Assembly: GCA_965661045.1 (NCBI GenBank)
Contig: CBFICN010000004.1
Location: forward strand, 1 to 55,975
DNA from: an uncultured Myxococcota bacterium
Lineage (GTDB): Bacteria > Myxococcota_A > UBA796
Length of the DNA stretch: 55,975 nt
Direction: 5' to 3'
A program made the translations under genes and the position numbers. The notes beneath the pieces were generated by a model. It was not told the DNA's origin, did no database searches, and saw only the letters and a list, made by a program, of their open reading frames with translations. Of this stretch, positions 1 through 55,975 are shown piece after piece; the first letter of the stretch is position 1; every line of letters begins with the position of its first letter.

Positions 1-65
1 CACAGTGTATTCGTTGCCTTATTGAGTGGTCTAAAAATGACCGCGGACATAAAAAGTCCGATTTC

Positions 66-94
66 TTGGTTTTCGACCTGTTACAGTCTATAAT
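66..94 (+). promoter_or_regulatory. Putative sigma70 promoter for the 137..973 ORF
   Basis: TTGGTT (66-71), 17-nt spacer, perfect TATAAT (89-94); GAGGT RBS at 126-130 before ATG 137. Confidence 0.6.
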
Positions 95-105
95 AAGTTT
101 AGTTT

Positions 106-122
106 GTGAAAACTTGTTCAGT
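106..122 (+). promoter_or_regulatory. Candidate LexA (SOS) operator
   Basis: GTGAAAACTTGTTCAGT matches 15/17 positions of the Myxococcus xanthus LexA consensus CTRHAMRYBYGTTCAGS (recalled) and contains GAAA-N4-GTTC, one mismatch from GAAC-N4-GTTC; lies just downstream of the -10 box. Confidence 0.5.
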
Positions 123-136
123 AATGAGGTCTCAAT

Positions 137-973
137 ATGTACGGTCAAACAAATCAAAATTCCGGTCGTTTCATCAGTGCTTTTGCTCAAAAACGTAAAT
201 CGTCTCAATCTCAAGGATTGGGAAGCCCAACAATACGATTGATATCCCAGCATATGGCAATTGTTTCAACCGTTGGGGCAATCGAAGATTCTATATGCTA
301 TCCAGGTGACAGTTTAAGACTGGGTGTGGAAAGCGAGGGTGATTTATTGTTGGTGAAAGCAACGCACCCCAGTATGGTGGTGTTGTATCCGCAGCCTTTG
401 TTTGCTCGTCGCTATGGAGAGTACGTGATTTTGAATACTCCACATCAACCAACGATTGACATGAAAAAGTGGACTCTTGTAGGTGCGATAAAAGGCATCG
501 AGCGTAGACTGTCATCGAATTCGGCGCTGGGCCAAAGCAATTGGTATATCAAGGTACACGGAGTAGAGGGAGTACTGGTTAAAGATTGGGTTGACTATAT
601 CGAATCCAAGGCCTTGCCCCCAGAGTACCTTGCTGAACTGGCGCTGGAAATCTCTGCGATTGATGGTGCGTCAATACAAGCCGCCTGGTCTAGAAGTGCA
701 TTGGATCATGCAATCATACCAACGCCCAATTCTATAGTCTTTTCATTCAATCGCCTGGAAACAACCAGTGGATTCGTATCTTCGTGGGCCGCGGCTACAA
801 AGAGAACTTTGCGTCGAAAAAGAAGGGTTCGTAGACAACTTGATTTTGATCAAGCCTTGCACCCTGTTCCAGAATGTCGCACATGGATGAACAACATTAC
901 AGTGGGATTAGATTCTCAATCTGATTGTTCTTTACAGTCAAGTTTAGGCAGGGGACAGTTGGCTGGGAAGTAA
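137..973 (+). CDS. Hypothetical protein with a degenerate S24 (LexA/UmuD-like) domain and unknown C-terminal region
   Basis: PGDSL...EGDLLLV...FARRY...WTLVGAIKGIERRL resembles the S24 pattern GDSM...DGDxLxV...TVKR...ILGKVVGVIR; has promoter and RBS. Confidence 0.45.
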   Translation: MYGQTNQNSGRFISAFAQKRKSSQSQGLGSPTIRLISQHMAIVSTVGAIEDSICYPGDSLRLGVESEGDLLLVKATHPSMVVLYPQPLFARRYGEYVILNTPHQPTIDMKKWTLVGAIKGIERRLSSNSALGQSNWYIKVHGVEGVLVKDWVDYIESKALPPEYLAELALEISAIDGASIQAAWSRSALDHAIIPTPNSIVFSFNRLETTSGFVSSWAAATKRTLRRKRRVRRQLDFDQALHPVPECRTWMNNITVGLDSQSDCSLQSSLGRGQLAGK

Positions 974-1097
974 GAAATTCTATTTTCTTGTGTACATCTG
1001 ACTTCAACGATAAAACATAGATGGTAAACCGTAAGGGGTCAATGATAGAAGTCATCTAGCATTCTGGTAAATCTATGCTGGACACAGGGAGCAGAGT

Positions 1098-1862
1098 ATG
1101 GTTCAAGAAAAGATCATTGGTGTAGTACACTTGCTACCACTTCCAGGCACTCCAAATGGTGTATACCCATTTTCGACTGTATTGAATAGAGCGCTTCAAG
1201 ATGCACAGTCGTTAAAAGAAGGGGGCGTGTCTTGTGTGATGATCGAAAATTTTGGAGATGCTCCATTTGTTCGAGATCAAGTTGAGCCCCACATTGTTTC
1301 GATGATGACGTTGATATCCAAGGAAATACAGCAACTGGGCTTGACCATTGGGATCAATGTTTTGCGCAACGATGCGGCTGCTGCCATGGCCATTGCTACA
1401 GCAGTCGATGCAAAATTGATCCGCGTCAATGTTCATACAGGAGCCGCTTGGACGGACCAAGGTCTGATTCAAGGGGATGCCTACAAGACTCTGATGTATC
1501 GAAAGCAGCTTTCTTCGCAGGTTTCCATTATGGCAGATGTCATGGTAAAACATGCGACTCCGACTGGAACACGTACGCTATTGGATGCGGCAAAAGATAC
1601 AGTGTATCGAGGTGGTGCGGACGCTTTAATTGTGACTGGGACTGCGACTGGCGCAACGGCCGACCTAAATGAACTATCGACCTTACGAGAAGCCTTGCCA
1701 GGAGTGAAATTGTGGGTGGGTTCCGGTGTTGTACCCGACAATGTACAATCCGTGTTGTCCATTGCTAACGGCGCAATCGTAGGGACGTACTTTCATGCCA
1801 ATGGAGATTTATCAAAACCCTTGGACGTGGAGCGCATTCGACAGTTTATGCGTTTGGTGTAG
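1098..1862 (+). CDS. btpA: BtpA/SgcQ family TIM-barrel protein
   Basis: IIGVVHLLPLPGTP, MIENFGDAPF, GINVLRND, ADVMVKH, GADALIVTGxATG, VGSGV, GAIVGT motifs. Confidence 0.9.
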   Translation: MVQEKIIGVVHLLPLPGTPNGVYPFSTVLNRALQDAQSLKEGGVSCVMIENFGDAPFVRDQVEPHIVSMMTLISKEIQQLGLTIGINVLRNDAAAAMAIATAVDAKLIRVNVHTGAAWTDQGLIQGDAYKTLMYRKQLSSQVSIMADVMVKHATPTGTRTLLDAAKDTVYRGGADALIVTGTATGATADLNELSTLREALPGVKLWVGSGVVPDNVQSVLSIANGAIVGTYFHANGDLSKPLDVERIRQFMRLV

Positions 1863-1968
1863 AACTCAAAATTTGAATGGGTGGAACCATTTTATTTGTA
1901 TTAATTTATTGGTGAGTTTATAACGAAATCCGAACTTGTGAGACCAACTTTTAAGATGGGTGGAACTA

Positions 1969-2667
1969 CTATTCTGAAGAGTCCAGCGGCGTTCCAGAGA
2001 CGTACTGTTCATACCTGCGCCCAATTTGGTTGTCTAATCGAGTCATTCCCATTCTGGACACCATTACCACGAAAACATCGTTGAGTCCTTCACTCAGTGC
2101 ATACTTGTTCACAAATTCTACTTCGATGTAGCCAGTGGCGCTGAAGTCTGTGGTTGGGTTGAGCAAATGTCCGCGTGGTGAAAACACCAGTGAGTCCGTC
2201 AATCCAGTGCGCGGGCCTCCGATGTCACCCGAAGTGTAGCGGATAGAGACTTTATTGGCTTTCTTTTGTCCACTTTGACCCAGGTCAATGATTCCGAGAC
2301 TCTGGTCGTCATCACTGCTATCTGTATAGGTGTCTTCCGGTAAGATGTCCCATGTTGTACTGTTCATTGAAGCGTTGCCCAGTGACACAGAATACTTTCC
2401 ATAGTTGGTTGTTGCGATGGATGCTGGGTTGGAGTCCCAAGCCAATAGAGAAACTTTGCATTCGCGATTGCTGCGAATCGCTAGGTGTCGACAAAGATCT
2501 ACGTGTTTGGCAAATTCTTGTGCGGCAGCCTTCGAGCGAAACTTGGGTACCATGGCTTGCACTTGCCAGCCAGCCAAAGCGCTTAAAATACCAATGATGG
2601 CGACCACAATGGCCAGTTCAATCATGGTAAAGGCTTTTCGAGTTCTATTGAATGACGATCGCTTCAT
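1969..2667 (-). CDS. Type IV pilin / pseudopilin-like protein (FimT/GspH-like); start may be 2676
   Basis: Basic leader then KA|FTMIELAIVVAIIGILSALA prepilin N-methylation motif; AIRSNR helix and LVFSPRG motif as in GspH/FimT. Confidence 0.8.
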   Translation of the reverse strand: MKRSSFNRTRKAFTMIELAIVVAIIGILSALAGWQVQAMVPKFRSKAAAQEFAKHVDLCRHLAIRSNRECKVSLLAWDSNPASIATTNYGKYSVSLGNASMNSTTWDILPEDTYTDSSDDDQSLGIIDLGQSGQKKANKVSIRYTSGDIGGPRTGLTDSLVFSPRGHLLNPTTDFSATGYIEVEFVNKYALSEGLNDVFVVMVSRMGMTRLDNQIGRRYEQYVSGTPLDSSE

Positions 2668-2731
2668 GAAATACATTGTAACACAATTCGCAACTACTGG
2701 ATCCGACTTCATCGATATTGGGATCAATCAT

Positions 2732-2758
2732 TTGACAGAGATGGTGAAATGCGATAAT
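2732..2758 (+). promoter_or_regulatory. Possible rpsD promoter
   Basis: TTGACA (2732-2737) and TGnGATAAT (2750-2758) but with a short 15-nt spacer; a second TATAAT lies at 2808-2813. Confidence 0.3.
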
Positions 2759-2845
2759 TGTGGTATGTTGCATTTTTTACAGATGAGTAGACATCACTGT
2801 AATCACTTATAATATTGAATAACACAATACAACAGGATTGGATTT

Positions 2846-3466
2846 ATGGCTCGCTATCGAGGACCCAGATTAAAGATTTGTCGTGCACTTGGTGTAGAAC
2901 TTCCAGGTTTGACCAGAAAAGTTAGAAAACCACACCGTCAACATCCTCCGGGCGTACACGGTGCAGGGCGTCGTGGAAAGCCTTCGGACTACAAAATCCG
3001 TCTTCAAGAAAAGCAAAAGTTGCGTTTCCACTTTGGTGTTGGTGAAAAGCAATTCAAGAAATACATGACCGAAGCTGCCCGTCGCAAGGGGCCCACTGGA
3101 GAAAACTTGATTACTCTTTTGGAATCTCGTTTGGACAATGTCATTTGGCGACTTGGTTTTGCCCCAACAATTCCTGCTGCACGTCAAATGGTTGTTCACG
3201 GCCACATCATGTTGAATGGACACAAAGTAGACCGTCCAAGTTACCAAGTAAAAGACGGTATGACTGTTTCCATCCGTGAGAAGAGCCTTCAAACAGATTT
3301 CATTCGTGGTCGTCTGGAAGAAGCAACCCACAGAAATCCTCCAGAGTACTTGGAGCGAGATTTGGAAAAGGCTGCCGGTAAGAAAATTCAAAAGCCGACT
3401 CGCAACGATTTGCCATTCGATGTAGATCTTCAGCAAGTGGTGGAATACTATTCTCAGATGTTGTAA
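2846..3466 (+). CDS. rpsD: 30S ribosomal protein S4
   Basis: MARYRGPRLKICRALG, SDYKIRLQEKQKLR, LESRLDNVIWRLGFAPTIPAARQMVVHGH, VVEYYS. Confidence 0.98.
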   Translation: MARYRGPRLKICRALGVELPGLTRKVRKPHRQHPPGVHGAGRRGKPSDYKIRLQEKQKLRFHFGVGEKQFKKYMTEAARRKGPTGENLITLLESRLDNVIWRLGFAPTIPAARQMVVHGHIMLNGHKVDRPSYQVKDGMTVSIREKSLQTDFIRGRLEEATHRNPPEYLERDLEKAAGKKIQKPTRNDLPFDVDLQQVVEYYSQML

Positions 3467-3485
3467 TCCGAATTCGGGTATTCAG

Positions 3486-3512
3486 AAAGAGAGGCTTCGG
3501 TCTCTCTTTTTT
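3486..3512 (+). terminator. Rho-independent terminator after rpsD
   Basis: AAAGAGAGGC-TTCG-GTCTCTCTTT hairpin with cUUCGg loop followed by a T-run. Confidence 0.9.
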
Positions 3513-3560
3513 GCTTTTTTGAATATCGTCACGGCTAGGCGAATTGGATACACTGTAAGT

Positions 3561-5729
3561 ATGTTTCTTGTGCTGTTCTCATTGATGGGGTGCGCACCTA
3601 AAGGTACAGCCACAGTTTCAACAGTAAAATTTGATGGCAATGGACACCCATTTTCTTTAACCAACGATCAAAACTTGCGTTCGGCAATGGTTCAAAAAGA
3701 AACGACTTGGTTGGAGACCGTTCGCCAGAGAGAGTCGGTCTCTCCTTACGATCCTTTGACGCTGCAGCTTGATGCTTGGCGCATTGAAAATTGGTATGCC
3801 CAGCATGGATACATAAACGCGAAATTTATAGGGTGGTCTATTCATACCAAGCCAACGCGCTTTTGGCATCGTCATCCAAGAGTGGTCGTGACCGGGCATG
3901 TGGAAGAAGGCGAACAGGTACACATTCGCTCTATTGATTGGCAACGAGACAGTCAAGTATTGTTGCAACGTGAACTGGATGCTCGATTGGCTTTGTCTGT
4001 TGGTGAGCCCTTGAACTGGGCGCTGATTGAGCAGTCGGAGTTGGACTTGCTGTCGCTTGCACAAAATCGAAGTTATGCCTATGCCAATGTGGATGTCTCG
4101 GTGGATGTCTGGCCCAGTAATTGTCATCAACTTGTGGATCAGACTGGGATGTGTCTGTCCCAACAGGTGCGAGCACACTGTCTACTTGACAAGGAAGAGT
4201 GGTGTGAAGGGGTGTTGCCACAACTGGATTCTTGTTCGAACGATTGGTGCTTAGAGCAACTGGCGACCCCTTATGAATCTATGATAGACAGATCATCCGA
4301 ATACGTTGCCGATGTTGTGGTTCGATTTCAAGAAGGACCGTCCTGTAAGTTTGGTGAGGTCGAGTGGCTAACCCAGACAACGATTGATGAGACTGTATTA
4401 AAGGATCAGATACCATTTCGAAAAGGGAGCATCTTTCGAGCCTCTAAATTGTCTCAATTCCAAAGGCGTCTCTTTTCCTTGGATCAGTTTTCAGTAGTTA
4501 CGGTGACGCCCGTACTCACTGGAGACACCACCATTCCAGTACAAGTTGTCTTGTCTGAGCGCAAAAAAAGAGAAGCGGCGGTTGGGGTCGGTGGCAATGT
4601 CGACAGCGGTCTTTTTTCCGTTTATGGTTCATTTGATTTCTCGCACATCAATTTGGGCAACCGATTGCTATCGTTGGACCTTGACAATCAAGTCGGTTAC
4701 GCCGCCTATCCAACCTTGTCTAGAACAGAGTTAATGGCGGGACCCACACTGCATCACGTTGCAAGGTTGTTCTATCCACGATTTGTAAAACCGATGTGGG
4801 CCATTGGGATTGAATTGGATTATGAAATGGGGATTCAACCGGCCTATCGCTTCAGTTCACCCAAAGTGGCACCGTATTTCTCGTGGAAAGAACCATTAAA
4901 TTCTCGATTGTACTCAGTCGTGGATGCCCAGTTGTCGTATTATTTTACAGGCTTCACATACTTTGATGTTCGAGTTCCAGACGACAGTTTGGATGATGTG
5001 GTTCAACTCGGATACGTCGGACAACAAATTGTCTTGGATGGTCGAAATGACCCTGTATTTTCCAGTCAGGGTCGATATTTGTCTTTACACACATACCAGG
5101 CCAGTCAGTTCTTGGGCGGAGACTACGACTATTCCAAGTTTCAATTAGAGGTGCGACGTTTCATTCCACTTCTCAATCTCGGTCAAGTGAGAATCCCAGG
5201 GGCTGGTAAGACAATCCGTCAATGGCGGGTGCAACGCTCCAAAGTTCCAATCTCTGTGGATGGGGTGGTGTCCTATCGATGGAGTCTAGGGGGATTGATC
5301 CCCTATGGATCTGTAATGGGAAATTCTTATGCACCGGATGCAGAGTTTTTCTTTTTGGGTGGTGGAAATGACGTGCGTGGTTGGCAGGCACAACGACTGG
5401 GTCCCTATGTGTGTGAGACAGAGCCTTGTGTGGACGCCAATGCCATAGTTCCGGTTGGTGGGACGGTTATGGGATTTGGAAATCTTGAGTATCGACAATA
5501 TTTTCCATCTGACATGGGCTTTGCCATCTTTGCCGACGCCGGTCGTGTGTGGGAAACAATATCTGAAGTTCACCCGTCTGATATTCAGCCCTCTGTTGGT
5601 GCTGGGTTTCGATATCGAAGCCCAATAGGACCGTTGCGCTTGGATGTGGCTTGTCGTTTAAAGGATGACCCCTTGTTTGTACTGGAGGACAAATGTCGAC
5701 TGCATTTCGCATTTTCCGAAAGTTATTAA
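3561..5729 (+). CDS. tamA: Omp85/TamA-family outer membrane protein, probably lipidated
   Basis: POTRA-like repeats (WYAQHGYINAK, SYAYANVDV, RRLFSLDQFSVV); barrel motifs FFLGGGNDVRGW and GAGFRYRSPIGPLRLDVA; terminal aromatic residue; lipobox LMG-C; directly upstream of tamB. Confidence 0.85.
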   Translation: MFLVLFSLMGCAPKGTATVSTVKFDGNGHPFSLTNDQNLRSAMVQKETTWLETVRQRESVSPYDPLTLQLDAWRIENWYAQHGYINAKFIGWSIHTKPTRFWHRHPRVVVTGHVEEGEQVHIRSIDWQRDSQVLLQRELDARLALSVGEPLNWALIEQSELDLLSLAQNRSYAYANVDVSVDVWPSNCHQLVDQTGMCLSQQVRAHCLLDKEEWCEGVLPQLDSCSNDWCLEQLATPYESMIDRSSEYVADVVVRFQEGPSCKFGEVEWLTQTTIDETVLKDQIPFRKGSIFRASKLSQFQRRLFSLDQFSVVTVTPVLTGDTTIPVQVVLSERKKREAAVGVGGNVDSGLFSVYGSFDFSHINLGNRLLSLDLDNQVGYAAYPTLSRTELMAGPTLHHVARLFYPRFVKPMWAIGIELDYEMGIQPAYRFSSPKVAPYFSWKEPLNSRLYSVVDAQLSYYFTGFTYFDVRVPDDSLDDVVQLGYVGQQIVLDGRNDPVFSSQGRYLSLHTYQASQFLGGDYDYSKFQLEVRRFIPLLNLGQVRIPGAGKTIRQWRVQRSKVPISVDGVVSYRWSLGGLIPYGSVMGNSYAPDAEFFFLGGGNDVRGWQAQRLGPYVCETEPCVDANAIVPVGGTVMGFGNLEYRQYFPSDMGFAIFADAGRVWETISEVHPSDIQPSVGAGFRYRSPIGPLRLDVACRLKDDPLFVLEDKCRLHFAFSESY

Positions 5730-8700
5730 CGATTCGTCTGTTGATTTACGGACCGATAGTCGCTGCCACAATACTGGTGTCCATGGCGACTATGATGCAG
5801 ACTCGATGGGGAAATCGTGTTGTGGCACAGTTGCTTGAGATGGGGGCTGAGGCGTCTCTTCCAAATCTGGATTTGGAAATTGGTGGAATGACTCTGCTCG
5901 GTTGGAACGGTGTTGTGTTTGAAAACACCAGCGTGTCCACAGTTGGCGATGCACCCATGTTTTGGTTTAAACGGCTGTCTCTTGAATGGGCTTGGGACAA
6001 AGAGTTTCGACTCTTTTGTGTGCTGGATTCACCCACAGTGGAGATTTCAACAACTGCGGACGGTGGATTGAATTGGCACAAACTATTTCCACCCTCGGAG
6101 AGTACAGACTCAACGGATGTTCAATGGCCGACTTTGGGCTTTGATGTAAGCGTACCAATAATTGAAATTCAAAACGGGCAAGTGGAGTTGTTTGAACAGG
6201 GTGTGGCACTGAATTTGGACATGGGCGCTTTTTGGAAACAAGAAGATCAACTTGATTGGATGTTGCACGACATTCAAATTGTCGCTGAGGAACTTGGTAC
6301 ATTCGAGACAAACAGTCGAATTGTGGGAGATGGAAACCGTTTAGACATTGCAATTGGATTGGGGCACAAAGCTGGCTCTATAGAACTCAATGGGCACATC
6401 GAAAACATACTGTCCGATATGAGTGGTGATTTGGATGCGACGTGGGAAATTGAGCCGGCTGCAATGGATTTCTTCGATTCTCCAGTTGGCTTGCGAAAGA
6501 CGTTGACTGGTCGGTTTGGAGTTCAAGGCACTGGACAGCAATTGTTGGCTCGACTCGACAGCAATATCGGTTTGGCGCTGGATGCAACGGTTGCACCAGA
6601 ACAGGAACAGTGGAATGGTAGACTGTCTTTTAACGATACAGTACTGCACCAGTGGTTTGACGATATTGAAGACAGTGTTCTACAAGGGGAATTTGGTTTT
6701 GACGGATCCGGATTCGATTGGCAGAATAATTTGGTAGGTTCTGTGTCAGGCAGTTTGGTTGATCCCGTTGTTTGGAATGAGCAACTACTGGATGTTCAAA
6801 CGGCTGTTCGATTGAACAAAGGACAGGTTGTGGTTGAGCAGTTTACCATAGAACATCCTTCTGGGCGTGTTGATTTGACTGGAAGTGTAGATGCTTTGGA
6901 AAGCACGGGAACTGTTCGACTGGAAACAAAGGTTGAAGATGTATCTTCTTGGTTGCCAGAATATTCAGTGCATGCAGAGGGTGTACACGATATAAACGTC
7001 AATTGGCGTTCCGAGGTTGAAGCGAAAGTGAACGGAACGCTGGAGCTGCAGGATGTCTCTGATGGACTTGGGGTGTCAATAGAGCATGGAGAGATCCAGT
7101 CTCAAGGAATTTGGAAAGATTCTGCTTTGCATTTAGAGAATGTGGTGACGGCCAACAACACAAGGGCGGTCGGTGTTGAATTGCCGGAAGTGCTCTCCGA
7201 TATTGTCCTTGACGTGCTAGACAATGGAGATATTCAGATCAGTGGTGTACCCACAATACCCAATCTCTATGTTGGAGATGGAACGCTTCACCTAAAAGAT
7301 TTGAAAGGTGGATTTGGGTTTGGCATGACGGAGTCTGGTCCACAACTGAAAACGGAAGATATGACAGTGGGGCAACTGATACTGGTGCCTGCACAGTATG
7401 TTGTTGACGGTGGGAGCATCGACTTTTCGTTGAAAGACAATCAATTGTTGGCAGATTTGCACCTACTGAGAAAAAAGAGAACCTTTATTCAGTCGCGCGC
7501 CAAAGCGGATTTGAACGAGGGGATTTGGAGCATTGATCGACTGGATTTTGTTCCCATCGGTCAAGAGGGGTGGTCTCTGAAAGACGGTGTGTCTTTTGAG
7601 TTGACAGAGGGTGGTGTTGGCGATCTGGATTTGCAATTGGTGGGCGATGCTGGAGACATTCATTTGGTGGTGGATCAGCAAAATTCAGAGCCAGATGTGG
7701 GGGTTGAAATCCAACGGTTGGACATTGAGTATCTCCGTGCGTTGAGCAACGCTTTTTTGGGACCAGACACCATTCCCATTGATATTTCGGGCCAGGTGTT
7801 TGGTTCCATTCATTTGCTGGGGTACAAGGGTCGATTTCAAGATGGAGATTACCTTTTATTCAAAGATATCAAGAGTCCAGACTTGGCGAATTATGTGGAT
7901 GTGTATGTAGATGTTGGAGGGTCTTTGGAGCGTATCCAAACCCACATGTCGATTCAGCACGAAGATCAAAAACTGGTTCAAGGGACGGTAATATTACCGA
8001 TGGTTGAAGGAGCCCCCAGTTGTGAAGCACCAGTGCGTGGACACATTGTACAGATTGAGCGAAACTGGCAAGAACTCAACACTTGGATCCCAGTATTTCC
8101 CGATGTGGATATGGTGTCCAGCGCAGAGATACGGGTTGATGGCACTGCGTGTGATCCAGTATTGGCCATTGTTGGACAGGGTGATGTCTCCGTTGGTGCT
8201 CAAGGAGAGCGAGTCCGATGGCTTGCAACCGTGGAACATGAGTCGGATCGGCTGTCTGGTACGGTACAAGTGATGGATGGTTTGTACGAGCGTTTTCATA
8301 CAGACATCGAAGGCCGCACCCATCTGTCAAAGATGTTGGAGGGTGACGCAACTGTGAGTGCCTTTGACTCCATCACGGTTCAAATGCAGAGTCGGGATCT
8401 GTACGTGCAACGCATTGGGCGATGGATGGGCTTTCCTGATTTGGGACGCGGAAAAATCGATTCGAGTGTTGTGATCGGTGTGACCCCAGACGATTGGACG
8501 TTGGATGCGGATATTTCGTTGCCGAAAGTTCGGTTGGCCAAACACCGTTTGAGTTTGGACAGTGGGCTTCAGATAACAGTAGCAGAATCCAAATTGGATG
8601 GGACACTGAAACTGGATTTTCTGAGCAAAGGTGCCATAGAAGGTTCTGTGGACTATGACTTGGAGACCGACGCGCTGTTTTCAACACTGGATATAGAACA

Positions 8701-10066
8701 AGTTCCGGCCACGTTGTTGTCTATTTTTGTACCAGATATCCGTCAGGAACATGGGAAAATAGAAGGCAATATTCTTGTGGATGGAACGATGACAGAGCCA
8801 CTGATCAATGCGTTGGTGGGCATTGATGACCTTGGATTTCAAATCCCAACCCTCGGAACAGAATATCAGAACATCAATGCAGAAGTGGCCATGGAAAATG
8901 GTCAACTGTCTCTGCAAAAGTTGGATGGCCAAGCCCGATATCTCAATGCGGGTCCGTTGGAATTGACTTCTTGGGGACGGTTTGGACTGCGCTCCACGGC
9001 AACGTACTCAGAAGATGGCATTCAAGCAACGGCCAGATTGGGGTTGGACGAGTTTCCTATACTCAATACCGACATGGCTCAAGCCGTTGTATCTGGGTCC
9101 ATTAAAATTTTACAGGCCTCGGAAGGGCTATCTTTTGAGGGAGATGCATATGTTCACCAAGCGTCGGTTCGGCTGGGACGTGAATTCTTTGAAGAGGGGG
9201 CATCGTTGGCCTTACCCAGTGACTTTACCATTCATCGAAACAGTCGATCCGTGACGCAAACTGGAGCTGTAGATGACTGGTTGGATGAATTTTGGGAAGG
9301 GGTACATGGAAGCATCCATGTAGATTTGGGTGATCGAGTGGTGGTACACACGACAATGCCCATGACCAACGATTATGGAGAAGCCGCTTCCAAGATTTCT
9401 GAGGTGCGGGTGGATGCAGAACTTCGCGGAGTGTTGGACGTTGGATGGAAGTTTGGCCAACCAGATGTATTGGGAACGGTGAACACCCTTCGAGGTACAT
9501 TTGTGACGATGGGAAAAGAGTTTTCTCTGGGTGAAGGAGACATCGTTTTTTCTGGACTCGACGTATACAACCCTGAACTCAATTTGTTTGCCGACAAGTC
9601 CTTTGGAGAGTATGGTCGCATTGGGGTTGCGGTAACTGGGTCTGTTGATGAGATGGATTTGGTCTTTGAGTCGATTGATTCGCCCTATCCGTTTGATCAA
9701 ACCGACATCGTGACGTTGTTGTTGCTTGGCAAACCCAGTCAAGAGTTGGCTGGTTCGGAAAGTCAAACGGGGGCAGTGTTGATTCAGGCGGGTCTGACGT
9801 CGATGAGTGGTGCCGTTGGAGACGCCTTGGGTGGTTCGGTGGTGGACAATGTGGACTGGGACCCAACAGAAGGTATGTTTCGCGTTGGTAAGACGCTGTC
9901 TGATACGATGTTCCTGTCCTATATGCGGAATTACTGGGCCGACGAAGGAGAAAACATCAATGAAGTGACATTGGAGTGGTTGTTGTTGCAACGTGTATAC
10001 GGTGAATTCGTTACTGGGGATGCCAACAACACCCAAGCGACATTGTACTATCGATGGGTCTTTTGA
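5693..10066 (+). CDS. tamB: Translocation and assembly module TamB (DUF490)
   Basis: 1457 aa with N-terminal TM anchor and beta-rich body; C-terminal NPELNLFA...DIVTLLLLGKP...VGKTLSDTMFLSY...LYYRWVF; overlaps tamA. Confidence 0.85.
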   Translation: MSTAFRIFRKLLTIRLLIYGPIVAATILVSMATMMQTRWGNRVVAQLLEMGAEASLPNLDLEIGGMTLLGWNGVVFENTSVSTVGDAPMFWFKRLSLEWAWDKEFRLFCVLDSPTVEISTTADGGLNWHKLFPPSESTDSTDVQWPTLGFDVSVPIIEIQNGQVELFEQGVALNLDMGAFWKQEDQLDWMLHDIQIVAEELGTFETNSRIVGDGNRLDIAIGLGHKAGSIELNGHIENILSDMSGDLDATWEIEPAAMDFFDSPVGLRKTLTGRFGVQGTGQQLLARLDSNIGLALDATVAPEQEQWNGRLSFNDTVLHQWFDDIEDSVLQGEFGFDGSGFDWQNNLVGSVSGSLVDPVVWNEQLLDVQTAVRLNKGQVVVEQFTIEHPSGRVDLTGSVDALESTGTVRLETKVEDVSSWLPEYSVHAEGVHDINVNWRSEVEAKVNGTLELQDVSDGLGVSIEHGEIQSQGIWKDSALHLENVVTANNTRAVGVELPEVLSDIVLDVLDNGDIQISGVPTIPNLYVGDGTLHLKDLKGGFGFGMTESGPQLKTEDMTVGQLILVPAQYVVDGGSIDFSLKDNQLLADLHLLRKKRTFIQSRAKADLNEGIWSIDRLDFVPIGQEGWSLKDGVSFELTEGGVGDLDLQLVGDAGDIHLVVDQQNSEPDVGVEIQRLDIEYLRALSNAFLGPDTIPIDISGQVFGSIHLLGYKGRFQDGDYLLFKDIKSPDLANYVDVYVDVGGSLERIQTHMSIQHEDQKLVQGTVILPMVEGAPSCEAPVRGHIVQIERNWQELNTWIPVFPDVDMVSSAEIRVDGTACDPVLAIVGQGDVSVGAQGERVRWLATVEHESDRLSGTVQVMDGLYERFHTDIEGRTHLSKMLEGDATVSAFDSITVQMQSRDLYVQRIGRWMGFPDLGRGKIDSSVVIGVTPDDWTLDADISLPKVRLAKHRLSLDSGLQITVAESKLDGTLKLDFLSKGAIEGSVDYDLETDALFSTLDIEQVPATLLSIFVPDIRQEHGKIEGNILVDGTMTEPLINALVGIDDLGFQIPTLGTEYQNINAEVAMENGQLSLQKLDGQARYLNAGPLELTSWGRFGLRSTATYSEDGIQATARLGLDEFPILNTDMAQAVVSGSIKILQASEGLSFEGDAYVHQASVRLGREFFEEGASLALPSDFTIHRNSRSVTQTGAVDDWLDEFWEGVHGSIHVDLGDRVVVHTTMPMTNDYGEAASKISEVRVDAELRGVLDVGWKFGQPDVLGTVNTLRGTFVTMGKEFSLGEGDIVFSGLDVYNPELNLFADKSFGEYGRIGVAVTGSVDEMDLVFESIDSPYPFDQTDIVTLLLLGKPSQELAGSESQTGAVLIQAGLTSMSGAVGDALGGSVVDNVDWDPTEGMFRVGKTLSDTMFLSYMRNYWADEGENINEVTLEWLLLQRVYGEFVTGDANNTQATLYYRWVF

Positions 10067-10137
10067 AAGACTTTCATCCTTTGAAAACAGTGAGTGTAGC
10101 GTCCAACGTGATATAGTGAATGTAAATAAGGAGAGTC

Positions 10138-11550
10138 ATGTCCACCACTGCAACTGTTATGTTGGAACATTTGTTTGAGCAAACGTCAGACGATGTTGTA
10201 AATTTTACCATTGCAGGCTCTCATTATGCCATGCTGTCTCAGCAGTCTTCGGCCGATCCCATCGTTCTCGAATCTGGCTATCACAAAGGAGAGAAGGTTG
10301 CCGAAGGCGGGATGAGCAACATCTACCTTGGGTATCAACGCACACTGGATAGAAGGGTTGCTCTAAAGGAAAACAAGAACCGCGACACTGCTTATGACGG
10401 TCTGCTCCTGCACGAATCTTTGATAACGGCGCGTCTTGAGCATCCCAACATTATGCCCATTTATGATATTTTGCAGGGCGATGACCAATTCCAAGTCGTA
10501 CTCAAGTGGCTAGAAGGGTTTACCTTGTCAGAAAAACTCGAAGAGTGGAGAGAGTTTGAACTTGAAGTTGACGAGTCAGTTCCCGTTCTATTGAAGGTGT
10601 GCGACGCTTTGGCCTATGCGCATCAACAAGGTATTTTACACCGCGATATCAAGTCTGAGAACATCATGATTTGTGATCACGGTGCAATCTATTTGTTGGA
10701 CTGGGGCATTGCTCTGGACATGAATGAGCGCGAAGCCTCTCCAAGCATGGTGGTGGGAACCTTGTCCTACATAGCGCCGGAGATGGTATCTGACAAACCC
10801 GTTCATTCAGTGGATGAACGCAGCGATGTCTTTTTGTTGGGTGCAACGCTCCATGAGATCATAACGGGTGAAAAAAGACACGATGCGCCAACACCTTCGG
10901 GCGTTTTGAATCAAGTGCTGTTGTGTGAACCGAAGACGTATACAGCCGAGTTCAAACGGTTCGGCGACATTTGCAACAAGGCCTGTCACAAAGACCCCGA
11001 CAAACGTTACAAATCCGTGCGTCAATTTGCCCATGCCTTACAAGGAGCCCTAGACGTTTGGAAGCAACGCTTTCTGTTGGATCAGGGGTTGGCGATGCTC
11101 GAAGAATTGCAAGCCATTGATCGAGGGGACTTTGTGCCGGCAACCAATTCCCACATCTTTCAGTTGTATATGCAAACGCGGGCAGCCTTTGGTGGGTATA
11201 TGCTCTTGGATTCGGCGAACACCATTGCCAACGACGGCTTGAAAGAGGCGGGGCTCATCATGATGCGACACTGTATCGCAGAACGAGAGTTGACCTCGGC
11301 GAAATGGATGTTGGAATCCATTTTGGACGTACCCGATTCGATGCGTCAAGCAGTAGAACAGTTGGCATTGGAGCAGGAAGCACAGGCGGAAGAAGATCGC
11401 ATTATCAATTCTTTGTCGGAAGTGACACAGCAGATATCAGCTGAAGTTTCGGCCCTTCACACAGAACTCAACAACATCAAAAGCAAGCAGGTGTACTTTG
11501 TTGTGGGCATGCTCATTGTGATTGGGTTGCTGCTGGCATTGATGCTGTAG
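10138..11550 (+). CDS. Hanks-type Ser/Thr protein kinase with C-terminal TM anchor
   Basis: AEGGMS loop, VALK, ARLEHPNI, HRDIKSEN, DWG, GTLSYIAPE, SDVFLLG; ends in a hydrophobic helix. Confidence 0.92.
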   Translation: MSTTATVMLEHLFEQTSDDVVNFTIAGSHYAMLSQQSSADPIVLESGYHKGEKVAEGGMSNIYLGYQRTLDRRVALKENKNRDTAYDGLLLHESLITARLEHPNIMPIYDILQGDDQFQVVLKWLEGFTLSEKLEEWREFELEVDESVPVLLKVCDALAYAHQQGILHRDIKSENIMICDHGAIYLLDWGIALDMNEREASPSMVVGTLSYIAPEMVSDKPVHSVDERSDVFLLGATLHEIITGEKRHDAPTPSGVLNQVLLCEPKTYTAEFKRFGDICNKACHKDPDKRYKSVRQFAHALQGALDVWKQRFLLDQGLAMLEELQAIDRGDFVPATNSHIFQLYMQTRAAFGGYMLLDSANTIANDGLKEAGLIMMRHCIAERELTSAKWMLESILDVPDSMRQAVEQLALEQEAQAEEDRIINSLSEVTQQISAEVSALHTELNNIKSKQVYFVVGMLIVIGLLLALML

Positions 11551-11560
11551 ATACTGTAGA

Positions 11561-12433
11561 TCATTGAGTGTGATTGATAAAGATGTGGGCGACCTCTGGC
11601 GGACAGTTCCAGCGCAATGGGGCCACTGACCAGCCCATTCCACGACACACAAAAAGGTGGGTGCCTTGTTGCTTGTACCATCCGGCAATGTAGTGCTCTG
11701 TGCCTTTTGGAACCCACAAAGCTCCCAGTTTTGGAAGACGAATTTGGCCCCCATGTGCATGCCCAGCCAAAATCAAATCAATGGGTTGGTGTGCCAAGAC
11801 ATCAACGTGTGCGGGGGAGTGCGTGAGACAAAGGGTGGGGGCATCGGTGATCTGTGCACACAGTGTTGAGGGATCGCTTTTGCCAGCCAAGTGATCGTCT
11901 GTTCCAACAATCTGAAGGGCAACACCCTTGAAGACCATCGTGTGAACCGTTTCCACCAACAACTGTACGTTGTACTTTGCCAGCAGAGATTTCCAATCTG
12001 TCAAGTTTCCAGCCACCCAATGTTCCCAGTTTCCCAAAATGGCCAGTTTCGGCACATCAGACAGCGCTTGTAGAAACCGCTCGACTGCTCGTTGAGTCCA
12101 ATTCTTGGTGATCAAGTCTCCAGTGAGGACGATTAAATCTGGGTTCAAACCGCGTACTTCCTGGATGCATCGTTCTAGAAATGGACCCTCATCGCGCAGG
12201 TGTACGTCGGTTATCTGTACAATGTGCATCGACGGCCAGTTTGATAGGGTAAGGTGATGGGTCGTGTGTCGAAACCAGTGAACCTCATCTCCAAGGCGGG
12301 TCCACCAGTGTCCACCCACTGGATCTTCGTGTGAACCTTTGGGGGCAGGGTTGGTAGATTGACCAATACTGGGAAAGAAGTCACCACTTTTGCGGGCACG
12401 ACTCATAATCTTCAGGTGTTCAATCCAAGACAT
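11561..12433 (-). CDS. Calcineurin-like metallophosphoesterase (YkuE/YaeI-like)
   Basis: ITDVH, LTGD, LGNWEH, LTHSP, AGHAHGGQI motifs; TGATG coupling with the upstream ORF. Confidence 0.9.
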   Translation of the reverse strand: MSWIEHLKIMSRARKSGDFFPSIGQSTNPAPKGSHEDPVGGHWWTRLGDEVHWFRHTTHHLTLSNWPSMHIVQITDVHLRDEGPFLERCIQEVRGLNPDLIVLTGDLITKNWTQRAVERFLQALSDVPKLAILGNWEHWVAGNLTDWKSLLAKYNVQLLVETVHTMVFKGVALQIVGTDDHLAGKSDPSTLCAQITDAPTLCLTHSPAHVDVLAHQPIDLILAGHAHGGQIRLPKLGALWVPKGTEHYIAGWYKQQGTHLFVCRGMGWSVAPLRWNCPPEVAHIFINHTQ

Positions 12434-12792
12434 CAGCAAGACACCTTTTGGACCGGCAACGTTGGGGCAACTGTTTTTAAGTACGCCCCTGTCAGTGTGT
12501 CATCACCTTGTTCCAGCCAGATCTGGTTGGGTGTGTATTGCTGACGAATGCACTCTGTCCAACGTTCAAACGTGGGGTGCGTCTCGAAATGTACCAGAAT
12601 GACTCCGGTGGCCGTTGTGTCGGGGTGAAGAATCCAACCCTCCCACGTGTCTGTTTTTGTGATTGGATAGCGGATTTGGCGAGAACTTTGTAGCCAAGAT
12701 TCTGTCAGTTGAATGGACGCGGGCAAAGCAGGAGTGGGGTCCGATGCACAACCAAACTTCAAGAAGATACCTAGGAAGGAAAATGCAAACAC
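12433..12792 (-). CDS. Small hypothetical protein, possible lipoprotein
   Basis: Fills the gap between tlyA and the phosphoesterase with overlaps at both ends; hydrophobic N-terminus ending FG-C. Confidence 0.55.
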   Translation of the reverse strand: MFAFSFLGIFLKFGCASDPTPALPASIQLTESWLQSSRQIRYPITKTDTWEGWILHPDTTATGVILVHFETHPTFERWTECIRQQYTPNQIWLEQGDDTLTGAYLKTVAPTLPVQKVSC

Positions 12793-13502
12793 ACCAATTC
12801 CTCAACATTGCCTTTCTTGGCGCCAGCGATTGAAGACTGTACATGTCCAACAATCGTACATCCTGCGGCTTCAAACTCAGCAGTGACTCGATCGATGGCG
12901 GCTTGACGAATCTTGGGGTCTTTCACCAATCCCCCAACAGTTCCATCCTTTCCAACTTCAAATTGAGGTTTGATCAACAATACCCCCAAGGCGTTTGGCG
13001 CGGCGATTCGTTTCATGGCCGGTAAGATTTTGGTGATGGAGATAAAGGACACGTCTCCAACGATCAATTCTATTGGTTCGGGTAGGGATTCTAGATGTCG
13101 AGCGTTGCACCGTTCCATCACGACAACATTGGGATGTTGACGAATTTTCCAAGCCAGTTGGCCATATCCAACGTCGATTGCGTAGACTTTTCCAACCTTG
13201 CGTTGCAACAAACAGTCTGTAAATCCACCGGTGCTTGCGCCAATGTCGGCAGCGATTAAGTTGGTGCAGTCGATGTTGAAGTGGGTCAGAGCCCCCTCTA
13301 GTTTCTCTCCACCCCTTGAGACGAAACGTTGTTTCTCCCCACGAATTCGAATGGTGACATCGGGCTTCACTTGAGTGCCAGACTTTTCGATGACCACTTC
13401 ATTGACCAATACTTTTCCCAATTGAATCAGGGCTTGGGCTTTGTTGCGGCTGGGAACCAACGCCCTTTCTACCAACAGTTGATCCAATCGCATTTTGGCC
13501 AC
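12771..13502 (-). CDS. tlyA: TlyA family rRNA 2'-O-methyltransferase / hemolysin
   Basis: S4 domain RLDQLLVER..SRNKAQ, FVSRGGEKL, DIGASTGGFTDCLLQ, AIDVGYGQL, DVSFIS, LIKPQFE, GNVE. Confidence 0.96.
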   Translation of the reverse strand: MAKMRLDQLLVERALVPSRNKAQALIQLGKVLVNEVVIEKSGTQVKPDVTIRIRGEKQRFVSRGGEKLEGALTHFNIDCTNLIAADIGASTGGFTDCLLQRKVGKVYAIDVGYGQLAWKIRQHPNVVVMERCNARHLESLPEPIELIVGDVSFISITKILPAMKRIAAPNALGVLLIKPQFEVGKDGTVGGLVKDPKIRQAAIDRVTAEFEAAGCTIVGHVQSSIAGAKKGNVEELVCLHFPS

Positions 13503-13523
13503 GACGCTCTCCTTGTCCGGTAC

Positions 13524-14366
13524 TCAGTGTGTGCGGTGCACTGTAAATTTGGCGAGTGCTTCGAGCGCTTTTGGTTTGGGCAAATTTTTTAAGGCTTCCA
13601 GCGCGTTTGTCATTGCTTGACTGGCAGCGTGGCGAGTTCCTTCTTCACCCATGAGTTTCACAAAACTTGGCGGGCCATCTTCTTCTGCATCTTCTTCGGC
13701 ATCCAATATGTCATCGGCCAACTGAAATGCGAGACCGATGTGTGTTCCGAACTCCACAAGCGCACTGTGTTGTTCGGTCGAAGCATTGCCCAATATGCCA
13801 GCCATCTCTAAGGCAACGGCGATTAAGGCACCTGTCTTTCTACGATGGAGCAAGGTCAGTTTGTCCAAATCCGTTACAGGGCCTTCAAATCCAATGTCCA
13901 AGCTTTGGCCACCGATCATTCCAACACTGCCAGCGGCTTGTCCCAGAACGGAGACCAAACGTGCAATGTGCTGAGGAGCGACTGTGGCAAGTATTTCAAA
14001 AGCTTTGGTCAGCAGGGCGTCTCCGACCAACACAGCGATGCCTTCATTGTACTGTTTGTGAACGGTTGGTTTACCACGGCGTAGATCATCATTGTCCATA
14101 CAGGGCAAGTCGTCGTGTACCAATGAGTATGTATGGATGAGTTCAATGGCGGCCGCAGCGGTAACTGCATCGGCAGAAACCGTTTGTCCCATGGCTTCAA
14201 GTCCCGCAAATAGAAAGAGTGGGCGGATCCTTTTGCCTCCCGTTTCTATTGGGTACAGACAGGCTTCATGCAAGTGGCTCGCTTCGTTGTCAAAGCAGTC
14301 TCGCAGTCGTTGAACCAAAGATTCTTTGTGAGATTGTCCCCAAGTGTGTAAGTCGAATGTCGTCAT
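13524..14366 (-). CDS. ispA: Farnesyl/geranylgeranyl diphosphate synthase
   Basis: GGKRIRP, IELIHTYSLVHDDLPCMDNDDLRRGKPT, GGQSLD, KTGAL, GLAFQLADDILD. Confidence 0.95.
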   Translation of the reverse strand: MTTFDLHTWGQSHKESLVQRLRDCFDNEASHLHEACLYPIETGGKRIRPLFLFAGLEAMGQTVSADAVTAAAAIELIHTYSLVHDDLPCMDNDDLRRGKPTVHKQYNEGIAVLVGDALLTKAFEILATVAPQHIARLVSVLGQAAGSVGMIGGQSLDIGFEGPVTDLDKLTLLHRRKTGALIAVALEMAGILGNASTEQHSALVEFGTHIGLAFQLADDILDAEEDAEEDGPPSFVKLMGEEGTRHAASQAMTNALEALKNLPKPKALEALAKFTVHRTH

Positions 14367-14890
14367 AATGCGCCTTCAGCAGTCAATGCCTCAGTCTTTG
14401 GCGCGGGCGGGGTGCAGGCCACAAAATCGTCGACTTCTTTGAGAGATGCCAACCCGATTTTGACCTTGATGTTGGCTTGGTTTCCAGCATCTCGAACTGC
14501 GTCCATCAACTTGACCACAGCGGCATAGTCTGAATCAGGGTGTGCATCGACAAACACAACTGGTTTTTCACCAGCCGCTCGTTTTTTGATGATCTTCTTG
14601 CGTACTGCGTCGGTGAGGGCGTTGAGTTCTAAATCTTTTCGATTGAATGTGTAGGTGCCATTTTCACAGGTGGCGACCAACAGTTGTTCTGTGGGAACTT
14701 TTTCTTCGGGAACCGTTTCTGTTTTTTCTGGCAGATTGATGTCCATTTGGTGCGTCATCACCGGGGTGACAACCATATAGATGATCAACAACACGAGAAC
14801 GATGTCAATCAAGGGAGTCACATTGATGTCCCCAACTGCACCTTTGCTTTGTTGTTGGAGTACACTCGTCTTTTTCTTCTTTTTGCCCAT
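14363..14890 (-). CDS. exbD: ExbD/TolR family protein
   Basis: DINVTPLIDIVLVLLIIYMV TM with conserved Asp; VFVDAHP..Y..VVKLMD. Confidence 0.92.
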   Translation of the reverse strand: MGKKKKKTSVLQQQSKGAVGDINVTPLIDIVLVLLIIYMVVTPVMTHQMDINLPEKTETVPEEKVPTEQLLVATCENGTYTFNRKDLELNALTDAVRKKIIKKRAAGEKPVVFVDAHPDSDYAAVVKLMDAVRDAGNQANIKVKIGLASLKEVDDFVACTPPAPKTEALTAEGAL

Positions 14891-14891
14891 T

Positions 14892-15323
14892 CTACTCTTC
14901 CTTTTCTGTGGCGAGAAGCATTGTGGTCATTCCACCTTCGCTGATGGTTTTGAGCACACTGTAGGCTTCTTTCCATTGGAGGTCTTTGGATCCTTTGACA
15001 AGCAGTGATCGAGACGGGTTGTCGGCGTAGGCATCGTTGATGTCGCTGACAAGCATTTCTGGGTTGCTTTGAAGGCGATCGACATACATTCTGGGAACCG
15101 TTTTATTTTTTAATGGTGGTCGAATAGAGATAACCAAGTGCTGTCCGACATCTTGAACAGAAGTGGTTGTTCTTGCCGAGGGGAGTTTGACTTCGACGCC
15201 ACTTTGTAGCATCTGTGTGACCACCATAAAGATAATGAGCAATACCAATACCACGTCCACAAGGGGCGTGACATTGATGTCCCCCATAGGACCACCTTTA
15301 TTGCCTCCAACATTCATTCCCAT
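14892..15323 (-). CDS. exbD: ExbD/TolR family protein
   Basis: DINVTPLVDVVLVLLIIFMVV, GVEVKLPSA. Confidence 0.93.
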   Translation of the reverse strand: MGMNVGGNKGGPMGDINVTPLVDVVLVLLIIFMVVTQMLQSGVEVKLPSARTTTSVQDVGQHLVISIRPPLKNKTVPRMYVDRLQSNPEMLVSDINDAYADNPSRSLLVKGSKDLQWKEAYSVLKTISEGGMTTMLLATEKEE

Positions 15324-15348
15324 GGTACAGACCTCCTGTAATTAGTGC

Positions 15349-16425
15349 TTACTTGGCACTTTTGCTTTCTTGTGGAGGCAAAATGCGCTTGTGGCACCAA
15401 TCAACCAGTTCTTGTGATGATTCAGCCATGTCATTTGTGATGCTGCCAATCAACGCCGTAAAGTAGTTGAACAACCACACACCAACGATGGCCACAATGA
15501 TACCAAAGGCTGTTGTGATCAAGGCTTCCCCAATGGCAGGTGCTAGGGTTGTCAAGTCGGCACCACCCTCGGCTCCAATCTGGCCAAAGGCGTTGATGAT
15601 ACCAAAAATTGTACCCACCAAACCAACGAACGGCGCAGTTGAACCGACGGTGGCCAAAATGTTGAGTCCTTTGTTGAGGGATGCAATTTCGGTGATGGCA
15701 TTCTTTTCAATTGCGCGCTCTACAGCGTCAATGCCATAGTGGTCTTCTCTCGTGGAGAATTCTTTTAAGCCCGCTTCGAGCATGTGTCCCAAATAGCTTT
15801 TGGCCATGTCTTCACGACCACAGACATCTAGGACGGCTTTCATATTTCCTTTAGTGAGAAGGGGACCGACTTCGCCAGCCAATCGACGCGACTGTGCTTT
15901 GGCACTTTGCAAAGTGATGAGGCGTTCAAGTCCAACACCCATAGCGGCGACCAACATAAACAACAAGGTACCCAACACAGACCGTACGGGGCCACTGGAC
16001 TGATTCCACATTTCTTCAACCGTAAAGTGGCCACCTGCACTGTGTTCTTCGGTTGGCGCAGGCTCAGACTTTTCGACAATCGGCTCTTGCTTGACAGGCT
16101 CTTGGGTTACTGGCTCCTGAGTGATAGGAACGTCCTCATTGCTGCCCTCTCCAGCAGGGGTACCGGCTTCATCTGGATTGTTCGTAGGTACTTCTGTATT
16201 GCTGCCTTCTCCTTTCGCAGGTTTGGCATCGACATTGGTTCCACCTTCAGTCTGTGGAGTAGACGGTGTGTTGTCTGCGGGCGCAGGAGTTGCTTCTCCA
16301 GTGGCGTTGGCTTCGGGTGTCGCCTTGGGTGTTGCTTCTGGTGCGTTGGTTACAGGGGGCTCTTCGGCGGAAGCAAGTGTGGACAAAGACAGCAGTGCAA
16401 TTATAGAAATTGTGCGGAGGATCAT
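15349..16425 (-). CDS. exbB: ExbB/TolQ/MotA proton channel with signal peptide and long low-complexity N-terminal extension
   Basis: LATVGSTAPFVGLVGTIFGIINAF and AIGEALITTAFGIIVAI. Confidence 0.92.
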   Translation of the reverse strand: MILRTISIIALLSLSTLASAEEPPVTNAPEATPKATPEANATGEATPAPADNTPSTPQTEGGTNVDAKPAKGEGSNTEVPTNNPDEAGTPAGEGSNEDVPITQEPVTQEPVKQEPIVEKSEPAPTEEHSAGGHFTVEEMWNQSSGPVRSVLGTLLFMLVAAMGVGLERLITLQSAKAQSRRLAGEVGPLLTKGNMKAVLDVCGREDMAKSYLGHMLEAGLKEFSTREDHYGIDAVERAIEKNAITEIASLNKGLNILATVGSTAPFVGLVGTIFGIINAFGQIGAEGGADLTTLAPAIGEALITTAFGIIVAIVGVWLFNYFTALIGSITNDMAESSQELVDWCHKRILPPQESKSAK

Positions 16426-16451
16426 GATTTACCTCATAAAAGTACGAAAAA

Positions 16452-17210
16452 TTATTTTAAGCGAAATTTGATGTTCAGGATGAATGTAGATTTGACCTTT
16501 TGATTGTTTGCTGAACGCATCGGATAGAAACGCCATTTTTCAGCCGCTTCCATCACAGATTCATGAAAGATTTTCGAGCATTTTAATACATCGATTTTTT
16601 CAGGTTTGCCTTTGAGGTCAATGTAGAACCGAACTTGGCAAGTCTCTTCAGTAATGTTGAGTGCCTTGGCCGCTTGTGGCATCTTGGGTTGTACGCGACG
16701 TTTGATTTTGACATCTGACCAGTGTACCGAACTAAAGCCATTTGAACCGAGTTGTCCACCGATGACACCGCCGACAACACCGCCGACAACACCACCGACA
16801 ACGCCGCCTTCAACGCCGCCTTCCATGCCACCTTCTTCACCCTCTTCTTCGGGTTCTTCTGGAATTTCTTCGGGTTCTGGTTCTTCCTCTTCAGGCTCTT
16901 CGATCTCTTCTGGGTCTGGCTCGACCTCTTCAGGTTCGGGCTCGACTTCTTTGGGTTTTTCTTTTTTCGGTTTGGTCTTCTTTGGCTTCTTTCCGCCCCC
17001 GGGAGGAGGTGGAGGAGGAGGTGGTGGTGGTGGCGCTGCTTCAAACAGCGTGATTTCTACTGGTTCATCGTCCATTGTTTCCTCAACAACTTCAGAACCA
17101 AGCCACGCCAATCCAAGGAGTATCCCACCATTGATCAGTACTGACGCGAGTAGAGACCCTGCTTGCCGTTTTGTGGTTTCGGTATTTCCCTTTCCTACGT
17201 TGTCAAACAT
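16452..17210 (-). CDS. tonB: Energy transducer TonB
   Basis: N-terminal TM, poly-Pro, KP/EP-rich linker, GGVVGGVV repeats, TonB C-terminal domain (PKMPQAAK...WRFYP); ATG 17210 overlaps the upstream stop. Confidence 0.88.
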   Translation of the reverse strand: MFDNVGKGNTETTKRQAGSLLASVLINGGILLGLAWLGSEVVEETMDDEPVEITLFEAAPPPPPPPPPPPGGGKKPKKTKPKKEKPKEVEPEPEEVEPDPEEIEEPEEEEPEPEEIPEEPEEEGEEGGMEGGVEGGVVGGVVGGVVGGVIGGQLGSNGFSSVHWSDVKIKRRVQPKMPQAAKALNITEETCQVRFYIDLKGKPEKIDVLKCSKIFHESVMEAAEKWRFYPMRSANNQKVKSTFILNIKFRLK

Positions 17211-17604
17211 TGTGTGCCCCACTTGTCTGTTGAGATTGCTTGATCTCCTCAACCAATGTTTGTACGTGGGCTTCTCCGGCTTGAAGAAGTTTTTCAGCTT
17301 GGGACAACAGTTCAACTGTCGTTTCTAAATCTGTGTCTGATAGCGCATCCATGGCATTTTCGATGTCTGTTAAGTCATCAAAGATTGTGTCCAGTTTTTG
17401 TGAACCATCGGATGTAAACGTTGTTTGATGAGACTGTTTGACCTGAGTTTCTAAGGCATCCAGCGTTTCCATACAAGCCCCCTTGTGCTGTAAGCCTGCA
17501 TTGTACAGTTCCATGGCTGTAGCCAAGTCGATATCTTCTTGATCGAGCTTCGATAAGATGTCCTTCAAAGAGATGAGCTCAGTCTGATATGTGCGATCGT
17601 TCAT
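17203..17604 (-). CDS. xseB: Exodeoxyribonuclease VII small subunit-like protein, apparently two XseB units in tandem
   Basis: TYQTELISLKDILSKLDQEDIDLATAMELYNAGLQHKGACMETLDALETQV fits the XseB pattern; a second similar helical unit follows; xseB...ispA...tlyA synteny. Confidence 0.65.
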   Translation of the reverse strand: MNDRTYQTELISLKDILSKLDQEDIDLATAMELYNAGLQHKGACMETLDALETQVKQSHQTTFTSDGSQKLDTIFDDLTDIENAMDALSDTDLETTVELLSQAEKLLQAGEAHVQTLVEEIKQSQQTSGAHNV

Positions 17605-17648
17605 AGTATAGTGTTCTGTAAGGGATTGAAAATGGACAGTCTCATCTT

Positions 17649-17687
17649 TGAGAAACCAAGTGAGAAACCAAGTGAGAAACCAAGTGA
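17649..17687. repeat. Tandem repeat (TGAGAAACCAAG)x3 plus partial TGA
   Basis: Three perfect 12-bp copies at 17649-17660, 17661-17672, 17673-17684. Confidence 0.95.
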
Positions 17688-17839
17688 CATGCTCAATCAA
17701 AAACCTATTCCAATATAGTGCACAATTCAAATACAGCCCATTCACTGTTCGTCAAGATTGGGTGAAATATCGCAGCCGTCACCCATTTTAGGTGCGACTT
17801 GATTGTATACCACCGAGTCTAGAGTCGAGTTTCTGGTGC

Positions 17840-19960
17840 TCATTCTGGTGTGATGGCTTCAATATTGAGAACTTTATTCAACGAAAAACTCAGTTTGCGA
17901 TTGTTCTCCACTACACGACCAACCAATATGGCATTTCCATTCTGACTGGTGGAGACTGTTTCCGGAATGACCGTCATCCAAACGGGGTCTCCAGACTTTT
18001 GAGGATATTCCAATCGAATGTGTTGATTGACTTCAATGGCCTGGGTGCAGATGTTTTTGCAGTGAGAACCCGTTGTGCGAACTGTCTGCAACTCTTCTCT
18101 GTTTTTTGCTTCGGATACATGGCACAGTTCGTAGGGTTGAACACTTGTTGGCGCGGCCAAGTCCAATAAACTTTGCTTCAGTTGACGGGCCTCTTCTACT
18201 TGCTGAGACAAGCGCTCTTTGTCTTGATGAAGTTCGTGATCTTGAGGGTAGTCAATGATGTTGTCACCAAATAAAATTCCCGCTTTGATCATTTCAGATT
18301 CCAATTCTTCCTTTTTATCAGGGTGTACAGCGTACATTCCGGGAATAAAACGATGGACGATGAATGGTTTGAACGCAGAATTCGACTCAAACATTTGTAC
18401 CTGATGTCGCTGAATGGTCAACATCAGAACATTGTGAAAGGTTGCAGATGGATCTTTTCCAAGCCATTTTCGCAATGTGAAATTGACATTTTCAGGGATG
18501 CCCAATTGGCTGTATCGAGTGAAGAATTGGAGTACCTCATCTCTCCTCCAACCTTTCTCTTTTGCCTTTTCGATTGATTGAACGGTCAGTTTGTAGGTGT
18601 TGGCACGGTCACAATTGCTAAACTCACACAGTTCCCCAAGTTTGAACAGCAGTTGGGCAGGGGTGCCAATCGGTGCCACAATCTCAAAGTTTGGCGTTAG
18701 ATAGAATTTGCCAACATCATTCTTTTTCTCTGGTACAATCAAGGAGCGAGCCACCTCTGAGAGTCTGTAAAAGGTTTCTTGCCCCCAGACACCGCGCTCT
18801 AAAAATCCATATCGAAGCAAGGTTGCGAAAGAGGGAATATCGTCGTTGTTCTGTTTGGACCAATCATCGCTGTAGAAACGTTGCCGCCATCGTTCTCCTC
18901 GAATCCAACGTCTATACAGTGATTGGAGTGGATGTGCTGGGAGCCACTCGCCTTTACCTTGATGAACAACCCACAAGAGCCATTCGGCCAAGGCGAACTC
19001 TTCATTCAATTTGGCCATAACCAAACCCGTTCGATCCGATTGTGACATGGACAGCCACTCGTCCAAGACACCAGATACAATGTTCAGTTGCATGTTTTGA
19101 AAACTCAACATGCCGTGACCCAGCAAAAAGTGGAGCAAAAAATCAAACCGTTCGCTGTTTGGAGACCACAGTTGACCAAAGAATGCATCCAATTCTTCGC
19201 GGTCGTTTTTGTGAATGTCATGTTGTTGTGTTAATCGTACAGGTTTTTGATGCAAGTAGCTGGCCAAGGCGACCAAGGAGAAGTCGAATGGGGTAGGCAG
19301 CTTGCCATCACTCTCTAATTCCACGCCTTCATGCGAGAACGTAGGGACTGTTAGGTCATGGCGCAAGGCATGTTCCAGTAGCGGCAGAAGTGGTTCAGGA
19401 ATGATGTAGAAAAAATCATCGCCTTCTGTGGCTGATCGTGCCAATAGGCCAAACTTACCAAGCTTGTCCAACGCCGACACCCAATCTTTATCGCGTCCAC
19501 CGTAAGAACTGATGAGTTCCTCAATGATGTCTCTATTGTGGGCTATCCCACCACATTGAATCAAGCACACAAGTGTGTTGAGGTGATTGGGTTTGAGGTC
19601 TTTTATGAGACTCTTCAAGCGTGTGTCATGACTCAGTGCTTTGGCTGTCAGTTGAACCAAACGCTCAAAACTGTTGATGCGGCTGGGTTGGCCACCGGTA
19701 CTTTTGTAGAGGGCTGTGACCAGTTTGGAGGGCAACTGCTCCAAATACGCTTGCAAACCCGTAGGCTTTTTGACACGGTGTCCTTTTGAAGGGTTCGAAG
19801 GGTAATGTGGCGGGTTTTGTAAAACCGCGGTGGCTTTGTTGGCTTTGCGATAATTGGGTGCATTGGAGGAGCGGTTTTTGTTTGAGCGGTTGCGTCGCGA
19901 CTTCTTCTTTCTGTACTGATTGTTGCGAGAAGATTTGTTTTGCGCGGGTGTGGAACTCAT
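17840..19960 (-). CDS. XPB-associated protein with Helicase_C_3 (XPB-binding/p52-like) domain and C-terminal WYL-like domain
   Basis: FYLTPNFEIVAP...YKLTVQSIEKA...EVLQFF...IPENVNFTLRKW; C-terminal AIEVNQHIRLEY...VIPE...SFSLNKVLNIE; directly downstream of XPB. Confidence 0.75.
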   Translation of the reverse strand: MSSTPAQNKSSRNNQYRKKKSRRNRSNKNRSSNAPNYRKANKATAVLQNPPHYPSNPSKGHRVKKPTGLQAYLEQLPSKLVTALYKSTGGQPSRINSFERLVQLTAKALSHDTRLKSLIKDLKPNHLNTLVCLIQCGGIAHNRDIIEELISSYGGRDKDWVSALDKLGKFGLLARSATEGDDFFYIIPEPLLPLLEHALRHDLTVPTFSHEGVELESDGKLPTPFDFSLVALASYLHQKPVRLTQQHDIHKNDREELDAFFGQLWSPNSERFDFLLHFLLGHGMLSFQNMQLNIVSGVLDEWLSMSQSDRTGLVMAKLNEEFALAEWLLWVVHQGKGEWLPAHPLQSLYRRWIRGERWRQRFYSDDWSKQNNDDIPSFATLLRYGFLERGVWGQETFYRLSEVARSLIVPEKKNDVGKFYLTPNFEIVAPIGTPAQLLFKLGELCEFSNCDRANTYKLTVQSIEKAKEKGWRRDEVLQFFTRYSQLGIPENVNFTLRKWLGKDPSATFHNVLMLTIQRHQVQMFESNSAFKPFIVHRFIPGMYAVHPDKKEELESEMIKAGILFGDNIIDYPQDHELHQDKERLSQQVEEARQLKQSLLDLAAPTSVQPYELCHVSEAKNREELQTVRTTGSHCKNICTQAIEVNQHIRLEYPQKSGDPVWMTVIPETVSTSQNGNAILVGRVVENNRKLSFSLNKVLNIEAITPE

Positions 19961-20041
19961 TGTGGACTCCAAAAATAATTCAGCAAGCTATACAGCACTG
20001 GGGTAGAGAGAATCGTGTGGACGATGATGAACTGTGAAGGA

Positions 20042-21796
20042 TTATGATGGGGTTGAAGCAGGGGACTGGAGCGTGGAAAAGTCATGCAAAAGGTATCGAT
20101 AGCCTTGTCCTGCCAAAAACTTTTGTCGGTTGAGTGCAAAGGTTTGTTCCTTGCTGTCTTTGGTCACCAAAGTATAGAAATGGGCCTTGTTTTCCATCGC
20201 CGGTTTGTTCTTTTTGCCTTTTTTTCCTTTCAGATTCTTGGGGCGTAGGATTCTGCCCAATCGTTGAGCTTCTTCTTGACGAGAACCAAATGTCCCAGAC
20301 AGTTGGATGGCCACATTCGCGTCTGGCAAGTCAATGGAAAAGTTGGCCACCTTACTCACGATCAGCGTTTTGATTTTGCCACTTCGAAATTTCGCAAACA
20401 GATTTTCACGTACGTGGTTGGGTGTTTTTCCCGTTATCACCGGTAAGTTCAACTCTTCACTCATGATGTTCAGCTGCTCAAGGTAGGTTCCAATAATCAG
20501 CACATTGTCTTTTTTGTGCTTGTTCAACAGGTAGCGAACCGCATCGAGTTTTTTTGGATTGGAGCATGCCAGCATGAACTGATCTTTGGGTGCCGCATTG
20601 TCATAGGCTGCCCGCAACTCTCGATCCATTTCTAGATGGATTTCAATACAGGAGATTGCGGCGATGAATCCCAACTTTTGTAAGTCCTGCCACGGTAGTT
20701 CGTAGCGTTTTGGTCCAACCAAGGTAAACACATCCGTTTCTCTACCGTCTTCTCGAACCAGTGTAGCGGTCAGTCCCAAGCGACGCATTGCTTGTAGGTT
20801 GGCGGTGGCTCCAAATACGGGAGCGGGTAGAAGGTGTACCTCATCATAAATGATCAACCCCCAATCTTCTTTGTCAAATATATCCAAATGTGCAAAGCCG
20901 TCGTCTTTGGATTTTTTGTGTGAGACCATTTGGTATGTGGATACAGTCACCGGTTTGAGTACTCTGGAGTCCGCAGTGTAGGCGCCAACATCTCGAGATG
21001 TCAGCGTGGTCTTGCTGATGATTTCTTGAATCCATTGGTTGACAGAAGCTTGGTTGGTTGCCAAGATGAGTGTTTTTCTTTGCACCAAGGACATGGCACT
21101 GATCCCAACGATTGTCTTTCCACCACCGCAAGCCAACACCACAACGCCACATCCACCAGTTGACTTTCCGTCTTGATACCATCGTTTGGCGGCTTCCCAT
21201 TGGTAATCGCGGGGTTCAAAGACGACATCGGTATTTTTGATACGGTCTCTGAGAGAAAATGACAGTGCGGTTCCGGGACGGAAACCCGCGAGGTCTTCTA
21301 CGGGCCAGTCTGCGATGAGGCACTGTTGTTTGAATACGCCACGGTTTGCGACAGAGATGGTGTAGGAGACATTGCGCCGGCGTCCATGTTTGATGAGCAT
21401 GTCCTGAACGAGGGGCTCAGCAGTGAACAGTCTTTGAATGTAAGGGGTTTCAAAAGCCACCTTGAGCTCATCTGGATTGTCCGGATTGGGAAGCAGTTTA
21501 ACCAGTCCATACCGCTCAACCGTGTCGGCAATTAATTCTTCGACTTCTCTGGGGATGGGATATTTGCTGATTTTGTTCAAGCCAGAGACAATCTCTTCAG
21601 TGGTTAAGTTCGATGAAGCCGCATTCCAAAGAGATATGTTGGTGATTTGGTAGGTGTGCAAGGCGTTTGGACTGGACTCTAACTCGGCAAATTGAGTGAG
21701 GAATTCTCGTGCTGCGGGATACTGTTTGTGGTTTGCTTCTACGAGGACTTTCCCGTCTGCTTGCACGATGACTGGGTTGCTGAGTTGAACTTGCAT
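20042..21796 (-). CDS. DNA repair helicase XPB (Ssl2/Rad25/ERCC3 family)
   Basis: NPVIVQADGKVLVE N-terminus, PRDYQ, GVVVLACGGGKT, WGLIIYDEVHLLPAPVF, LGLTATLVREDGRE, SGTFGSRQEEAQRLGRILRPK. Confidence 0.95.
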   Translation of the reverse strand: MQVQLSNPVIVQADGKVLVEANHKQYPAAREFLTQFAELESSPNALHTYQITNISLWNAASSNLTTEEIVSGLNKISKYPIPREVEELIADTVERYGLVKLLPNPDNPDELKVAFETPYIQRLFTAEPLVQDMLIKHGRRRNVSYTISVANRGVFKQQCLIADWPVEDLAGFRPGTALSFSLRDRIKNTDVVFEPRDYQWEAAKRWYQDGKSTGGCGVVVLACGGGKTIVGISAMSLVQRKTLILATNQASVNQWIQEIISKTTLTSRDVGAYTADSRVLKPVTVSTYQMVSHKKSKDDGFAHLDIFDKEDWGLIIYDEVHLLPAPVFGATANLQAMRRLGLTATLVREDGRETDVFTLVGPKRYELPWQDLQKLGFIAAISCIEIHLEMDRELRAAYDNAAPKDQFMLACSNPKKLDAVRYLLNKHKKDNVLIIGTYLEQLNIMSEELNLPVITGKTPNHVRENLFAKFRSGKIKTLIVSKVANFSIDLPDANVAIQLSGTFGSRQEEAQRLGRILRPKNLKGKKGKKNKPAMENKAHFYTLVTKDSKEQTFALNRQKFLAGQGYRYLLHDFSTLQSPASTPS

Positions 21797-21990
21797 GTAC
21801 GCTCACAAATGCCAATGATGGCAAGAATGGATGTGTAAAACCGTGTTGAATAAATTGTGTTGTATTGCGACAAAATGGATGAACCAACATACAATGCAGG
21901 CCTATCCTCAATGTGTTGCAATGCCATTTCTATGAATGGGAGTCAAACTATCTGCTGTAAATGCCGTGGGTTTAGCCAGTACAAAACACA

Positions 21991-22048
21991 ACTGTACCGA
22001 ACAAGACATTTTCGTTATATCAACAATATAGTCTAAATTCGGTACAGT
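21991..22048 (-). other. Long imperfect hairpin between pruA and XPB (terminator or structured RNA)
   Basis: ACTGTACCGAA (21991-22001) pairs with TTCGGTACAGT (22038-22048); inner AGAC/GTCT and TATAT/ATATA stems; T-rich tail on the minus strand. Confidence 0.55.
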
Positions 22049-22116
22049 GTCAACGGTGCGCAAATTTACGCATGCATATGGTTTGTCTAGCTGTAGTTGC
22101 GTTGCCTCAAATGGCC

Positions 22117-23736
22117 TTAGCCAAGAAAGCCATATCGCCAGTCTGTCGGTGCATTGAAGGTTTCTTTAATCGTTCTAGGAGAGACCCAACGAAGCAAGTT
22201 CTGAGCAGAACCAGCCTTGTCATTGGTACCGGAACCGCGCGCACCACCAAATGGTTGTTGACCCACCACCGCACCTGTTGGTTTGTCATTGATGTAAAAG
22301 TTGCCCGCTGCATTTCGCAATGTGTTCAACGCTTCTTGGATGGCGTATCTGTCGGTTGAGAAGATGGCACCGGTCAAGGCATAGGGGCTGGTTTGGTCTG
22401 CGATGCTCAAAATGTTTGAAAAGTCTGCATCTTCATACACATAGATGGTTACGATTGGACCAAAAATCTCTTCTGACATGAGACGGTGCTTGGGGTCGTT
22501 TACCTGGACCACTGTTGGCTCAATAAACCACCCTGTCTCGCCGTGTGCTTGTCCACCAGTGATGACCGTTGCAGTATCGTGGGCGATTTGTAAGTACTCT
22601 TTGTGCTTGTTGAACGCACGTTCGTCAATGACCGCTCCTAAGAAATTGGAGAAGTCACAGGTGTCGCCCATTTTCATTTTTGGCGCTTCTTCTTCCAAGA
22701 CTGTTTTGACATGGTTCCATATGCTAGAAGGCAAGTACACACGAGATGCAGCGGAGCACTTCTGTCCTTGGAACTCGAAGGCCCCACGTAAGATTGCGAT
22801 GGCGACCTGCTGTGCATTGGCGGATGGGTGCGCAATGATGAAATCCTTTCCACCTGTTTCCCCGACAATTTTTGGGTATGTACGGTACTTGTGAATGTTG
22901 TTGCCAATCGTTTTCCACAGGTGTTGGAATGTTTGTGTAGAGCCAGTGAAGTGTAGTCCGGCTAAGTGTTCATTGTCGAGAACAATGTCTCCCACATCGG
23001 CCCCTTCTCCAGGTAGGAAGTTGATGACGCCAGGAGGTAGGCCAGCTTCTTCCATCAGCAACATGCCTTCCCATGCAGACAGGAGTTGGGTGGTGGATGG
23101 CTTCCAAATGTTGACATTTCCCATCATGGCTGGGGCACTTGGAAGGTTCAGTGCAATCGACGTAAAGTTGAACGGGGTGATGGAGAAAATGAAGCCTTCC
23201 AACGGTCGATAGTCTAAGCGGTTCCACATTCCGGGGTTGCTTTGGGGTTGGTCGGAAAGAATCTGCTGTGCGTAATGGGCGTTGAATTTCCAAAAATCAA
23301 TCAACTCGCAGGCCGTATCAATCTCTGCTTGGTGACAGGTTTTGGCTTGTCCAAGCATCGTGGTCGCATTCAATCTTTGGCGCCACGTGGTACGCAACAG
23401 TTCTGCCGCTCTCAAAAATATGGCAACGCGTTCAGACCAAGGCAGTTCACTCCACGCCTGGCGAGCGCTCAAGGCATTGTCAATTGCTTCTTCCACAACC
23501 TCTGGTGTCGCCAAATGGGCTTTTGCCAGTACGTGACCGTGATCGCAGGGCATGGTAATCTCTATCGTACGACCAGTAAAAATGCGTCTTCCACCGACGA
23601 CACAAGGGATTTCGACAACCTGTGCTTTTCGCACTTGGAGTTCTCTTTCCAGTTCAGCACGTTCAGGGGAACCAGGTTCATATCCATAAACGGGTTCATT
23701 GGTGGGAAGCGGGGTGTTGAAACGACCAGTAAGCAT
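22117..23736 (-). CDS. pruA: L-glutamate gamma-semialdehyde (P5C) dehydrogenase
   Basis: NEPVYGYEPGSPERAEL, ATTMLGQAK..QAEID, RPLEGF..ITPFNFT, FTGST, GETGGKDF, FEFQGQKCSAASR, EEIFGP, GQQPFGGARGSGTNDKAGS. Confidence 0.96.
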   Translation of the reverse strand: MLTGRFNTPLPTNEPVYGYEPGSPERAELERELQVRKAQVVEIPCVVGGRRIFTGRTIEITMPCDHGHVLAKAHLATPEVVEEAIDNALSARQAWSELPWSERVAIFLRAAELLRTTWRQRLNATTMLGQAKTCHQAEIDTACELIDFWKFNAHYAQQILSDQPQSNPGMWNRLDYRPLEGFIFSITPFNFTSIALNLPSAPAMMGNVNIWKPSTTQLLSAWEGMLLMEEAGLPPGVINFLPGEGADVGDIVLDNEHLAGLHFTGSTQTFQHLWKTIGNNIHKYRTYPKIVGETGGKDFIIAHPSANAQQVAIAILRGAFEFQGQKCSAASRVYLPSSIWNHVKTVLEEEAPKMKMGDTCDFSNFLGAVIDERAFNKHKEYLQIAHDTATVITGGQAHGETGWFIEPTVVQVNDPKHRLMSEEIFGPIVTIYVYEDADFSNILSIADQTSPYALTGAIFSTDRYAIQEALNTLRNAAGNFYINDKPTGAVVGQQPFGGARGSGTNDKAGSAQNLLRWVSPRTIKETFNAPTDWRYGFLG

Positions 23737-23830
23737 CTGTTCTCCATAGAATCTAGGGGTGACAGATGTGGTTTAGTCTGTTTGACTGTAAATTCCCAAT
23801 TTCAAATGGGCAATATTTGCATCGACACAG

Positions 23831-24451
23831 TCAGGTCGGAAGGACTTTCTGAATCGTTTCGTGAAACTCAATTTTGTGTACCAAATCTGCGATGTAATCC
23901 ATGTTGTCAGAATCCCAAATGAGGACCGGACTCAGTTTGTAATTGGAAATCCACTCCTCATAGAGTTTGTTGAGGTTTCGAATGTATTTGGTACTGAGAG
24001 CTTGCTCACTTGGCCGACCCCGTTGCTTAATGCGCTTTCTGATGGTTCGAACAGAACAGCGCAGGTAAATCATGAGGTCCGGTGGTTGGATCGCTTGCTG
24101 CATTGTTTCATACAACTCCATGTAGGTCTCGAACTCTCGGGTGGGAATCTTTTTGGTCCGATGGAGGTTGCGGCAGAAGATCTCTGCGTCTTCATAAATG
24201 GATCGATCGAGCACAATGGTTTGGTTTTCTGTGTTGTCGATTTCCATGTGCAATCGGAACTTGTGCGTCAAAAAATACATTTGCGAATGAAAAGCCCACC
24301 GCTTCATGTCGGTATAAAAGTCGTCCAAGTACGGATTGTCCATGAACGGTTCATAGACAGGGTGTACACCATAGTGTCCGTGCAAATAGCGGACCATGGT
24401 TGTTTTGCCTGCACCCATGTTTCCTGCGATGGCGATGAACTTTTTGGTCAT
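23831..24451 (-). CDS. Deoxynucleoside kinase (dCK/dGK family)
   Basis: IAIAGNMGAGKTT P-loop, EPFMDNPYL, DRSIYED, PDLMIYL, RIKQRGRPSE; ATGA overlap with upstream gene. Confidence 0.93.
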   Translation of the reverse strand: MTKKFIAIAGNMGAGKTTMVRYLHGHYGVHPVYEPFMDNPYLDDFYTDMKRWAFHSQMYFLTHKFRLHMEIDNTENQTIVLDRSIYEDAEIFCRNLHRTKKIPTREFETYMELYETMQQAIQPPDLMIYLRCSVRTIRKRIKQRGRPSEQALSTKYIRNLNKLYEEWISNYKLSPVLIWDSDNMDYIADLVHKIEFHETIQKVLPT

Positions 24452-26970
24452 GGTGTCCAAACTCCTTGATTTTCAAATGCATCGGTGGCGGTGGCTTGGA
24501 CAATGTTCGACATGTTGACATTGTACAATACCATGTGATTGTTTCTTTGTTCGAGGTCACTTCGCACTTCTGTGCTGCCATCTTCATAGGTGAGGGTGAT
24601 CGACAGTCCAAGTGGTGGGTTGGTCCCTTGGGATGATCCTGCGATATCAATCAAGCGGTAACCCCACTCTGGTCCATCCAGCGAGACCGTCAACTCCGAC
24701 AACACAGCGTCGCTGTCAATTGTTAGGGTTGCGGGTTCGACAACAAAGGGAGCCGAGGTGATCTCGTAGGCTTCAACGCTCCATGGATAGGTGCTTTCAG
24801 AACCAACAAAGTGGTGGCCATATACGTGAATTCTATACTCTCCCACTGGAAGCCCCATGCGATCTTCATTTGGGGACGTTGGGGCCACGGTTTGCCATCC
24901 TGCCCACCACTGGTGATCTTGCGCGGCTTCAAAAGGGGCGAGGGGCGTCGGTGTGTGCGTCAGTAGAACGTCGGGGGTGGTTTCATCGACCGTTCGACCA
25001 CTGTTGCTCTGAAGTTCAACCCAGTCCCCGTCGGCATTTTTGAATTCAATGACAACGGTTGGGTCGTCTACCGCAGGGTCTCCACCTTCCCAAGTGAACT
25101 GCGCAAGTCCTTGCACACGTGGCAATATGGGGTCTGGCTGGCTTTGGACAGGTGTGTCGAGGGGCGTGTAAAAGTCTTCAGACAGAATTTCGGCCACCGT
25201 ACCAGCCAATAGAGTTGTATCCGGTGCGTAGGTGGGCAATGGTCGCTCTGGGTAGGCTGTGCTGTCGTATTCGCCACTTGGGTTTGCATCTTCAAGCAAG
25301 TCCGTTTCCAACAAATTGGCCATTTCGATATGTTGTTCCATTAGGTGTTCGGCTTGCAAAGGCCCCCACAAATTGATGTTGGGTTCATACCCACCCCGCA
25401 ACCAATCCTCGGGAATGAGCAAGTACCCTTCGTGATCTTGGGCGTAATCACCCAAAATGACGTTGCTGTATCCCAATTCGTCCAATACTCGATCTCGATA
25501 ATGTCGTACGTAATAGCTGGTTGCTTCTCCTGGAAAGAATCCCATAAAGAGGTCTTCATTGACGACGGCGCCGTCTTCTTTGAGAATGGAGACCGGTCCC
25601 AGTTTCAAAGCCGTTGTTTGTGCTTTGACCGAAGAGGGCAATGGAAGAGGGGCACCATCGGGAAGGAACTCGGCAAAATTGAAGACGCCACCCAACAAGC
25701 CCATCATCATATCGACTTTTATACAGCCGTTGTACGTGTAGATGTATGCCCCTATTGTACCGGTTGAGATGAAGGGTTCGTCGTATCCACAGAACACTGC
25801 ACCATATTGGGTGTTCCACTCATCGAGCGGTGACAAGATATTGCCATCTGCATCGTAGATTTGTAGGTCTGGCTCATAGTCTTCTTGGTAGGGAGGGTAG
25901 TACCAGTCAACGGTGCCGTTTCGTGTAACGCGGATGTCTTCTTGTCCCTGCGTAATAGAACGCGTTACGGTCTCCAATGTGAACGACTGATCGGATGTTG
26001 GAATGCTCAACCACAAATCATAGAAGGCATCAACAGCGAACTCCGAAATCCCTTCCATCCGTGCGTATGGATGGCCATGTTCTGACGTTCCTGCAGGAGA
26101 GACATCGCCACCCCCACCTTGGAAATGTCCAACGACGATCGGTTGGTCAAAGCGTTCTTGGAAGGCAAATTCTAAATGGCCGGGTGCATCGACAGAAAAT
26201 AGGGGGTTGCCAGACCCCAGCGACGTCCCGTGGATCCCAAAGTTGAAGAACACCCCCAGTGGATTGTCGTCCAGATCGTCTACCCGGAGCATCCACAATT
26301 CTGGATTTTTATAGGATCCGTCAATATCGTCCCAAAATTGGAGGTCGTCATTTTCTCCTCTGCGATCCCGATAGACCCGGTCGTTTGGATCCCAGTCATG
26401 CACAGTTCCAAAGCCAATTTTGGCGGGGACTTTGTTTTCAAATGCTTCAATGGCAAGAGCGGACAACGAGGTAGAGTATCGTTGAAAGATTTCCTCATTG
26501 TAGCGATCACCCCCAAGGTAGAACGAGATTTGATCGCTGTAATTGGCCGGTGCGTGGTGTGTATGACTGGCCGAAATGACCACCTTGCCATAGACGTCGA
26601 TCCCAGTGGCTGTCTGTATTTGTCGTTCTACTTCTCGCACCAATTCATCGTTGCTGTAAATGGAGTCGATGGTGAGCAGAATCCACTCTTGATCGCCATT
26701 GTCCAGCCATAAAGCTTCGGCCATGATTGATGTTTGAACACCGGCTGACGTTGCAAAGGCTTCTGCATATTGACTTTCTCGATCGTCAATGGTGCTGGCG
26801 CCACCCAGAAAGAAGCACCGATTGGAGTATCCACCCATCGGGGTGCCAACAGGAATGTCGAGTTTTCCTTCGGCAACACCGGCTTGTGGAACACCGGCTT
26901 GCAATGTCTGCACAGCAGAGTCTGTGCTCTTGTCTCCGTTGCAGGCCAAGAGGGCAATCAATGACAGCAT
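24448..26970 (-). CDS. Neutral/alkaline non-lysosomal ceramidase family lipoprotein
   Basis: Lipobox LLA-C; GTPMGGY, ISASHTHHAP, NFGIHGTS, FQGGGGDVSP, FPGEAT, DHEGY, GGYE motifs. Confidence 0.8.
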   Translation of the reverse strand: MLSLIALLACNGDKSTDSAVQTLQAGVPQAGVAEGKLDIPVGTPMGGYSNRCFFLGGASTIDDRESQYAEAFATSAGVQTSIMAEALWLDNGDQEWILLTIDSIYSNDELVREVERQIQTATGIDVYGKVVISASHTHHAPANYSDQISFYLGGDRYNEEIFQRYSTSLSALAIEAFENKVPAKIGFGTVHDWDPNDRVYRDRRGENDDLQFWDDIDGSYKNPELWMLRVDDLDDNPLGVFFNFGIHGTSLGSGNPLFSVDAPGHLEFAFQERFDQPIVVGHFQGGGGDVSPAGTSEHGHPYARMEGISEFAVDAFYDLWLSIPTSDQSFTLETVTRSITQGQEDIRVTRNGTVDWYYPPYQEDYEPDLQIYDADGNILSPLDEWNTQYGAVFCGYDEPFISTGTIGAYIYTYNGCIKVDMMMGLLGGVFNFAEFLPDGAPLPLPSSVKAQTTALKLGPVSILKEDGAVVNEDLFMGFFPGEATSYYVRHYRDRVLDELGYSNVILGDYAQDHEGYLLIPEDWLRGGYEPNINLWGPLQAEHLMEQHIEMANLLETDLLEDANPSGEYDSTAYPERPLPTYAPDTTLLAGTVAEILSEDFYTPLDTPVQSQPDPILPRVQGLAQFTWEGGDPAVDDPTVVIEFKNADGDWVELQSNSGRTVDETTPDVLLTHTPTPLAPFEAAQDHQWWAGWQTVAPTSPNEDRMGLPVGEYRIHVYGHHFVGSESTYPWSVEAYEITSAPFVVEPATLTIDSDAVLSELTVSLDGPEWGYRLIDIAGSSQGTNPPLGLSITLTYEDGSTEVRSDLEQRNNHMVLYNVNMSNIVQATATDAFENQGVWTP

Positions 26971-26980
26971 CGAGAATACC

Positions 26981-27160
26981 TTAGATTACAGTGTAGATAA
27001 AGGGCAAAATTGGCGAAGAGTCCAAGAAGATGATGAATCCAACCATCAAAATCAGCACGAGGATAATCGGGGTCATCCACCATGCCTTGTTGTGAACGAT
27101 AAAATCAATAAACTCAGCCAATAGGCCTTTGTTTTCATTGGGAATTTGTGAGTTCGACAT
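26981..27160 (-). CDS. DUF5989 (SxtK-like) small membrane protein
   Basis: EFIDFIVHNKAWWMTPIILVLIL...SPILPFIYTVI fits the EFxxF...KxWWLxP...PFIYTLF pattern; GAGG RBS. Confidence 0.8.
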   Translation of the reverse strand: MSNSQIPNENKGLLAEFIDFIVHNKAWWMTPIILVLILMVGFIIFLDSSPILPFIYTVI

Positions 27161-27195
27161 GAACAACCTCATGGTGTATGGAATGACATTTGGCT

Positions 27196-28605
27196 TTACT
27201 CGACAATGTGTAGGCGCATTGGAGCATCAATGGTGTCTCCTTTCCATTCTATCTGAATGTCGGCATCTTGCCACATTGGATCTTGGAAATCTGTGACGTC
27301 TACAATCGTTGTCTCGAGACCTCTGCGTCGCAGATAGGGCTCTAGATGAGATCTCCAAGGGTGTGTGGTTTGAACAGAACAGGGAATGTTGGGTGATCCC
27401 TTGATGACAATTTTTTTGGGCTTACCAGAACTTTGAATCTGTGAGGCAATTTGGGCAAGGTGTCCATCGTTGGAGTTGGGTGGACGCATCCAAACTTGTG
27501 GGCAACCATCGTCTACCGCTGAAAAGACAGTTTCGGTATAGGCTTGCTGAACTTGTTGTTGAAATGGGTGGACTGTGTGTAAGTAAACCGCGAACAACCC
27601 AAGGAGCGCGCTCTTTGGAGTGTGTGAACTGTCATGCCACAAATGGCTGAACCACAGACCGGTTACTGGCAACCATGCCAACATCAATCTCGGGTATTGT
27701 TTGGGCAGGAGCATGAACACAACCAAAGTACCGGTCCAAACCCACAGCCAGATTGGAATTTGTGTTTGGTTAACCTTTTTCCAACCAAGAGCCAGTGGTA
27801 AAACTAGGATGCCCAGACAATAGAAGAGTGTAGTGGGTGGGAATAGCAATTGGGTCAAGAGTGGGGCCTCGACTTTGCCTTCAGCGCTGCTGAGTAAGTA
27901 GGAAGATTGAAGGTCAATTTGGCCAACCGTCCAAGGAACAAGGATGATGCTGGCCACGATGAGACCGAGTACGCCGTGTTGGCGATGGGTTCGTTTGGTC
28001 AACCAAATGGTCCCAACCACGAAAGGACAGACGAGAAGCATCGTTTGCTTGGTGAGCAGTCCCAGACCTAGAGAAACACCAATCACAGTCGCCATCTTCC
28101 AAGTGGGTTTATGGTACCATTCAACGGCTGCACATATGGAGAAGGTGGAACAGGTCACCATCATACTCTCAGGCATAAAATGTCGTCCCAAAGCGACGTG
28201 TAAGGGTATGGATAAAGTGAATATTAGGGCTGTTTCCCACTTGAAGCCCAATCGATGCGCCATTCTCGAGACAGCCAACGCAGTCACAAAAGGCCAAATG
28301 AGCAGGGCACCACGTACCAAAATGGATTCAGGTGGGATATTTCCGACGGTTTGGGTCACAAAACCCCACCAAGCACCCATCAAGCCAGCGAATAAGGGCG
28401 GGTACTCACCATAATTTCCTGTCCACACTTCCCAGAACCAATATCCGATGCCTTGGTCAACCCAGTGGTCTTTAAACAACTCCATGGCACCGACGTGGCC
28501 CTCTTCATCTCCATCTCTCAGTAGATGATCGTTGCCGATCCACCACAGATTGATGACCCACCAACTGAGCACGAAACTCAGTGTGCTTAAACGATGCCAA
28601 GCCAT
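27196..28605 (-). CDS. GT-C fold (ArnT/PMT-like) membrane glycosyltransferase
   Basis: Acidic DGDEEGH loop after TM1, YPPLF, FMPE, GLGLLTK, KQYPR; polytopic. Confidence 0.7.
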   Translation of the reverse strand: MAWHRLSTLSFVLSWWVINLWWIGNDHLLRDGDEEGHVGAMELFKDHWVDQGIGYWFWEVWTGNYGEYPPLFAGLMGAWWGFVTQTVGNIPPESILVRGALLIWPFVTALAVSRMAHRLGFKWETALIFTLSIPLHVALGRHFMPESMMVTCSTFSICAAVEWYHKPTWKMATVIGVSLGLGLLTKQTMLLVCPFVVGTIWLTKRTHRQHGVLGLIVASIILVPWTVGQIDLQSSYLLSSAEGKVEAPLLTQLLFPPTTLFYCLGILVLPLALGWKKVNQTQIPIWLWVWTGTLVVFMLLPKQYPRLMLAWLPVTGLWFSHLWHDSSHTPKSALLGLFAVYLHTVHPFQQQVQQAYTETVFSAVDDGCPQVWMRPPNSNDGHLAQIASQIQSSGKPKKIVIKGSPNIPCSVQTTHPWRSHLEPYLRRRGLETTIVDVTDFQDPMWQDADIQIEWKGDTIDAPMRLHIVE

Positions 28606-30431
28606 AAATAAATGAGAACCCCAATACAGCCTAAGCCAACGAAGAGTTGTTGGTGATTTCGACTTGGAATACAGGCTGAACTGGCGACAAAAATGGGTCC
28701 AGTACAGGCGACCAATGGCAAAAAGTAATGCGAAGGGTGGTGATCAATCGTACCCAACAGCAATCCATACCCAAGCACTGTCAAAAACAGTGGAGTGATC
28801 GCTTTGTTGTAGCGATTGAAGACAAAGGGGAGGCTCAAAATCAGCATTCCACCAGTGTAGAAACTCCACAGTTTGAAAAAACTTGGGATGCGTCGAAGTA
28901 GATCCAGCGGGTTAAAGTTGCCATGCCAGTGCTCTGGAAAGGTCTCGAAGTACAAAATGAACAACAAGTCTTCAGCGTCTCCCGTCAGCATCGCCAATCC
29001 AGAGACAACCATTCCCATGGCGATGGCGCTCCACAGCGTTTTGAGTCCACGTGTCAATCCATCGTTGTGGTTTTCTGTACCGGTGTATCGATGGGCCACA
29101 ATGAATATGGTTGCCAATATGGCACCCGGCCAGCGAAGGGCTTGTGCAAAGAGTCCCATGATTCCAAAGCGCACACTGTGTTGTTGAAAGATACTGATCC
29201 ACACATTGAGAATGGCGGCAGCAAAAAGAGAGTCGGGAAAGTTTTGGCTTCCCGGTTCAAACATCAGTAGACCGTGCACCATCATTAAAAGAGCGGGCAC
29301 TGCAAAGGCAATTCGAGTTGCCCTTGGAGCAATGATTGTTGTCAGGTGCAGAGACGATAGACCCACCAACAGCAAAACGTGTAAGAACAGCGCGCTGGCA
29401 CTGTTGAGATCGGGAGCGACCAAAATGTTGCTGGTGGTCAAAATCGGAGACCATCCGGGTGGTTGGTTCCAAGTAAAGCGACGAGTGGTGAGCATTTCGT
29501 TGGCCCACCGCTGGTTTTCCACTTGGTTGAGAAGCTGATAATAGTGGGTGTATCGAAGTTCTCCGTCACCATGGAGTGCCCAGACTGCGTCAGAAGAAGC
29601 CATCAAATAGACTCGATCTCCACTGACCGATAACTGTAGCTGTTCACCCGGTTGCATGTCAGCCCAAATCGAAATGGCGGCGACACCTTTGTTTAGATAG
29701 CGATCAACAGGCCCTTCTTCTGGACGCTCTTCGACAGATTGTAATACTTCGGCACGAGTGCCTTTTGCCGAAATATACGAGCCGACGGGTCCACGAACCG
29801 CAAGGGTGATGCGTCCGTTGACTCTTTGATCGGCGATGAGGGTTGGCGAAGGCGTTGTCGGAGTCATGGCAAAAGCACCAGCATCAACCCAGCCAAATGT
29901 TTCAGTCTCGGTCCAGAAATTTGCAGGCCGAAGGGGAACCAACTGATGACGGGGGTCATCGGCCCCTTCTAAATACCAATAGCCATCCAGCGGTCGTTGA
30001 ATATCGGTATTCTTCCATCCGATAAGCAACAGCAGTGCGAACAGCAGGCTTCCGACTCCAAACTTTTCACTTGGTGATATTGGGAATATGGGTTGGCGAT
30101 CTTTGCTGAGCCACAGACCGCATACACTCCACGATAAAGACAAACCCCAGATGATCCAGGGTAGGTTTACAGACTCTCCCAAGCCAGTTTCACGGATGAT
30201 GGCAATGTTGATCCAAGCGATTGCCATGGAAACCCAAGCAGCGTCAATCAACAATTGGATTGGTGATAAATGTTGATCGCGATGAATCCAGCAACTCCAG
30301 CCCCATCCCACACTCCAAAGAACCGTTGTGAGTCCAACGATGCCCATAATCCACCAAGACGCATCTCCCAAAAGGGCGATGGCCATGATCAAATGCAATC
30401 CCAATGGGTACAGCCAGTGTTTCAACATCAT
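28587..30431 (-). CDS. Polytopic membrane protein, probable GT-C-type transferase
   Basis: Multiple TMs flanking a ~190-aa periplasmic region; NQPPGW, FPDS, HYFLPL; overlaps the downstream GT-C gene. Confidence 0.5.
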   Translation of the reverse strand: MMLKHWLYPLGLHLIMAIALLGDASWWIMGIVGLTTVLWSVGWGWSCWIHRDQHLSPIQLLIDAAWVSMAIAWINIAIIRETGLGESVNLPWIIWGLSLSWSVCGLWLSKDRQPIFPISPSEKFGVGSLLFALLLLIGWKNTDIQRPLDGYWYLEGADDPRHQLVPLRPANFWTETETFGWVDAGAFAMTPTTPSPTLIADQRVNGRITLAVRGPVGSYISAKGTRAEVLQSVEERPEEGPVDRYLNKGVAAISIWADMQPGEQLQLSVSGDRVYLMASSDAVWALHGDGELRYTHYYQLLNQVENQRWANEMLTTRRFTWNQPPGWSPILTTSNILVAPDLNSASALFLHVLLLVGLSSLHLTTIIAPRATRIAFAVPALLMMVHGLLMFEPGSQNFPDSLFAAAILNVWISIFQQHSVRFGIMGLFAQALRWPGAILATIFIVAHRYTGTENHNDGLTRGLKTLWSAIAMGMVVSGLAMLTGDAEDLLFILYFETFPEHWHGNFNPLDLLRRIPSFFKLWSFYTGGMLILSLPFVFNRYNKAITPLFLTVLGYGLLLGTIDHHPSHYFLPLVACTGPIFVASSACIPSRNHQQLFVGLGCIGVLIYLWLGIV

Positions 30432-30666
30432 TCTACTCGGACAACAGGGTGTGTAATCGCTGTAACACCTTTATAAACTGTTGCCCCCATTTGAAACCGG
30501 ACTGAAACGCCAACACTTTGCGCACAGCTTACTGTGGACGATGCTGTGAACTGGGTTAAAACAGACATGCTGTCACGAACCAGTTGTTGAAGACCAAATG
30601 TCAGAAATGGGGTGTGTGGCACAATCTGTTTACTATTGTCGCTGTCATCACAGCATGGAGAACATA

Positions 30667-31176
30667 ATGATTTCAATTGGAAGTGCAGCCCCAGCGTGGT
30701 CCGCAGCCGCCTACAAAGATGGTGAGTTTACACAGTTGTCCAATGAGGACTTCAAAGGAAAATGGGTATTGATTTATTGGTGGCCATTTGATTTTACAGG
30801 CATTTGTCACTCTGAGATTTTGGGTTTTCAAGCCTTAGAAGCTGAGTTTGCTGAGGCAGGTGTGGAACTGTTGGGTGCGAGTTGTGACACCAAGTTTGCC
30901 CACCAGAAATGGTTTTCTGACGAGACAGCCTTTCCCAACGGTCAACCGGGACACGCAATGTTGGCAGACAACACCCACAAAATGACCCAAGACTTTGGAT
31001 TTTACTTTGAAGGTGCTGGATGTGCTGTGCGCGGTACTGTACTGATTGACCCCGATGGCATTGTCCGGTCTGCGGGCGCCAACTTCTTGAACGTGGCTCG
31101 GGACCCCAAAGATGCGCTTGTGACTGCTCGTGCTTTTGCCAACGGTGGAGCTTGTGCGTTGCCTGATCGTCAATAA
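30667..31176 (+). CDS. Peroxiredoxin (AhpC/Prx1-like, divergent)
   Basis: GKWVLIYWWPFDFTGICHSE (PxxxTxxC), SCDTKFAH..W, RGTVLIDPDG; GGAG RBS. Confidence 0.88.
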   Translation: MISIGSAAPAWSAAAYKDGEFTQLSNEDFKGKWVLIYWWPFDFTGICHSEILGFQALEAEFAEAGVELLGASCDTKFAHQKWFSDETAFPNGQPGHAMLADNTHKMTQDFGFYFEGAGCAVRGTVLIDPDGIVRSAGANFLNVARDPKDALVTARAFANGGACALPDRQ

Positions 31177-31184
31177 GATCTGTA

Positions 31185-31262
31185 GACAACATTGTACGGT
31201 TCTGTAGCGTTGTACGTATACAGAATCGGTTGTTTAAATGCCTTCCATGACGGTGGGCATTT
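31185..31262. terminator. Hairpins between convergent peroxiredoxin and prmC genes (probable bidirectional terminator)
   Basis: CGGTTCTGTA/TACAGAATCG stem (31197-31228) and AAATGCC/GGCATTT stem (31236-31262). Confidence 0.5.
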
Positions 31263-31277
31263 GTATTTTAGCAGACT

Positions 31278-32132
31278 TTATACTTTTCCACGAACAACCC
31301 GTTCAATCCCACCCAAATCTTTGTGAGTCGTGATCGAGTGTAAGTCAGATTGTTTCATGATGGCTTGGACTGAATTCGCTTGGTGAATTCCAACCTCCAC
31401 CGCAACACCAACGCGGGCCCGTTCTGCGGCCATTGGGATGAGCACATTGTACACATCCAATCCGTTTGCCCCACCGTCTAGCGCAATTCTGGGTTCGTGA
31501 ATGGATACTTCTGGTTCAAGGTCTGTGATGTCAGCCGAGGGAATGTAGGGAGGGTTGGACACCACCACGTCAATGGCTCTGTCCTTGGGGATGGAATCAA
31601 AGAATCGTCCCTTGAGAACGGCGACTCTGTCCTGCAGTCCGAGTTTTTCTACATTGGCTTTGGTACAGGCGATTGCATCTGGTGAAATATCGATTGCGAA
31701 TACCCTTACGTGGGGCCGTTTCTTGGCAATGGACAACCCAATACACCCAGACCCACATCCAATATCGGCAACAATCCAAGGTTTGTCATCCACTGGCTCT
31801 TCTGGAATGAGTTCCAGTGCCGCTTCAACCAGGGTCTCTGTATCGGGTCTTGGGCACAGCACTCCAGGTGTAACAATGAAATCATCGTCATAGAAGCCCC
31901 ATTCTCCAAGTATCCAAGCCATCGGCTCTCGATTGCCGCGTCGTTTCAAAAGGGGGCGCAACTGTTGAAGTTCTTTTTCTAGAAGGGGTTTGTCAAAATT
32001 CAGATAGAGATCCATTCTCGACATGTTCAGCGCGTGAGAAAGCAACAACTCCGCTTCGTATTTTGCAGATGCAACACCGTGGTCGGCAAGAAACTTGGCA
32101 CTGCGTTGAAGGACTGTATTCAGAGAAATCAT
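31278..32132 (-). CDS. prmC: Release factor glutamine methyltransferase
   Basis: RREP-like RRGNREPMAWILG, VLCPRPDTETLVE, DIGCGSGCI, VSNPPY, EPRIALDGG, KDLGGIERV. Confidence 0.96.
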   Translation of the reverse strand: MISLNTVLQRSAKFLADHGVASAKYEAELLLSHALNMSRMDLYLNFDKPLLEKELQQLRPLLKRRGNREPMAWILGEWGFYDDDFIVTPGVLCPRPDTETLVEAALELIPEEPVDDKPWIVADIGCGSGCIGLSIAKKRPHVRVFAIDISPDAIACTKANVEKLGLQDRVAVLKGRFFDSIPKDRAIDVVVSNPPYIPSADITDLEPEVSIHEPRIALDGGANGLDVYNVLIPMAAERARVGVAVEVGIHQANSVQAIMKQSDLHSITTHKDLGGIERVVRGKV

Positions 32133-33502
32133 CGATTTGTGGGGGCGAGGGTGTGAAGGAAATGGTGGGCGTGTTCTTTACCAATGCGAATGCAGTCTTT
32201 GACGGCGACTCCAAAAAGGTGATTTCCAGAGAGTCGAATGCTGTTTTGCTGCTGGTGAAACGCTGAAATTTGTTTTTGCAAAGACCAGTGGCCAAGTTTG
32301 TAGCGTGGGATTGCGCGCTCCCAACGTATCGTGTGGACGTGGGTTGTTGCAAGGTTTGGACAGTCAAATAGTGTCCGATGTGCTCGCAGGGCAATCTCTT
32401 CCAAGGTTTGGTTTGGTTCATCAACCAACTGTGGTGCAATCGATCCACCGAGAATGCTTCGGGTCATGACTGTGTGTTCATCACATCGATGTGGGTACAG
32501 GTGTGAGGAGAATAAAATGCCCAACAAACCACTTTGTTGAGATTCGCGATTCAGCAGTGCCCCAAATCCAGTCGGTGGATGGGTGAAATCGGATTTGTTG
32601 AACCGTTGCAACACGACTGCGACGGGAGAATACTCGATGCTGCGTTGTAGAGTGGCGATCTCTGGGTACACCGAGTCTAGTAGATCAGCCTGTACATTTG
32701 CGGGACAGGTTATGGCGAGGGCTTTGGCTTGTACGGTTCCGTTGGGGGTGTAGACAGTCCACTGGTGTGTCTGATCTGGATTCAAGGATAAGGCTTCCAC
32801 TGCATTGTTTGGGTATACAGGGTGTCCGTTTCGTTCAAGGTGCTGTGCAATATCCAGACACAGTTGATGGGTACCCTGTCTCAAGGAGGTCAAAGCGGGT
32901 GCTTTTCGATTGGGGTCTCTGAGCCTGGCGATCAACTGTCGCAGAATGGAACCTTGATTGGCCATTTGCCAGAGATTTGGAAAGGCGGCCCGAATCGATA
33001 GATGCTCAGGTTTGTCTGCATAGATGCCAGCACACATGGGGGCCAGAAAATTGTCGATGATCCCTTTGCCAAATCTCTGTTCCATAAAAGCAGCCATGGA
33101 AGGTTCTTCGACTGACTTGGGAGACCACAGCAGTTCGCGCAATATTCTCAGTTTTGACCACCATGACAGCAAGGGTGTGGAACGCAAAAGCAGTTTGGGG
33201 GACAAGGCGTGCAATGCATTGCGGTGTACCAAGTATCGTGTTGCTTGGTTGGTATTCGCCGGCGTAACGCGCTCTGTCGAACCGATGTGCTCAATGAGTT
33301 CGGCGACAGCGGGTTCACTGTCCAGCCACCCGTTGGCTGCTTCATCAAATATGGCCCCATCGACATTCATCGACTGCAACAGTCCACCAATGCTCGATTC
33401 TTTTTCTAGCACGCAGACCGACAATCCTTGACTGGCAAAAGCAGCCAATGACAATCCGGAGATCCCCCCTCCGATGATGCAGAGATCGACAGTTTCATTC
33501 AT
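32129..33502 (-). CDS. hemG: Protoporphyrinogen/coproporphyrinogen oxidase (HemY-type, FAD)
   Basis: IIGGGISGL FAD motif, GIYAD..LSIRAAFP, GFGAL, WERAIPRY..GH, GNHLFGVAVKDCI; ATGA overlaps at both ends. Confidence 0.9.
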   Translation of the reverse strand: MNETVDLCIIGGGISGLSLAAFASQGLSVCVLEKESSIGGLLQSMNVDGAIFDEAANGWLDSEPAVAELIEHIGSTERVTPANTNQATRYLVHRNALHALSPKLLLRSTPLLSWWSKLRILRELLWSPKSVEEPSMAAFMEQRFGKGIIDNFLAPMCAGIYADKPEHLSIRAAFPNLWQMANQGSILRQLIARLRDPNRKAPALTSLRQGTHQLCLDIAQHLERNGHPVYPNNAVEALSLNPDQTHQWTVYTPNGTVQAKALAITCPANVQADLLDSVYPEIATLQRSIEYSPVAVVLQRFNKSDFTHPPTGFGALLNRESQQSGLLGILFSSHLYPHRCDEHTVMTRSILGGSIAPQLVDEPNQTLEEIALRAHRTLFDCPNLATTHVHTIRWERAIPRYKLGHWSLQKQISAFHQQQNSIRLSGNHLFGVAVKDCIRIGKEHAHHFLHTLAPTNR

Positions 33503-34347
33503 GGTGCGGTACCGGTGGCGTCCCAAATGTGCTGACGCAGTAGACGCAACAAAAGGATGGAGTCGGAAACGTCGATCATGGAATGGAGATTCGGGTGCTG
33601 CAACGTAGGGTGTAGACTATCCTGCAAACCATACAAACCATCCACAAACCCGTACAGTATCGGTTCACTTTCAGGAATTGTCTTAAATGTGGACTGGGAG
33701 ACCGGGCCATTCACAATGAAGTGCACAGAGCAATTTGGAAACTGCTCGCCCAGCAATTGCTGCTGCATGAAACAGGCCTTTTCTGTTTCGGGACTCAATC
33801 CATTCCAATTGTCCAGCGTTCTGCGCACAATGAATACAATGTGTTGTAAGGGATCTTCTATATTTATTGTCAACAGGCTCTTACGCACCCACAAACTGAG
33901 GACCTCTACCCAGTCAGAATCCTCGGCTGGACGTCGAATGTCAATGTACTGATGTTTGTTTGCTCTCAAAGACTGTTGTATCAAATTGAGGCTTCGCAAT
34001 TCGAATGCAGAGGGAAATGCGCTGAGGGGAAACAGATGGAGTGTGCTTTTCGGTGCCAGTTGTTGTATGGCAGTGTTCAATTCGGGTGAACCAATTTCAT
34101 AGACTTTGCACCGAGCGTCGCCTCCCAAAAGCCGGTTTAGTTCGGGTGTAAAGTCGACAGTGGACGACCGTTCTCCCACCAAGCGAGTAAAGTGTGAACG
34201 GTTCCACCAGCAAAACCACCACCAAAGCCATCTCAGCCACCACGCCTGTTGTTCAGACCACGTCGTCTGCAGCTGTGCTTGTTCCGCCTCAACTGTATGG
34301 GGACTGGGTGGGCTCAATAGCCAAATGACTGGTGGATCCTTAGCCAA
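33499..34347 (-). CDS. Degenerate ferrochelatase-like protein, catalytic residues apparently lost
   Basis: Occupies the hemH slot between hemE and hemG; remnant motifs WLLSPPSP, WWLRWL, YEIGSPE..AIQQL, LFPLSAFPS, HIVFIVRR, GFVDG; TTG start with GGAG RBS overlaps hemE stop. Confidence 0.55.
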   Translation of the reverse strand: MAKDPPVIWLLSPPSPHTVEAEQAQLQTTWSEQQAWWLRWLWWWFCWWNRSHFTRLVGERSSTVDFTPELNRLLGGDARCKVYEIGSPELNTAIQQLAPKSTLHLFPLSAFPSAFELRSLNLIQQSLRANKHQYIDIRRPAEDSDWVEVLSLWVRKSLLTINIEDPLQHIVFIVRRTLDNWNGLSPETEKACFMQQQLLGEQFPNCSVHFIVNGPVSQSTFKTIPESEPILYGFVDGLYGLQDSLHPTLQHPNLHSMIDVSDSILLLRLLRQHIWDATGTAP

Positions 34348-35371
34348 CCGTACTCCAATCCCATTCGAGTACTGCATCGATGGCCGCTTGAACACCAGAG
34401 ATGGGCGTTTGGGGGGTGCACCCGTGTCCAAGATTGAAAATGTGTCCGGTTGGACCTGCCTCTTGGATGATGCGGTGTACCTTTTGTCGAATGACTTCTG
34501 GTGGTGCTTGTAGCGCAATTGGGTCTAAGTTTCCTTGGAGGGGAGCCGTGCCAAGAATGCTTTTGGCGTGTGACCAGTCGGCTCTCCAATCGAGCGCAAA
34601 GGCATCTGCACCCAATTGTGGGTAATAGTCAATGAAGCAGTGGCTGTCTCTTGAAAAATACAAAGTGGGCGCGCCAGAGACCATCGAAAAGACTTTTTGA
34701 ATCGATGGCAATGCAAATTGTACATAGTCTTCCCGACTCAATGCCCCGGCCCACGTGTCAAAGAGTTGTACGGCAACTGCACCCGCATTGATTTGTGCTT
34801 GTAGGTGCTTTCCGACTGCGACTGCGAGTTTGTCCATCAACTTTTTGAAAGCTTCTGGGTTGGACCACATAAAGTGTTTGGTGTGGTGCCAAGTTTTGGA
34901 CCCTCCACCTTCGATGAGGTAGCAAGCCAAGGTAAACGGGGCTCCAGCGAAGCCCAAGATCGGTTTGTCGGTTTCTTTTCTGCACAGGCGAATGGCTTCC
35001 ATCGGAGACGGGAGATCTCTTTCGGGCTCAAAATCCGTCAAGGCATCCACATCTTCGGCAGAACGAACGGGGTTGTCGATTTGTGGTCCTTTGCCTTCTC
35101 TGAAATGTAAATCTGCACCCATACAGTCGAGGGGCAATAGAATGTCGGAGAAAATAATTCCAGCATCAAATGGAAATCTACGCAGGGGTTGCAGGGTGAT
35201 TTCAGCAGCGATTTCAGGTGTGTAGCATCGCTCTAAAAATCCGTATTGTCGACGCAGTTCCATGTATTCGGGCAAATAACGACCCGCTTGGCGCATCATC
35301 CATACGGGTGGACGTGTTACTTTCTCTCTACGGAGAGCTTTGGCTATCAAGGACTGAGAATCATCATGCAT
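34340..35371 (-). CDS. hemE: Uroporphyrinogen decarboxylase
   Basis: PVWMMRQAGRYLPEY, AEITLQP, IIFSDIL, LGFAGAPFTLACY, QLFDTWAG, QGNLDP, HIFNLGHG. Confidence 0.97.
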   Translation of the reverse strand: MHDDSQSLIAKALRREKVTRPPVWMMRQAGRYLPEYMELRRQYGFLERCYTPEIAAEITLQPLRRFPFDAGIIFSDILLPLDCMGADLHFREGKGPQIDNPVRSAEDVDALTDFEPERDLPSPMEAIRLCRKETDKPILGFAGAPFTLACYLIEGGGSKTWHHTKHFMWSNPEAFKKLMDKLAVAVGKHLQAQINAGAVAVQLFDTWAGALSREDYVQFALPSIQKVFSMVSGAPTLYFSRDSHCFIDYYPQLGADAFALDWRADWSHAKSILGTAPLQGNLDPIALQAPPEVIRQKVHRIIQEAGPTGHIFNLGHGCTPQTPISGVQAAIDAVLEWDWSTVG

Positions 35372-35389
35372 ACAAACTCCAAGCATCAG

Positions 35390-36382
35390 TTGTTTCCTTT
35401 TTTAACCCAGTTTCTACCAGAGTGGGCAAAGAAATGGTGTCTACTGCCCATTCTCTCAACTTTTCTCTATCTTATTGGGTGGATGATGCCGTGGGAACAT
35501 CCCTTGTTGTACCCAGTTCAAACCATTTTATTGGTGCAACCCCAGTGGACGATGGTGCTTTGGCCATTGTGGACGTTCGTTGTCAGTCGAACGTGGACAC
35601 CAATCCTCAAATGGGGCACTCGTCTGCTGACCCTTCCGACACTGGTGTGGACACTGGGGGGCTTTGATCTGCACAATGACGCTGGCAACAGCACAGAGCA
35701 AATATTGATTGCCAATGTCAATGCCTATGCTGGAGAACAAGACATGTTGCAGGGGTACCTGTCCATGCTGGGTGTGTCCAAATTGGTTTTGGTGGAGAAA
35801 CGGGCAGAAGAAATTGCTGGATTGCGCCGTGCTGCCGATGACTTTGATACGGTGGTCAAAAAGCCGTCGCACCACACAGCCGTCTTTTGTGAAGGTGCGT
35901 GTCAAGCTTGGGTTTCACCACAGGTGGGCTCTACAACGATGTCCATGTCTTTGGCGTTGCTGTCTTTGCCAAAGCAAGTGTGTTTAATTGCGGTGCACAT
36001 TCCACCACCCACTCCGATTGATGCCACCGGTATGAGACCCTATGTAGAGTATGTGACGTCGGTTCTTGAAGACGGTCGCTTGTTGCGAGATTGGGAGGTT
36101 TGCTCAAAAGGGGACGCCGCAATGGTTGCAGGGGACTTCAATGCTGTATCCGGCAGTTGGACACACACTGAGTTGTTGAAGCACGGGCTGATCGATGCTC
36201 AACGCCACAGCGGCTTGTGGGGAGCAACGTGGCCTTCTGAGTCAAAGGATTTTGTGCAATGGCCAGTTTTTCGCATTGACCATGTACTGCACCATCCGAG
36301 TATATTGGTGTCTACGCAGCAAATTCGCATTCCACATTCCGACCACGAGGGCCTACTCTTATCCATTTCTGGCGTTGAATAG
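35390..36382 (+). CDS. Membrane-anchored endonuclease/exonuclease/phosphatase (EEP) family protein; start uncertain
   Basis: N-terminal TMs then IANVN, LVE, AVH, VAGDFNA, ATWPS, RIDHVL, SDH motifs. Confidence 0.78.
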   Translation: MFPFLTQFLPEWAKKWCLLPILSTFLYLIGWMMPWEHPLLYPVQTILLVQPQWTMVLWPLWTFVVSRTWTPILKWGTRLLTLPTLVWTLGGFDLHNDAGNSTEQILIANVNAYAGEQDMLQGYLSMLGVSKLVLVEKRAEEIAGLRRAADDFDTVVKKPSHHTAVFCEGACQAWVSPQVGSTTMSMSLALLSLPKQVCLIAVHIPPPTPIDATGMRPYVEYVTSVLEDGRLLRDWEVCSKGDAAMVAGDFNAVSGSWTHTELLKHGLIDAQRHSGLWGATWPSESKDFVQWPVFRIDHVLHHPSILVSTQQIRIPHSDHEGLLLSISGVE

Positions 36383-36388
36383 ACTGTC

Positions 36389-36970
36389 TTATGGTTGAAC
36401 GCTGATTCGGTTCAGCAGGGCGATCAAAATTTTGGCTTGATAGGCCGCATCGGCATCGGCACGATGCTTGGTGGTTTTGTCTTCGGGTGGCAAATTTAAG
36501 GGCCCCTGTATCTTTTCCTTGCTGGCTTCCAACCAGTGGGTACCCAACACGCCCATTGCCAATGCGCGGGTGTCCAGTGCTTTGTAGCCAAACGGATTTG
36601 GAATTTTCTCGGCTACAAAGGCGTAATTGACAAAGGACCAGTCAAATGGTGCATTGTGGCCAACGAAAATGGCGTGTGTGTGTGGGTCGCACTGTTTTTT
36701 GACCCAGGCTGCCAGTCGACGACAGGCTTCAGCTCTTGGCAATCCTTCACGGTGAAGTCGACTTTGGTCCAGTCCGTGAATGGCCGCCGCCGTACTGTCA
36801 AACCTTGGTGCTTGTGGCCGCATTTCTAGGTACAGCGATTCGCCAGAGACCGCTCTTCCATCGCGATTGTGCACACACACGGCTCCCAAAGAAACCATGT
36901 CGTAGAGTCCAGGTACTGGACCATTGCATTCGATATCAATAACAAAATAGGTTCCTCTTGCGGGTCTCAT
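36389..36970 (-). CDS. DEDDh 3'-5' exonuclease (DnaQ/RNase T-like)
   Basis: ExoI VIDIECNG, ExoII VGHNAPFD, ExoIII HRADADA; ATGA-coupled to dnaX. Confidence 0.88.
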   Translation of the reverse strand: MRPARGTYFVIDIECNGPVPGLYDMVSLGAVCVHNRDGRAVSGESLYLEMRPQAPRFDSTAAAIHGLDQSRLHREGLPRAEACRRLAAWVKKQCDPHTHAIFVGHNAPFDWSFVNYAFVAEKIPNPFGYKALDTRALAMGVLGTHWLEASKEKIQGPLNLPPEDKTTKHRADADAAYQAKILIALLNRISVQP

Positions 36971-38847
36971 GGGCGTCCTTTTAAATCTGGGTGAAGAGGT
37001 GCCGATTCCATCAACGTGATCTTTTTGATGGTGGGGCTGAAGTGTTTTTGCAGCATTGTATAAAGAGAGTCCGCTTCAAACAACTCTTGTAAACGGGCTT
37101 TGCGTTCGTTGTCCAACCGCGTTTGGCGTTCCGTTGGTGTTTCAACGCGTTCACCTTTTTTGCGCAGTCGAATGCTGAAGTTGCGAACGGAAAAGAACTT
37201 GGCGAGGCTGTCTTGCCAAAAGGAGTCGTTGCGGAGACTGTTCAGTCGTTGAATATTGAATTCATTGGGGGTGACAAAGATGACTCTTGAACCATCAATT
37301 TCCAAAAGCGCAATTTTGTCGACCGCATCGTGTTCTACCTTGCCAGTGCGTTTAATGTGATCAACAAAGAACCAAAACTTGTCGGCCAGACTCATTGGTG
37401 CTTTGGCTTTCTGTTTGGTTGGCGGAGTTGGTCGCTTCTCTACTCCAAACCCCGGCTTTACAGAAGGCTTCTTCTTGGATATAGTATTGGTTTTGGGCGT
37501 CTTGGAGGCGCTTAAGAATCCACTAGAAGAATGTTGTGTCGACGTTGTCTTTTTGGAACTGGCTTGGGTTGAACGGGTTTTGGATGTAGATGTCTGCTTT
37601 GTGGAACTGGGCAAAAAACCAGAAGCGCTGGACTGTTTGGTCTGTGCCCGATGGCTATCGTCATCTTGGTCTGCATTGGAATTCGAGGCACTTTTTTTGC
37701 GGGGTGTCCCACCCCCTTGCATTTTGGTGATTTTGGAAACCAAGTCATCGATGCTGTGTGCTGGTCGTATTGCAATGAGCTTGGCGACGGCCATTTCCAA
37801 TACCAATTTGGGGCGTGGAGATCGGCTGACTTGCTCATGAACATCGAGCATGACTTGAAAAGACCGCGTAAATACGTCAGAAGTGCTCTTCTTCGCCAAC
37901 TCTTCCAGTTCTTTGCGCTCGTCCTCTGGAATATCGACAAATTTGAAAGAGTCCTTCGACAAGACAACCAATGTGGCATTTCGAAGCAGTTCCAACATTT
38001 CTGAGGCAAATTCTGTGAGGTCATATCCAGAATCGTAGACTTTGTTGATGGCTTCCAGGCACTCTCCAGCATCGTGTAGCACCATGCCTTTGAGCATTGA
38101 ATAGAGCAACGCTCGATCTACCAGTCCCAATGCCGATGCAACTTGGGGAGTGGAGATGTCTTTTCCAGCAAAGGAGATGACTTGATCCAACAGGCTTTGT
38201 GAGTCTCGCATGGACCCTTCACCGGCTCGTGCAATTAAACGCAACCCACCTTCATCAATAGAGATGCCTTCCTCTTTACAAATATATTGTAAGTGTGAGA
38301 CCACGGTCGTCATGGGAATGCGTTTGAACTCAAATCGTTGACAGCGCGATAGGATGGTGTCTGGGAGTGCGTTGGGTTCCGTGGTTGCAAAGATGAACTT
38401 TACATGCGGTGGCGGTTCTTCGAGCGTTTTGAGCAAGGCGTTGAAAGCCGCTTTACTCAGCATGTGGACCTCATCGATGATGACCACTTTGATGCGCCCA
38501 TTTGGAATATACTGAAGGTCTTCTTGGAGGGTACGAGCGTTGTCGACTTTGTTGTTGGATGCGCCATCAATCTCGGTAACGGCACTGGAATTGCCACTGA
38601 GAATCTCTTGGCAAAAAATACAGGTGCCACAAGGATCGGGCGTTGGACCTTGTTCGCAGTTTAGTGCACGTGCCAAGGCTCTAGCCGTTGTCGTTTTACC
38701 GACACCTCTTGGTCCAGAGAAAAGGTAGGCGTGGTGTACTCGGTCTCTGACGATTGCGTTCTTGAGCGTTTGGGTGACGTGGGTTTGCCCAGCCATTTCT
38801 TGAAAGGAATTGGGTCGGTATCTTCGGGCAATGGCAACATAACTCAT
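36967..38847 (-). CDS. dnaX: DNA polymerase III subunit tau/gamma
   Basis: MSYVAIARRYRP, SGPRGVGKTT, Zn module CEQG..PCGTCIFC, IDEVHML, FNALLKTLEEPP, TILSRC, GSMRD. Confidence 0.97.
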   Translation of the reverse strand: MSYVAIARRYRPNSFQEMAGQTHVTQTLKNAIVRDRVHHAYLFSGPRGVGKTTTARALARALNCEQGPTPDPCGTCIFCQEILSGNSSAVTEIDGASNNKVDNARTLQEDLQYIPNGRIKVVIIDEVHMLSKAAFNALLKTLEEPPPHVKFIFATTEPNALPDTILSRCQRFEFKRIPMTTVVSHLQYICKEEGISIDEGGLRLIARAGEGSMRDSQSLLDQVISFAGKDISTPQVASALGLVDRALLYSMLKGMVLHDAGECLEAINKVYDSGYDLTEFASEMLELLRNATLVVLSKDSFKFVDIPEDERKELEELAKKSTSDVFTRSFQVMLDVHEQVSRSPRPKLVLEMAVAKLIAIRPAHSIDDLVSKITKMQGGGTPRKKSASNSNADQDDDSHRAQTKQSSASGFLPSSTKQTSTSKTRSTQASSKKTTSTQHSSSGFLSASKTPKTNTISKKKPSVKPGFGVEKRPTPPTKQKAKAPMSLADKFWFFVDHIKRTGKVEHDAVDKIALLEIDGSRVIFVTPNEFNIQRLNSLRNDSFWQDSLAKFFSVRNFSIRLRKKGERVETPTERQTRLDNERKARLQELFEADSLYTMLQKHFSPTIKKITLMESAPLHPDLKGRP

Positions 38848-38987
38848 CAGTCGTATCCTATAAGGGGTCGTCGTATCTAGTTTTAGTCCTTTTATACTGA
38901 CTATGCAATCAGATCCGGACATTGACAGTCCACAATATCTTTGGTTACTCTATTTTGTTAATTTCTTTCCATTCAATCGAGATATTG

Positions 38988-39752
38988 ATGAGTCATCCAC
39001 AAAAACAACCCCTTGCCCTTTTGGTGTTCGATACCCTATTGGGTGCGGCATTGGGTGCTGGCATGGCGTGGTTGCTGCAGCAAGGTGCTCGACCGTGGGA
39101 TGGCGTGATGCTCAATCGGTGGTATGTCGCCTTTAGTATTGGCTTTGCCGTATTGTTTTATCAAGTGTCTCCCCATGTGAGACGCAAGACTGCTGAACGT
39201 CACATTTCACTGTACGGGTTGGTGGCCAGTGTTGGGCTGTTGACGTTGTTTATTGTCCCGATGAGTTTGACAGGTGCTGTGCAAGCAAAACTCTATCATA
39301 TACCGGCACCCCTTCGAAATCAGTATCGAATTTCTTGCCTGTTTACGCATGAGTCGAAAACCTGGGACACTGCGCATTATGAAGTTCGACTGGCTGGTCA
39401 ACTTCGTTGGCAAGAAGGTCCGTTGGAAGGGTTCTTTGATTTGGACATCTTTGGGTATCGATCTCGATTCAATCGAATACTGGGCGCTTCTCGATACAAA
39501 AACTCTCGGGGAGAAGTGTACGGACGCAACAAAGTCCGACTGGAAGAGATGGGCCATTTCATTGCCAATCGCTGGGCGACACTCCATCCAGAAGATCCAC
39601 TGGTTCAGGAAGTTCGATTTACGCGGGTTCGACACAAAACTGGAGGAGAGCACTGTATGAAGCGAGAACGGTGGTCTAGACCCACGCTTGCCAGCATTCC
39701 CAGCAAGAAACACGATGTCATTCACACAGTACGGATACGCCATGAACAGTGA
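38988..39752 (+). CDS. Hypothetical membrane protein, possible DUF5819/SdpA-like partner of the HTTM protein
   Basis: Three TMs then a basic soluble domain (SCLFT, RFNR, VQEVRFTR); overlaps the HTTM gene. Confidence 0.5.
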   Translation: MSHPQKQPLALLVFDTLLGAALGAGMAWLLQQGARPWDGVMLNRWYVAFSIGFAVLFYQVSPHVRRKTAERHISLYGLVASVGLLTLFIVPMSLTGAVQAKLYHIPAPLRNQYRISCLFTHESKTWDTAHYEVRLAGQLRWQEGPLEGFFDLDIFGYRSRFNRILGASRYKNSRGEVYGRNKVRLEEMGHFIANRWATLHPEDPLVQEVRFTRVRHKTGGEHCMKRERWSRPTLASIPSKKHDVIHTVRIRHEQ

Positions 39753-40671
39753 GAGTCCAACCACAATGGATAGAATCCTTGACTGGTGGTTTCGCCCATT
39801 TCACGTTCAGTACATTCGGATTTATGAGGTGCTGATGTGCTTGACGATGGTGTATTATTTTGGTGGTTACATGACCCAAATGGAATGGTGGGTTGGTGAT
39901 TTGGGTTTTCATGCCAGTGCTACGGCGACATCCACGCACTATTTGCCACCACCGGCTCGTCCTTCTGCAGCGTGGTTCGCCCCGATTGTAACAACGTTTT
40001 ACTTTCTGTCAGGCATTTATTTGATGGGCTATGGTCGCAGGCTGTTGAACTGGGTGTTTTTTGCACTGGCCGTGTATGTGCAAGCGATGGATCAGCCATC
40101 GGCCTTCACCATCAATCGCATGCTCATCATTTATTTCTTTATGTTGGGGCTTCAACCGTTCTCTGAGCACATGGTGGATGCCGCGGGAAAGTCCAAAGAA
40201 GTGGTGTCTGGGTGGATCGTTCGCATTATCCAATTGACCTTAACAATTCAGTATACGGCGTCGGGGTTTTGCAAAATGAATGGAGGCTGGTTGCACGACA
40301 AGACCCTCATCAACCTCAACATAGTGTGGACGCAGTCTCAAGGGCATTACAAAAACTTGATTTCGGCTTGGGCGGTCAACGATCTGCCAGAACCTTTTTG
40401 GTGGGGCATCGCTGTTCTCACACTTGTCTTTGAAACGGGGGCAATTGTACTATTTTTCTGGAAACGAACGCGTCTTTGGACGGTGTTGATTGGCTTATTG
40501 ATGCACATTGGCATTGCGATTTTGATGAAAGATTTGATTTACTTTTCAATGCAAATGATGATGGCCTACGTATTCTTTTTGCCTGAGTCTTGGATTGTGA
40601 AGCTTGCCGACTGGCGCAATTGGGGCAAGGAACTGAGTCGTTTGAGACGAGATTCACTGAATACACAGTAA
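39742..40671 (+). CDS. HTTM domain protein (vitamin K-dependent carboxylase / SdpB-like)
   Basis: IQLTLTIQYTASGFCKM..W, LTLVFETG..LFFWKRTR, LMHIGIAILM..FS..M motifs. Confidence 0.8.
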   Translation: MNSESPTTMDRILDWWFRPFHVQYIRIYEVLMCLTMVYYFGGYMTQMEWWVGDLGFHASATATSTHYLPPPARPSAAWFAPIVTTFYFLSGIYLMGYGRRLLNWVFFALAVYVQAMDQPSAFTINRMLIIYFFMLGLQPFSEHMVDAAGKSKEVVSGWIVRIIQLTLTIQYTASGFCKMNGGWLHDKTLINLNIVWTQSQGHYKNLISAWAVNDLPEPFWWGIAVLTLVFETGAIVLFFWKRTRLWTVLIGLLMHIGIAILMKDLIYFSMQMMMAYVFFLPESWIVKLADWRNWGKELSRLRRDSLNTQ

Positions 40672-42117
40672 TTATGCGTTGGTCTTGTCCATCGAGTACA
40701 GATAGACGTCCTGTTTTGTGTAGGGAATTTCGATGTTGTGTTCGGTGAAAGTATTGTAGATTAAGGTGTTGGCCTGGTCTTGAATCCGAATGATGCACTC
40801 TGGATTGACTATCCACAGGCGAAGGGTAAAATCTAGGCTTGATGCGCCCATGTTGGTAAAGTGAACAACGGGAGTTAACGAAGGTCGGTCCAAAATGACA
40901 TGGTCTAGACCTTTGGCGATATCCAACAACAGTCGTCGCACCAGTTCAATATCGGAACCATAGGCCACCCCTGCCACAATTTCAATCCTGGCTTGGGGCG
41001 TTTCGCCACCACTCATGTTGATAATTTGCGCATTGGCCATGATGGAGTTGGGGATGATGATCTCTACATTTTCGGTTGTCAACAGTCTTGTGCTGCGAAA
41101 TCCGATATTGGTAACCCGTCCGCGTGTGCCGTTGTCTAAAATGAGGTAGTCGTGAAGTTTGTAGGGCGCATCTGACAGAATGGCAACGCCGGAAAATAGG
41201 CTAGACAACGTGTCTTGGGACGCGTAAGCAACAGCAATCCCAATCACACCAGCCGATGTGATCCAGAGCATGATGTTGATGTTCCAAGACAGCAAGAAGA
41301 GGTACACGCTCATCGTGATGATGGCGATTCGAAACAGCAATTGGAAGATGGGCAGCGTTCGCTCGTTGATAAAATGCCAAGCATCTTCTTGTCTCAACAG
41401 TTCTTCTAAGAGCATCGCCAACATTTTGAGAGCTGCTTGCGTCCACAGCCAAATCAAGACAGAGAGCGAGACTCCATGAAGCGCAAATATCCAAAAGTCA
41501 GACAGTAAACTGTTCGCCACACCATTTCCCAACCCAATTAAAGCAATGGATGCACTGACGGGGAGCCGAACCACTTCTAAAATGGAATCATCCAGTTCTG
41601 AGTCCGTTTGCAGTGTCAATCGAGCCGTGATTGGAAAAATGACTTTGTGGGAGAGTAAGGACAACAACATACCACTGACAATGGCGGTTAGACTCTGTAG
41701 TTCTGTTGGTAAGTCACGAAACCACGCAATGAATTTTAGAGGCGCAGGCAAGATGTTCCATGACACACATATAAGATAGGTACCGATGAGAAGCCCCAAC
41801 CCGATTGAAACAAAACTTTTTTTCAGATCGGACGATTGTCGAATCTTTCTGATTGTGAATAGAAACCACAATACAACAACAATGCTCGAGATCACTGGTC
41901 TTTCATACCAAGCATCGGTTTCCCAAGTAGAAGCATTGGTGGCACTGGTTAAGGCAATGCACAGGATCAAACTTTGCACAATGCGGTAAATAATGTGTGG
42001 TGTATGGGGATCGTCAGAGGGTAAATCCTGCAGGATGACACCTCTGTACAGTCTCAAAATCAGCAACGACACACAGCCCACTATGAGCCACAGTATGGAG
42101 CCAAGCCACACGTCCAT
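40672..42117 (-). CDS. mscS: Small-conductance mechanosensitive channel with extra N-terminal TMs
   Basis: SAGVIGIAVAYASQDTLSSLFSG, PYKLHD, GRVTNIGFRSTRL, IIIPNS, GVAYGSD, GASSLDF, IEIPY. Confidence 0.92.
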   Translation of the reverse strand: MDVWLGSILWLIVGCVSLLILRLYRGVILQDLPSDDPHTPHIIYRIVQSLILCIALTSATNASTWETDAWYERPVISSIVVVLWFLFTIRKIRQSSDLKKSFVSIGLGLLIGTYLICVSWNILPAPLKFIAWFRDLPTELQSLTAIVSGMLLSLLSHKVIFPITARLTLQTDSELDDSILEVVRLPVSASIALIGLGNGVANSLLSDFWIFALHGVSLSVLIWLWTQAALKMLAMLLEELLRQEDAWHFINERTLPIFQLLFRIAIITMSVYLFLLSWNINIMLWITSAGVIGIAVAYASQDTLSSLFSGVAILSDAPYKLHDYLILDNGTRGRVTNIGFRSTRLLTTENVEIIIPNSIMANAQIINMSGGETPQARIEIVAGVAYGSDIELVRRLLLDIAKGLDHVILDRPSLTPVVHFTNMGASSLDFTLRLWIVNPECIIRIQDQANTLIYNTFTEHNIEIPYTKQDVYLYSMDKTNA

Positions 42118-42164
42118 AGAACCTCCTAAATATCAATGGCTTCTCTTTCGTATACCATTTGCCT

Positions 42165-42195
42165 AAAGAAAGAAAGAGGCCGAATGACCTCTTTC
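42165..42195 (-). terminator. Rho-independent terminator after ssb
   Basis: Minus strand GAAAGAGGTC-ATTC-GGCCTCTTTC followed by TTTCTTT. Confidence 0.75.
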
Positions 42196-42219
42196 AACAT
42201 AATGGGTTTCAAGAATGTT

Positions 42220-42582
42220 TTACGACAAAGGAACAAGACCATTCAAGGACGGTTTTGATTTTGGCATAAGGTGCAACTGTTGCCCCAGTACATAAGAACG
42301 GTATTGCTTGACGCCATCGTCATCGATCCATTGGTCTGTTCTCAACGAGCCTTCGACAGCAAGCAAAGAACCTTTGGATAGATACTTGCAGCATGTTTGG
42401 GCTTGTTTTCCCCAAAAACGAATGCGGTGCCAGTCGGTTTCTTCGGTCCAAGCATCTTCTTTTTTGACAGGGCGATTGGTGGCAACGTTGAGGTCAACAT
42501 ATTGCTTCCCAGTGGTTGTGGTTTTGGCCTCTAAGCGACTGCCCAGTCGACCCAGTATGAACACGGTATTGATTCCACGCAT
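42220..42582 (-). CDS. ssb: Single-stranded DNA-binding protein, short form without acidic tail
   Basis: INTVFILGRLG, VATNR, ETDWHRI.FWGKQA, YLSKGSL.AVEGSLRT..W; 120 aa, no DDDIPF. Confidence 0.93.
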   Translation of the reverse strand: MRGINTVFILGRLGSRLEAKTTTTGKQYVDLNVATNRPVKKEDAWTEETDWHRIRFWGKQAQTCCKYLSKGSLLAVEGSLRTDQWIDDDGVKQYRSYVLGQQLHLMPKSKPSLNGLVPLS

Positions 42583-42647
42583 GGTAAAAACTCCATTGGT
42601 TTAAGGTTGAAAAGTGCGTGTGTTCCTGAGTGGAACGGTCGCTTTGA

Positions 42648-42663
42648 AGCAATTTTTGTTCCA
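42648..42663 (-). promoter_or_regulatory. Putative sigma54 (-24/-12) promoter for ssb
   Basis: Minus strand TGGAAC-AAAAA-TTGCT versus consensus TGGCAC-N5-TTGCW, with exact GG-N10-GC spacing. Confidence 0.6.
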
Positions 42664-42721
42664 AAATGCAACATCTTGAAATTATTGAACAATTTATTTT
42701 TGGACGTCAAGTTGGTTAATT

Positions 42722-42743
42722 TTCGTCAAAATTGTCTGACGAA
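42722..42743. promoter_or_regulatory. Inverted repeat, candidate activator binding site
   Basis: TTCGTCA-N8-TGACGAA in the divergent intergenic region. Confidence 0.4.
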
Positions 42744-42890
42744 TTCTGTCCATTTTGGTTAATATTTCGATTAGACTCAGAAATAATTCAATGAATACAA
42801 ATGTTTGGGTGTCTAGTGTGGTTTATCTAGTCGATCCATTGTTGTGAATGCGTTAAATTGTATCTACGTAATGTAAGTTGGAGTGTTTCC

Positions 42891-44801
42891 ATGCTGTCAT
42901 CTGGAATATTGTTGTTGAGTAGCCTGATGTTGGGGGCAGAAGCTGTTGAATGGCCGGACGTGTCTGTACCTGTCCATCAAGCCACCTCCAAAAGCAAGGA
43001 CCGTGCCATTATCATTGCCTTAGAAGAATATGAGTCTTTTGAGGGGGTGCGCAATGCCTCGATCAACGCTGCGGACTGGGAAGCGTATTTTACCCAAGGC
43101 CTTGGTTTGTCCGCCTCTCAGGTATCTGTACTTGCGGATGAGTCGGCCAGCCGAATGCGCATCGCGAATGAGATTAAACGGGCGGCTCGAAAAGTCCGTC
43201 GCAATGGCAACTTGTGGGTGGTCTACATCGGTCACGGCGTTACCATGTATGACTCTCAAGAAGCCGCAATCTTGCCATACTACACCCAAACGGAGACCAG
43301 AGAGTTCTATGAGAACGCCATCCCTACGTCGGAAATTGCATCGTGGCTTGGGAAGACAGATGCCAAAAGTGTTTTGTTGTTTGATGCGGCTTTCAACGGA
43401 GAGGATCGCAGCGGGCAGCGTTTGATTGACACATTGCCCATTCAGCAAGGGGTTGTCCCGACGGTAACGAAGAAAACAACCGTTCTATCCGCAGCTGCTG
43501 CCGGGGAATCAGCGGGGTATCTAATCGAGAACGGTAGACCTGCCTTTTCTTACTTGGTACTGGGAGCGTTGCGCGGTTGGTCCGATGCGGATGACAATGG
43601 TTGGATGAGTCTGTTGGAAAGTGTTGAGTATGCGGACATGGTTTTGGGAGGGCAAACACCCTCCGCACAGGGACGGTTGCGACGCAAGAAAGTGTCTGAG
43701 GCACTTGAAGATGGTCCCAGTCTTGTTCGAGAGCGCAGTCCCTTGCAGGCTGTTGACCCAATGTCCACGGTTCCAGAAGGGATGATTGAAGAGAATGTTT
43801 CCTTGGAGTCCTTACTTGGAGAACTCGAACAGCAACGTGCTTATGAGGTCAGAATTCAAGCAGAGATCGATGATCAGGTGGCAAACATTCGGACGGCAGC
43901 AGCCAAGCACTGGAAAAGGGTTCGTGCCTTTGCGGAGCAGCGTGTTGATGATCCAGCACGTGTTGCGGTGTACGCATTTCTGAGAGAATACCAAAATGTT
44001 GTGATTCAGGTGCAAGGACAGGAATTCGAAGTCGATGTACCAGAGGTTCAACTTGCCCAACAACTCCTCAGTCAGTTGGCGACACCGGAAATACAAGGCG
44101 TTGAGTTTACCTGGATTGCAGGTGGGGTATTCGATATGGGCAACACCCAGTTGTCCTCTTTGTCGCACAGTGTTCGATTGAGCCAGTCCTTTTACGTATC
44201 CAAAACCGAAGTGACGCAGGCATTGTATGAGTTTGTACTGAGTGAAAACCCCAGTGATGTACAAGGAGAGCAGTTACCGGTGACCAATGTGTCGTGGTTT
44301 GACGCGATTCGATTTGCCAATGCCCTCAGTGCGTACGAAGGCTTTGAACAGTGTTACGAAATCACAGAAGAAGATGTCTCCTTTCCGATGGGCACCAGTT
44401 GTTTGGGGTATCGATTGCCAACAGAAGCTGAGTGGGAGTTCATGGCGCGTGCGAATACCGAAGGTGGTTTTTCCGGCGGGGACCGCGTCGGTAAGATTGC
44501 TTGGGTAGAAAGCAATGGGGGGCAAGAAGTTCATTTTGTTGGGCAAAAGAGCGCCAACGCCTTTGGGTTGTATGACCTCAGTGGCAATGTTTCTGAGTGG
44601 GTGTGGGATTGGTACGGAGAATATCAGGTGTCGGACAACTTGGATCCTTTGGGGGCGCAAACTGGTACATACAGAGTGCAGCGCGGTGGTTCTGTCATGA
44701 GTGGCATTCAGCAGGCGCGTGTCGACGCTCGTCACCCTGTTAAACCTTCTTATGTTTCTCCATTTCAAGGGTTCCGAGTTGTTCGAACCGTGCCAGAATA
44801 G
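42891..44801 (+). CDS. Secreted caspase-like (peptidase C14 fold) / FGE-sulfatase (SUMF1) domain fusion
   Basis: Signal peptide (AEA|VE); DRAIIIALEEY, VYIGHG, LLFDAAFNG, FSYLVLGALRG.SDAD; C-terminal FDMG, TEVTQ, PVTNVSW.DA, YRLPTEAEWE, NAFGLYDLSGNVSEW, RGGS, GFRVVR. Confidence 0.85.
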   Translation: MLSSGILLLSSLMLGAEAVEWPDVSVPVHQATSKSKDRAIIIALEEYESFEGVRNASINAADWEAYFTQGLGLSASQVSVLADESASRMRIANEIKRAARKVRRNGNLWVVYIGHGVTMYDSQEAAILPYYTQTETREFYENAIPTSEIASWLGKTDAKSVLLFDAAFNGEDRSGQRLIDTLPIQQGVVPTVTKKTTVLSAAAAGESAGYLIENGRPAFSYLVLGALRGWSDADDNGWMSLLESVEYADMVLGGQTPSAQGRLRRKKVSEALEDGPSLVRERSPLQAVDPMSTVPEGMIEENVSLESLLGELEQQRAYEVRIQAEIDDQVANIRTAAAKHWKRVRAFAEQRVDDPARVAVYAFLREYQNVVIQVQGQEFEVDVPEVQLAQQLLSQLATPEIQGVEFTWIAGGVFDMGNTQLSSLSHSVRLSQSFYVSKTEVTQALYEFVLSENPSDVQGEQLPVTNVSWFDAIRFANALSAYEGFEQCYEITEEDVSFPMGTSCLGYRLPTEAEWEFMARANTEGGFSGGDRVGKIAWVESNGGQEVHFVGQKSANAFGLYDLSGNVSEWVWDWYGEYQVSDNLDPLGAQTGTYRVQRGGSVMSGIQQARVDARHPVKPSYVSPFQGFRVVRTVPE

Positions 44802-44822
44802 TTTATTGACACAGTAATTTGT

Positions 44823-47171
44823 ATGAATCTTGACAGTCTTTACATCGCGTTGCCATCTCAATCACCCGCTGACATTAAGGAGTGGTGGTCGCAATATTCA
44901 AATGCGCATTCTGATGCGGACCGCGATGGTTTCTTTCAGTGGCTGTTTGAGCAAAAACACTTGACCGATCTGGAGTATTGGGACGCCTTAAACGGCGCCG
45001 ATATGAGTCTGTCTGCCGATTTGGGATCGGAATTGCTCGCCGATGACAGCACTCAAGTACGAGAAGAACCCTATCAGTTCATCGCGGAACTGGGCGTGGG
45101 GGCAATGGGTGAAGTGCACATTGTTCGAGAAGGTTTCCTGCGTCGAAAAGTGGCATTGAAGTTTATTCGAACAGACAGGGCCAATGAGCGAACATCCGCT
45201 CGGTTTGTTCGAGAGGCGCTCATTACGGCACAACTCGATCACCCAAACATCGTGCCCATTTACAATTATGAGCAAAGTTTGCACGGCAATCCTGCATACA
45301 CCATGAAGTGGATCAAAGGACGCACATTTGAGGAGATTCTCAAAGAGTGTCGACATGAGGTTGACTATGGGCAATCGATGGGCGCACCGACACTGGTAGA
45401 ACGGTTGGACCTCTTCGTCAAACTGTGTGAAGCCATGCATTACGCGCACTCCAAACAGGTGATCCATCGAGATTTGAAACCTGCCAATGTCATGGTTGGA
45501 CCCTTCGGTGAACTCTACGTTATGGATTGGGGAATTGCACGGGTGGTGGGACAAGCCGATGAGGCGGATCCAACTTTTGATGGCAATGCCAGTGACGACA
45601 ACGAAAGTCTTGATCTTACTGGAGATGGTTTTGACACCCAAGATGGTTCAATTGTGGGAACGATAGCCTACCTGTCACCAGAACAAGCCCGAGGGGAAAT
45701 TGCCGATTTGACTGTCGCCAGTGATCAGTATGCGCTGGGGTTGATTTTGTTTGAACTCATCACTTTGACCAAAGGTGTGCAACGGGGCAAGACACGTGAA
45801 ATGTTGCGACGTGCACAACGTGGTCAGTTGGCACCAATCGTGCATTACAGTCCGGCTATGGAAGTGGCACCTGAGTTGCAGGCAATCATTCAAAAGGCCT
45901 GTGCTTTTTTGCCTGAGAATCGGTATCCATCCGTAGAGAACCTCGTTGAAGATGTTCGTTCATTCATGCGTGATGAACCCATTTCCGTGTACAAAGATCC
46001 GCCGTTGACTGTGATTATGCGGTGGGTGTCCAAGCACCGTTTGCAAGCTTTTGCGCTTGGTGTTTTTGTGGTGTTCGTTGGGCTGGCGGTGTCTCTCTAT
46101 TCATTGTCGCGAGAGCAACAGGTGCGAGAGCAGAATTTGATTCGAGAGCAGGAATTGCAAGCCGCAATCCAGATTCGCAACAAGCACTTGGGTCAACTCA
46201 TGGCCGACACGGCTCAACAAGCCAATGAGATGGCGCAGTCCTTGCTCTATTTTGAGGGGTTGCTTCGAGAGTTGACAGCGTCTGCAAAGACCCGTTTGCT
46301 CTTTGCCCAAACGGCCCCGCCAGAACAGATTTTTCACCACACCGATTACGGCAGTCCTGCAACAGCCCCATCAGATTTGGCACTGTCTGCGCGGTATGAT
46401 ATTGAATTGTCCACAGAACATCCGGTGGTGAAACTGGCACCCGATGTCTCTTTGACATCTGCGGTTCAGCATCAAGAAGCGTTGTTGGTTTCTCTCCGAC
46501 CAGTCTTTCAAAATGTATTTGCGCAAAGTGTATCGGAAGAGGGCCTCCCTTTTGCAGAATTGGATGTGGCAATTCGAGAGACCGGTACACCCATGGTGTG
46601 GACCTATGTGGCGTTGGAAACGGGGATTCATGTCGCTTATCCCGGAAAGGGTACGTACAGTGCTGAATATGATCCCAGAAAACGACCGTGGTACCAAGAT
46701 AGTTTGACCCATATCAACCCAACTTGCTTACCCCCCTATGAGGACAGTATGGGACAAGGGTTGTTGTTGCCTTGTACGATGGTGGTCTCGTCTGAGGACA
46801 ATGAAATCTTGGGTGTGGCTGGGATTGAGTTGTCTCTTGAGCAATTCAGTCGTGAGATTTTGGGATTTCAATCGAAGGTGGTTGCCGAAGGGTCTGTTCA
46901 CTCTTTATTGATTGCCAGCGATGGAGAAGTGCTTGCCGCACACAACGCAACGCAAAAAGTTGGAGAACAGTTCAGTAATTCCGTGGTACTCAAGCAAGTT
47001 CAAGCCGGTCGTGCGGGATACAGTCTGATCGATGAGCGTACCCAGCAAGAGATGGTGCAAGCAGATCCGCTGACGATGCCAGATGCGGACTTGTATCTAT
47101 ATCAGCCAGTTGGCTCTGACGGTTGGGTATACATTGTGTATGGTCGAGCGGAAGATATGCTGCCAAAATGA
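44823..47171 (+). CDS. Receptor-type Ser/Thr kinase with single TM and C-terminal dCache_1 sensor domain
   Basis: LGVGAMGEV, VALK, HRDLKPANV, DWG, GTIAYLSPEQ; TM near 46040-46105; YDPRKRPWY, PYED, ILGVAGIE Cache motifs. Confidence 0.88.
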   Translation: MNLDSLYIALPSQSPADIKEWWSQYSNAHSDADRDGFFQWLFEQKHLTDLEYWDALNGADMSLSADLGSELLADDSTQVREEPYQFIAELGVGAMGEVHIVREGFLRRKVALKFIRTDRANERTSARFVREALITAQLDHPNIVPIYNYEQSLHGNPAYTMKWIKGRTFEEILKECRHEVDYGQSMGAPTLVERLDLFVKLCEAMHYAHSKQVIHRDLKPANVMVGPFGELYVMDWGIARVVGQADEADPTFDGNASDDNESLDLTGDGFDTQDGSIVGTIAYLSPEQARGEIADLTVASDQYALGLILFELITLTKGVQRGKTREMLRRAQRGQLAPIVHYSPAMEVAPELQAIIQKACAFLPENRYPSVENLVEDVRSFMRDEPISVYKDPPLTVIMRWVSKHRLQAFALGVFVVFVGLAVSLYSLSREQQVREQNLIREQELQAAIQIRNKHLGQLMADTAQQANEMAQSLLYFEGLLRELTASAKTRLLFAQTAPPEQIFHHTDYGSPATAPSDLALSARYDIELSTEHPVVKLAPDVSLTSAVQHQEALLVSLRPVFQNVFAQSVSEEGLPFAELDVAIRETGTPMVWTYVALETGIHVAYPGKGTYSAEYDPRKRPWYQDSLTHINPTCLPPYEDSMGQGLLLPCTMVVSSEDNEILGVAGIELSLEQFSREILGFQSKVVAEGSVHSLLIASDGEVLAAHNATQKVGEQFSNSVVLKQVQAGRAGYSLIDERTQQEMVQADPLTMPDADLYLYQPVGSDGWVYIVYGRAEDMLPK

Positions 47172-47341
47172 TGAAGGGCGTTGTATCTACTTGTCTCTAT
47201 TACTGCGTTGTTGGCATCCGAATTACTGGTATTGATTCGTATAGAGACATGTCCGAGCGACATTGAATGCGACAAAAGGTAAACCGGTACAGGAATGGTC
47301 GAGGAAAAGCCGGCAATGATACACAGTTTGGGAGAGAAGAA

Positions 47342-48142
47342 ATGGGTGTAGAAAAAAAACTGAAAATTGTGACGTGGAACATCAACGGCATCAAAGCTCG
47401 TCGTCCTTATTTGGAACTGTTTTTGGATGAGCAGAGTCCAGACATTCTTTGTATACAAGAACTCAAATCTCTCACAGACAAAGTCCCCACGGAAATTTTC
47501 ACAGAACGCGGGTATGAGGTTGCTGTATTTGGACAAAAGTCGTGGAATGGTGTCATGATTGCCTCAAAATACCCGATGACCGATGTCGAAATGGGGTTGC
47601 CAGACAACGGACACGAAAATCAGTCGCGGGCACTTGCGGCCACGATCAAAGGAATACGCATCATAAACCTGTACTGCCCTCAAGGACAGTCAGCGGACTC
47701 GGAGGCGTTTCAGTTTAAAAAACGTTTCTACGATCGACTTCAGGGTTGGATTGAATCGGTTCACACACCTGAAGATGAACTGATCATCACAGGAGATTTC
47801 AACATTGCCCCGAAGAGGATTGACGTGTATGACTTCAGTGTATTCAATGGCGTTCCGACACACCACCCAGACGAGTTGACACGTTGGTATCGACTCTTGG
47901 AATGGGGACTCTTTGATCTCAGTGAAGGAATACTGACGCCTGGGACATACACCTTTTGGGACTACCGCAGATTGGCATTCCCAAAAAATAACGGTCTACG
48001 CATTGACCATTTCGTGGGAACCGAGGTGATTCAACAGCGCACGGATGATGTACAGGTCATCCGAGACTTTCGAAAGAAAAAAAATGGTTTGACCGCCAGT
48101 GATCATGCTCCAGTAGCACTGTCATTGAAGCAGAAAGACTAA
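47342..48142 (+). CDS. xth: Exodeoxyribonuclease III / AP endonuclease
   Basis: IVTWNINGIKAR, DILCIQELK, GQKSWNGV, NLYCPQG, TGDFNIAP, YTFWDYR, GLRIDH, SDHAPV. Confidence 0.95.
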   Translation: MGVEKKLKIVTWNINGIKARRPYLELFLDEQSPDILCIQELKSLTDKVPTEIFTERGYEVAVFGQKSWNGVMIASKYPMTDVEMGLPDNGHENQSRALAATIKGIRIINLYCPQGQSADSEAFQFKKRFYDRLQGWIESVHTPEDELIITGDFNIAPKRIDVYDFSVFNGVPTHHPDELTRWYRLLEWGLFDLSEGILTPGTYTFWDYRRLAFPKNNGLRIDHFVGTEVIQQRTDDVQVIRDFRKKKNGLTASDHAPVALSLKQKD

Positions 48143-48735
48143 TCTATTTGCTTGAAGAGTTGTTGAACCTTTCCCTGTGCCAGCGCAATTTCTTCTGGTT
48201 TCATGTGGGATGAGATGGCGTCGATCATTTTGTTGGCCCGTTCTTGATTGAGTCCATTGGCCCCAAGTTTGCTGCGTTCAAACCAAAAGTAGGACTCTAT
48301 GAGATTCACATCAAAACCACGACCAGAGGCGTAGCGGGCACCCAGGTTGTATTGGGCTTGAAAATGTCCCAGTTTGGCGGCTTGTAGATAGAGATCATTG
48401 GCTTTTTGTTCATCAGCATCGACCCCTTTGCCATAGGAATAGAGCATCGCCAAGTTGTTCATCGCCCAAGTGTCTCCGTGCTCTATGGCTTTGTGGTACC
48501 ATTGTGCAGCCTGAGATGCATCGGCAGGTACACCGCGTCCGTGTTCAAACAACAGTCCAATGGCGTATTGAGCTTGAGGATGGTTTTCCTTGGCGGCTTG
48601 TTGATACCACTCCATGGCTTCGGTGTAGCTTTGTGGGACGCCGCGTCCAAATTCAAACATTTGCCCCAGTTCATATTGTGCTTGCGGGTTTCCATTGAGG
48701 GCCGAGTCTTTGAGAGTGTCGGTTGATTCGGACAT
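48139..48735 (-). CDS. Sel1-like repeat protein
   Basis: Four repeats AQYELG/AQYAIG/AMNNLA/AQYNLG...GxGV...WY; AAGGAG RBS. Confidence 0.92.
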   Translation of the reverse strand: MSESTDTLKDSALNGNPQAQYELGQMFEFGRGVPQSYTEAMEWYQQAAKENHPQAQYAIGLLFEHGRGVPADASQAAQWYHKAIEHGDTWAMNNLAMLYSYGKGVDADEQKANDLYLQAAKLGHFQAQYNLGARYASGRGFDVNLIESYFWFERSKLGANGLNQERANKMIDAISSHMKPEEIALAQGKVQQLFKQID

Positions 48736-48926
48736 GAGTACTCCTTTTTTGATACAGTCACCATAGAGGGTAGTGAAAGCGAAATAATTCGGATATGATA
48801 GAAGAGACTTCAACTTCAATGCAGTGTTGCAATCTTCAAGTATAGATGTATCTCAAATTTAATTGGTTTAGTGTGACTTTTTACAATTGACGATCCAGTA
48901 TATGAACGGTTGCTTGAGAGGATTTC

Positions 48927-50165
48927 ATGGCCAAGAACATGTGGGGAAAACAACCGCCCAAAAAACAAGCCTACACACCCCCTGAGCTTGGAACCCCAAA
49001 CTTTTGGGGGCCGGCTCCCGTACCGCCGAAAGTTTACCAAACGTGGGACGACATCAGAGGGGAAGGACGTGACGGAGAAGATTCTGACGCCCCGGAAGGC
49101 ATTGGTGATGCAGGTGCCCATGATTCTTGGGTGTCTCAGTTTTCTAAGCGCTTTGCCATTTCAGCGCCATCGATTGCCGGGGAAGGGAGAGACGGAAACT
49201 CGTCGGGTACGGAAGGTAGATCTTCGACCGCCAATACCGTCAACATTGCCGGAGAAGGCCGTGATGGAGAAGAGGCAGAGGACAAAGGCAGCTTAACCTA
49301 TGGAGCACACGACAGTTGGGTTACAGGCTTCGAAAAAGAACTGGCCAGTAGCACAGCAGGTTCAGCGGACCCCACGCCAAGAGAGCAAGGTGCAGGTGGG
49401 CACGACTCTTGGGTGTCTCAGTTCTCTCAGCAGATGAGCAGTGATCCCTTTACGGTGTCTGGCGAAGGTGCAGATGGCAATTACATGGCGTCGCCGGTTG
49501 CCAAGCCTGCGGTTCAACCAATGTCCAGCATCTTTGGCGAGGGCCGCGATGGACAGGACGCACAATCTCCAGACGGGTTGGAAGAAAGCAACAAGCACGA
49601 ATCATGGGTCAACGCCTTCAAAAAGGAGCTGGTCAAGAGTGAAGGGACAAGTTGGAGAGCGCCCGTACCAGCGAGTCCAGCGATTGCATCATCTGGATTT
49701 ACAAGTGGTCCAGCAGCCACAAAAGAAGCGCCTGCGGATAAGTTTGTCGGACAGTGGAACTTTCGTGTCAAAATTAATGGAATACCCGATGACAATTGCA
49801 AACTGTTGAGCATTTCGGGATTGTCCAGTGAAACTGAGCCCATTGAGTTCAAGCGCAGCACGCGTCAATATGTGGAAGCCATACCGGGTAAATTCAAATA
49901 TTCCAATGTTGAATTGACCAAAGTGATGAATCTTGGTGGTGACTCTTTTGCCAATTGGCGGACTGAGATTGAAAATGGGGCCAATGACACCCGTACCATC
50001 ACGGTGTATTTGCACCATATTGATCTGAAAGGGGATCCGGTCATGGTGTTGACACTCCATGATGCATGGCCTCTAAAATGGGAGTTTCCAGAGCTCAGTG
50101 GGTCGTCGTCGGATGCAGCCATCGAAAAAATCACGTTGAACGTGGGGCGCATTACGCGAGGGTAG
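48927..50165 (+). CDS. Phage/CIS tail tube (T4 gp19/Afp1-like) domain fused to a ~270-aa repetitive N-terminal extension
   Basis: C-terminal ~142 aa: WNFRVKINGI, SISGLSSETEPIEF, IPGKFKYSNVELTK, FANW, RTITVYL, LHDAWPLKW..PEL, AAIEKITL; GAGG RBS. Confidence 0.8.
   Translation: MAKNMWGKQPPKKQAYTPPELGTPNFWGPAPVPPKVYQTWDDIRGEGRDGEDSDAPEGIGDAGAHDSWVSQFSKRFAISAPSIAGEGRDGNSSGTEGRSSTANTVNIAGEGRDGEEAEDKGSLTYGAHDSWVTGFEKELASSTAGSADPTPREQGAGGHDSWVSQFSQQMSSDPFTVSGEGADGNYMASPVAKPAVQPMSSIFGEGRDGQDAQSPDGLEESNKHESWVNAFKKELVKSEGTSWRAPVPASPAIASSGFTSGPAATKEAPADKFVGQWNFRVKINGIPDDNCKLLSISGLSSETEPIEFKRSTRQYVEAIPGKFKYSNVELTKVMNLGGDSFANWRTEIENGANDTRTITVYLHHIDLKGDPVMVLTLHDAWPLKWEFPELSGSSSDAAIEKITLNVGRITRG
49053..49619 (+). 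repeat. Interspersed coding repeats: 5x GEG(R/A)DG and 4x H(D/E)SWVxxF
   Basis: IRGEGRDG, IAGEGRDG x2, VSGEGADG, IFGEGRDG; AHDSWVSQF, AHDSWVTGF, GHDSWVSQF, KHESWVNAF; DNA copy TCTTGGGTGTCTCAGTT occurs twice. Confidence 0.9.
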
Positions 50166-50222
50166 ATTCAATTAATCGATGACAACTCGATGACAGATTG
50201 ATGCCCATATGGCTGTTGTTGG

Positions 50223-52601
50223 TTATTTGGGTGAGTCCACATTCGAAAATCGATCAACTTGAATGGTGATGTGGTCTCCGTTGCCGTGTGCATCTTCAAC
50301 CGCAATGGTGTGCGTTCCTTCGGAGGGGGTCCACCACAGTTCGATGGACTCTTGACTGTACCCCAAGAATTGATCGTCAATGTACCAGTACAATTTGGCG
50401 TGTGGATCGCTGTGGTTGGCTTGTAGGGGGATTCGTTGATCGCTTCCGTCGTCCAGCAGAAGAATGCGGTGGTTGGATTTGGGGTGCTCAATCAGCAGTG
50501 TGGAGTGCAATGTTGCGATGTTTTCACAGTTTTTTGCCAGAGGTGGCAGGTCTACAGGCAGTTTGGACCAGCGCTGAAAAGCCATCGAAGGGACCCATAC
50601 CGTATGTGGTTTGAGTGTCGTGTTGCTGCACTGTGGAGCGGTGCGTCGACCATTGGCATCGACAAATATGGTGTGGTGTTGTGTACATTTTTCTGTTGGG
50701 ACACGTGTCTTTAGGGCCAAAGTTTCAACGGTGTCATGACAGGCTTTTGAGGGCAATAGACCGGTTTGAGAACAGACGTCAATTGAGGTCAGCGAACCTG
50801 GCTTTGGTGGTGGTAGAAAGGGGTCTTCCAGTCGTTCCATCAATTCAAAAAATACTGTCCCTGCCGCTTGCGAGCCAATCAAGTGCACGCTGGACGTGTG
50901 ATCGAGGTTTCCAAACCAGACGGTTGAGACAAAATCATCGCCCCACCCGGAGGTCCACGCGTCGTGAAATCCAAAACTGGTACCCGTTTTCCAAGACAGA
51001 GGACGGTGTTGGGCGGTGTATTCCATTCGATCAGGGAAGTCGGGACGATCTCGTTGACGCAAGGCCTCTCCGGTCAACCAGGCGGCCCCATCACTAATGG
51101 GGGAATCTCCCAATGGATGTTTGAGCAAAATGTGTTGCTCAAGGCTTGGATCACTGAGCAAAGACAACGGTGTAGAACGTCCAAGGTTTGCCAACGTGGT
51201 ATAGGCTTGAGCCAATTCCAGAGGGGTCAGTTCCAATCCAACGGCAGCGGATAGCCCCAGTCGATCGCGGTGTGCTTCAAACTCTCGAATGCCCAACTGT
51301 GAGAGCAAGTGCAAAAATTCGTTGAGTCCCATTTCGGACAGCAGTTCAATGAAGGGAATGTTGTAGGACTGGGAGAGGGATTCGCGAAGCGTGACCAAAC
51401 CATGATATTCTGCGCCGTAATTTCGAGGTTGATAGCCCCGAAAGTTCTGTGGAATGTCTTCCATGATTCGAACGGGGGTGGCTTGTCCCAGATCAATGGC
51501 CATGGCGTACAAAAATGGCTTTAGGGTGGAACCAGCAGAACGCGTGACAGAATAGGAAGGAATGGTGGAACCATGCTCACCAGACCAATAGTCGAAATTT
51601 CCCATCAACCCTCGAATCTCGCCGGTGTGTTTGTCGGTGACAATCAGCGCTGAATTGTGAATCCCCAGTTTGGTATAGTGTTGCCGACGCGAAGTCAGCA
51701 ACTGTTGCAGCGTGGATTGAACATCCGAGTCCAATGTGGTCAACACTTTTTGTGATGGTTTCAACCGAGGTGTGAGTTGGTCCATTAGGTGGGGCAAATC
51801 CCTGGGGAAATCTAAAAATTTCGTGGGGACGGGCTTTGTCAAAATGTGATTGTTGAATTCGGCATCGTCTTTGATCGGCAGGGTTTGATTTCGATAGAGG
51901 AGTTTGGCGATGTGGTTTCGACTGTGTCGAAGTCGTTCTTGATTGTTGGGGTGTGGGTAGCGCGCGTTTGGATTTTGTGGGATGGCGATCAGCAACGCAA
52001 TCTGGTGGGCTTCGAGTTGGGTGGGGAGGTGTCCAAAGAATGCGAGCGAGGCGGCTTCAATGCCTTCAATATTTCGACCAAACGGAATGAATGACAGATA
52101 CAGTTCGAGAATTTCAGATTTTGAAAAATGCCATTCGAGTTGCATGGCTCTCCACGTTTCAATCAACTTGGAACGGTAGGTTCGAGGGCGTGGCTCTGCG
52201 ATTCGAACCAGTTGCATTGTCAGTGTACTGGCACCCGACACGACTTCTCCAGTCAACGTGTTTTGCACCAGCGCACGGAGAATGGACAGCGGATCAAATC
52301 CAGTGTGCCAAAAGAATCGCTCGTCTTCAATGCTGAGCAATGCGTCGATGTAGGCAGGGTCTACGTCATCCAAAGATACTTTGCTGCGCCAACGGTCATC
52401 TGGCGCCAATTGAATGTGACCGACGGAGCCATCACGGTAGAGCAGCATCGGGGAATGGCTTTCGGTCAATCGGAGTGGCAAGTCGATCGTTTCGAAAGAG
52501 CCGAATAGTCCAAATAGTCCGACGGTGGAGGTGAGCAACGCCACTCGAAATGGTTGTGTGGTGACGTTGCTCAACCGACTCCAGAGGAAAGAACGGGACA
52601 T
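50223..52601 (-). CDS. pbpC: Penicillin-binding protein 1C
   Basis: Transglycosylase EDERFFWH.G.D, SGASTLTMQLVR, SKLIE, ILELYL; transpeptidase GSTLKPF, SYN, KTGTS.G.HDAW; C-terminal beta domain; adjacent to alpha-2-macroglobulin. Confidence 0.95.
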   Translation of the reverse strand: MSRSFLWSRLSNVTTQPFRVALLTSTVGLFGLFGSFETIDLPLRLTESHSPMLLYRDGSVGHIQLAPDDRWRSKVSLDDVDPAYIDALLSIEDERFFWHTGFDPLSILRALVQNTLTGEVVSGASTLTMQLVRIAEPRPRTYRSKLIETWRAMQLEWHFSKSEILELYLSFIPFGRNIEGIEAASLAFFGHLPTQLEAHQIALLIAIPQNPNARYPHPNNQERLRHSRNHIAKLLYRNQTLPIKDDAEFNNHILTKPVPTKFLDFPRDLPHLMDQLTPRLKPSQKVLTTLDSDVQSTLQQLLTSRRQHYTKLGIHNSALIVTDKHTGEIRGLMGNFDYWSGEHGSTIPSYSVTRSAGSTLKPFLYAMAIDLGQATPVRIMEDIPQNFRGYQPRNYGAEYHGLVTLRESLSQSYNIPFIELLSEMGLNEFLHLLSQLGIREFEAHRDRLGLSAAVGLELTPLELAQAYTTLANLGRSTPLSLLSDPSLEQHILLKHPLGDSPISDGAAWLTGEALRQRDRPDFPDRMEYTAQHRPLSWKTGTSFGFHDAWTSGWGDDFVSTVWFGNLDHTSSVHLIGSQAAGTVFFELMERLEDPFLPPPKPGSLTSIDVCSQTGLLPSKACHDTVETLALKTRVPTEKCTQHHTIFVDANGRRTAPQCSNTTLKPHTVWVPSMAFQRWSKLPVDLPPLAKNCENIATLHSTLLIEHPKSNHRILLLDDGSDQRIPLQANHSDPHAKLYWYIDDQFLGYSQESIELWWTPSEGTHTIAVEDAHGNGDHITIQVDRFSNVDSPK

Positions 52602-52604
52602 CTG

Positions 52605-55600
52605 TTAGAGTTGTTCTCCCTTCCAGTCTCCGGATATCCGTACCATCGTGCCCTTGTGTCTGGACCAAATGGTGTCGTCGTACATGGCTTCGATGCTGAC
52701 AGGTGGGATGGTGAATGTTCCACTGGTGGTGGCGCGGGCAACATAGACGATGCTTTTTGTCCCGCCTCTGTGCAAGTCACCAAACACACGCAATTCACTG
52801 TCTTGTACGCTGAGGTAATCGGTGGACCATGTGGACACGGTGGTGAATTGCTCTGGGTTGATGCCGTTGGCCTGTAGGTTGGGGTTTTGGATCTCCCATC
52901 CTGCAGGAATTCGATCCACCAAAGCCAGTTCATTGAGGTCTTCCGAACTTTTGTTGGTGACCGTTAGAACCACAACCACTTCATCACCGAGGTTTTGGGT
53001 TTCTGGATTGAATGTTGTTCCATCCATGTTTCGGTAAGTCCGCGACACTTCTAGACCATTGTCGCCATACTGGTAATCCCCATTTGAACGGACCCCTTGG
53101 GTTGACAGCAGCAAAAACCCATCGGAGCCACTGCCCTTCACGGTCAGGGTATCGCCTTTGCGCTCAGTATCCCAGACGGTCCAAGAACGGTTGCCATCCT
53201 TGTTGCTGCTGGCGGTGAGCGCCTGTTTATTTTTGAGCAAGGTGGGTGCAGTCCAATCGCTGTCAAGAAGTACTCTCTGCGCCAGTGCAAACGTACTCCA
53301 CCCCAAAACCTGCGTGGAAGGGTAGCGTGTTTTGTAGGTTAAAATTTCTTGATGAATGTTCATCGCCAAGGCATTCCCCGCCTTGGTTTGGCTTCCAAAG
53401 AGTTCTTGGTGTAGACTGAGAATTAAGGCCTTAGAACGAAGTTTACTGCGGAAAGACCAAGGGTTGTAGCCTGTGGAGATCTCATCCAAGTTGGTGAGTT
53501 GCTTGAGTTCTTCTTCATAGGTGCGATCTCCACTGAGATACAGGGCCGTTTTGAGCATAAACTCAGATTCATAACTGTCAAAGTCCGACCGCTCTAACAA
53601 AGTGCGAATGGCGACAGGCTTGCCTCGCTCTGAGCGTGCCAACAAATAATGAGCGTAGGGTTTGGCTGTTGGCATGTAATCAGAATAGTAGCTGTAATCC
53701 ATGGAACCATTGCTCATGCGTTCCAAATAATCCAGACTTCCATTCAACAGACTGTCCATGACAGGGTGCCCAGCAGCTTTGGCATCCAACAGTACGTGGG
53801 TTGCATAGGCGGTGCCCCAAGGGTGTGACTGTTGGTTCCCAGGCCAATATCCAATGCCACCATCGCTCGTTTGCATGGAGGCCAACCGTTCGATGCCTGC
53901 CAGTACCATCTTTTCGACTGGCTTTTGAGTCAAAGTTGCGGGGTCCACGATTTCCAAGATGTCGGCAGCCGACAGCAGTGGGCGCAGTGAAGAAGACGTT
54001 TGTTCGACGCAACCGTAGGGGTATCGAATCAAATCGCGTACCCGTACCAAAGATTCCGAGTATGGATTGTTGGTTGCCCAAATGTTGGTGTCTTCAACCG
54101 TCCAGCCTTGAACATAGGCAGAGATGTCGGCTGTTCCGTTGAGGTTTCCACCCAGTACGTCCTTTAGGTGTATGCTGGTAAAGGAGCGTTCGGTTGGTTT
54201 GCGAGAGCCAAACGGCACTTCCAATTGTTCTTTAGACTGCAAGGAGCCGTCGGCATTTTCTGCGATGACATTGAACGTTGCAAAACCACTTTCTGCCAGT
54301 GCCTTCGCTTTGAAAACCAAGACGGTTTGCTCATCGGCGGCGATGGTGACAGTTCTTTTGTCTTTGTTCAAAAACTGGATTGTCTTTGTTTGAATGGCTT
54401 CTGTGCGACCGAGTGGAATACTGCTCTCAGCATCCAAAGAAACGGTGACGGTTTGTTCTTTGCCACTGAGGTTGGTCAAAAATACCGGAACATCAAAGAC
54501 ATCGCCCTCAGTTAAAAAGCGCGGCAACGTTGCTTGCATGGTCAGCGGGTCGCGAACCAAGACGTTGTCATCGGCGGAAGCAAAGCGCGTCGGAGAGGCA
54601 GACCAAGCCATGACCCGAACAGAGCCACTGTATTGTGGAATGTCAAATTCTGCGCTGGCGGTACCATCACTGTTTACATCAACCAGCCCCGACCACAGAG
54701 CGACGGGTTTGACGACTTTGGCTTTGCGACGGGCATTGCCTTCACCTGCACCCCCACCAGCCGGTGCGGAATCCATCGATGGAGAAGATATACCCCACCC
54801 AACAGTTTCAGCCGTTTCGACGTCCAGTGGCATTTTTGGAAAGAGGGCATCCGATGGATCGGGTGTGGCAAAATTGGTCAGTGAGAGCAAGCCTTCATCG
54901 ACGACGGCAACCATCGCGACCGTATCGTCTTCAACCGTACCACCCAAATCCAGGTTGACGGTCATTGTGCTGTTGGCTTGCACTTCTGTAGGGGCATCGA
55001 TGCTCAGTGTGTGGTTGAAGTTTTTGCTGCGGACTTTGATCGGTTGTGTTCCAAAGGCTCGAGACGGCATGTACGCTAGCTCTGAGTCACTGTGGGCATC
55101 TTTGACGAGCAAGGCGGTCGCGTAGACCGTGTTTTGAAATGCCTGACCGGCCAGCGAAAATTGCCATTGAACCTCTCCAGCCTCTTCTATGTCCATCCAC
55201 TCTTGTCGAATGATTCCGTCATTCTCGATGGTCCACAACAGTTTTCCGGGGTAGGGGACGACCGTTGTCGCCGTCACGGTTTCTTTGAGGTTCATAGATT
55301 CTGGAACGTGAATGTCCAGAGAGTCTGGTCGGAATGGGTCTGGTGTTTGAACGCGGGTTCGAGAGTACCAGTAGCCGTAAGCGCGCTCCAAGTCCAAAAA
55401 TGTGATGTTGGTTCCTGACTGGGCACGGATGCGATACTCTTTGACGCGGCGATCACCTTTGACTGAAAACTGGAACAAGCCTTTGTTGACTGGGACTGTT
55501 TGCGTATGCAATGGCTTTTCAAAGCGTTTGTAAGACACCTCATATCGATGAGACTCTTCGTTGAACGACCAATTGCTCGAATAATCCACTTCACTGAATT

Positions 55601-55973
55601 GGATGTCGACAGCGGCCAACGAATTTTGACGATGGCCATCCCAATCGACGACGATGCCACTCACTGGGTATTCAACGTTGGGTTTGAACTCTTCGGGGTC
55701 AATGCCGATTTGCAATCCCAAGTAGGTTTCCGTTGGGTGTACCTTCATGCGACTGGACCGCTTTGTGCTACGTCCAGAACCACTTTCGAGAACATCGATG
55801 GAGGCGACAACAGTTGCCATCCCTGGAAGACCAGACAATCGTTCAGGGTTGGGACATTCAAAGGTTCCTGTTCCGGCTTCGTCTAGTGTACCAGTGACGG
55901 TGCCCAGGTAAAAGTTTTCGAAGGCCGTTGGAGAACCATAGGTGTAATTGCGGTTGGCTTTTGGACTGAAAGG
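52605..55973 (-). CDS. Bacterial alpha-2-macroglobulin (YfhM-like), 5' end beyond the window
   Basis: Thioester YPYGCVEQT, AVVDEGLL.LTNF, ATLPRFL..GD, LVDRIPAGWEI.NP, EAMY; frame stays open to the window edge. Confidence 0.94.
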   Translation of the reverse strand, partial: PFSPKANRNYTYGSPTAFENFYLGTVTGTLDEAGTGTFECPNPERLSGLPGMATVVASIDVLESGSGRSTKRSSRMKVHPTETYLGLQIGIDPEEFKPNVEYPVSGIVVDWDGHRQNSLAAVDIQFSEVDYSSNWSFNEESHRYEVSYKRFEKPLHTQTVPVNKGLFQFSVKGDRRVKEYRIRAQSGTNITFLDLERAYGYWYSRTRVQTPDPFRPDSLDIHVPESMNLKETVTATTVVPYPGKLLWTIENDGIIRQEWMDIEEAGEVQWQFSLAGQAFQNTVYATALLVKDAHSDSELAYMPSRAFGTQPIKVRSKNFNHTLSIDAPTEVQANSTMTVNLDLGGTVEDDTVAMVAVVDEGLLSLTNFATPDPSDALFPKMPLDVETAETVGWGISSPSMDSAPAGGGAGEGNARRKAKVVKPVALWSGLVDVNSDGTASAEFDIPQYSGSVRVMAWSASPTRFASADDNVLVRDPLTMQATLPRFLTEGDVFDVPVFLTNLSGKEQTVTVSLDAESSIPLGRTEAIQTKTIQFLNKDKRTVTIAADEQTVLVFKAKALAESGFATFNVIAENADGSLQSKEQLEVPFGSRKPTERSFTSIHLKDVLGGNLNGTADISAYVQGWTVEDTNIWATNNPYSESLVRVRDLIRYPYGCVEQTSSSLRPLLSAADILEIVDPATLTQKPVEKMVLAGIERLASMQTSDGGIGYWPGNQQSHPWGTAYATHVLLDAKAAGHPVMDSLLNGSLDYLERMSNGSMDYSYYSDYMPTAKPYAHYLLARSERGKPVAIRTLLERSDFDSYESEFMLKTALYLSGDRTYEEELKQLTNLDEISTGYNPWSFRSKLRSKALILSLHQELFGSQTKAGNALAMNIHQEILTYKTRYPSTQVLGWSTFALAQRVLLDSDWTAPTLLKNKQALTASSNKDGNRSWTVWDTERKGDTLTVKGSGSDGFLLLSTQGVRSNGDYQYGDNGLEVSRTYRNMDGTTFNPETQNLGDEVVVVLTVTNKSSEDLNELALVDRIPAGWEIQNPNLQANGINPEQFTTVSTWSTDYLSVQDSELRVFGDLHRGGTKSIVYVARATTSGTFTIPPVSIEAMYDDTIWSRHKGTMVRISGDWKGEQL

Positions 55974-55975
55974 TG

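What the first reader, a model, noticed from the sequence alone, without database searches (positions are those of the whole stretch)
48927..50165. Orphan contractile-tail tube protein fused to a long repeat-bearing disordered arm
Seen: the last ~142 aa (from 49737) carry T4 gp19/Afp1-type tube motifs, preceded in frame by ~270 aa of G/S/E/A/P-rich sequence. No sheath, baseplate, spike, tape-measure or capsid gene is in the window; the neighbours are a Sel1 gene and pbpC. Known: eCIS, T6SS and phage tubes are typically about 150-aa hexameric-ring subunits encoded beside sheath genes, and T6SS Hcp-effector fusions usually extend at the C-terminus. Inference: either a specialised subunit that co-polymerises into a remote eCIS tube to carry or recruit cargo, or a domesticated sheath-less tube forming a cytoplasmic filament or scaffold with multivalent arms. 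Best candidate for an undescribed system here.
Basis: partly seen in the sequence, partly recalled or inferred. Interest (0 to 1): 0.88.

Follow-up and report, generated by a model that had tools for sequence, protein, structure and literature searches.

The report
Injection-system tube protein with disordered arm
A marine myxobacterium makes a building block of a phage-tail-like injection tube that carries a long, floppy, motif-studded arm, encoded far from the injection machines but sharing a control sequence with one of them.

Summary
Window 48927-50165 (+) is a real 412-aa gene. Residues 276-407 are a full contractile-injection-system (CIS) inner-tube domain (PF06841, 78 bits). It follows a 265-aa disordered, acidic arm with 5 GEGRDG-type and 4 HDSWVxxF motifs and a Pro-rich 45-aa head.

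The fusion is made:
- The SD and ATG are conserved.
- No in-frame start lies between codons 218 and 294.
- dN/dS is 0.008 (head), 0.053 (arm) and 0.020 (tube).
- The architecture recurs in about 28 metagenomic proteins and 4 of 4 genomes of the genus.
- Public contigs bridge the junction.

It is "orphan" only within the contig. The genome has two CIS loci elsewhere. The tube domain is a paralogue of the C37-locus tube (36.6% identity, no gaps). Both genes carry the same rare upstream ACTTCA tandem element. A related genome encodes an independent N-armed tube between sheath and tube of the orthologous operon.

Best reading (about 0.45): an accessory, sub-stoichiometric tube subunit, probably at the apical tube end, whose arms are multivalent tethers. 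The partner is unknown. A payload role and a sheath-independent assembly are not excluded.

It is a new variant of a known kind, the nearest analogue being specialised Hcp.

The parts
48770..48818 (+). Conserved upstream block GTAGTGAAAG..AATTCGGATATGAT..GACTTCAACTTCA. The ACTTCA tandem repeat lies at 48807-48818, 109 nt before the ATG.
   Evidence: The sub-blocks are invariant in 5 of 5 orthologous intergenic regions whose flanks have diverged. The exact 12-mer occurs at only 3 loci in the genome, where 1.4 are expected. One of them lies -52..-30 from the C37 tube gene. There is no Rfam match.
48916..48922 (+). Shine-Dalgarno-like GAGAGGA, 4 nt before ATG 48927
   Evidence: Read from the sequence. 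TG.GAGG plus ATGGC is conserved in 5 of 5 orthologues.
48927..49061 (+). Head, residues 1-45: basic (+3), 20% Pro, MAxNxWGKQPPKKxAYTPPxLxTPxFWGPAPVPPKVYxxW
   Evidence: It is nearly invariant over 24 aligned family members down to 37% identity. dN/dS is 0.008 against L011.
49062..49721 (+). Disordered acidic repeat arm, residues 46-265. GEGRDG-type motifs start at nt 49059, 49179, 49251, 49461 and 49536. HDSWVxxF motifs lie at nt 49116-49142, 49305-49331, 49398-49424 and 49593-49619.
   Evidence: for the repeats. pLDDT is below 50. dN/dS is 0.053. The motif is present in 3-8 copies in all 12 family members examined, with a 38-aa or 54-aa period in some.
49722..50165 (+). CIS inner-tube (gp19/Cis1-type) domain, residues 266-412, plus the stop codon
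   Evidence: PF06841 at 78.4 bits. Fold TM 0.75 to solved CIS tubes. 36.6% identity over 142 aa without gaps to the C37 operon tube. dN/dS is 0.020.
48139..48735 (-). Divergently transcribed Sel1-repeat protein (198 aa from the conserved Met). It is a conserved neighbour and has not been shown to be a partner.
   Evidence: PF08238 x4. It is adjacent to the armed gene in L011, L013, L014 and L036, but not in L037.

Best explanation
The gene encodes an accessory inner-tube subunit of a contractile injection system (CIS).

Shown:
- It is translated as one 44-kDa protein.
- Its C-terminal 147 residues are a complete, strongly conserved Cis1-type tube domain, paralogous to the tube of the genome's C37-type CIS.
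- Its N-terminal 265 residues are a selected, disordered, acidic arm. The arm has a conserved Pro-rich head and a variable number of HDSWV/GxGxDG repeat units.

Inferred:
- The tube domain enters hexameric rings of the CIS tube. In this genus that is most likely the C37-type tube, with which it shares an upstream ACTTCA-repeat element.
- A tube subunit's N-terminus lies at the apical, ring-stacking face, next to the cap and the sheath end.
- Six arms would need about 5 times the lumen volume of one ring. The armed subunit therefore cannot build the body of a sheathed tube.
- It is most plausibly present in one or a few rings at the apical end. There the six arms per ring can escape and act as flexible, multivalent tethers, with 24 HDSWV sites per ring here.
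- The binding partner is unknown. It could be cargo, a capping factor, a membrane or envelope anchor, or other particles.
For: The fusion is real and selected:
- A conserved SD and ATG precede the gene.
- No in-frame ATG/GTG/TTG lies between codons 218 and 294.
- dN/dS is 0.008, 0.053 and 0.020 for head, arm and tube.
- 28 homologues were found, 27 of them with PF06841.
- The full-length gene is in 4 of 4 genomes of the genus among 151 genomes of the order.
- Public contigs bridge 49385-49779 with no joint.

The tube domain is intact:
- Searches show domain and fold.
- It is collinear with operon tubes apart from a one-residue insertion.

Links to a CIS:
- C37 holds an operon with sheath, tube, second tube, CIS_tube, VgrG-like, gp25-like (24.2 bits, below Pfam's 27.2 cut-off) and a weak TIGR02243 baseplate-assembly match (37.9 bits, cut-off 155.8).
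- In the tree the family is a 98/95 clade. The C37 tube branches directly outside the group that it forms with the C-armed tubes (89/89).
- The exact ACTTCAACTTCA occurs at 3 loci in 4.3 Mb, where 1.4 are expected. One is upstream of this gene, invariant in 5 of 5 orthologues. One is upstream of the C37 tube, as x3+1, and is kept in all 3 genus relatives: the full x3+1 in two and three exact hexamers in the third (G081). One lies in a coding region.
- In G125 an independent 411-aa N-armed tube lies between the sheath (56% identical to the C37 sheath) and the 148-aa tube of the orthologous operon.

Geometry:
- The Afp1 N-terminal helix unfolds in the cap-bound apical ring and follows the Afp16 linker (PMC6851490, passages).
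- The N-termini of the last six SalCis1 protomers change on cap binding (PMC13266070, passages).
- The lumen is 3.6 nm wide (PMC8894135, passages) and the sheath rise is 39.2 A. Six arms take 201 nm3 against 40 nm3 of lumen per ring.

The C37-type locus has no Pfam-detectable cap. The single Pvc16_N gene in each of 6 of 6 genomes sits in the other locus.
Against: - No direct evidence of assembly into any tube, and none of ring formation. Neither was modelled or measured.
- The gene is never inside a CIS operon in the loci I could see. L011, L012, L013, L014, L036, L037 and L027 were examined.
- G019 (88% complete) has a distant armed gene, but no C37-type sheath or tube was found there. The link to that CIS type cannot hold for the whole family.
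- The ACTTCA element is confined to one genus. It is absent upstream of the tube in G071 and of the armed genes in L014 and L037. It was also found post hoc, after trying three sub-motifs.
- The G125 arm is not homologous to this arm (hhalign probability 0.2%).
- Genomes with tube genes but no armed gene are common (145 of 151 with any tube match, 6 with an armed form). The arm is therefore dispensable for CIS as such.
- Placement at the apical end is inferred from other systems' structures, read as text passages only.
Confidence: 0.45

Rival explanations
1. Payload reading. This would be an 'evolved tube', the CIS counterpart of a specialised Hcp. The tube domain serves only to get the protein into the expelled tube. 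The arm is the delivered effector, and its repeated HDSWV motifs bind or sequester something in the target cell.
For: - Anything covalently joined to a tube subunit leaves with the tube. This is inference.
- Specialised Hcps with extensions are an established class (PMC8262886, passages).
- A weakly supported sister clade (81/81) carries 390-455-aa acidic repeat arms at the C-terminus.
- Repeat number and sequence evolve fast. Copies range from 3 to 8, and full-length identity across the genus is 61-92% against 97-99% for the operon tube. That pattern is usual for molecules facing a target.
- eCIS cargo start with disordered N-terminal loading sequences (bioRxiv 10.64898/2026.05.27.728243, passages).
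Against: - The arm has no enzymatic or toxin domain. Pfam, NCBIfam and PHROGs gave nothing and the protein atlas gave no look-alike.
- The most conserved part is the head, not the repeats. That fits an interaction with a conserved partner of the producer.
- The head and arm occur on no other protein among 1.84 billion representatives. There were 18 hits, all family members or fragments apart from two tandem-repeat artefacts. So it is not a shared loading signal.
- No immunity-like gene is apparent beside it.
Confidence: 0.2
2. Sheath-independent assembly. The protein forms hexameric rings or a bare 'bottle-brush' tube on its own, in the cytoplasm. It would act as a scaffold or chaperone platform unrelated to firing, perhaps tied to the neighbouring Ser/Thr-kinase and Sel1 genes.
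For: - The gene sits in a stable chromosomal neighbourhood of kinase-dCache, Exo_endo_phos, Sel1, armed gene and pbpC/A2M. This is kept down to 33% identity.
- Distant members lie among housekeeping or signalling genes: PP2C plus HD, and NifU.
- G019 has the gene without a C37-type CIS.
- 27.7-kDa arms on every subunit fit only a tube without a sheath.
Against: - The upstream element is shared with the C37 tube gene.
- All 6 armed-gene genomes except the 59%-complete G086 also have CIS tube genes.
- An armed tube is encoded inside a CIS operon in G125.
- The tube domain is under purifying selection as strong as expected for a stacking subunit, and it stays collinear with operon tubes.
- No evidence links it functionally to the neighbours.
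Confidence: 0.2
3. Lumenal ruler or plug. The arms of an apical or basal ring thread into the tube lumen. There they act like a tape measure or a stopper.
For: - Six arms (166 kDa) would fit the lumen of a tube of about 20 rings (with dimensions).
- The repeat units are regular (38 aa) in several members.
- The other CIS locus has an in-operon tube paralogue with a basic N-terminal extension.
Against: - The arm is acidic (net -19), while the inner surface of known CIS tubes is negative (PMC8894135, passages).
- The model shows essentially no helix in the arm, only one 3-residue helix at residues 73-75, unlike tape measures.
- The C37 operon already has a 423-aa protein in the usual tape-measure position.
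- Repeat number varies 3-8 within close relatives whose tube proteins are 97-99% identical.
Confidence: 0.08

Closest known systems
CIS inner-tube proteins Cis1/Afp1/Pvc1/Alg1 (and the Cis5/Alg5 adaptor), Pfam PF06841
   Same: - Same domain and fold: 78 bits, TM 0.75-0.77.
- 36.6% identical and gap-free to the genome's own operon-encoded tube.
   Different: - 412 aa instead of about 150 aa, with a 265-aa disordered arm on the N-terminus.
- Encoded away from sheath and baseplate genes.
- Family-specific invariant residues, such as GQW for GAF and EKITL for ETITL.
Specialised ('evolved') Hcp of the type VI secretion system, e.g. Hcp-ET (PMC8262886, passages read)
   Same: A tube subunit carrying an extra polypeptide, often encoded apart from the main cluster. 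The concept is a structural subunit doubling as a carrier.
   Different: - Those are Hcp/TssD-family proteins with C-terminal extensions of more than 60 aa that are folded toxins.
- Here the tube is gp19/Cis1-type, the extension is N-terminal, it is disordered and repeat-bearing, and it has no toxin domain.
eCIS cargo with disordered N-terminal loading sequences (PVC, Afp18, AlgoCIS Cgo1/2; bioRxiv 10.64898/2026.05.27.728243 and 10.1101/2023.11.13.566157, passages read)
   Same: A disordered, polar N-terminal region on a protein associated with a CIS.
   Different: - What follows the disordered part is a tube domain, not an effector or DUF4157.
- The head and arm are shared with no other protein.
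- The gene is not next to a CIS locus.
N-armed tube inside the C37-type operon of genome G125 (locus L032), and C-armed tubes of G061/G031 (L029, L030). These are found here and are undescribed as far as my searches show.
   Same: - Cis1-type tube domains of the same bacterial order with arms of 260-455 aa. The C-terminal arms of L029/L030 are Gly-rich repeats; the G125 arm is Ala-rich and was not examined for repeats or disorder.
- The G125 gene shows that an armed tube can be a CIS operon member.
   Different: - The G125 arm is not homologous (hhalign probability 0.2%) and is near neutral in charge.
- The L029 and L030 arms are C-terminal and much more acidic, at -73 and -64.

Membership tests
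CIS/myophage inner-tube protein (PF06841, Cis1/Afp1 type) | Match to PF06841 above the gathering score over the whole domain | tested here: met
   78.4 bits against 28.2, profile positions 2-131 of 134.
CIS/myophage inner-tube protein (PF06841, Cis1/Afp1 type) | Tube beta-sandwich fold with a single helix | tested here: met
   AF2 model residues 279-411. Foldseek E 6e-11 to 7e-9, TM(target) 0.75-0.77 to Alg5, Alg1, Pvc1 and Afp1.
CIS/myophage inner-tube protein (PF06841, Cis1/Afp1 type) | Single-domain subunit of about 140-170 aa | tested here: not met
   412 aa, with a 265-aa N-terminal arm that is translated and selected.
CIS/myophage inner-tube protein (PF06841, Cis1/Afp1 type) | Encoded beside sheath and baseplate genes | tested here: not met
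   No other CIS gene on the 56-kb contig, nor in 7 related loci.
CIS/myophage inner-tube protein (PF06841, Cis1/Afp1 type) | Forms hexameric rings that stack into a tube inside a sheath | not tested
   No oligomer model or experiment was done here.
NCBIfam CIS1_fam / CIS5_fam equivalogs | Score above the curated equivalog cut-off | tested here: not met
   CIS1_fam 24.4 against 220 and CIS5_fam 49.1 against 260. The genome's own operon tube fails in the same way, at 26.3 and 55.5. This says little about function.
Specialised Hcp (Hcp-ET type) | Hcp/TssD-family tube domain | tested here: not met
   The Pfam scan at E <= 0.1 lists only PF06841 and a sub-threshold DUF5576.
Specialised Hcp (Hcp-ET type) | C-terminal extension of more than 60 aa carrying a toxin domain (definition from PMC8262886) | tested here: not met
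   The extension is N-terminal, disordered, and has no domain hit.
eCIS cargo with N-terminal loading sequence | Disordered N-terminal region followed by an effector (often DUF4157), encoded by or near the eCIS cluster | tested here: not met
   The N-terminus is disordered. It is followed by a tube domain, with no DUF4157, and the gene is not near a CIS.
Tape measure protein | Long, largely helical protein encoded between tube and baseplate-hub genes | tested here: not met
   Only one 3-residue helix in the arm. The gene lies outside any operon.

The most novel reading that the evidence does not exclude
Armed tubes would be a distinct class of CIS component in marine Myxococcota. These are Cis1-type subunits bearing long disordered repeat arms, at the N- or the C-terminus. 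They would give the particle a flexible, polyvalent brush at a tube end, used to capture cargo, replace a cap, or tie particles to each other or to the envelope. The window's family would be the dispersed version, co-regulated in trans through an ACTTCA-repeat element. An even bolder form is that the protein builds a sheath-free bottle-brush filament with a cellular role of its own.
Probability: 0.25. Interest if true: 0.8.

Novelty: new variant of a known kind. Interest (0 to 1): 0.6.

Why it matters
CIS tubes are regarded as plain stacks of about 150-aa subunits. Cargo is thought to ride in the lumen or on the spike.

A conserved, selected tube paralogue with a 28-kDa multivalent arm suggests another way to attach things to these machines, or to terminate or connect them. 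Together with N- and C-armed cousins in the same bacterial order, it could offer a natural template for engineering loadable tube subunits.

The clade matters ecologically. In marine Myxococcota a PF06841 tube gene is reported among the most highly transcribed genes (PMC11937823, passages read).

The shared ACTTCA element also gives a concrete handle on how dispersed CIS genes might be co-regulated.

Tried and rejected
- Sel1 as binding partner of the arm: complex prediction with the Sel1 alignment (5 rows) and arm residues 1-140 (24 rows) gave score 0.00, verdict 'no answer'. It counts neither for nor against.
- Homology of the G125 arm to this arm: rejected (hhalign probability 0.2%, only a 12-residue AYxPPE patch). 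I do not use that motif.
- L033 (1083-aa frame) and L034 (239-aa frame, with withheld bases): judged GC-rich open-frame artefacts, with true starts just before the tube domain. I dropped them.
- Arm as a module on other proteins: 18 hits among 1.84 billion representatives. All are family members or fragments, apart from P0035 and P0036, which are unrelated tandem-repeat proteins.
- Protein atlas: no usable hit.
- Rfam on 48600-49100: no match at E <= 1.
- RTX-like reading of GEGRDG: considered and dropped, because the motifs are isolated (24-70 aa apart) and not tandem nonapeptides. This comparison is from recall, not from a call.
- Sigma-70 scan: nothing upstream of the gene.
- Metagenome scan: only 2 further loci.
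- RNA evidence: one metatranscriptome holds two short contigs, 48873-49069 and 49911-50120, with 4 and 8 differences. These are contigs of a relative in an RNA library, so they do not prove transcription.
- Parts of the stretch without contig cover mean nothing.
- Literature: searches found no description of a CIS tube protein with an N-terminal disordered arm. These cover only the held open-access library.
- Supplementary tables S14-S16 of PMC11937823 could show whether armed genes are among the highly expressed tube genes.

For the alignment I used 23 of the 28 hits plus the query. I left out P0012, P0013, P0015, P0018 and P0019, which are fragments of 240-296 aa. For the tree I used 14 of those family proteins plus 10 locus-derived tube domains.
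Full report
WHAT IS THERE

The window is the whole of contig C4 of a 4.32-Mb, 439-contig, 78%-complete genome. Close relatives are labelled as uncultured marine Myxococcota MAGs.

The ORF at 48927-50165 (+) encodes 412 aa.

- **Tube domain.**
  - Residues 276-407 match PF06841 (Phage_T4_gp19) over essentially the whole profile, at 78.4 bits against a cut-off of 28.2.
  - NCBIfam and PHROGs agree on 'tail tube' at lower scores.
  - An AlphaFold2 model built on a 24-member family alignment gives a confident beta-sandwich with one helix for residues 279-411. Residues 1-266 are almost wholly below pLDDT 50.
  - Foldseek places the folded part with solved CIS tube chains (Alg5, Alg1, Anabaena, PlPVC1, Pvc1, Afp1, CIS-Sc) at TM 0.75-0.77.
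  - A profile search of PDB sequences finds the same proteins, 10 sequences in all, best 6.5e-16.
- **Arm.**
  - It is rich in G, S, A, E and D, with net charge -19, 27.7 kDa and pI 4.6.
  - It carries five GEGRDG-type and four HDSWVxxF motifs, also visible as DNA repeats.

IS THE FUSION MADE?

Yes.

- GAGAGGA lies 4 nt before ATG 48927, and both are conserved in 5 of 5 orthologues.
- There is no in-frame ATG, GTG or TTG between codons 218 and 294, so no stand-alone tube can start near 49730.
- Against the 92%-identical orthologue L011, dN/dS is 0.008 for the first 45 codons, 0.053 for the arm and 0.020 for the tube domain. dS exceeds 1 throughout.
- A homology search gave 28 proteins, 27 of them with PF06841. 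Most have the same architecture, down to 33-39% identity at full coverage.
- In the alignment the first 45 residues (MAxNxWGKQPPKKxAYTPPxLxTPxFWGPAPVPPKVYxxW) are as conserved as the tube domain. The number of repeat units varies.
- Contigs of public DNA runs cover the start, the arm and the arm-to-tube junction (49385-49779) without joints or indels.

THE ARM

- Every one of 12 family members examined has 3-8 copies of an [H/A][D/E]SW[V] motif.
- In several members the copies form a strict 38-aa period (P0024, P0026, P0020) or a 54-aa period (P0028).
- The first copy sits at a fixed distance from the head.
- The motif reads as a short amphipathic element (W-V-x-x-F-x-K-x-L). That is my reading of the sequence.
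- The arm module is unique to this family.
  - Its motifs occur in no other frame of the genome.
  - An exhaustive phmmer search with the arm alone against 1.84 billion representatives returned 18 hits. All are family members or fragments except two unrelated tandem-repeat proteins.

NOT ORPHAN AT GENOME LEVEL

The genome has two CIS loci.

**C37 locus**
- It carries a 633-aa sheath, a 149-aa tube, two unassigned proteins (187 and 423 aa) and a second tube.
- It also carries a CIS_tube protein, a VgrG-like hub, a gp25-like protein (24.2 bits, below Pfam's 27.2 cut-off) and an 832-aa protein with a weak TIGR02243 baseplate-assembly match (37.9 bits, cut-off 155.8).
- Four further genes follow, one of which looks multi-pass membrane by eye.
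- It is divergent from gspC/gspD.

**C57 plus C45 locus**
- These two contigs are one operon in G019.
- It carries a Pvc16_N cap, two sheaths and a 305-aa tube paralogue with its own basic N-terminal extension and an internal insertion.
- It also carries a 1303-aa protein, a CIS_tube-LysM protein, a GPD hub, Baseplate_J and Tail_P2_I.

Tube genes are near-universal in the order: 145 of 151 genomes have a match.

RELATION TO THOSE LOCI

**Paralogy**
- The armed protein's tube domain is 36.6% identical over 142 aa, without gaps, to the C37 tube. It is only 24% identical to the second C37 tube.
- In a tree of 24 tube domains the armed family is a clade (98/95).
- That clade is weakly sister (81/81) to tubes with long C-terminal arms from the same bacterial family.
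- The C37 tube is the next branch outward (89/89).

**Shared upstream element**
- The Sel1-to-armed-gene intergenic region contains a block that is invariant in 5 of 5 orthologues.
- Its ACTTCAACTTCA repeat occurs exactly at only three places in the assembly, where 1.4 are expected.
- The first is here. The second is (ACTTCA)3-A5-ACTTCA at -52 to -30 from the C37 tube's start codon. The third is inside a coding region on C62.
- The C37 copy is kept in all three genus relatives. G013 and G066 keep the full (ACTTCA)3-A5-ACTTCA and G081 keeps three exact hexamers, one being mutated.
- Both loci also share ATAATTCGGA.
- With one site given, I estimate the chance that one of the two others falls within 150 nt upstream of one of about five tube-type genes at roughly 2e-4. 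Allowing for the three sub-motifs I tried, that becomes roughly 1e-3.
- The element is genus-specific. It is absent upstream of the tube in G071 and of the armed genes in L014 and L037.

**An armed tube inside an operon**
- In genome G125 (a different family of the order) a 411-aa protein with a 262-aa N-terminal arm and a Cis1-type domain lies between the sheath and the 148-aa tube.
- That operon is orthologous gene for gene to C37, with sheath 56% and the 832-aa baseplate protein's counterpart 37% identical.
- Its arm is not homologous to this one, so armed tubes arose more than once.

WHERE AN ARM COULD GO

From passages read in structural papers:
- The N-terminal helix of Afp1 unfolds in the cap-bound apical ring and follows the Afp16 inter-domain linker (PMC6851490).
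- The N-termini of the last six SalCis1 protomers change conformation on binding the cap (PMC13266070).
- The AlgoCIS lumen is 3.6 nm wide and negatively charged (PMC8894135).

With a 3.92-nm rise, one ring encloses about 40 nm3. Six arms need about 201 nm3.

I infer that the armed subunit cannot make up the body of a sheathed tube. It fits best as one or a few rings at the apical end, where the N-termini are free.

The C37-type locus has no Pfam-detectable cap in any of the six genomes checked. The single Pvc16_N gene always sits in the other locus. This is suggestive only, because an unrecognised cap may exist among the unassigned genes.

WHAT SPEAKS AGAINST, OR LIMITS, THIS READING

- Nothing here shows ring formation or incorporation.
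- The gene is never in a CIS operon in the seven related loci seen.
  - The kinase / Exo_endo_phos / Sel1 / armed gene / pbpC / A2M synteny holds in L011 to L014 and L036.
  - The most distant members lie beside PP2C plus HD, or NifU plus acyl-CoA dehydrogenase.
- G019, at 88% completeness, has an armed gene but no C37-type sheath or tube.
- Only 6 of the 151 genomes searched have an armed form of this family.
- The arm's partner is unknown.

COMPARISON WITH WHAT IS KNOWN

- By domain and fold the protein is a member of the gp19/Cis1 tube family. It fails that family's usual size and gene-context features.
- Functionally its nearest analogue is the specialised Hcp of type VI secretion. Those are defined by C-terminal toxin extensions on an Hcp-family core (PMC8262886). 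Here the extension is N-terminal, disordered and repeat-bearing.
- It also recalls the disordered N-terminal loading sequences of eCIS cargo, but that module is attached to effectors, not to a tube.
- My seven literature searches found no description of such a protein. This covers the held open-access library only.
- PMC11937823 (passages) reports very high transcription of PF06841 genes in marine Myxococcota MAGs. Its supplementary tables, which I could not open, might include armed genes.

VERDICT

- 'Orphan' is true only of the contig.
- The gene is best seen as a new variant of a known kind: an accessory, arm-bearing CIS tube subunit.
- There is indirect evidence that it is linked to the C37-type CIS in this genus.
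- The role of the arm remains open.

Noticed in passing
G000 contig C44:5873-6160 (not in the window): An ORF-poor intergenic stretch of about 290 nt after a hairpin. It holds several (A/C)CTTCA hexamers, including ACTTCAACAAT (the same 11-mer as upstream of the C37 tube) and CCTTCAACTTCAAC. It may be a third site of the ACTTCA element, or a small RNA.
   Followed up: partly
G000 contig C45:18593-19510 (locus L009:17704-18618, minus strand): This is the tube paralogue of the second CIS locus. It has a basic G/K/P-rich N-terminal extension of about 100 aa and a Gly/Ser-rich insertion of about 50 aa that splits the PF06841 match in two.
   Followed up: partly
L029:2415-4220 and L030:1847-3472 (genomes G061, G031): Cis1-type tubes with C-terminal arms of 390-455 aa. 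The arms are very acidic (net -73 and -64) and Gly-rich, with DPTAxxNGGDGxGP and DPNEExWD motifs. No CIS genes were seen on the short contigs.
   Followed up: partly
L032:8446-9681 (genome G125): A 411-aa N-armed tube encoded between the sheath and the 148-aa tube of a C37-type operon. Three TGTTCC hexamers lie just upstream of the 148-aa tube gene.
   Followed up: partly
L044:9182-9607 and L045:10899-11351 (genome G019): Two standard-size tube genes with no other CIS gene on contigs of 10.7 and 15.3 kb. Dispersed tube genes are therefore not unique to the armed family.
   Followed up: no
G000 contig C37:2197-4083 and 16757-20351: The C37 CIS operon includes a 628-aa protein that looks multi-pass membrane by eye. 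It is divergent from gspC/gspD of a type II secretion system. The same arrangement is found in G071.
   Followed up: no
window 44823-47171 and L037:53-1243: A Hanks-type Ser/Thr kinase with a dCache sensor lies two genes upstream of the armed gene and is conserved down to 40% identity. A distant armed gene is instead flanked by a PP2C phosphatase. The Ser/Thr-rich arm could be a phosphorylation target, which is pure speculation.
   Followed up: no
window 50223-55973 (minus strand): A pbpC gene followed by a gene of at least 1122 aa that I took for an alpha-2-macroglobulin-like protein by its position next to pbpC. That identification is from recall and was not scanned. The pair is convergent with the armed gene and syntenic in L011, L012 and L036.
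   Followed up: no
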